Positions 1-32,000 of a DNA stretch of 32,000 bases are shown here, one piece after another. The notes below the pieces were generated by a model. That model made no database searches, was not told where the DNA came from, and saw only the letters and a list, made by a program, of their open reading frames with translations. A program made the translations under genes and the position numbers. Source of the DNA: Candidatus Thorarchaeota archaeon. GTDB taxonomy: Archaea > Asgardarchaeota > Heimdallarchaeia > Hodarchaeales > Hodarchaeaceae. The stretch covers positions 170,193 to 202,192 of the forward strand of contig JBHLRO010000004.1 of assembly GCA_048882505.1 (NCBI GenBank), read 5' to 3'. How positions within the stretch are numbered: the first letter of the stretch is position 1; every line of letters begins with the position of its first letter.

Positions 1-1620
1 GCCCAACGAACCATTATATGGCATAGAACCTCCTCCAGTGTGCCATGTGGGAAGATTAGTATCATTTCGAATGGGAACCTTGGCATTTGGTCGCATTCCA
101 ATGTTGCCATTCACATCTGCATAAGCGACGTTTAAAGGAAGCATTTCAAAGTAACGAATCGCATCCCCAAACTCCGAAATATCATGCGCATGAATGAATT
201 GATAGCCAGCCCGAAAATCCATCGTAACGGCTTGGGATACCCACCTACAAGCGAGGACATTCTCCGAATAATTGTCGGGAATGGGAATTAATCCTGTAAA
301 AACGGGCCCATGGACAGTAGAATTGACAACAAATTTTACAGGTTCAGGTTCTCCCTTTACAGGGATTTCTATTGCTATATTTTCAAATTCGGTGGCAACT
401 CCTTTGTACCAGTAGTGAGTTTCATTTATGCCATTGTAATAGTACCAATCCAAAAGATCATATGCTGCAATTGTGTTTCCCCATGCCACATACCTGGTAA
501 ATCCGGCTGCAGGAAAATTGATTCCTGGAAGGAACACGCCATAAACGTTGAAATCACTGGATAGATCGATCAAATGAGCTTCGTACCACATCCCGGGAAG
601 TGTCCACCCCAAGTGCATGTCGATCGCTAGCATAGAGTTACCAGTAGCTGTTTTGTTACTGCCAACGACCCAATTATTGGAACCTCGATACCCAAGGTCA
701 AGTTTTTCATTAATTCGGCCAGCTTCCATTGGAAGCTGGGCCAATCTATCCATGAATGAATTAACGAGGTCTGATAACCGTTCCGGAGGGGATTTGACTG
801 AGTATTCCTCTCTGCCCTTTAATTTTTCAGGATTGGAGGCATTCAACGAAATATCAGAATATTCGCCATAGCTAGGGACTACCGGAATTTGGTAAGGGAG
901 GGGAAAGCCGAATAATTCGTTATAATCTGCTGCGCCAAGCGCATCCATTACCTGAAATCGTGAAAAATCTCCGTAACCCCAGGTAAAGTATTCTGATAGG
1001 AATTTTACCAGAACCATTGTATCAATGAGCTTCCATAATCTATTATTTGGTTCAGCACCAATCAAATAATATTCGATAGGCTTATCCTCTGGATGGAGGG
1101 TAAGATATGTGTTTATCCCCTCCGAATAGGCAACCAAGGCTTGATATATCGCTTCAATTTCAGGATCATCGCGATTTGCAAGGATGAAGTTGACAGTCTC
1201 ATTAGCCCAATGATTTTGGAGTTTCATAAGATTAAACATGTCTGTTTTTAGGCTAGCTGGGCCTAAAATCTCCGAAAGAAGGCCACGAGCAATGCGGCGA
1301 AAAAGATCCATCTGAAACCACCGATCTTGGGCGTGTACATACCCTAACGCAAACATCAGGTCGGGTTCATTGGTTCCGTAAATGTGGGGAACTCCCCATT
1401 CATCACGATACACGCTCACGTCATCAACCAATGAGGGCAAAGAGAGGGTCTCCCAGTTGGGATTTTCTTGGGGGATAGTCCAAATACCATTTCCCGGGAG
1501 CAACAAGGCTCCGAGAGGGGGTATAATGCTTAATGGCAAGGATAACAAAATTATCATGAGTAGAGTGGCTATTCCAGCTATAGTTGTTTTAATCAGAACC
1601 ATTTTTCGGGAATAAGACAT
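1..1620 (-). CDS. Penicillin acylase family Ntn-hydrolase, N-terminally membrane anchored; partial, runs off the left edge
   Basis: Missing from the ORF track because no stop falls inside the window. Manual minus-strand translation from ATG at 1620 gives MSYSRKMVLIKTTIAGIATLLMIILLSLPL (hydrophobic anchor), then RDEWGVPHIYG...ALGYVHAQDRWFQMDLFRR and GSNNWVVG, with the beta-chain catalytic Ser at 679-681. Confidence 0.93.
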   Translation of the reverse strand, partial: MSYSRKMVLIKTTIAGIATLLMIILLSLPLSIIPPLGALLLPGNGIWTIPQENPNWETLSLPSLVDDVSVYRDEWGVPHIYGTNEPDLMFALGYVHAQDRWFQMDLFRRIARGLLSEILGPASLKTDMFNLMKLQNHWANETVNFILANRDDPEIEAIYQALVAYSEGINTYLTLHPEDKPIEYYLIGAEPNNRLWKLIDTMVLVKFLSEYFTWGYGDFSRFQVMDALGAADYNELFGFPLPYQIPVVPSYGEYSDISLNASNPEKLKGREEYSVKSPPERLSDLVNSFMDRLAQLPMEAGRINEKLDLGYRGSNNWVVGSNKTATGNSMLAIDMHLGWTLPGMWYEAHLIDLSSDFNVYGVFLPGINFPAAGFTRYVAWGNTIAAYDLLDWYYYNGINETHYWYKGVATEFENIAIEIPVKGEPEPVKFVVNSTVHGPVFTGLIPIPDNYSENVLACRWVSQAVTMDFRAGYQFIHAHDISEFGDAIRYFEMLPLNVAYADVNGNIGMRPNAKVPIRNDTNLPTWHTGGGSMPYNGSLG

Positions 1621-1642
1621 AATCAATCCGATAAGCACGTAG

Positions 1643-1650
1643 AATAAAAA
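1643..1650 (-). promoter_or_regulatory. Probable TATA box (TTTTTATT) of the penicillin acylase gene
   Basis: AT box 23-30 nt upstream of ATG 1620, the spacing expected for a leaderless archaeal transcript. Confidence 0.4.
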
Positions 1651-1711
1651 GTTAGGTTGATCCCTTCATCCTTGACAAAACTGGTTTGATAGCTGTTTTA
1701 GTCGTTCAAAA

Positions 1712-3085
1712 CTATATCGCGATAGCGCGTCCCCTTGTTACGAGGAGTATGGGGATATCTGTAAGGTCTTGGTACATATCGGGATGTTCAGAGTGGATCG
1801 GAATTAGAAGGTCAGGGGAAATTGATTCTACGATGCGTTTCAAATCCCTTCGGGGGGCATGCCCAGACGCATGTAACTGTTTGAAATCTAGATGAAAGAA
1901 TTCGGTCCATTGTTGCAATCTCTTGAAATCTATTAGTCCCTCTTCATCAAAGGGATCTCCATGAGAGTAAATGAATACGGATTGGGCCTGTGGGTGGATA
2001 TCAATGAGATCTGTCAGATTCCAAAAATCGCAGTGGAAAATATATTCGGTCTGGTCAAAGTTTGGACTGTCGGTTGTTGTGATGTCTGGATCATCAAAAA
2101 CAGAAGTTTCCCACCTATAATAACGTGATTTTTGACGTTTATAAACCTCTATATGAGGATCAGAGAGGGAGGGGATATCCAAATGAACGTCATCTTGAAG
2201 TAACCGCAGTAGATGTGCTTGTCTCGGCGGGATGAGCAACTTCCGATCCGTGGCTTTCGCAGACAAGTAGATGGAACGGAAGCGATCGATGTCCCGAAGC
2301 GAATAATTTGCGATTACTAGACCTTCTGTTTCTGAAATCGCGATAGCCATATCCCGTTGAACGTTGGCTTCATTATCTTCGAAATCTTCATTGACATTTG
2401 TTCCTTCCATGAGAAGAGCATTTAAGTTGATGTGCTTTGCCTTTTTAATAAAATCTTCAGTAAGATCTTGCCGCCATCCATGTAAGCGCAAATCTCCAGA
2501 ATAACCAATGGTTATATCGGTGTTCCGATCTTCGACGATGAAGCCATAACTACCTGGAAGAGAATGATCAACATGGATAGGCGTTACGTCAACTCCTGGA
2601 ATCTGAATTACATCACCAGTCCTAAAAGTACGAACATTTGATGGCTGCTGTTCTGTGGCGACCTTGACGTACGGGCGTCCGAATCTAGGGCGTGAGGTCT
2701 CCTGAATGGACTGTATGATGGTCTTTGCGGTTTCTCCCATGTATACTGGAATTCGTTCGTTTAGTAAATTGAGGTTACCGAAATGGTCTATATGAGCGTG
2801 TGAGAGGAAACAAGAATGAATGTGGAGATTGGAGGCTGCTTTAGGAGGAAATTCCTTTTGAAAGTCTTCAGCGTATAGTTCGGGAATGGCTGGAATGATA
2901 TCGAATTCCAACAGGTCTTTTAATCCGATTTTCGTTCTTGGCTGCAAAAATCCTGAAAAATAGATGTTTTCACGAGAAAAAGATCGACCGAAATCCAAAA
3001 GCAGATTGGCTGAATCCATTGCCAAAAGGAAAGCATTCCCTCCGATCTCATTCACACCTCCTAATGCGGTGATTTTCATAACCAT
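1712..3085 (-). CDS. Metallo-beta-lactamase / beta-CASP hydrolase, RNase J-like
   Basis: ALGGVNEIGGN start, LLDFG, HAHIDH (HxHxDH), HVDHS, YSGD, LMEGT, HASGH and PIHSE motifs in the expected order. Confidence 0.88.
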   Translation of the reverse strand: MVMKITALGGVNEIGGNAFLLAMDSANLLLDFGRSFSRENIYFSGFLQPRTKIGLKDLLEFDIIPAIPELYAEDFQKEFPPKAASNLHIHSCFLSHAHIDHFGNLNLLNERIPVYMGETAKTIIQSIQETSRPRFGRPYVKVATEQQPSNVRTFRTGDVIQIPGVDVTPIHVDHSLPGSYGFIVEDRNTDITIGYSGDLRLHGWRQDLTEDFIKKAKHINLNALLMEGTNVNEDFEDNEANVQRDMAIAISETEGLVIANYSLRDIDRFRSIYLSAKATDRKLLIPPRQAHLLRLLQDDVHLDIPSLSDPHIEVYKRQKSRYYRWETSVFDDPDITTTDSPNFDQTEYIFHCDFWNLTDLIDIHPQAQSVFIYSHGDPFDEEGLIDFKRLQQWTEFFHLDFKQLHASGHAPRRDLKRIVESISPDLLIPIHSEHPDMYQDLTDIPILLVTRGRAIAI

Positions 3086-3133
3086 CGATCCATCTGTAAA
3101 CCTGAAGCAAAGAACCTGGTTAAATTTTTTTTC

Positions 3134-3586
3134 TTAAACCAAGTACGTCACAAGGGCAAATCCCAAAGCTATTAGACCTAATACTTTAAATGCTAGGTTT
3201 CCAATTAATGAATCCCAGCTAAATTTTCCCACCTTTAATTTAATAAATCCAACCCAAACTCCACCATAGTTGAAGGCATCTGCAAATACGTGAGCAAATA
3301 AGGCACCGAAACTGCCAACCAATCCCATCCAAACGAGATCCATTTCAGGGGGGATCCATAGAAGTAGGCCTAAAGGGAGTCCGAACAAGAGGTTGTGCGT
3401 CCATTTACCTCTATGAGGAACAATCTGGTTGAATGCTATTCTTGAAATCTTTTGGTCATAATCGGGGAGACGAGAAAAGATTGGCGCGAGAATGAGCGTA
3501 CCTCCTGCCCATAGCCAGAAATCCAATCTATACAGTATGATGCCGACGAACCCCATCCCAAAAAGAATATGAGTTCTGCCCTTCAT
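3134..3586 (-). CDS. YdjM-like membrane-bound metal-dependent hydrolase
   Basis: GRTH, PDYD, HRGKWTHNL and HVFADAFNYGGV motifs separated by hydrophobic segments. Confidence 0.85.
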   Translation of the reverse strand: MKGRTHILFGMGFVGIILYRLDFWLWAGGTLILAPIFSRLPDYDQKISRIAFNQIVPHRGKWTHNLLFGLPLGLLLWIPPEMDLVWMGLVGSFGALFAHVFADAFNYGGVWVGFIKLKVGKFSWDSLIGNLAFKVLGLIALGFALVTYLV

Positions 3587-3854
3587 AGGTTTATCTCACG
3601 TAGTTATTCAAGGTAATATCGGCTTTTTCTTTATCTTCTCCTGATTTATCGAGTGGCCAATAATTTTATGGAATAATAGAAACGCTGGATCTTATTTATC
3701 AAATTTATGTTAAGATGTCGAGAAGCTCTTCGCCAATGTTATAGAAATTCTGTCCAAAGGGATATACTTCGGATAACATTCTCAATAATCTAAAAAACCA
3801 GAATCCTCTAGGCTTCAATATTGAGGTTTTCAAGCATCTGAGCGAATCCTGATC

Positions 3855-6785
3855 ATGAAAATCATTAACACCGTCTTTTTGGAGCGAAACAACGGAGATC
3901 TTAAGCTATTTGACCTCCAAAACCAAATAACTATTCAGTTGACGCTCTTTCGTCCTTGGGTGTTTTTTCCATTTTCTAGTGTTGAATATTATACACCTAT
4001 TCGGGTGATCAATCCCTTCCTGGTGGATGAAGTGGAAAATGTCTATGAAACAACCCCCGATACGCTGATTTTACTCAACCCAGACGTCCTGATCAATTCG
4101 CGTGCAATAACAAGTGCTGGTTCCTGTCCTCGTCGTGCATATATCGACCATATCTTGGGTGAGACTAAAACCAACCTTCCCATGGTTCGAGGATCTATAA
4201 TCCATGAGGCGTACTCAGATATTATTGCCAATTATACTCCCGCCCAAGATGCAATGGAAATTGCAATTGAAAGATTTGCGTTCATCCTGGATATTCTTGA
4301 AGTTAATCTGGAGGAATTAAGGAAGGATGTCCTCCGCGTATTAAGAGGTTTAGAGCTATCAGCCCCTACACTCCAATCAAAGACTGTGCAACCTGAGATC
4401 ACATTTCTTAGTCCAGAATTCGGAATTATGGGGCGTATCGATTACTGGAGTCCTGAAGAAATCTATGAGCTAAAGACGGGTCGAAGAATTCCCCAACGAA
4501 ACACATGGTTTTCCGATCTTCTCCAGACGGTGATTTACATGCACGGACTTAGTTCTAGTTCTGAAAAAGCGGTTACTAAAAGCTCGGTCATTTATTCAGG
4601 AGAAGGTATACCAGCGTTTCGTCAGACCAACCTTGATCAAACACTTCTACAACAAATACATATGGCGCGTAATTATTCCTATCTTGTTCAATTTTCTGGA
4701 TATATACCGAAGATCTTAGGGACTAGGGTCTGCGATCGATGTTTCAGCAAAGAGGAATGTCACATTCTCGGAGATATTTTTGATGAAAATGCATCCGCTC
4801 CATCTAGGGCGTTTCTCTATTTAACGCACTGGAGTAGGTTGACGGGCCTGGAACATACAAAGAATCGTCAAGATTTTTCATTTCTATGGAAATTATCACC
4901 CCAGGGACGAGTCAAGCTGGGAAAGGCTATTTCTGACCTTCAGTTGACTAAGAGAAACAAAAAGAAGAATCTCTACCTCTATAATGGTATTAACAATTCT
5001 GAACTCCGCCCAGGGCAGCTAGTTATCTTAAGTCAAGGAAATCCGATTTTAGATAACACTATGATGGCTACTATTGCAGAAATCAGTCGATCTAAGGTCA
5101 TTTTGAATAGCCAAGGGAAATTACCCAAGAAGGCGTTTATTGATGCATATTCATCTGATTTTCTCTTTCGCAGGCTTAACAAGAATCTGTTCGATATTAC
5201 TTTTGGAATTAGAAAAGACCACAAATCACACGACCTCATTATTAATGCCAAGAAACCGAGGTTCGGTTCTGGAACTGTTCAGGAGGTTCCTGGCTTTGAT
5301 AAAAGCCAATCAGATGCTATTCAGAAGGCTCTATCCGCTCTAGATTATTGCTTGATAGTTGGTCCAGCCGGTACAGGAAAGACGTACACCATAGCTAAAC
5401 TTGTCGAAATTTTACGCAGACAAGGTCAAACCATCCTACTGACCGCATATACAAATACAGCCGTCGACAACATGATAGATCTATATTTAGCACTCGTTGG
5501 GGATGACAAAAAGCAGGAAATCGTACGTTTCGGAAGCGAACATACGGTCTCCTCCTCTACAATCGATCTCTTGCCCCAAGAAAAAGGCTTGAAATTCCAC
5601 GAATTATTAAAAACTCCCATTTTAGCAGGTACCACGAGTACACTTTCTCGTAGCCTGTACGATGATCTAATAGTTGATACCGTAATCGTGGATGAAGCAT
5701 CACAGATGACAGAACCTTCCGTTCTAGCTGGGGTGACCAAAGGGACACGTTTCATTCTCGTAGGAGATGATAAACAATTGCCGCCGCTCATTCAAAACCC
5801 GAGGGCCGATCGTGAGGGATTGAGCACAAGCATGTTTGAACGGCTTAGGAAGGTGCATCCTGATGGAGTTGTCCAGTTACAATACCAATACCGTATGCAT
5901 AATGCCCTAATGGATTTCAGCAACAGAATGTTTTACCATGGAACAGTTTCGCCTGCTACGATACAGATTGGCAATCAGACTTTATGGGAGATATTGCCAG
6001 AAGACACGCCAGCTTTTTCCAGCGATCCAGTATATCAGACTATTCTTGATCCGAACCAACCATTGGTGTACGTCGGGATCCAAACGAATTTCGACAAGAA
6101 AAGACGCGTGAATCCTGAAGAGGCAGTTGCTGCGCACAAGATCGTTAATGCCTATCTTAAGATGGGAATCAAGGATGAAGATATCGGCGTCATTGCACCA
6201 TTTCGTGGCCAGGTTGCAGAAATTACCCGATTGGTCGGAACCGAAAGCGAGGTAGTCATTGATACAATTGATCGCTTCCAGGGCTCTGATAAGGAAGTTA
6301 TAATCCTATCGTTATGCACCCTAGTCCGTCCTCATATCCTGGAGGACGAACGTCGATTAAATGTAGCGCTTACACGAGCCAAAAGAAAGATGATTATACT
6401 AGGGGGACTTCCCCATTCAGAAAAAACGATCCCGCTTTTCCAGGACTTGTTTTCCCACATAGAACGGAACTACTCCTTTATTCTCTTGACGTCAACCCCT
6501 CCAAAATCAGAGGAACAGGATCTTGGACGGCGAGACGATGAGGATTCGGCCCTGATGCTTAGTACGGATATGGCCTATCAACCCCTCACTACGGATGATG
6601 TCATCCAAAGAGTGAAAGTACCAAAAGAAGAGCCCGTATGTGTTCTTTGCCAAGATCCAGTTCAGGATCAAACCTTGCTCAGATGCCCAATATGCAATCA
6701 GGCATACCACCTAGAGCACCTTCAGGATTGGTTAATGTCACAGGATTTTTGTGTAACCTGTCAGTCACATATCCAGCTTACTTAA
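3855..6785 (+). CDS. dna2: Dna2-like Fe-S nuclease / SF1 helicase with a C-terminal RING-type zinc finger
   Basis: LILLNPDVLI..SCPRRA (first Fe-S Cys), RGSIIHE, GRIDY..YELKTG (D-ExK), QTVIY, CDRCFSKEEC (other three Cys). Helicase motifs GPAGTGKT, DEASQ, VGDDKQLPP, QYRMH, TIDRFQG, RLNVALTRA. Terminal C-x2-C-x11-C-x2-C-x4-H-x2-H-x10-C-x2-C at 6639-6761. Confidence 0.9.
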   Translation: MKIINTVFLERNNGDLKLFDLQNQITIQLTLFRPWVFFPFSSVEYYTPIRVINPFLVDEVENVYETTPDTLILLNPDVLINSRAITSAGSCPRRAYIDHILGETKTNLPMVRGSIIHEAYSDIIANYTPAQDAMEIAIERFAFILDILEVNLEELRKDVLRVLRGLELSAPTLQSKTVQPEITFLSPEFGIMGRIDYWSPEEIYELKTGRRIPQRNTWFSDLLQTVIYMHGLSSSSEKAVTKSSVIYSGEGIPAFRQTNLDQTLLQQIHMARNYSYLVQFSGYIPKILGTRVCDRCFSKEECHILGDIFDENASAPSRAFLYLTHWSRLTGLEHTKNRQDFSFLWKLSPQGRVKLGKAISDLQLTKRNKKKNLYLYNGINNSELRPGQLVILSQGNPILDNTMMATIAEISRSKVILNSQGKLPKKAFIDAYSSDFLFRRLNKNLFDITFGIRKDHKSHDLIINAKKPRFGSGTVQEVPGFDKSQSDAIQKALSALDYCLIVGPAGTGKTYTIAKLVEILRRQGQTILLTAYTNTAVDNMIDLYLALVGDDKKQEIVRFGSEHTVSSSTIDLLPQEKGLKFHELLKTPILAGTTSTLSRSLYDDLIVDTVIVDEASQMTEPSVLAGVTKGTRFILVGDDKQLPPLIQNPRADREGLSTSMFERLRKVHPDGVVQLQYQYRMHNALMDFSNRMFYHGTVSPATIQIGNQTLWEILPEDTPAFSSDPVYQTILDPNQPLVYVGIQTNFDKKRRVNPEEAVAAHKIVNAYLKMGIKDEDIGVIAPFRGQVAEITRLVGTESEVVIDTIDRFQGSDKEVIILSLCTLVRPHILEDERRLNVALTRAKRKMIILGGLPHSEKTIPLFQDLFSHIERNYSFILLTSTPPKSEEQDLGRRDDEDSALMLSTDMAYQPLTTDDVIQRVKVPKEEPVCVLCQDPVQDQTLLRCPICNQAYHLEHLQDWLMSQDFCVTCQSHIQLT

Positions 6786-6825
6786 AAGCCTGGGCCATTG
6801 TACCTAACGTAGATCGGTCTTCGAG

Positions 6826-8568
6826 TTGCAGAATATTAATCAGAAGGAGTTAGGGGCATATTATACCCCAAGCGGAACAGCAAAACATCTGGTCCAGACT
6901 TCCCTCTCTGCTTTTTTCCTCCATGATATCCGGAATGCCACTGGAAAATTCTTTGTTTCGTTAGGTGACGCCTTATCAGCCAGTGATCAGAATGTCATCA
7001 ATCGCCTCGATCAAGCTGCCAGACAGATTAGAGTTTTGGATGGCGCGGTCGGGGACGGGCAGCTCATTCTCGCGGCATTGGAATTTCTCAGTCAAGTTCG
7101 TCAGGTAACCAACAGGCGCCTAATGGCTAAGGTTATCACCGAACATGATTTGTTGCGTGATATTGTACAGTCCAATCTATTTGCGATGGACATTGCCTCA
7201 ATGGCCGTTCAAGAATGTCGTGAAAATATCATCGCCTTATTCGGTCAGATTCAAAATTCAGAGAAAAACGCTATTAACACAAATATCATGCGAAACTTGA
7301 TACAAGGAAATTTCTTGGAATCTACTCTGGATAACTGGTCAAACCTGAAAGGAATCAAGGGGGTTGATATTGTACTCGGTAATCCTCCATGGGGTCGTAA
7401 TATACTTGACCAGAAGGAAAAATTCAGATGGAAAAAGGAATTTAATATTCAAAGTTCTCTTCGTAACCTAAACGTCTTTGAAATTTTCCTCCACAAGGCA
7501 ACGCATCTCCTCGCCCCTTCAAGGGGGATTTTGGGGTTCCTTCTGCCAAAAAACTTTACACGTTCTAATCATTACACAGCCTTAAGAGAATTTATCCTTA
7601 ATACCTACCAAATTTTGACACTCGACTTTTTTAACTTGTTTCAAGACGTAACACAGGAATTTATTTCCCTTGTCGCACGAAAAGCTGAACTAATACCTTC
7701 TGATCATAAAATCGTCGTTGATAAGAAAATTCAGATTCCCCAATTACTGTATAGCCAAACTATAGATTTCATTTTTACACGTGATTATAATTCGGAATTC
7801 CGACAAATCCATCAAGCTATTATACATAATTCACACCCCTTAGAATCGTTTGTTACGATCCGTCGTGGAGAAGAGCTTTCTAAAAAGGGAACGATTATGT
7901 TTTGCCCACGCTGCAAAGAATGGGTACCCTTTTCAAGCCGAAAAAGGGATACAATCTGTCCTCGTTGCACGAAAGCTATTCCAAAAACACAATTACAGCT
8001 ATATCACCTTATCAAATCTCGTCCTGATGATAAACATACAGAACATATACTGACCGGGTTAGATTTTGGTGAATTTGAGATTAAAACGACCCATTATTTC
8101 GATGATAGCGTCCCATTTTATTCCAAAAAGGACACTGGAATTTACAAATCGCCCAAACTGATAGTTCAAAAGATCAAACGTGTCCCATGTGCAGCATTTG
8201 ATGACGATTCTCATCGGACAACGCAAAATGTCTATAATCTGCAATTGAAATCAGATTATAAGGGGTCTCCTGAAATTCTATTTTATATTTTGGCGATTCT
8301 TAATTCGAGATTGATTCAATGGTATTATGAGAGGCAATTCAATCTTGGTTCTCATTACACAAATGCCATTAGCATCAGGAACTTACGTCGATTTCCCCTG
8401 AAAGATGCCAATCTACTGGAGGGTACGGGATTCGAGATCGTGAAATTGTCCAAATCATTATCCAATACTTCCACCTCATCTTCATCCTTCAAGACACTTT
8501 GCGAAAAGCTAGATACGGCTGTATTACAACATTTTGGGCTTTCCGACATTCAATTGCCCATTATTTAG
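6826..8568 (+). CDS. Gamma-class amino DNA methyltransferase (TaqI/Eco57I-like) with a CxxC-CxxC insertion and no endonuclease domain
   Basis: TTG start. GAYYTP (motif X), VLDGAVGDG (variant motif I), GNPPW (motif IV), TaqI_C-like tail (PKLIVQK...LAILNSRL). CPRC-x14-CPRC at 7903-7968. Confidence 0.85.
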   Translation: MQNINQKELGAYYTPSGTAKHLVQTSLSAFFLHDIRNATGKFFVSLGDALSASDQNVINRLDQAARQIRVLDGAVGDGQLILAALEFLSQVRQVTNRRLMAKVITEHDLLRDIVQSNLFAMDIASMAVQECRENIIALFGQIQNSEKNAINTNIMRNLIQGNFLESTLDNWSNLKGIKGVDIVLGNPPWGRNILDQKEKFRWKKEFNIQSSLRNLNVFEIFLHKATHLLAPSRGILGFLLPKNFTRSNHYTALREFILNTYQILTLDFFNLFQDVTQEFISLVARKAELIPSDHKIVVDKKIQIPQLLYSQTIDFIFTRDYNSEFRQIHQAIIHNSHPLESFVTIRRGEELSKKGTIMFCPRCKEWVPFSSRKRDTICPRCTKAIPKTQLQLYHLIKSRPDDKHTEHILTGLDFGEFEIKTTHYFDDSVPFYSKKDTGIYKSPKLIVQKIKRVPCAAFDDDSHRTTQNVYNLQLKSDYKGSPEILFYILAILNSRLIQWYYERQFNLGSHYTNAISIRNLRRFPLKDANLLEGTGFEIVKLSKSLSNTSTSSSSFKTLCEKLDTAVLQHFGLSDIQLPII

Positions 8569-8896
8569 TATGGTATCTACTCGGTTCCGCAAAAAAGTCC
8601 ATAGCCTTTACAGGGGTATGGAACTCTGCAGAATGGACGACTCCGTCTGGTATATAGTACGTATCACCTTTTACGTAACGTTTACTCACTTCAGAAACTG
8701 TTAGTGTCATTTCTCCTTCAAGAACCACTCCAAACTGAGCAGCATGGCTATGGGGAGGCAACCTACCTATCGAGGAGATATCAAAAAACACAATCTGGAA
8801 TGTTTCCCCTTGTGCAATCCATCCTTTGATTCCTTCTAAGGGGATCTTTGCTTCGGGAAGACTAGAAATTATTGGAGGGTAAAATTCGGATACCAT
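8561..8896 (-). CDS. Cupin domain protein
   Basis: PPHSHAAQFGVVLEGEM and YYIPDGVVHSA cupin motifs. Alternative GTG start at 8905. Confidence 0.85.
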   Translation of the reverse strand: MVSEFYPPIISSLPEAKIPLEGIKGWIAQGETFQIVFFDISSIGRLPPHSHAAQFGVVLEGEMTLTVSEVSKRYVKGDTYYIPDGVVHSAEFHTPVKAMDFFAEPSRYHTK

Positions 8897-9020
8897 CGTT
8901 TTCACAAATCGTCCGTGAATGGAAGTTTTTTAAAGACTGTTGTGCTGATGATTACGATCTTCGCATTGATTTAAGAAACTGACAAAGCTTACGAATTTGC
9001 TGTGTTTGTCAAACTAACAG

Positions 9021-9209
9021 ATGAAGGGGTGCCAAAATGTTCAATCCCCATTTCCCTCAACCTCCTTGAATCGCATCATTAACAACACCATTTACGATAA
9101 TGGAATTGGCATCAGTAATGCTGGTACAAGTAATTTTCTTGACAACAATAGAATTCAACAAAGCAGAGGACGGGGAAAATCCCTAGAGTCTTTCAGTAGA
9201 AACCAATGA
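9021..9209 (+). pseudogene. Possible remnant of a NosD/parallel beta-helix gene
   Basis: Only the segment NRIINNTIYDNGIGISNAGTSNFLDNNRI resembles beta-helix coils; the flanks do not look protein-like. Confidence 0.25.
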
Positions 9210-9216
9210 GCTCTCC

Positions 9217-11442
9217 TTAAGCCTCTTGACTGATTGGAGACATAAAAATCTCGGTACTAAGATCATCCAAGGTCTTGACTGCCTTTTTAGCCTTTGTGGT
9301 CTGCTTAACGATGTCCCAGATGAAACTTGAGTCTTTCGTTGTTTCTATGAACCTCTCTAATTTCTGTACAGCTGAATATGACTGGCCCTTGAATACAAAA
9401 CAGCATAGTATTTGCTCGGCCAGTGGTTTAATGATAAGCGTGTAATCCTTTACTCTTATCCGTTCTATAACTCCCGAAGCGGAGAAAGCTTCCTGAACAA
9501 AGCTATTGATTGCAGTAAGCAAATCTCCAATGATTCTATCGTCCAAAGCCTCCTTAGATGTAAGTTCCTTCCTAAAATGTACAGCTCCAGTATTTGAAAG
9601 CATTAAAAAAAGTACAGGTTCTTCTGCCGTAAATTCTGGAATTTCTTGTTTTTTCTGAATTATGTTGGACACCATATCCTCGAGTTCAGCCATTTCTAAC
9701 CTTTCTACCATACCCACATTTCGTTCTATTAGATCCTCCCATTTATTTAACTGATTCATAAGCCTATCAATGTCAGCTGATATTGCAATAGCTAGTCGCT
9801 GTAAACCTGTCTCCTCAGCGGTTTCCTGGGCTTGAGCCATTAGCTGTCGAGCCTTATTCAGGTCTAATTCCAACAAAGCCATTTGAGATTGGAGTCGTTG
9901 TGTGTTTATCAGATTTTTGAAAGAATTCTGGCTTTCTGCTATTTCTAATAGGCGGTCCAACAAAGAATTAATTTCGGCTACGACCTCTTCATTTCCTGTG
10001 GATTTTAATTCATCCAATAGAAGATCACAGAGATTCAGCATGGCTTGGACGGTATTCTGATGGTTAATGACTTCTTCTTCTGCTATTTTTTGGAAGATTT
10101 CTTGCGCCTCAGCCCTCTCAACCATACGGTCACTTGCCTTCAAGAATAACGCATGAGCCAACCGATTACCTTGGTTGACGATTTTATTATCTTCTCTTCC
10201 CGCAATTTCTCCCAGCTTGTCAAGATAGGTTTTGGCCTCAATCATTTTCCCATTCCGGATCGAGGCTTCAATCAGGTTCTCTAATGATCGCGCAATGTCA
10301 AGAGTGCTACCAACCGATTCTGAGAGAGATAATGCCCTTTTATAATATGAAATTGATTGTTCTAGCTCGCCACCCATTGTGTAGACATGACCGAGATTAT
10401 TCATAACGAGACTAAGTTCCAAATCATTTTCCAGTTGTTCGAAAATTTCCAGTCCTCGAGTGAAGGCTGATTCCGCTTCTTTAAGGTCCCCGATTTCTAT
10501 ATAAATAGCTCCCAGATTGTTTAATGATTCACCAATATCCCCCTTACTCTCGAGTTCTTCATAACTCTTCAAGGCTCGCTGTATATATTCAAGAGCGAGC
10601 GTCAATTCTCCCTTACTCGTGTAAATGTTTCCAAGATTTGAAAACATTGCGGCTTCGGTTTGTATGGATCCATATTTCTCATTAAGTTCCAATGCACGTT
10701 TAAGATATTCCAAGGCACGATCTAAATCTCCACGGTAGGAATGCATCATGCCTAAATTATTCATTATTTTGAAGGTAGGTCTTTCGTTTCCGAGCTCTTC
10801 ATACTTTGATAAGCTAAGCTGAAGATATTCCGATGCTTTATCGAGGGCTCCCTTAGAAGCATGAATAATACCAATTGCATTATATAAACCAGCAATAGGA
10901 AAATTTTTCTTCTTCAATCTCTGGTAGAGTTCCAAAGCCTCGGTTAGATACTCGAGTGCTGTATCTAGTTCCCCTTTTCTTCGCATTGCAATTCCTTTAA
11001 CCCTCAATAACGGGGCTCTGACTGCATTTGCAGAAATCGCTTCGGATTCTATATCATTGATAAGTTCCAAGGATTCGTTTATCTCTCCCAATCCTATCAA
11101 AGCATTCGCTTCAAGAATCGCAGCTTTCTTCTGTAATACCGGTAATCCATTGTGTTCGGCTGCCTTTTTCGTTTCTCGCGCAAGTTCAGCGCATTTTGTG
11201 TTTTCATCTTTCTCGAGCAGAATCTCACATTTTAACAACTGGTTCTCAAGGCGGATATGGGGTGGTATCTCCTCTTTCTGGAATAGCTCCTCAATTTGGG
11301 TAAGTGCATGATCAAGATTTCCTTGTTGGATAAGCGAATCTATTTGAGTCAGAGTTTGTTTATTTTTATCAATTCCTAGTTTTTCTTTAATCCACGTCAG
11401 AGAATCAGTTAAAAATGTAAAAGACACCGAATTTTCCTCCAT
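9217..11442 (-). CDS. TPR-repeat protein with C-terminal longin-like domain (paralog 1)
   Basis: Repeated TPR motifs (YNAIGIIHASKGALDKA, MNNLGMMHSYRGDLDRA, FSNLGNIYTSKGELTLA, LNNLGAIYIEIGDLKEA), a long helical region, then EEPVLFLML..G..F...LLTAINSFVQEAF...YTLII...CFVFKG (about 9217-9624). Confidence 0.85.
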   Translation of the reverse strand: MEENSVSFTFLTDSLTWIKEKLGIDKNKQTLTQIDSLIQQGNLDHALTQIEELFQKEEIPPHIRLENQLLKCEILLEKDENTKCAELARETKKAAEHNGLPVLQKKAAILEANALIGLGEINESLELINDIESEAISANAVRAPLLRVKGIAMRRKGELDTALEYLTEALELYQRLKKKNFPIAGLYNAIGIIHASKGALDKASEYLQLSLSKYEELGNERPTFKIMNNLGMMHSYRGDLDRALEYLKRALELNEKYGSIQTEAAMFSNLGNIYTSKGELTLALEYIQRALKSYEELESKGDIGESLNNLGAIYIEIGDLKEAESAFTRGLEIFEQLENDLELSLVMNNLGHVYTMGGELEQSISYYKRALSLSESVGSTLDIARSLENLIEASIRNGKMIEAKTYLDKLGEIAGREDNKIVNQGNRLAHALFLKASDRMVERAEAQEIFQKIAEEEVINHQNTVQAMLNLCDLLLDELKSTGNEEVVAEINSLLDRLLEIAESQNSFKNLINTQRLQSQMALLELDLNKARQLMAQAQETAEETGLQRLAIAISADIDRLMNQLNKWEDLIERNVGMVERLEMAELEDMVSNIIQKKQEIPEFTAEEPVLFLMLSNTGAVHFRKELTSKEALDDRIIGDLLTAINSFVQEAFSASGVIERIRVKDYTLIIKPLAEQILCCFVFKGQSYSAVQKLERFIETTKDSSFIWDIVKQTTKAKKAVKTLDDLSTEIFMSPISQEA

Positions 11443-11562
11443 TCGTGATTTCTTGAGTCATGGAAATTTGATAATCGAGTAAAGAAGAAAGGCTACTAGA
11501 GGGCAGAAAATGTGAATCGGCTATTATCCTTTTTGATAGGATGAATTTTCCGAAATCTCTGA

Positions 11563-13374
11563 TTATTCGGGGGATTTAACGGGGATTCCGGTGTTTATTA
11601 TAGCATTTTGAGCAAAAAAGCCAGACATGACTTGTGGGAGGTTATCTTTTTGCGAAGTTAGGAGGTACCTTGACACCAGTTCCAAAATCTCTGGGTTTTC
11701 GGATAACTCCATACCTATATTACTGGCGTCCGTCAAAGTTTTCAGAATGGTATCTGAGACACTGATAGCTTCCGTAAAGTTCCTAAGCTTTTGCATTGCG
11801 AAGTAAGATGGACCTTTGAACGCGTAACAGCACAGGAGAGATTTAAGAGGTCTTAAAAGCAAAGTATATTCTTGGTGTTTGATCCCTTCAATGGATCGAG
11901 ATTCTTCAAAAGCCTGCTGGGTAAAGGCATTAATAGCGGTAATAAATCCTCCGATAAGCTGATCTGCCATGAGCTGATCTGCCGCCACAAATTGTTTAGA
12001 AAAGATGCTCATTCCGCTCATCCCTAGGATCAAAAACAAAACAGGTTCCTCCTCTTGTAGGTCGGTACGTTCAGCTTTTTGCTTTATTAATCTGGTGACC
12101 ATACCCTCTAACTCTGCTAGTTCAAGTCTTTCGGCCATCGAAGCTCCCGTTTCTACGAATTCCTCCCATTTACTTGCGATCTCAGGGATCCGATCGAATT
12201 CCTGGGACACGATCACTTCTAGCGATTTAAACCCGTGTTTTTCCGAAATTTCTTGTGCCTGTAACAATTTTTGCCTAGCTAGATTAATATCGAGCTCATA
12301 GAGTGCGATTTTTGACTGTATGAGATAGATTTCGGCCAGGAGGGGTGTTAAAGATTGACGTTCGGCCCGCTCTGACAGTTGGTGCAATAAACCTTTTATT
12401 TCGGTTAAAACGTTCTCATTTCCACTTGTGGCAAACTCCTGAAGGAGCAATTCACATAATTGCTTTTGTGCCATAAGGAGATACTCTTGCGAGATGTTTT
12501 CCTCTGTCGTTAGCTGATTAAAAGTTCGTTGAGCTTCCGCTCGTTTAACAAGGCGAGTCGAGGAAGTCAGTACATGGGCCTTGGCTAACCGGTTAATTCG
12601 GTCTATTGCTTGATTTTGTTCTTTAGCGTTAATGTTTTCTAATTGCTTAAGAAATTGTTCTGATTCCTCCGTTGATTTAAGAAGGTTTGTCAAACAGGCA
12701 AGATTAAATAAAACCACGGACAGTTCCATCGGATTTTCCGATGGATCTAGTCCAATCAGGCTGTTTTTGTAGTTTAGTTCTGCTTTATCTACGGCGCCTG
12801 TCAATAGATGTAATGTAGCAATATTATTTTGGTATAAACTAATTAAGGGCTTATCATCAATCTTCATAGCCAAGTCTATCCCCTTTTGATAATAATCACG
12901 AGCCTCTTCTAATTCTCCTCGCATTTGATGGATATTGGCGAGATTATTATAGCAAATGGTTTTTTCCAATTCGTGATCATCGAGTTGTTCGAAAATTTCT
13001 AGGCTATTTTTGATCAATTCGAAAGCCAAGTCCAATTCTCCTTTGAGAATGGAATAATAACCTTCATTTACCGTCAAAGTAGCGGTTGTGGGTATATTGT
13101 CGCATTTCTTCCGGATTCCACCCATTCTTTCGATATAGCTTCCCGCTACATCGAGATCACCCCGGTCAATAAAAAATAGGGCCGTACTATTTAGAATCTC
13201 AAGGATAGGATCGATGAGGGTTTTATTTTGAAGGTCAACCGAGCCTAATAGCACTTCTAATCTTTCCGACGCTTCATCCAGAGCTCCATCATGATGCATC
13301 TGCTTTATTAGGGCGGATTCCTTTATTATATCTGCTGGTTTAGAAAAGCGTTTCCTACGTGAGAAGATAGACAA
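11563..13374 (-). CDS. TPR-repeat protein with C-terminal longin-like domain (paralog 2)
   Basis: TTG start. TPRs (YNNLANIHQMRGELEEA, YQNNIATLHLLTGAVDKA). Shares RAEAQ, LCxLLL, ERLExAELE and EEPVLFL blocks with 9217..11442. Confidence 0.85.
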   Translation of the reverse strand: MSIFSRRKRFSKPADIIKESALIKQMHHDGALDEASERLEVLLGSVDLQNKTLIDPILEILNSTALFFIDRGDLDVAGSYIERMGGIRKKCDNIPTTATLTVNEGYYSILKGELDLAFELIKNSLEIFEQLDDHELEKTICYNNLANIHQMRGELEEARDYYQKGIDLAMKIDDKPLISLYQNNIATLHLLTGAVDKAELNYKNSLIGLDPSENPMELSVVLFNLACLTNLLKSTEESEQFLKQLENINAKEQNQAIDRINRLAKAHVLTSSTRLVKRAEAQRTFNQLTTEENISQEYLLMAQKQLCELLLQEFATSGNENVLTEIKGLLHQLSERAERQSLTPLLAEIYLIQSKIALYELDINLARQKLLQAQEISEKHGFKSLEVIVSQEFDRIPEIASKWEEFVETGASMAERLELAELEGMVTRLIKQKAERTDLQEEEPVLFLILGMSGMSIFSKQFVAADQLMADQLIGGFITAINAFTQQAFEESRSIEGIKHQEYTLLLRPLKSLLCCYAFKGPSYFAMQKLRNFTEAISVSDTILKTLTDASNIGMELSENPEILELVSRYLLTSQKDNLPQVMSGFFAQNAIINTGIPVKSPE

Positions 13375-13394
13375 GGCAGGAATAGGAAGGTCAC

Positions 13395-13418
13395 ATCAAT
13401 ATATTAAATTATATTGAT
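13395..13418. promoter_or_regulatory. Perfect 9-bp inverted repeat (ATCAATATA-n6-TATATTGAT) over the TATA region of the paralog 2 TPR gene; putative operator
   Basis: Read directly; lies 21-44 nt upstream of the TTG at 13374. Confidence 0.45.
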
Positions 13419-13450
13419 CGTAACACTGCATACCCGGGAATTTCAGATAT

Positions 13451-13492
13451 AAAAAGGGGAGTAAAAAAAAGGGAAAAGGAGGGACAAAGAGA
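13451..13492 (-). terminator. Pyrimidine-rich oligo-T terminator of the beta-helix gene
   Basis: Minus strand is almost all C/T, with T8 at 13463-13470 and T5 at 13451-13455, right after the stop at 13493. Confidence 0.6.
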
Positions 13493-16441
13493 TTACGTCG
13501 TCTTTTTCCTGGCTTTTTTACGGAATATATAGGTACCAAGGAGGGTTAACAGTGTCAAACTGAAAATTGCTGGGATTCCAGGAGTTAATACATGTTTCAT
13601 TACCTGTGCTATCACTGATGAGGAACTGTCACCTTGAGAGGGTTGTACGACTGCGAGCGCTTGATCGGCATTGATTATTGTAATGTTGTCGTATCCATAG
13701 AATAACAAGAAGTCGCCTTTCAGATAGCCAGTCACGTTCATCTTGACGACCGTGGGAGTAGAAGAGACTACTGTTTCCAAATATGCTGCAACTTCCGATC
13801 TGTTAAACTTGACGAAAATTTTGTCTGGATGTTGTAGCTGGACATACTCCGCATAGATGTTTCCGTCAGTTCGAATAGTGCTGCCATTTACGTTGCTCGC
13901 AGAATATCCTTCTGGAAGAAAGATCTTAGCGGACACCCAATTTCCTTCCTTCTGTAGATTGAAGGTTTGGGATTCCCAAACGACCACTGCATCAAGATCA
14001 GCAAACTGAATATCAATATTATCGAGATCCTGTACGGGAAGGGCATTAGGAGTGTAATCAAAGTTACCTCCATCAATGGCATAAGGCTGATCTGCCAAAG
14101 TATCATTGTTGTCATCCGTATTATCGTTATCAACCAGATAATTGAAGGCGAAACTGTTCAGGAGCCCCCAATCTGATGCTTGAGACGAACCACCGATATT
14201 GTTTCCGACAAGGTCATTAGTTTCAATGGAGTTCTGGTCTGAACCAAATGCAAGACTAATCGCATACGCGGTTTGGGAATAGAGGACATTCCCTATGACT
14301 TTGGTATGTGACGATCCCTCTAAGAATATTCCATTTGCACCGCTGTTACTGATCTGGTTGTTTGAGATCGCGTTGAAATTCGACAATTGGAGATATACTG
14401 CGTTTCCAGATACGCTGAAGATTCTGTTATCGGAAATGGTGTTATGATGTGACGGATCGAGCCAGATGGCATGGCTGCCAGAACTTAAAGCCACACGGGA
14501 ACGAATTCTCATACCGCTTCCTGTAGGTTCACTGTAATCTCCATAGATGTCATTGTCAGTGATAGAGTTCCAGGAGGAGTTGGCGAGGAAGACCCCACTG
14601 TCACCATCTGAATTATCGATGGAATTCCCAGTGAGATCGTTACCATCAGAATCCTCCAGGAAGACTCCGTAGCCACTAAAGCCTGAGAGGGTATTGTTAG
14701 TGATGGTATTATTACTGGAGGGATCGAGCCAGATGGCGTGGCTGCCAGAGCTTAGTGCTACACGGGAACGAATCCCGTCGCCCGTCGCAGTTGTACCAGC
14801 CGATGTGCTGTAAACCTCATTGTCAGTGATTGAGTTCCAGGAGGAGTTGGCGAGGAAGACCCCACTGTCACCATCTGAATTATCGATGGAATTTCCAGTG
14901 AGGTCATTGTCATCTGAATCCTCCAGGAAAACCCCGTATCCCGTATACCCTGAGAGGGTATTGTTGGCGATGGTATTATTACTGGAGGGATCAAGCCAGA
15001 TGGCGTGGCTGCCAGAGCTTAGCGTCACCCTTGAGCGAATCCCATCGCCCGTCGCAGTCGTACCAGCCGATGTGCTGTACACCTCGTTGTCAGTAATGGA
15101 GTTCCAGGAGGAGTTGGCGAGGAAGACCCCACTGTCACCATCTGAATTATCGATGGAGTTTCCAGTGAGATCGTTGTCATCAGAGCCTTCTAAAAAGATC
15201 CCGTATCCCGTATACCCTGAGAGGGTATTGTTGCCGACGGTATTATTACTGGAGGGATCGAGCCAAATGGCGTGGCTGCCAGAGCTTAGAGCCACACGAG
15301 AGCGAATCCCGCCGCCAGTTGCCGTCGTACCAGCTGATGTGCTGTACACCTCGTTGTCAGTAATAGAGTTCCAGGAGGAGTTGGCAAGGAAGACCCCACT
15401 GTCACCATCTGAATTATCGATAGAATTTCCAGTGAGATCGTTGTCATCAGAAGCTTCTAAAAAGATCCCGTATCCAGTGTAGTCTGAGATGTTATTATTG
15501 GAGACGGTGTTATTACTGGAGGGATCGAGCCAAATGGCGTGGCTGCCAGAACTTAGAGCCACGCGTGAGCGAATCCCTTCGGTAAACTCTGGGTTGTCAA
15601 CTTCAAAGATATCGTTATCATCTACAATATTGTCATCGGATCCTTCCAGAAAGATCCCGACTCCACCGTCGTTGTCTATTTCATTTCCTTCGACAGTGTT
15701 GTCAGAGGAGCTAAGCAGGTAAATCGAACTACCTGACATGCCAGTAATATGATTATTGGAAATCGTATTGTGATTGGAGGGATCGAGCCAAATGGCATGA
15801 CTGCCAGAGCTTAACGCCGTAGTACGTACACTTAGGCGGACTGAAGTAGCAGCAGAAGTTGATACAAAACCAAAAACATAATTCTCGGTGATTGTTATGT
15901 CATGCGAGTTATAGAGAAATATTCCTGTAGCGCAATTGACTATCGTGTTATCGTAAATGGTTCCATGAATTACATTAAATAAGGCAATCCCGTCGGGTAA
16001 ACCATTTACACCATCAATTAAATTGTGTTGAATAATGAAATGTAAGGTTGTGTCGTTTATCTGGATACCAGCGGCGGGGACAGGCTTTTTCCCGTGTAAT
16101 CGTGCGTTTACGGTAATTATGAGATTCTCAATAATATAAGGGCTGGCTTCTGATCCGTCCCCAGGCCACTTGAACCGTTTTGCTTGTTTCACAAAGTCAT
16201 CATCACCTTCTATGAGGATCGGGTTATCACCCTTTTTACCAGCATATAATACTTGGAAATCCTCAGCATCCCAATTGTACCACTTGGAATCTTCTTCCAA
16301 AGGAATATTTCCCCCGTTGGGATTATTTAGAGATGTTATCAATACAGATGTCAAATCTGTTGGTTGAAAAGCCAAATTAATTATATTTAAGCTTGCCAAC
16401 AGGCATAAAAAGATAGCAGCGCGTTTTATTTTGAAATTCAT
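13493..16441 (-). CDS. Secreted, C-terminally anchored right-handed parallel beta-helix (NosD/CASH-like) surface protein with internal tandem repeats
   Basis: Signal peptide MNFKIKRAAIFLCLLASL, WPGDGSEASPYIIEN cap, many GIxL..S.NNTI.xN coils, a beta-rich domain near the C-terminus, then a TM helix and basic tail RKKARKKTT. Confidence 0.9.
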   Translation of the reverse strand: MNFKIKRAAIFLCLLASLNIINLAFQPTDLTSVLITSLNNPNGGNIPLEEDSKWYNWDAEDFQVLYAGKKGDNPILIEGDDDFVKQAKRFKWPGDGSEASPYIIENLIITVNARLHGKKPVPAAGIQINDTTLHFIIQHNLIDGVNGLPDGIALFNVIHGTIYDNTIVNCATGIFLYNSHDITITENYVFGFVSTSAATSVRLSVRTTALSSGSHAIWLDPSNHNTISNNHITGMSGSSIYLLSSSDNTVEGNEIDNDGGVGIFLEGSDDNIVDDNDIFEVDNPEFTEGIRSRVALSSGSHAIWLDPSSNNTVSNNNISDYTGYGIFLEASDDNDLTGNSIDNSDGDSGVFLANSSWNSITDNEVYSTSAGTTATGGGIRSRVALSSGSHAIWLDPSSNNTVGNNTLSGYTGYGIFLEGSDDNDLTGNSIDNSDGDSGVFLANSSWNSITDNEVYSTSAGTTATGDGIRSRVTLSSGSHAIWLDPSSNNTIANNTLSGYTGYGVFLEDSDDNDLTGNSIDNSDGDSGVFLANSSWNSITDNEVYSTSAGTTATGDGIRSRVALSSGSHAIWLDPSSNNTITNNTLSGFSGYGVFLEDSDGNDLTGNSIDNSDGDSGVFLANSSWNSITDNDIYGDYSEPTGSGMRIRSRVALSSGSHAIWLDPSHHNTISDNRIFSVSGNAVYLQLSNFNAISNNQISNSGANGIFLEGSSHTKVIGNVLYSQTAYAISLAFGSDQNSIETNDLVGNNIGGSSQASDWGLLNSFAFNYLVDNDNTDDNNDTLADQPYAIDGGNFDYTPNALPVQDLDNIDIQFADLDAVVVWESQTFNLQKEGNWVSAKIFLPEGYSASNVNGSTIRTDGNIYAEYVQLQHPDKIFVKFNRSEVAAYLETVVSSTPTVVKMNVTGYLKGDFLLFYGYDNITIINADQALAVVQPSQGDSSSSVIAQVMKHVLTPGIPAIFSLTLLTLLGTYIFRKKARKKTT
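14451..15813. repeat. Intragenic tandem repeat: four 267-bp (89 aa) units plus one diverged 258-bp unit; six copies of SSGSHAIWLDPS
   Basis: The GGATC(G/A)AGCC anchor occurs at 14454, 14721, 14988, 15255, 15522 and 15780. Confidence 0.95.
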
Positions 16442-16927
16442 GAATATCTACCGTTCTTTATGTATTTTGGTTCGTGGGTGGGAAAGTATCGCGAGGTGAT
16501 ATGGGCCTCTAAGTCTATTTCCCGCAAATCCGCAGACTTTTTCTAGTTAGAATTTGCGGGTTTTAAATTATTTTTGGAATGAATATTCACAAATCTACAC
16601 CTCCCTCGACTTCTGAACCTTTGAATCTGAGTCTTTCAAGGTTCAATTTCTGTAGACATTTCAGCCAGCTCTCTGATGAATTTAACCCAAGGTCGAATTC
16701 GTATATTACTCAGGATCCTTGAGTATTGTATGTTGAAATCGTTTATGTCGGCGTGCACCCAAATATTGTGTTTTGTATTTCATTTCTAGTTTGAAAGTAC
16801 TTACCGAATCATGTGTATATTAATCAGGTAATCAAGGTGCGATTAAATTCCTCCTCACGATCTTAGACGTAATAATAAGGGCATTTTTCGAATCTTTATT
16901 GCTTAAATTGTAATAAGAGCGCATAGA

Positions 16928-17704
16928 CTATAAAAACTGGTCCAGTGATGTTTTACGTATAGGAATTGTTACCTGTTGGCCAAACTGAGCCTTTTGTCGT
17001 ATTATTGGCTCGTATTCTTTTCGTAATTCAAATCCCACCACATCTCGTCCAGTTCTCCGAGCAGCCAAAATGGTTCCCCCGCTTCCACTAAACACGTCTC
17101 CAACCAAATCGCCAGGAGAACTGGATGTTAAAACAAGTTTTTCTAAAAGAATTAGAGGTAATTGGCAAGGATGCCCTTTGATTCTATCCGGATCATTCCC
17201 GCGATTGTATTCTGGCCAAAAGAGTACATCACCGGTGTCTCCTCCAGTTTGGCTGAAAACATAGTTTGTTTTATCCTTAACCAGGAGAAGGATATGGTAA
17301 TGACTTGTCACAAACCGACGTTTCGTATATACTCCCCATGAAAACTGCCAAACAGCATGATTTATCATATGAAAATCTGTGGTTTCGAGAGCATTGAGAA
17401 TAGGTAGAAGGTTTGTCCAGCCCGAGATGATATACAAACTACCTGTGTCTTTCAATGCGTGATAGCATGCGTTTATCCACTTCTGCGAAAAATGATAGTA
17501 TTCTTCTGGTGTGAATTCATCTGCATACAGGTCATAATCCTCGGCCCCATATTCGTGACTCGATTTATTGAACTTGATGCCAAATGGGGGATCCGCAATA
17601 AGTAGATCGAACTTTCGGGCCATAGCTTTGATGGGTAGCGTCTCAATCAAATCGCCTATAATCAATTCATATTTGGATGGTGGCATAAGAATTCCACTAA
17701 TCAC
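16928..17704 (-). CDS. Beta-class N6/N4 DNA methyltransferase
   Basis: ADPPF (motif IV) precedes GHPCQLP and DVFSGSGGT (motif I). The GTG at 17704 overlaps the HAD stop (GTGA); alternative ATG at 17686. Confidence 0.9.
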   Translation of the reverse strand: MISGILMPPSKYELIIGDLIETLPIKAMARKFDLLIADPPFGIKFNKSSHEYGAEDYDLYADEFTPEEYYHFSQKWINACYHALKDTGSLYIISGWTNLLPILNALETTDFHMINHAVWQFSWGVYTKRRFVTSHYHILLLVKDKTNYVFSQTGGDTGDVLFWPEYNRGNDPDRIKGHPCQLPLILLEKLVLTSSSPGDLVGDVFSGSGGTILAARRTGRDVVGFELRKEYEPIIRQKAQFGQQVTIPIRKTSLDQFL

Positions 17705-18369
17705 AATTCTTGGTAATTTGTATAAGGAGTTAGTTGTGTCACGAAATCAATGAAATCCTCTGGTGTTTGAAATGCATAATTAGGGTTTTCGGCGAGTGTT
17801 TTTTCTGGTTCCATGGTACCCCAGAGAGCTGCTGCGGTGTAAACTCCAGCCTCCTTTCCTGCTTGTATGTCTAAATGACTGTCGCCAATAAAAAGCGTTT
17901 CATCTTTTGATAAACGTAACTTATCAATCATCTGGAGAAGGGCATCGGGATGGGGCTTGGAACGGGGTACGTCATTGCCTGTGAGAATAAGATCGAATAG
18001 ATCAGGAATCCCGAGTTTGTCTAGCGTAATTTCACAGGTTTTCTTACTTTTTCCAGTAAAAATCGTGAGATATTTTAGTTTTACTTTGATGCCCTGTAGC
18101 TGGTCTCTTGAAAAAAATGCTTTACTGGAGTGTTGATCGCGGTAGGATCTAAGGAAATGTTCCCACGCTTCTTCAACAATATGTGGGGGAAATACCTGTT
18201 TAAAAATTTCGTCTCCGGGCGGCCCCCATAATGCTAATACTTCCTGCGTGGTTAGATTTTGAGTTGGCCCCAAAAACCTCTCAATCGTATCTTGGAATAG
18301 ATATATTATATCTCGTGTATTATCAATCAAAGTACCATCGATATCAAACACAATGCATTGAAGTTTCAT
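17701..18369 (-). CDS. HAD-family hydrolase (phosphoglycolate phosphatase / PpaX-like)
   Basis: FDIDGTL, TGK, KPHP and GDSHLD motifs. Confidence 0.92.
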   Translation of the reverse strand: MKLQCIVFDIDGTLIDNTRDIIYLFQDTIERFLGPTQNLTTQEVLALWGPPGDEIFKQVFPPHIVEEAWEHFLRSYRDQHSSKAFFSRDQLQGIKVKLKYLTIFTGKSKKTCEITLDKLGIPDLFDLILTGNDVPRSKPHPDALLQMIDKLRLSKDETLFIGDSHLDIQAGKEAGVYTAAALWGTMEPEKTLAENPNYAFQTPEDFIDFVTQLTPYTNYQEL

Positions 18370-18422
18370 TAAAACTGACAGTCCTCGAAGTTCTGGAGAT
18401 TAATAGAGTGTTGTGATAGAAC

Positions 18423-18429
18423 TTTATAA
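18423..18429 (+). promoter_or_regulatory. Probable TATA box (TTTATAA) of the SPPY methyltransferase, followed by a T10 tract at 18436-18445
   Basis: 32-38 nt upstream of ATG 18461. Confidence 0.45.
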
Positions 18430-18460
18430 TTCATATTTTTTTTTTGGTTATGGGTTTGAA

Positions 18461-19291
18461 ATGGGTAACCAGTCGCAGATTGATCCACGAAATAAGCTCA
18501 ATGCCTTAACCGGCAAAAATTGGGTTCAGTTTACCAAGTCATGGTTTATAGAGGATGGAAAACCAAGCGAAATATCCCCAGAGATTGAGCTCCATCCTGC
18601 TTCGTTCCCTCCTCCCATGATACGTGAATTCATTCAATTCTTTACGAAACCAGATCAATGGGTTCTTGATCCCTTTTTGGGAACAGGATCAACTTTGGTC
18701 GCCTGTGAAGAAACAAGAAGGAAGGGGGTGGGTATAGAATTGTATGAGAAATATGCCGAGACCGCAAGAAGCAGAACTGGTCTTGAAGTTATTCTAGGGG
18801 ACGCACGCAATGTTGTATCGAAGTTGAGAGATGAAAGGAAACAATTCCACCTCTGTATTACTTCCCCGCCTTATTGGAACATTTTGAGGAAGACTAAAGA
18901 CTATAATCAACAAGCGCGTATGAAAAAAGGTCTTGATCTGAAATATGGTGACAATCCAGCTGACTTGGGCCTTGTTTCAAATTACCATGATTTTTTGAAC
19001 GAAATTTTGACGTTATTTTCGGAAATCAGCTCCCTTCTAACCCCTAAAGGACATTTAGTTATATTTGCACAGAATATCCGCGACGGAGGCAATGTTCAAC
19101 CCCTGGCATTTGACCTTACAATACGTTTGAAAGAGACCGATAAATTTAGGTACCTTGGAGAAAGAATTTGGCTCCAAAACCAGAAAACATTACGCCCATA
19201 CGGGTACCCTTACTCCTTCGTATCGAACGTTCACCACCACTTTTGTCTAATCTTTCAAAAAAAAAGTAGTTCTTCAGGTTGCGCTCATTAA
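18461..19291 (+). CDS. Circularly permuted amino DNA methyltransferase, probably m4C
   Basis: Order is HPASFP, then LDPFLGTGST (motif I), then TSPPYW (motif IV). SPPY is typical of m4C enzymes. The ORF track starts at GTG 18413; ATG 18461 fits the TATA box better. Confidence 0.88.
   Translation: MGNQSQIDPRNKLNALTGKNWVQFTKSWFIEDGKPSEISPEIELHPASFPPPMIREFIQFFTKPDQWVLDPFLGTGSTLVACEETRRKGVGIELYEKYAETARSRTGLEVILGDARNVVSKLRDERKQFHLCITSPPYWNILRKTKDYNQQARMKKGLDLKYGDNPADLGLVSNYHDFLNEILTLFSEISSLLTPKGHLVIFAQNIRDGGNVQPLAFDLTIRLKETDKFRYLGERIWLQNQKTLRPYGYPYSFVSNVHHHFCLIFQKKSSSSGCAH
19257..19265 (-). terminator. T9 terminator candidate for the ABC-2 operon, embedded in the 3' end of the opposite-strand methyltransferase
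   Basis: A9 on the plus strand, 9-17 nt past the permease stop at 19274. Confidence 0.4.
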
Positions 19292-20080
19292 GTTCTCCCT
19301 GTTAAAGATTTTTATTGCAAATTTAAACGCCAAAAGATCAAATCCGCCCAATATTACAATGCCAAGTAGGATGAGCCACACATCAATCAGAAGAACAAAT
19401 AGTTGGCTAACAACCAATAACATAACTGGCAAAACGAACAACCCAGTAAGTTGTTGAGCATCCCGGGTAGATGAAACTCTAGAGCTAATCATAACGATGA
19501 ATTCAGTAGTTGCCAATGAAAGAAGAGGAGTAAAAAGGAGGATAACCAGAATAAAGCGGAGATCCGGAAGTAATAGACGATTCAAATCTTGAAACGTGAT
19601 AATATCAACGATTACTACATATAATCCACTTAATAGCCACGTTAATACTAATACTGGTATAAGACTGGATCCAATTTTCGCTGCTAAGATTTCTGATTCG
19701 GTCAAAGGCAATGCTAATAGGCCTTCTATTGTATCACGCTCCTTTTCACCTACAATTGCATCAGTTCCGACAAAGCTGGTTATCATGACAGGAACCAACA
19801 GGAGGAAGAGAAGACCGAAAACAGACATCAGTACATATGATCGAGCTCTTTCTGTAAGAAATTCCCAATCCTGCGTTAAAGGTGGGAGGAAGTTCAATAA
19901 TACCGCAAGTTCAGGATCCGTATTTCCGCTGGTGGCAAAGCTGATGGACAATAGAAAGATAATGGGGACTCCTAGGGCCATGAATGCAGGTAATACTGTC
20001 ATAGACAGTAAAATTTGCTTCGATCGAAAGGCTTCTGACCAATCCTTCTTCATTAGTTCCCAGATTCGTTCAGGCTGCAT
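19274..20080 (-). CDS. ABC-2 type transporter permease
   Basis: Six hydrophobic segments and the AIVGEKERDTIEGLLALP motif; overlaps the ATPase gene by 11 bp. Confidence 0.9.
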   Translation of the reverse strand: MQPERIWELMKKDWSEAFRSKQILLSMTVLPAFMALGVPIIFLLSISFATSGNTDPELAVLLNFLPPLTQDWEFLTERARSYVLMSVFGLLFLLLVPVMITSFVGTDAIVGEKERDTIEGLLALPLTESEILAAKIGSSLIPVLVLTWLLSGLYVVIVDIITFQDLNRLLLPDLRFILVILLFTPLLSLATTEFIVMISSRVSSTRDAQQLTGLFVLPVMLLVVSQLFVLLIDVWLILLGIVILGGFDLLAFKFAIKIFNRENLMSAT

Positions 20081-21044
20081 TTTCTTTCAATCCCGTTCCG
20101 GTGAAATCCATTATTTGCCGGTAAATATCCTCCAAGGATTTGGTTATCGGTCGAACTTCTAGAATGGAAACTCCATTGTCTACTAGGGTTTTTACGATAA
20201 TGGGAGTAATCTCCTTCATATCAGAGACTGTTGCATTTATTGTTGTGTTATCCTCCAGAAATTCCAACGATAGCACGCCATCGATTTTCTTGATGCTGGG
20301 AGATAACTGCAGCAATTCTTTAGTGGTTCTAATCATGATCTGATTGGATTTTGACACTTGTGACTGAAGGTCTTTGGTACTACCAGTAGTTATTAGCTTG
20401 CCATTCGTGATTATGCCGATGCTATCTGCTAATCTTTCCGCTTCTGGCAAATTGTGAGTTGTCATAAAAACCGTTGTGTCAAATTCCACGGCTGCCATTT
20501 CAATCGTTTCTCTTACATTTGTTTGAGCAATAGGATCTAAGCCTGCTGTTGGCTCATCCAAGAACAATAATGGTGGAGAATGAATCATCGCTCTTAAAAT
20601 CCCTAATTTTTGCTTCATCCCCTTGCTATAGGTTCCCGTAGGCGAATCTAGCCTTTCGATTAAATTGAACTGTTTAGCCAGTTCTTCAATGCGCCTTCTG
20701 GCTTCTTCATGCGCTAATCCATACATTTTTGCGAAAAAAAAGAGATTTCTTCTTGCAGTTAGCCGTAAATAAAGATTCGGACGATCAGTAAGAATCCCTA
20801 TGTTTTTTCTTATTTCCTGGGAGTTAACCTTATCTGCGATATCTTTCCCTAAGACACTAGCATGGCCACTAGTAGGAATCAACAGCGTGGCTAGTAATCT
20901 GACTGTAGTGGTTTTTCCGGCCCCATTCGGACCGAGAAAACTAAAAATCGTTCCTTCTTTAATTGTAAGAGAGAGTTGGTTAACTGCTACTATATTGGGA
21001 CGAAAAATCTTAGTCAGATCTCTAGTTTCGATAATATTGGTCAA
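20070..21044 (-). CDS. ABC transporter ATP-binding protein (ABC-2/CcmA-like)
   Basis: GPNGAGKTT, YSKGMKQ, FLDEPTAGLD, TTHN. TTG start. Confidence 0.95.
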   Translation of the reverse strand: MTNIIETRDLTKIFRPNIVAVNQLSLTIKEGTIFSFLGPNGAGKTTTVRLLATLLIPTSGHASVLGKDIADKVNSQEIRKNIGILTDRPNLYLRLTARRNLFFFAKMYGLAHEEARRRIEELAKQFNLIERLDSPTGTYSKGMKQKLGILRAMIHSPPLLFLDEPTAGLDPIAQTNVRETIEMAAVEFDTTVFMTTHNLPEAERLADSIGIITNGKLITTGSTKDLQSQVSKSNQIMIRTTKELLQLSPSIKKIDGVLSLEFLEDNTTINATVSDMKEITPIIVKTLVDNGVSILEVRPITKSLEDIYRQIMDFTGTGLKENAA

Positions 21045-21119
21045 GGATTACTTTCATCTCCTATATGAGACAAAAAGAATTGGAAATTGATTTAAAAACC
21101 TGTCAACATGATTTAATAT

Positions 21120-22268
21120 TCATATCTGCAAAGAATCTTCGATGGCCTGAGTAATACAATTTAAACCTCCAGCAAGCTGTTCATTATCCGGATATCCATA
21201 TCCAATTCGCATAAAACGTCTGTCTAATTCAAACCAATACCCTGGGGCCACGAAAGTATGATATTTCATTTTCAAAGTTTCATAAAACTGTTCGACATCC
21301 AAATAGATCTGAGACTTGATTCGCGGTAAAGCAATAACTCCACCTGTTGGTTTTATCCACTCCATATACGGATTTTTGGCCATCCAGTTGCTCAGGATTC
21401 CAAAATTTCTCTTTACATGTGCTTGAATTCCTGATAGAAATTCTTCCTTTCTGCTGAGGAAATGTGCCGCAATCTCTTCATCTACAATTGAATTACAGAT
21501 GTAAATGAGTTCTTTTGCAGCAAGAAAATTATACATTAAGGTTTCATTTTGACTAATCAGCCACCCGAGTCGAATCCCTGGGAGACCGTATGCCTTAGAA
21601 AATGATGAAACACTGATAACGTTTTCGCTCAAAGACGCTGCAATTGGAAGAGGTTTATTAGGTGTCATTTCCCTATATGTCTCATCCAATAGTAAATAGC
21701 AATCATGAGATTCAACGAGCTCAACTATCTCCTCTAATTCAGCATCAGTTATCAAAGTCCCAGTGGGATTTTGTGGGTAAGTGAGACTTACAAGGCGGGT
21801 ACTCGGTTTTATCAACTGTTCCAGCTCCGCTACTTCTAGCCTGAATTGGTTTTCCATTGATAATTCTAAGTAATCTATTGGACAACCTATAGCCCGCGGA
21901 GTTTCGAGATTGGCGGCGTAGTTCGGATGCAGGAGTACCACGTGATCACTTGGCCTAAGAAGAGAAGTTGCAACAATAAATAAGGCTCCAGCAGCTCCTG
22001 TGGTCACCATCACTTGTTCAAAAGATACAGAATCTCCTGCAATCAGACTTCTGAGGCGAGGATTGCCCATATGATCTATATATCTTAGTACCAACTCATC
22101 CAATTCTAATCCTAATTTTCCAAGTACAAAATCTGGAACAGAACTTTCCGCAAGATTATAACGTATCCTCTCATAGCCAAACTCTTCAGGTGATTCAAAC
22201 TCGATTGGGTTACGACGATATGCCAGATGCCCTTGAACTTTTATTGAAGAAGAATCTAAGTTTTGCAA
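21120..22268 (-). CDS. PLP-dependent aminotransferase, class I/II
   Basis: PQNPTG, LLDETY and SSFSKAYGLPGIRLGW (PLP lysine). TTG start is uncertain. Confidence 0.92.
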   Translation of the reverse strand: MQNLDSSSIKVQGHLAYRRNPIEFESPEEFGYERIRYNLAESSVPDFVLGKLGLELDELVLRYIDHMGNPRLRSLIAGDSVSFEQVMVTTGAAGALFIVATSLLRPSDHVVLLHPNYAANLETPRAIGCPIDYLELSMENQFRLEVAELEQLIKPSTRLVSLTYPQNPTGTLITDAELEEIVELVESHDCYLLLDETYREMTPNKPLPIAASLSENVISVSSFSKAYGLPGIRLGWLISQNETLMYNFLAAKELIYICNSIVDEEIAAHFLSRKEEFLSGIQAHVKRNFGILSNWMAKNPYMEWIKPTGGVIALPRIKSQIYLDVEQFYETLKMKYHTFVAPGYWFELDRRFMRIGYGYPDNEQLAGGLNCITQAIEDSLQI

Positions 22269-22425
22269 AGAATTTAACTTCCTAGTTTCCGGTGATACGC
22301 GCCCAACTGGTAGAAGGGTATCGCAAATTTAATGTTAATTTCGTTTCTGGAGGATGAAATAGTTATTTATTCATCTATAATCAAAAGCTTTCAGTCTTTT
22401 GTGTGCAAAAAGGAAGAATAATGAG

Positions 22426-22803
22426 ATGTCAGATAAGATAGACTTGTTTAAAGGGATTAATCGCGTCATGAATCCGGAAACCTTGACAAATCTGGAAAAA
22501 CAGCACAAAGTCTCAATAGAAGTTCCCGATAAAGTCAATTCTAACGTTTCCTTCGATGTTGAACTAGCTATTGGCCATGATGACCCTCATCCCCACGATC
22601 CAGATCATTTTATACAATATATCGAGCTTTTTTCGGGTGAAGCACTTGTTTCAAGATATGAGATGCCCGCAGTAACCATAAACATACCGTCAATAAAAGT
22701 TACAATTCAATTGCCTGGTTGGGCCGACTCTGAGCTTGTGGTAAGAGCCCGCTGCAATCTACATGGGATTTGGGAAGCCCGTAGAAAAATTCAATTAGTC
22801 TAA
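22426..22803 (+). CDS. sor: Superoxide reductase (neelaredoxin / class II SORL domain)
   Basis: EKQH, HPHDPDHFIQYIEL and RCNLHGIWE supply four His plus one Cys iron ligands. ATG 22426 preferred over TTG 22399. Confidence 0.85.
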   Translation: MSDKIDLFKGINRVMNPETLTNLEKQHKVSIEVPDKVNSNVSFDVELAIGHDDPHPHDPDHFIQYIELFSGEALVSRYEMPAVTINIPSIKVTIQLPGWADSELVVRARCNLHGIWEARRKIQLV

Positions 22804-23298
22804 TTTGCTATGGTCGTATATAAATGGTGGTTGGATACCAAGGATCCGCAGATAGAGACATAATTGGCCTCGATGGTGAATAACTTCTTCTAGGACTGTG
22901 CTTAGTGATTCAAATCCACGTATCTTTATATTTCCCCAGCATTCATATGTGACATCTTTTCTCATATCTTCTTCTGTAAACTTTGGCAAAATCTCCCTAA
23001 TGGCTTTCTTAACGCGATTCCCGTAGTCGAGAATGTCCGTGGAGGATCTTACTTTCTTTGGATCAAAGGGAATCAAAGAATAGTCAGTATCGGAGAATTT
23101 ACCGTTAAGAGTTCCCATGGCATATATTAATGCGCATTGGTACACGTGTATTGCCAATTCTGAAGCTGTCATCGTTCTTTCTGCAGGTTTCCAATCTAGC
23201 TTATTATCTGGAATAATTGAAATTGCTTTATCCAAAGGATTCATAGCCATATTAATAGCATAATTGAGAGACCCTTTTGCATTTTCAAGAAGTGACAT
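22795..23298 (-). CDS. DinB family protein
   Basis: WKP...TASELAIHVY and EEVIHHRGQL (His triad). Confidence 0.88.
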   Translation of the reverse strand: MSLLENAKGSLNYAINMAMNPLDKAISIIPDNKLDWKPAERTMTASELAIHVYQCALIYAMGTLNGKFSDTDYSLIPFDPKKVRSSTDILDYGNRVKKAIREILPKFTEEDMRKDVTYECWGNIKIRGFESLSTVLEEVIHHRGQLCLYLRILGIQPPFIYDHSKLD

Positions 23299-23388
23299 CT
23301 CAACACACTTCAGTTTAAATTACTTTGAAAGGTATAGAGATAATTTTAATATCTTTCTCCTTTCGCCAGTGCAAAATTGGAGTTTATT

Positions 23389-25197
23389 TTATTTATTATA
23401 AAATTCATCAAGTCTTGTTTCTATAACATTTATTTCATTCCCGTTTAAACCGTAATACTTGAACACAAGCCGATTCAGTTCTCTATTAATCGCTATATAT
23501 TCCTCAGAGTCCTCGATCTCATCAACAGACTTTTGGATTTCGATTCCTCTCTCTACTAGATTCTGCAATCTATGGACTTTTTCGATAAGCCTGGCTTGTT
23601 CGATTCTGTCTATTATTGGAACTGGCAGATATCCAAGATATTCTTGGTCAATTGAGGTTGATAACCTAGATCTCATGAAGATCTGGTCAATAACATAGAG
23701 GGAGATCAGATCAGAATTCAATATCCCCAAAACGAAGTCCAGATCCCATGGTGCATCGTCATTTAATATGAGATTCTCTATCGTACTGATAGTCACAATC
23801 CCATTGTTATCACTGGTTGCTACAAGGCGAGTTTTTGAAGAAACCAACCTTTGCAGAACTATCTTGGGACGTGTAGTAATTAACTGGAATTTTCGTGAAG
23901 CATTGGATTTTCTCGCGTTTGGTAGATAGTAATAGCCCTTTATTCCATAACGCATGATATTGGTTCCCTTAATAGCGGGAAGAGTGTTCTCAGAATCTCT
24001 AGATCTCGTTAAATCACGTTCCCATCCCATTCCACGAAATATCCCTATCTGTTTTCTGCCGCGATCAGAGTAGCGGTGTGTATGACTGATAAGAAACTCT
24101 GACCTGGATTCAATTTTCTGAACAATACCTGAAATCGCTTCATCCATGAATATCCTAAATCTAAGCTTACGATCTTTTAGAAAATATTTCTGAAGGGTAA
24201 ATGTTTCCCTAAAGATGCGTTTTGCCAGATTTTCTATATCGAAGACAACGCGTACCGTGTGCCCGTCTTCGGGAGGTTTATTTTGAAGAAAGATTATGAC
24301 TTGCTCAAGTCCAACTTCTGAGAACGCTTTTCCCAAATGGGCCACCTCTATGATTGAATACCGCTCCAATAAATATTTCCGGACCTCAATAAATCTATCA
24401 GAAAACAACAAACTCGCAGGGAGAAGGAAGGCTAATATCCCGTTATCTGAAAGCAGGTGAGAATAACGAATGAAAAAGAGTGAACATATGTTTGGTTTAG
24501 GACCGAAGGCTAGCATTGGATATTCTGAGACAAAACCAGGAAAACGGTTCATTTCATAATACGGGGGATTTCCAACGACGAACATGAATTTATGATCGAA
24601 AACAACTGATAACTTCCTTTTATTATCGCAAATCGTGCTTCTAACTGCATCTTGTGCGTAAAAGTTTGGTGGCAGCCAGTTTACATTTGAAACATTCTCT
24701 CTCATCGCCATATTTAGTTTGCTTAATTGAATGGCGAATTCATCTATATCTATCCCATAAATTGATGTTTGCAAAGATCTGTTTATCTCTCTCTCGCTCC
24801 AGTTACGCGTCATCATGATCTCCTGCATGTTTTTCCGAAAAGCCAATAAAAAGCCGCCACTTCCGCAGGAGGGGTCCAATATTTTAGGTGAATTCCCTTT
24901 TTCCAATTCCGTAACGAAGTCGCTTATGGGAAGCTTTGAAATCACGTAACGAATGATCTCTGGAGGGGTGTAGTATTGGCCGTTCGCATTTCGAGTTTCT
25001 CGTGACTGGATATGAGTATACAACTCTCCCAAAATGTCAAAATCGAAATAATTCAAGTCAGAGTGTCGTAAATCTTTCATTAGATTTAGTATTATCTGGT
25101 TATCCACATGATTTTTCTCTCTATACAGTCTTTCAAAAAGCTCCCTGACCTTGATGTAATTATCATTCGAGGAATACCGAGAGGATACGTTTTTCAC
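23389..25197 (-). CDS. Gamma-class N6-adenine DNA methyltransferase (TaqI/Eco57I-like), no endonuclease domain
   Basis: DILGELY, GQYYTPPEI, LDPSCGSGGFL, YGIDID, VGNPPY, TaqI_C-like tail (LGILNSDL). GTG start. Confidence 0.9.
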   Translation of the reverse strand: MKNVSSRYSSNDNYIKVRELFERLYREKNHVDNQIILNLMKDLRHSDLNYFDFDILGELYTHIQSRETRNANGQYYTPPEIIRYVISKLPISDFVTELEKGNSPKILDPSCGSGGFLLAFRKNMQEIMMTRNWSEREINRSLQTSIYGIDIDEFAIQLSKLNMAMRENVSNVNWLPPNFYAQDAVRSTICDNKRKLSVVFDHKFMFVVGNPPYYEMNRFPGFVSEYPMLAFGPKPNICSLFFIRYSHLLSDNGILAFLLPASLLFSDRFIEVRKYLLERYSIIEVAHLGKAFSEVGLEQVIIFLQNKPPEDGHTVRVVFDIENLAKRIFRETFTLQKYFLKDRKLRFRIFMDEAISGIVQKIESRSEFLISHTHRYSDRGRKQIGIFRGMGWERDLTRSRDSENTLPAIKGTNIMRYGIKGYYYLPNARKSNASRKFQLITTRPKIVLQRLVSSKTRLVATSDNNGIVTISTIENLILNDDAPWDLDFVLGILNSDLISLYVIDQIFMRSRLSTSIDQEYLGYLPVPIIDRIEQARLIEKVHRLQNLVERGIEIQKSVDEIEDSEEYIAINRELNRLVFKYYGLNGNEINVIETRLDEFYNK

Positions 25198-25449
25198 TTA
25201 TATCAGCTGCGAAATGTTCAGTGCAAAGCAAGGTATCAGTTTTTGCCTTCTGTGTTGGTGAGCATTGGTAAATACTTAAGAACAATTAAGCCCTCAAAAA
25301 TTTAGATTATTTCGTGAATGTTTTAAAAGTGAGATGTAACTACCCCCTTGAGTGATAGATCGGATAATTAGGTTTGCTTATAGGAACGATAAAACTCGTA
25401 AATTTAGAAAAACAGACGAATGGACAGATTTCACACGCTTTAGGAAGGT

Positions 25450-26541
25450 TTGAGCAAGGTGTATGATGTCATCTTCGCCATAATGGATGATGTGAAAGGG
25501 CCCGTTGCTCTCTATTCATCCCTTCCCTCTACTGAGGATTCACAGCAAATAGCTGTCAAAGCCTTCATTGCAATTGGTGCCATGGAGCAAGATCAGGATT
25601 TACAGGGCAGACAGGCAGTTGTTCCGTTTCCTGGATTAGGACGTTTGGCTTTTTACACGATGTTCCCTGTTCCCACAAGTGATGGCAAAACTCAATGGGC
25701 GGCTCTAGGATTCATTGGGGAAACCGAAAACAGCATAGAATTTTACAAATCACTCCCTAACTCGCAAAAACTATTGTCGGATATCGTATCCGTCTTCCAA
25801 CGGAATTTCAAATACTTGGGAATCGATCAATCCAAGCTAAGTCCCGACCTAATAAACAGTCTTACTTCCTTAAGACATGCTGATCGGGAGGCGGCAATTG
25901 AAAAGTCTAGTATTACGATGCCCGGCAAAGCCACAGTTTCAGTGGATACCTTAGAAGATTTCAAGCAGGCTGATCTTTCCTTCTTGCTCGAATATTTTCC
26001 TAAGGATTTGGATAAGGTTATTTACTCGCTACTGATGGAAGAACCGATCTTATTGGTTGGAGATATAAAAGATATCGTAAGTAAGATCGTTGCTTCCATA
26101 GAAATACTCCTCCCTCACAGAGTTCTCAAGAAGCAATATGTATCTACATATATTGATCCTGAAAACAGGGACATATTGATCTGCTCGTCCCATGTTAATT
26201 TTCTAAAGAAATACAAAGGATTAACTACCGTCGATCTTCTTAATCGTAAGATTGCCTCTAGAATTAAGGGGGTACCATCCATTAGCGATCTGATCATTAC
26301 ATTAAAACTCGCCCCTAAAAATACGCAAGAAACCATTATCCGCGCATACATTGATGAACTACTGGCAAAAACAACAGAGCTTATGGAGTTATGCGAAAAA
26401 GATCAGATAGATCGATCTGAGATTAGCATATTCCGTTCCACACTCAAAGCTGACGAACTAAACATCGTTATTTCAATGGTAAAGAAATATGCTCCTCAAA
26501 TGGAAGGCAAGCTGTTCTATTTTGCAAGATCGATGATTTAG
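25450..26541 (+). CDS. DENN-like protein (longin-type N-domain, DENN core, helical C-domain)
   Basis: IFAIMDDVKGPVALYSSLP resembles the uDENN/longin FxxFDxxxGPxxxYxxP start. VIYSLLMEEPILLVG..IVSKIVASIEILLP resembles the cDENN core. TTG start preceded by AGGAAGG. Confidence 0.65.
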   Translation: MSKVYDVIFAIMDDVKGPVALYSSLPSTEDSQQIAVKAFIAIGAMEQDQDLQGRQAVVPFPGLGRLAFYTMFPVPTSDGKTQWAALGFIGETENSIEFYKSLPNSQKLLSDIVSVFQRNFKYLGIDQSKLSPDLINSLTSLRHADREAAIEKSSITMPGKATVSVDTLEDFKQADLSFLLEYFPKDLDKVIYSLLMEEPILLVGDIKDIVSKIVASIEILLPHRVLKKQYVSTYIDPENRDILICSSHVNFLKKYKGLTTVDLLNRKIASRIKGVPSISDLIITLKLAPKNTQETIIRAYIDELLAKTTELMELCEKDQIDRSEISIFRSTLKADELNIVISMVKKYAPQMEGKLFYFARSMI

Positions 26542-26725
26542 ATAAAAACTGGGCGTGTACTGGCTAGATTTTGCTTGATTGGAACCATTGTGTTCATCGT
26601 TTCGCATGCATTCCATTTTGGCATTCAAAATTGGTTTGATACCAAGAGAATATCACAATTGGGAATGAGCTTGTAAGCGTGTCTCAATTTAGGAAAGAAG
26701 ACTGAATTCATCACTATCAAAGGTT

Positions 26726-27451
26726 TTGGTCATGGCTAAAGCGCTATATCTCGAAGATATGTTCATGAAGGAATTTAAGGCCAAGGTGATTTCTGTAACC
26801 AACGAAAAATATATCGTGCTGGATCAAACTGCATTTTATCCAAAATCAGGCGGTATTGCCAACGATACAGGAACATTAACTCGAAGGGGGGATAATGAAG
26901 TATTTAAGGTAGTTTATGTGGGAAAATTTTCTGGAGAAACTTCTCATGAAGTTGATCAAGAAGGATTGGCTGTAGGGGATGAAGTAACAGGCAAGCTTGA
27001 TTGGGGACGTCGATACACCCTGATGCGTTACCATACAGCCGCTCATGTGCTGAGCGGTGCTTTTTATAAATTCCTAGGTGCAAAAATTACGGGAAATGAA
27101 ATTTCAAGTCCTGACCAAGGTAGAATCGATTTTAATTTAGAAAATTTCGATAGATCCCTAATTGAGGAGCATGTGGAGAAAAGTAATGAAATCATTCAGA
27201 AGGATCACCCAGTGCAAGCCTATTACATGAGTCGAGACGAAGTAGAGAGTGAACCCGACCTTGTTAAGTTGTCCATGGGTCTTCCCAAGGGACTCAAAAG
27301 AATCAGGATAGTGGATATTAGAGGATTTGACCGTCAACCAGATGGCGGATGTCACATCAAATCCCTAAAAGAAATAGGTAAAATCAGACTAAAGAAAATG
27401 GTTAACAAAGGTAAGAATAACCGACGGTTATATTTCACCTTGGAGAACTAA
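26726..27451 (+). CDS. alaX: Alanyl-tRNA editing protein AlaX-M
   Basis: LYLED, LDQTAFYPKSGG..DTG, MRYHTAAHVL (HxxxH), DGGCH and EIG. Confidence 0.92.
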   Translation: MVMAKALYLEDMFMKEFKAKVISVTNEKYIVLDQTAFYPKSGGIANDTGTLTRRGDNEVFKVVYVGKFSGETSHEVDQEGLAVGDEVTGKLDWGRRYTLMRYHTAAHVLSGAFYKFLGAKITGNEISSPDQGRIDFNLENFDRSLIEEHVEKSNEIIQKDHPVQAYYMSRDEVESEPDLVKLSMGLPKGLKRIRIVDIRGFDRQPDGGCHIKSLKEIGKIRLKKMVNKGKNNRRLYFTLEN

Positions 27452-27471
27452 TTCTCCTTCGGGAAGGTATC

Positions 27472-28497
27472 ATGAAGTTAGACTCGGAGTTATGTCTGGT
27501 TACGGGGGCTTGTGGATTCGTGGGCTCTCATTTGACTGAGGCTTTGGTGTCTAACGGGTTCAGCGTTCGCGCCACTGATCTTGCAAGGTCTCTTTGTCGT
27601 TATCTTCCTTCAGAGAGCTCTCCAAAGATAGAATTCGTCCCCGCCGACATTACAAATCCATCACAAATTCGCTCTCTAGTACAAGGAGTAAAAATCGTAT
27701 TCCACACGGCTGGCATTTTCCGATTTGACGTTTCAAACAGAATCTTAAATCGAGTTAATGTCGAAGGTACCGAAACCCTATTTTCTGCATTGCTTAACGA
27801 AGACATCTCACATGTGGTGAATTGGAGCTCGGCTATGATTTATGGCAAGTTACAGTACACTCCTGCTGACGAAACGCACCCGATTTGCCCTGAGGATCCT
27901 TATTCTGAATCGAAATGGGCTCAAGAACAGGTAGGCATGAAATACTACGAACAAAATGGAATCAAGATAAGTTCCATAAGGCCTACTGCCATATATGGTC
28001 CTAGATCGTTTTATGGTACGGGTCGGCTCCTCGTAGCACTAGCCAACAGGAAGGTTTTGGGGATTCCAGGATCTGGAAAAACCATTCAACACCACGTTTT
28101 CGTGAAAGATGTGGTTCGAGCGGCTATCTTCATTGCCAAGGAGGCCAAAACAGCCGGGCAAAGCTATAATGTGGCTGATGAACACCCAATTTCTATTGAA
28201 GAGTCGTTTGATATAGTTAAATCGCTTTATGGCTATGATTTACCCAGAATTCATTTCCCTCGTCGGGTAATTCTTGCCTATGGATTTCTGGATCGATTTT
28301 TGAATCGCTTACTTAATAAATCCAGTCTTTATGATAAAACAGCACTATCCCTCCTCTTCACTGATCATATATATGATAATACAAAGCTAAAACAACTGGG
28401 ATTCAGGTATTTAACCCCAGGGCTTGAAAACGGGATTATTCCTACGGTTAGCTGGTATTCAAATGAAGGTTTAATACCTCCCGTCCTGCATAATTGA
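27472..28497 (+). CDS. Extended SDR, NAD-dependent epimerase/dehydratase (3-beta-HSD-like)
   Basis: VTGACGFVGSHL, HTAG, NVEGT, SSAMIYG, YSESK (YxxxK), RPTAIYGP. Confidence 0.92.
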   Translation: MKLDSELCLVTGACGFVGSHLTEALVSNGFSVRATDLARSLCRYLPSESSPKIEFVPADITNPSQIRSLVQGVKIVFHTAGIFRFDVSNRILNRVNVEGTETLFSALLNEDISHVVNWSSAMIYGKLQYTPADETHPICPEDPYSESKWAQEQVGMKYYEQNGIKISSIRPTAIYGPRSFYGTGRLLVALANRKVLGIPGSGKTIQHHVFVKDVVRAAIFIAKEAKTAGQSYNVADEHPISIEESFDIVKSLYGYDLPRIHFPRRVILAYGFLDRFLNRLLNKSSLYDKTALSLLFTDHIYDNTKLKQLGFRYLTPGLENGIIPTVSWYSNEGLIPPVLHN

Positions 28498-28523
28498 AAT
28501 ATCTCCCCCTCGGAATTGTTTCC

Positions 28524-28531
28524 TTTTTTTT
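28524..28531 (+). terminator. T8 terminator candidate after the SDR gene
   Basis: Oligo-T 27 nt after the stop codon. Confidence 0.45.
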
Positions 28532-28646
28532 GTCCAGCTGACTAAACTAGGTCTACGGAAGAATCTTTCATCGGGTATATCTGTACCCAATCAATATATC
28601 CGGATTCATATAATCTCATTTAACTACGCTTTTAAAGGTGTAATTG

Positions 28647-29486
28647 ATGGATCCGAGCGTACAAACATTCTATTTCTTAACACTTTCTCTAATCCGTCTC
28701 GCAGCGACAGCTGTATTCATAGATTCGTATCAGAAAGAAAACGACGAAACAAAAAAGGATCGATTTATGATCTTTACCTTTGGATGGGGGGTAGCAGCCG
28801 TTTCGGCCCTTTTCAACATTATAGCTGGCGACATCGGAGTAGACCCCCTTTTAAATACTTTCTATTTCATGTCTCGGATTAGTACTTCCATTGGAACTCT
28901 TTTGATTGTATTAGGTGCAATTTCATATTTTGTGAATTTCTCATTTCGTCAAGTCTCTGCTGGTGGAACCCTTGCGATATTGGTTATTGAATTATCTTCG
29001 TTAGTAATTTCTTTAGAGACCGTCGCTCTCGTTGCAAATCTACTTCAGCTCTTTTTATTGTTTGGGAGCTATTCCCTGGGCATTTACTATCGTAATCGTT
29101 TTCTAGCAATCGTTCATAGTCATTCAACATATTACTGGTTCTTAACTATTGTCGGTTTAGCAGTTTTATCTATTCTGTTTTTTTTGTTTGTACCGCTCGC
29201 AGAATACGTTTTTGTAAGTTATGCTTTTTCCATCACTCTCTCGGTACTGATGGTAATATTTTTCATCTATATCGAAGTAGCGATACAGAGTCATGGCAAA
29301 TTTGTTCTAAAAGATACCTACTCCCATGATCTTGGAAACCAAATTCAGTATCTACTGAGTGTGGCCGAATTGGCCAAGTCTCAATTAGACAAAGTCCCAT
29401 CAAACCAAATTCGTGACTATTTAAACGAATTGGAGGATCGATGTGTCCAAGCGGGTAACCTTATTCAAAATATCCGTCAAATCTGA
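28647..29486 (+). CDS. 7-TM membrane protein with a C-terminal histidine-kinase H-box helix pair and no ATPase domain
   Basis: Seven hydrophobic segments, then DTYSHDLGNQIQ (His codon 29325-29327); the protein ends about 53 aa later. Confidence 0.75.
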   Translation: MDPSVQTFYFLTLSLIRLAATAVFIDSYQKENDETKKDRFMIFTFGWGVAAVSALFNIIAGDIGVDPLLNTFYFMSRISTSIGTLLIVLGAISYFVNFSFRQVSAGGTLAILVIELSSLVISLETVALVANLLQLFLLFGSYSLGIYYRNRFLAIVHSHSTYYWFLTIVGLAVLSILFFLFVPLAEYVFVSYAFSITLSVLMVIFFIYIEVAIQSHGKFVLKDTYSHDLGNQIQYLLSVAELAKSQLDKVPSNQIRDYLNELEDRCVQAGNLIQNIRQI

Positions 29487-29500
29487 CCCAGTTCTTTGGA

Positions 29501-31381
29501 TCAACCTATATCTTTAACGGATTGGATGAAGCTCTTCGTCTTATCAAAATACTCCAGTGATTGATGTCGGAAGTACGTATTATACAGATTTGCATAGTAT
29601 CCCCCTCCTGCCATTAATGTTTCGTGATTCCCTTCCTCTACAATATTCCCATGATCTAACACTATAATCCGATCACAATGCCTAACGGTCCAGAGACGAT
29701 GAGCAATAATGATTGAAGTCCGTCCTGCGATGGTCTTTTCAATAGCTTCCTGAATTCGGGTTTCTGTGAAGGGATCGACCGAGGCTGTAGCTTCATCAAG
29801 GATGAGAATAGCGGGATCCTCGAGCAATGTTCTCGCAAAGACAACTAGTTGCCTCTGACCCATACTCAAAAGGGATCCTCGTTCGCGAATATTGGTTTCC
29901 AATCCTTCGGGAAGATCTTCTACCCAGTCTGCACCTCCCGCTTGCTCAAGGGCCCAAAGAACTTCATCACGAGACGCATGGGTATTTCCGTATTTGATAT
30001 TGTTCTCTAACGTATCTGCCCAGAGGAACGGGGTCTGTGGAATGAGTCCGATGTGACTTCTATACGCCCTTAAATCGAATTTTCGGATATCAGTCCTATC
30101 GATAGTGATTTCTCCCTCCTGATACTCGTAAAATCTTGCCAAAAGTTTGGCTAGGCTTGATTTTCCAGCCCCCGTGTGACCCACTATAGCAAGCGATTCC
30201 CCAGGCCGAATCGTTAGGGAGAATTTATCAAGAACCTTTGTTCTGAGGGTCGATAGTGATCCAATATCTATTTCACGATCCAAAACTTCTCCTCCTTCAA
30301 GATACGAAAATCCTAGGTCACTGAATCGAATTTCCCCCGACAATTTTTTTGGCCTAATGTTGTCGATTTGCGAAACCCGTGGAGGAGTGTCAATCAACGC
30401 GAAGATCCTTTCTGATGCCGCAAGTCCAGCTTGAAAGTTCGGCCAGAAACTTGCAATTGAGAAAAGAGGGAAGAAAAACAAGGAGAGGCTATTAATGAAC
30501 AGGTAGAAATCCCCGGCACTCAACCATCCACTAAGTGTACCCTCGCCCCCCATCCAAACTATAACCGCTATCGCAACTCCTTGAACAAACGATAACGTAG
30601 GAAAGAGGAAATTGAAAACGTAAGCCCTTCGTAGATTGGCTCGGTAGGATTGATCATTAATGGCCAGAAATTTTTCATGAAGTTTTCGTTCTTGTCGGAA
30701 TGTTTTTGCGATCTGAATTCCGGCCACGGTTTCCTGTACAAACGCATTAACTGTGGCAAGGGCCCTCTGACCTTCAAGGGTTCTCCTTCGCGCCACCTTG
30801 CGAAATGACAACGCGACAATGAAGACAAATGGTACCATTCCGATCACAGCAAGAGATAAAGGAAACGAGATGGTAACCATTGCCACCATGACAATCACTA
30901 CTACTAAAACCGAAGATAGTACCTGCATGGAGATGCTAGCAGTCTGTCCAAAATCATTGCTATCCGTATTTATACGCGAGACAATCTTTCCTGTTGGGTA
31001 CTTATCAAAAAATGATAGATCATGATTCAAAACAGCTCGATTTACATCCTGTCGCAATGTCAAAACTACATCCCCGATAACTTGTGCTGAATAACGTTGA
31101 CGAAAATAATTGAAAACCCAACCCAAGGCATTTAAAATGAAGGTGACAATAATTAGAATCACCAAATAATCAACGTTTCGGGACGAATCAAGTTGGTTTA
31201 TTGCTTCTCTTGTGACCAACGGGACGGCCGCATTTGCTAGGGATGTACACGTTAAGAAAAAGATCACGATGACCATCATAGCCTTATACGGAGAAAAATA
31301 GTTCAGAATTCGTTTGACCAGATCTCGATCCCTGTATTTCCTGTCATATTCTTCAGATCCCAAACCGAGAGAGAATCCCAT
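29501..31381 (-). CDS. ABC exporter half-transporter (TMD+NBD), second subunit of a heterodimer
   Basis: Six-TM domain, GHTGAGKS, LSMGQRQ (degenerate signature), LDEATASVD, IAHRL. Confidence 0.95.
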   Translation of the reverse strand: MGFSLGLGSEEYDRKYRDRDLVKRILNYFSPYKAMMVIVIFFLTCTSLANAAVPLVTREAINQLDSSRNVDYLVILIIVTFILNALGWVFNYFRQRYSAQVIGDVVLTLRQDVNRAVLNHDLSFFDKYPTGKIVSRINTDSNDFGQTASISMQVLSSVLVVVIVMVAMVTISFPLSLAVIGMVPFVFIVALSFRKVARRRTLEGQRALATVNAFVQETVAGIQIAKTFRQERKLHEKFLAINDQSYRANLRRAYVFNFLFPTLSFVQGVAIAVIVWMGGEGTLSGWLSAGDFYLFINSLSLFFFPLFSIASFWPNFQAGLAASERIFALIDTPPRVSQIDNIRPKKLSGEIRFSDLGFSYLEGGEVLDREIDIGSLSTLRTKVLDKFSLTIRPGESLAIVGHTGAGKSSLAKLLARFYEYQEGEITIDRTDIRKFDLRAYRSHIGLIPQTPFLWADTLENNIKYGNTHASRDEVLWALEQAGGADWVEDLPEGLETNIRERGSLLSMGQRQLVVFARTLLEDPAILILDEATASVDPFTETRIQEAIEKTIAGRTSIIIAHRLWTVRHCDRIIVLDHGNIVEEGNHETLMAGGGYYANLYNTYFRHQSLEYFDKTKSFIQSVKDIG

Positions 31382-31384
31382 AAT

Positions 31385-32000
31385 TTAACCAGCCACCTGT
31401 TGTCGGGTTACCTTTAGTATTTGATCTTCCTTGAGATCAAACCGTTTCACAAATATATTTCTATACTCTTCACTTGTGTGAATTAACTCCTCATGGGATC
31501 CAATGGCAATCACTCGTCCACGTTTCATGACCAGAATTGAGTCTGCCCATCGAATTTGAGACAGTCTATGTGTGATAAGGAACGTAGTTCGTCCCTTAAG
31601 GATGTTGGTTATAGCATGTTGTATCCTGTCTTCTGTTTCTGAGTCGATGGCACTCGTACTGTCATCTAATACCAGGATTTTGGGATCAGCTAAGAACGCA
31701 CGAGCGATTGCGACTCTTTGCCGTTCTCCTCCACTCAGTTGAACTCCTCTTTCCCCGACCTCTGTATCATAACCTTCTGGCAGTTGTGAAATAAAATCAT
31801 GGGCCTGGGCTTCCTGAGCTACGGTCATAACGTCTTCCAGAGAGCTAGTCCTCCCAAACGAAATATTTTCGTGAACAGATGACGAGAAGAGAAAAACATC
31901 TTGTTCAATATAAGAAATCTGGGATCTTAATGATTCCAAATTATAAGCCTTGATGTCGACTCCATCGATTTTAATAGAGCCGTTCTTAACGTCATATAAC
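31385..32000 (-). CDS. ABC exporter half-transporter, first subunit; partial, runs off the right edge
   Basis: The frame is open to the window edge ([16 protein letters not shown]). [20 protein letters not shown] (Asp in place of the catalytic Glu), ITHRL. This pairs with the neighbour as in TM287/TM288-type heterodimers. Confidence 0.93.

Follow-up and report, generated by a model that had tools for sequence, protein, structure and literature searches.

A Dna2 nuclease-helicase with a C-terminal RING finger in Heimdall-group Asgard archaea: a candidate DNA-bound ubiquitin ligase

The window analyzed here, a stretch of 32,000 nucleotides from a genome of the Hodarchaeales, contains a gene whose product is a full Dna2 with nuclease, stalk and barrel, two RecA domains and an Fe-S cysteine motif, and which ends in a RING finger. 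The gene, termed Dna2-RING in the following, is one open reading frame of 976 codons plus stop (Table 1). We suggest, with a probability of roughly one half, that this Dna2 of the Heimdall group of Asgard archaea carries behind a flexible linker a C-terminal RING of the archaeal, RING-H2-like type whose role is to recruit an E2 charged with ubiquitin. Dna2 proteins of this clade consistently carry the fusion in four families of the class. The literature searched, in which subscription journals were thinly covered, contained no account of such a fusion; the first-pass annotation, which was made from the DNA sequence of the window, had not recognized it as described either.

Table 1. Position of the Dna2-RING gene and its parts within the window
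Feature	Position	Strand	Basis
Whole Dna2-RING gene	3855..6785	+	Single open reading frame; full-length AF2 model; PDB match to mouse Dna2
N-terminal beta-rich domain, residues 1-75, within the Pfam Dna2 N-terminal region	3855..4079	+	Pfam and model
PD-(D/E)XK nuclease domain with 4-Cys Fe-S cluster motif, residues ~76-310	4080..4784	+	Pfam, Cas4 models, invariant columns
Helical stalk and beta-barrel between nuclease and helicase, residues ~311-480	4785..5294	+	Secondary structure of the model
SF1B (Upf1-like) helicase, domains 1A and 2A, residues 481-872	5295..6470	+	Pfam, PDB, invariant motifs
Linker, residues 873-928, mildly acidic, disordered at 881-898	6471..6638	+	Model pLDDT, alignment, D/E count
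RING-H2-like finger C929...C969 and the last seven residues	6639..6782	+	Pfam, fold searches, tail profile, alignment

Motifs, domain matches and fold all identify the body of the protein as Dna2. In a full-length alignment of 44 sequences, the cysteines C91, C293 and C302 are invariant and C296 is nearly so (codons at 4125-4127, 4731-4733, 4758-4760 and 4740-4742, respectively). The same alignment shows D196, K207, Q224 and Y228 of the nuclease motifs to be invariant and E205 to be nearly invariant, and the ATPase motifs of the helicase, Walker A (G503-T510) and Walker B (D613-E614), are invariant as well. Pfam places Dna2 (PF08696) on residues 24-141 (E = 7.7e-13) and PDDEXK_1 on residues 87-247 (E = 8.3e-6), the nuclease domain also being matched by Cas4 models; the helicase is matched by AAA_11 (E = 1.6e-31) and AAA_12 (E = 2.5e-42), and a search of the PDB finds mouse DNA2 over residues 468-876 with E = 1.5e-61. 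The full-length AF2 model has a pLDDT of 89 and a pTM of 0.87, and has the strands of the N-terminal domain at residues 3-74. Its closest structures in Foldseek are those of mouse Dna2 (5ean/5eaw/5eax, E = 1.6e-55, TM 0.74/0.69) over about 1030 columns, inside which the stalk and barrel region falls; the next structural family follows at E = 1e-34, that is, 20 orders weaker. The complete Dna2 architecture which the first-pass annotation had read from four Fe-S cysteines, a D-ExK nuclease and an Upf1-like SF1 motor is thus borne out by motif alignment, Pfam and fold match.

The linker had been described as acidic and of low complexity. It is indeed acidic, if mildly so (about 25% D/E across residues 878-928, counted manually on the translation), but not truly of low complexity. 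Predicted disorder is confined to residues 881-898, where the pLDDT falls below 50 in the full-length model and is low in the model of the tail too. Among the aligned homologues the linker is poorly conserved.

The finger has the form C929-x2-C932-x11-C944-x2-C947-x4-H952-x2-H955-x10-C966-x2-C969 (nt 6639-6761) with W959 four residues past H955, exactly as spelled out in the first-pass annotation. Its ligand order is thus a variant C4H2C2 and not C3H2C3. All eight zinc ligands are invariant in 46 homologous tails (21-80% identity) and the Trp is kept in 43 of them, a conservation far beyond chance. The top Pfam match of every one of the 46 tails is zf-RING_2, always with E <= 0.01 and at best with 9.9e-8, although the tail encoded in the window reaches 23.2-24.0 bits and so stays under the cut-off of 27.3. 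When a profile of the tails is compared to the PDB, it meets Arkadia (2.3e-11), HRD1 (1e-10) and gp78 (6e-10), and all of the best 32 matches, which extend to E = 1.3e-4, are to RING E3 ligases. The AF2 model of the tail (pLDDT 81-89) leads in Foldseek to RNF13, RNF38, HRD1, gp78 and EL5 with a probability of about 1.0 and E values of only about 0.02. In VIA the model aligns with the RING of Nse1 (Z 7.0, rmsd 3.5, 55 aligned) and with the RINGs of RNF4, RING1B, FANCL and Slx1 (Z 5.2-5.6; for Slx1 Z 5.2, rmsd 1.8 over 51 residues), Z values below 8 being middling for so small a domain. Both listings consist almost wholly of RING and U-box domains. We conclude that the finger is a RING, as had been proposed, and not a PHD finger or a ribbon.

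The genome from which the window derives encodes E1, E2 and ubiquitin, in keeping with the earlier remark that Asgard archaea possess ubiquitin systems. It has four UQ_con, three ubiquitin-like and five ThiF genes, which are grouped in three clusters, and fingers paralogous to the Dna2 tail lie inside two of these. Contig C11 encodes mature ubiquitin, ending in GG (33441-33674), with an E1 beside it (region 33828-34556), and the RING protein of the operon (28615-28953); besides the canonical E2 on this contig there are E2s at C9:36145-36624 and C18:2368-2913. The joint occurrence of E2 and fusion does not discriminate, because E2s are universal across the class (83 of 83 genomes). A complex prediction of the canonical E2 with the finger and two zinc ions, an experiment suggested in the first-pass annotation, passed with a score of 0.55 against 0.00 for the best of three controls and weakly supports docking. 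The runs share at least 13% of their contacts and the pLDDT of the partner is at least 82. In the calibration, 58 of 80 solved complexes and 2 of 110 mismatched pairs came up to the mark; passes scored at 0.60 or less comprise 7 of the 80 solved complexes and both passing mismatches, and by this measure a pass at such a level is wrong in most cases, except where the guess had a good prior probability. Since RING-E2 complexes have already been solved, the pass may further reflect memory. An E3 activity of the tail, as inferred in the first-pass annotation, is plausible; the sensing of DNA ends that goes with it there is conjectural.

On the surface which in RINGs faces the E2, the finger displays L931, W959, V967 and Q970. 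A hydrophobic residue at C1+2, here L931, is found in all 46 tails. The other two positions differ between lineages. Pro follows the seventh ligand in 17 of 18 tails of the deeper clades and in none of the 28 tails of the Hodarchaeales, the lineage of the window, which have Val, Ala or Thr instead. Similarly, the residue after the eighth ligand is Lys or Arg in 16 of the 18 deeper-clade tails, and Gln, here Q970, replaces this basic linchpin in 27 of the 28. The deeper clades read C-P-x-C-K and the Hodarchaeales C-V-T-C-Q. Pro after ligand 7 and the basic linchpin after ligand 8 are canonical determinants of E2~Ub activation, and in known RINGs the loss of the Pro or of the linchpin lowers it. 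Their replacement by Val and Gln therefore suggests that the finger of the Hodarchaeales is probably a weakened or E2-retuned ligase relative to that of the deeper clades. The Gln would be attenuating and not deadly, since the R454Q variant of RNF38 keeps E2 binding and a measurable activity while its affinity for E2-Ub is down about 12-fold (PMC12326332). The two forms of the motif constitute a natural experiment on the catalytic tuning of a RING.

We collected 46 Dna2-RING proteins from independent assemblies, 22 of which are full-length matches in a search of representatives at 50% identity, and six-frame reads of genomes find the fusion in four families of the class. A misassembly, the artifact to which the first-pass annotation had drawn attention, is thereby rejected. 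In one family of the class all 31 genomes have Dna2-RING. Within the genus of the window it is patchy (11 of 22 genomes), and it is dispensable, because at least five congeneric genomes cleanly miss it at the same locus. Among the Dna2 relatives examined from outside the class, eukaryotic ones included, none has the finger; specifically, it is absent from the C-terminus of all 21 representatives of the eukaryotic clade, and the earlier assertion that eukaryotic Dna2 has no RING is correct for these. The RING-less near relatives are mostly metagenome proteins and include one protein of Bathyarchaeota, one of Sericytochromatia and several eukaryotic Dna2 proteins. In an unrooted tree the eukaryotic Dna2 clade stands apart (100*), with no specific sister relationship to the RING-bearing clade of archaea, whose neighbors are a Bathyarchaeota protein and some Dna2-like proteins of bacteria; this tree was made from a fast alignment with a quick LG+G4 search, so that its deep branches are tentative.

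Could the tail be a RING that does not transfer ubiquitin? It would then be a module for docking or regulation without catalysis, which binds a partner (the clamp, RPA or a scaffold, for instance) or folds back on Dna2 so as to gate its nuclease or helicase; the RING of Slx1 acts in this manner. We regard this as a serious possibility, if one with less than an even chance. The exchange of Pro and basic linchpin in the Hodarchaeales for Val/Ala and Gln, which were then conserved, would fit such a module, as would the presence of the repair RINGs of Slx1, Nse1 and FANCL among the fold matches and the weakness of the docking result. In the full-length model residues 900-976 have a pLDDT of 66-90 at a pTM of 0.87, which would at most be compatible with an intramolecular contact. 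However, the hydrophobic residue and the Trp of the E2 face are conserved in all clades, the deeper clades retain the canonical C-P-x-C-K, the PDB entries closest in sequence belong to active RING-H2 ligases, archaeal RINGs of like type have been shown to be E3s (PMC5654768), and RNF38 is still active with a Gln linchpin. Much less probable is a PHD-like or other reader, or a zinc module which binds nucleic acid. It is true that C-x2-C...C-x2-C-x4-H-x2-(H) resembles the C4HC3 spacing of PHD fingers, and that Pfam PHD (17.6-18.4 bits, cut-off 24) and PHDvar_NSD match weakly, below threshold. But Pfam PHD is found in 18 of the 46 tails, with weaker E values, compared to zf-RING_2 in all 46, and the first PHD finger in the PDB comparison of the tail profile appears at 2.9e-4, as against 2.3e-11 for the RING-H2 domains. 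PHF7 (two entries) is the sole PHD protein in the VIA rows, and no PHD protein is among the 50 Foldseek rows listed. Moreover, the Trp stands at ligand 6 + 4 as in RINGs, none stands two residues before ligand 7, and ligand 6 is a His.

A quite different reading takes the surroundings of the gene into account. An Eco57I/TaqI_C-type methylase (6826-8568) begins 41 nt past the stop codon of Dna2-RING on the same strand, the two genes are adjacent in 9 of the 10 congeneric genomes with Dna2-RING, and helicase models of PADLOC match the motor domain. Together with the patchy occurrence in the genus this could point to a restriction-modification-like or other defence pair, or else to a defence helicase-nuclease of the ProA or Hhe type. 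Synteny speaks against the pair. In five congeneric genomes without Dna2-RING (91-96% complete) the methylase still adjoins the upstream YdjM gene with gaps of 190-1970 nt, and between these two genes no remnant of Dna2 was found; the methylase is therefore independent of Dna2-RING. Furthermore, at the loci fetched from the family in which all 31 genomes have Dna2-RING, the 1.5-kb flanks contain no methylase. We thus reject a two-gene system. In Prometheus (ProA) and Hhe, DUF4011 and DUF3320 flank the helicase and an inserted nuclease (PMC13700489), whereas neither domain has a Pfam match in Dna2-RING. The NCBIfam scores are 59 bits for ProA (cut-off 1500) and 45 for Hhe (cut-off 2000), and the matches of PADLOC are limited to generic helicase or Cas4 parts. 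These and the other PADLOC systems are rejected too. The defence reading is largely refuted, and we give it hardly any credence.

Returning to a RING which recruits an E2, we suggest that Dna2-RING could work as follows. The nuclease-helicase part would act as a nuclease on 5' flaps and single-stranded DNA ends, equipped with an Fe-S cluster and a 5'-3' SF1B motor. The flexible linker of about 55 residues would tether the RING to the Dna2 body, and the RING would recruit a ubiquitin-charged E2, for which the canonical UBC enzyme on contig C11 (19154-19654) is the best candidate. Dna2 on single-stranded flaps or resected ends might then ubiquitylate itself or neighboring replication and repair proteins, with turnover or a signal as the possible outcome. 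Going further, and only tentatively, we propose that the Dna2 of the Heimdallarchaeia is a ubiquitin ligase coupled to DNA structure and that the link between ubiquitin and genome maintenance is older than the eukaryotes. As a 5' flap or resected end is threaded, the tethered RING would bring in E2~Ub and mark Dna2 itself or replication and repair proteins close by, such as RPA or the clamp; eukaryotes might later have split this job among separate E3s, for example, Rad18, Rad5 and RFWD3.

The control of replication and repair proteins by ubiquitin counts as a hallmark of eukaryotes, and the Heimdall-group class is the archaeal class closest to them. This class fused a ligase-type RING to a core DNA-processing enzyme and kept the fusion across four families, a hint that a tie between ubiquitin tagging and DNA maintenance existed before eukaryotes. 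Should the tail prove to be an active E3, Dna2-RING would offer a system in a single polypeptide for asking how the coupling of ubiquitin signalling to DNA transactions began, with all components reconstitutable from one genome. If it is not, Dna2-RING would be a further case of a RING serving as docking module on a nuclease.

In domain order and fold Dna2-RING matches eukaryotic Dna2 (mouse DNA2, 5EAN/5EAW/5EAX), and it bears like it the Fe-S cysteines, the D-ExK/QxxxY nuclease motifs and the SF1B motor, but it has no counterpart of the eukaryotic N-terminal extension. As to the finger, the small RING protein srfp of Caldiarchaeum subterraneum is a demonstrated E3 with archaeal E1, E2 and ubiquitin, in which the equivalents of the Ile, Trp and Arg matter; its C3/H4 ligands are shifted and there is possibly an extra Cys (PMC5654768), which we read, from the description in that paper, as a match to the C-x2-C of the Dna2 tail finger. 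A RING E3 of Helarchaeial origin has also been reconstituted (bioRxiv 10.1101/2023.07.25.550441). In the Dna2 finger as in srfp, the hydrophobic residue after ligand 1 and the Trp are conserved, and the paralogues in the ubiquitin clusters of the genome are of this kind. In contrast to srfp, which is small, stand-alone and encoded in a ubiquitin operon, it forms the tail of a 976-aa DNA enzyme whose gene lies far from any ubiquitin cluster, and in the Hodarchaeales it has a Gln in place of the functionally important Arg69.

Among eukaryotic proteins, Rad5, HLTF and SHPRH combine a nucleic-acid motor and a RING E3 module in one polypeptide which acts at replication forks in PCNA ubiquitylation. 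Dna2-RING likewise joins motor and RING in one polypeptide. The motor of these proteins, however, is of the SF2/Snf2 type with the RING inside it, and they have no nuclease, whereas Dna2-RING has an SF1B motor, a nuclease and a tethered C-terminal RING. In confining eukaryotic helicase-RING fusions to SF2 motors the first-pass annotation goes too far, because the SF1 helicase Upf1 has a RING-like CH domain. Slx1 (GIY-YIG nuclease with C-terminal RING, PDB 4ZDT) belongs to another nuclease family than Dna2-RING and is without helicase; its RING is known to bind Slx4 and to mediate autoinhibition, and is not known for catalysis. Like Slx1, Dna2-RING is a nuclease for DNA structures with a C4HC3-like RING at its C-terminus.

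The protein encoded by the open reading frame at 3855..6785 is a Dna2 in its body, as the first-pass annotation had claimed. Pfam recognises the Dna2 N-terminal domain (E 7.7e-13) together with PDDEXK_1, AAA_11 and AAA_12, and the Fe-S, nuclease and Walker residues vary little or not at all across a full-length alignment of 44 sequences which takes in relatives down to only 26-30% identity. By sequence the closest solved relative is mouse DNA2 (E 1.5e-61), matched in the helicase part only; this PDB search left the nuclease half unaligned. The AlphaFold2 model of the full-length protein (44-row alignment as input, mean pLDDT 89, pTM 0.87) has three mouse Dna2 entries as its top structural matches (E 1.6e-55, TM 0.74/0.69), and since they align over ~1030 columns the nuclease half is Dna2-like as well. 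Ighmbp2 and Upf1 match the motor alone, and mouse Dna2 scores ~20 orders better. The linker had been described as acidic and of low complexity. It is mildly acidic by a count on the translation, but it is not of low complexity, and the model shows disorder at 881-898 only.

Coordinates of features in the window (nucleotides, or residues of Dna2-RING) and of loci elsewhere (genome:contig:nucleotides; G000, the window's own genome; other G numbers, congeneric genomes)
Feature	Position	Strand	Remarks
Metallo-beta-lactamase/RMMBL protein	1712-3085	opposite	upstream of Dna2-RING
YdjM-family membrane protein	3134-3586	opposite	upstream of Dna2-RING
Dna2-RING	3855..6785	+	976 aa, one open frame
Dna2/Cas4-type four-cysteine motif	C91, C293, C296, C302	+	sequence, 44-sequence alignment
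RecB-type nuclease motifs	D196, E205, K207, Q224, Y228	+	sequence, 44-sequence alignment
Walker A / Walker B	G503-T510 / D613-E614	+	sequence, 44-sequence alignment
Finger	6639-6761	+	C929-x2-C932-x11-C944-x2-C947-x4-H952-x2-H955-x10-C966-x2-C969
Eco57I/TaqI_C-type adenine methylase	6826-8568	+	41 bases downstream of Dna2-RING
Two adjoining large TPR-repeat proteins	9217-13374	-	741 and 603 aa
NosD/right-handed beta-helix protein	13493-16441	-	982 aa; short spurious-looking Ribosomal_L19e match
Four DNA methyltransferase genes	6826-8568, 16928-17704, 18413-19291, 23389-25197
Sites lacking Dna2-RING	G067:C1:4697632-4701083, G075:C301:2117-6235, G071:C23:8001-10605, G064:C133:59517-61713, G058:C30:74474-76670		methylase/YdjM synteny
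Other finger proteins (L002-L007)	G000:C30:721-2034, C14:83139-83477, C8:18222-21338, C2:302384-303379, C11:28615-28953, C9:34064-35173		C-x2-C...C-x2-C-x4-H-x2-H...W...C-x2-C at end
Ubiquitin ending GG, E1-like gene and UQ_con protein (L011, L012, L017)	G000:C11:33441-37905		E1-like gene adjoins ubiquitin; UQ_con protein ~3 kb further

On translation the spacing and position of the finger are exactly those first described, including W959 four residues past H955. The first-pass annotation had named a PHD or ribbon fold as the alternative to a RING. With Pfam the window's own tail gives 23-24 bits for zf-RING_2, under the cut-off of 27.3, and still weaker matches to PHD, rbx1 and ribbon models; among 46 homologous tails zf-RING_2 is matched by all (best E 9.9e-8) versus 18 for PHD. 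A search of all PDB sequences with a profile built from the tails finds Arkadia (2.3e-11), HRD1/synoviolin (1e-10) and gp78 (6e-10), then RNF165, RLIM, RNF38 and RNF13; RING E3 ligases fill the first 32 places (to E 1.3e-4), and a PHD finger first appears at 2.9e-4. In the model of the tail the finger has a pLDDT of 81-89. Foldseek retrieves RING and U-box domains with a probability of ~1.0 and, because the domain is so small, an E of only ~0.02. The independent VIA search agrees nearly throughout: the Nse1 RING comes first (Z 7.0, rmsd 3.5, 55 aligned), followed by Prp19 U-box, RNF4, RING1B, FANCL and the Slx1 RING, and among the matches listed PHD is represented by one protein, PHF7, in two entries. 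As a VIA Z under 8 is middling, the tail is identified as a RING mainly by its sequence profile. HMMER aligns H952 and H955 with ligands 5 and 6 of Arkadia and C947 with its ligand 3. Q949 stands where the canonical His4 would be, so that ligand 4 must come from C944, and the ligand order is C4H2C2.

The fusion is real, conserved and limited to the Heimdall-group class. A word-indexed search found ~30 full-length homologues (962-1007 aa), all with the finger, whose named members are Hodarchaeales or Heimdallarchaeota. Once an exhaustive search through 1.84 billion representatives is added, the count that had been proposed for homologues carrying the finger comes to 46, the complete ones all of 960-1010 aa; 22 of them are full-length matches from the search of 50%-identity representatives. 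When 400 genomes of the phylum were scanned, a full Dna2 with finger occurred in the window's class only, namely in 11 of 22 genomes of its own genus and in three other families (f3, 1/1; f4, 31/31; f6, 9/12); other Asgard families gave helicase-only matches. Six-frame translation of six f6 loci recovered the finger in five, the sixth being broken or cut by the contig end. Among named relatives without the finger, the closest come from Bathyarchaeota (a protein of 843 aa) and Sericytochromatia (one of 934 aa). In a quick, unrooted maximum-likelihood tree, computed on sequences trimmed of the finger and some of the linker, one state change suffices for the 24 finger-bearing rows, which form a starred clade with the Bathyarchaeota protein (96*). 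Eukaryotic Dna2 (Choanoeca, Salpingoeca, Capsaspora, Marchantia) stands apart (100*) in this tree, with no specific sister relationship to the RING clade. In the literature searched, no description of the fusion was found. Prometheus, a defence protein containing Dna2 nuclease reported from Asgard archaea (PMC13700489), was rejected as an identity, its architecture being different and the NCBIfam model far under threshold.

Within the genus the methylase directly follows Dna2-RING in 9/10 genomes and adjoins YdjM in every genome examined. Five congeneric genomes (91-96% complete) give no match to the whole protein or to its nuclease half; their methylase and YdjM genes nevertheless lie side by side, 190 to 1970 nt apart (1.3-2 kb in G067 and G075), and the gap holds no Dna2 remnant. 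At this fixed chromosomal site Dna2-RING is therefore either present or cleanly absent; the gene is dispensable, and the neighbouring methylase is independent of it. In the f4 loci that were fetched, the 1.5-kb flanks show no methylase. The methylase at 6826-8568 carries a CxxC...CxxC zinc-ribbon insert at residues ~353-384. Of the window's methyltransferases, two belong to the Eco57I/TaqI_C type and two to N6_N4_Mtase, where one matches the C-terminal part of the model only; no restriction nuclease was recognised beside any of the four. The NosD gene falls in the GC-richest stretch (0.465-0.475 vs ~0.40 across most of the window).

A ubiquitin system, on which an E3 role would depend, is present: the 4.3-Mb genome (94.5% complete) encodes four UQ_con, three ubiquitin-like and five ThiF-type E1-like proteins, and three of the latter are encoded next to ubiquitin, in clusters on C11, C9 and C18. 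E2 genes occur in 83/83 genomes of the class, so co-occurrence with Dna2-RING carries no further information. The UQ_con protein at C11:37162-37905 looks UEV-Vps23-like, as described for Asgard ESCRT-ubiquitin clusters, because its catalytic Cys is missing and its tail is a coiled coil. Six other proteins of the genome have fingers of the same pattern, two of them inside the C11 and C9 clusters with E1/E2. Among them are a 1038-aa protein as well as TPR-like and membrane proteins, and C-P-x-C is retained in four of the six, unlike in Dna2-RING.

The most canonical E2, P0199 (C11:19154-19654), has a loop-4 Phe and an S-P-A loop-7 motif which we take, from likeness to UbcH5, to be RING-contacting; across 44 homologues Y60, P61, P65, W92 and P94 are conserved. 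As most homologues have ~151 aa, translation of P0199 probably begins 15 codons past the first ATG. UBE2T, the E2 for the FANCL RING in DNA repair, is among its nearest named eukaryotic matches, which may mean nothing. The first-pass annotation had proposed complex prediction with the genome's E2 enzymes; for this E2, the tail and two zinc ions it scored 0.55 versus 0.00 for the highest of three controls. The runs share at least 13% of contacts, with a partner pLDDT of at least 82. The benchmark mark is reached by 58/80 solved complexes and 2/110 mismatched pairs, and at or below 0.60 by only 7/80 solved complexes and both passing mismatches. The prediction lends the pairing weak support, and since RING-E2 complexes abound among solved structures the score shows likeness more than binding.

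We suggest that the tail most likely serves E2 recruitment, that is E3 activity, which would be tied to Dna2's hold on DNA; we put this at about one in two. A non-catalytic docking or regulatory module ranks second, as a tentative alternative. The C1+2 hydrophobic residue (46/46 tails) and the Trp (43/46) are kept in all clades. In deeper clades (18 tails) Pro follows ligand 7 in 17/18 and Lys or Arg follows ligand 8 in 16/18, which is the canonical motif, C-P-x-C-[KR], seen in active RINGs. Among the 28 tails from the window's lineage this Pro is found in 0/28, replaced by Val, Ala or Thr, and the linchpin after ligand 8 is Gln in 27/28. In RNF38 the linchpin change Arg to Gln leaves E2 binding unchanged, lowers E2-Ub affinity ~12-fold, the same as Lys, and leaves ubiquitylation reduced yet measurable (PMC12326332). 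Because Pro and basic linchpin are replaced and Gln attenuates RNF38, we take the Hodarchaeales tail to be a ligase that is tuned or weakened, or fitted to a different E2; possibly it has moved to a non-catalytic role. The small RING protein of Caldiarchaeum, an experimentally demonstrated E3 for whose activity Ile30, Trp58 and Arg69 matter (PMC5654768), has a shifted C3/H4 and an extra Cys, which we read as the same ligand shift as in the Dna2-RING finger.
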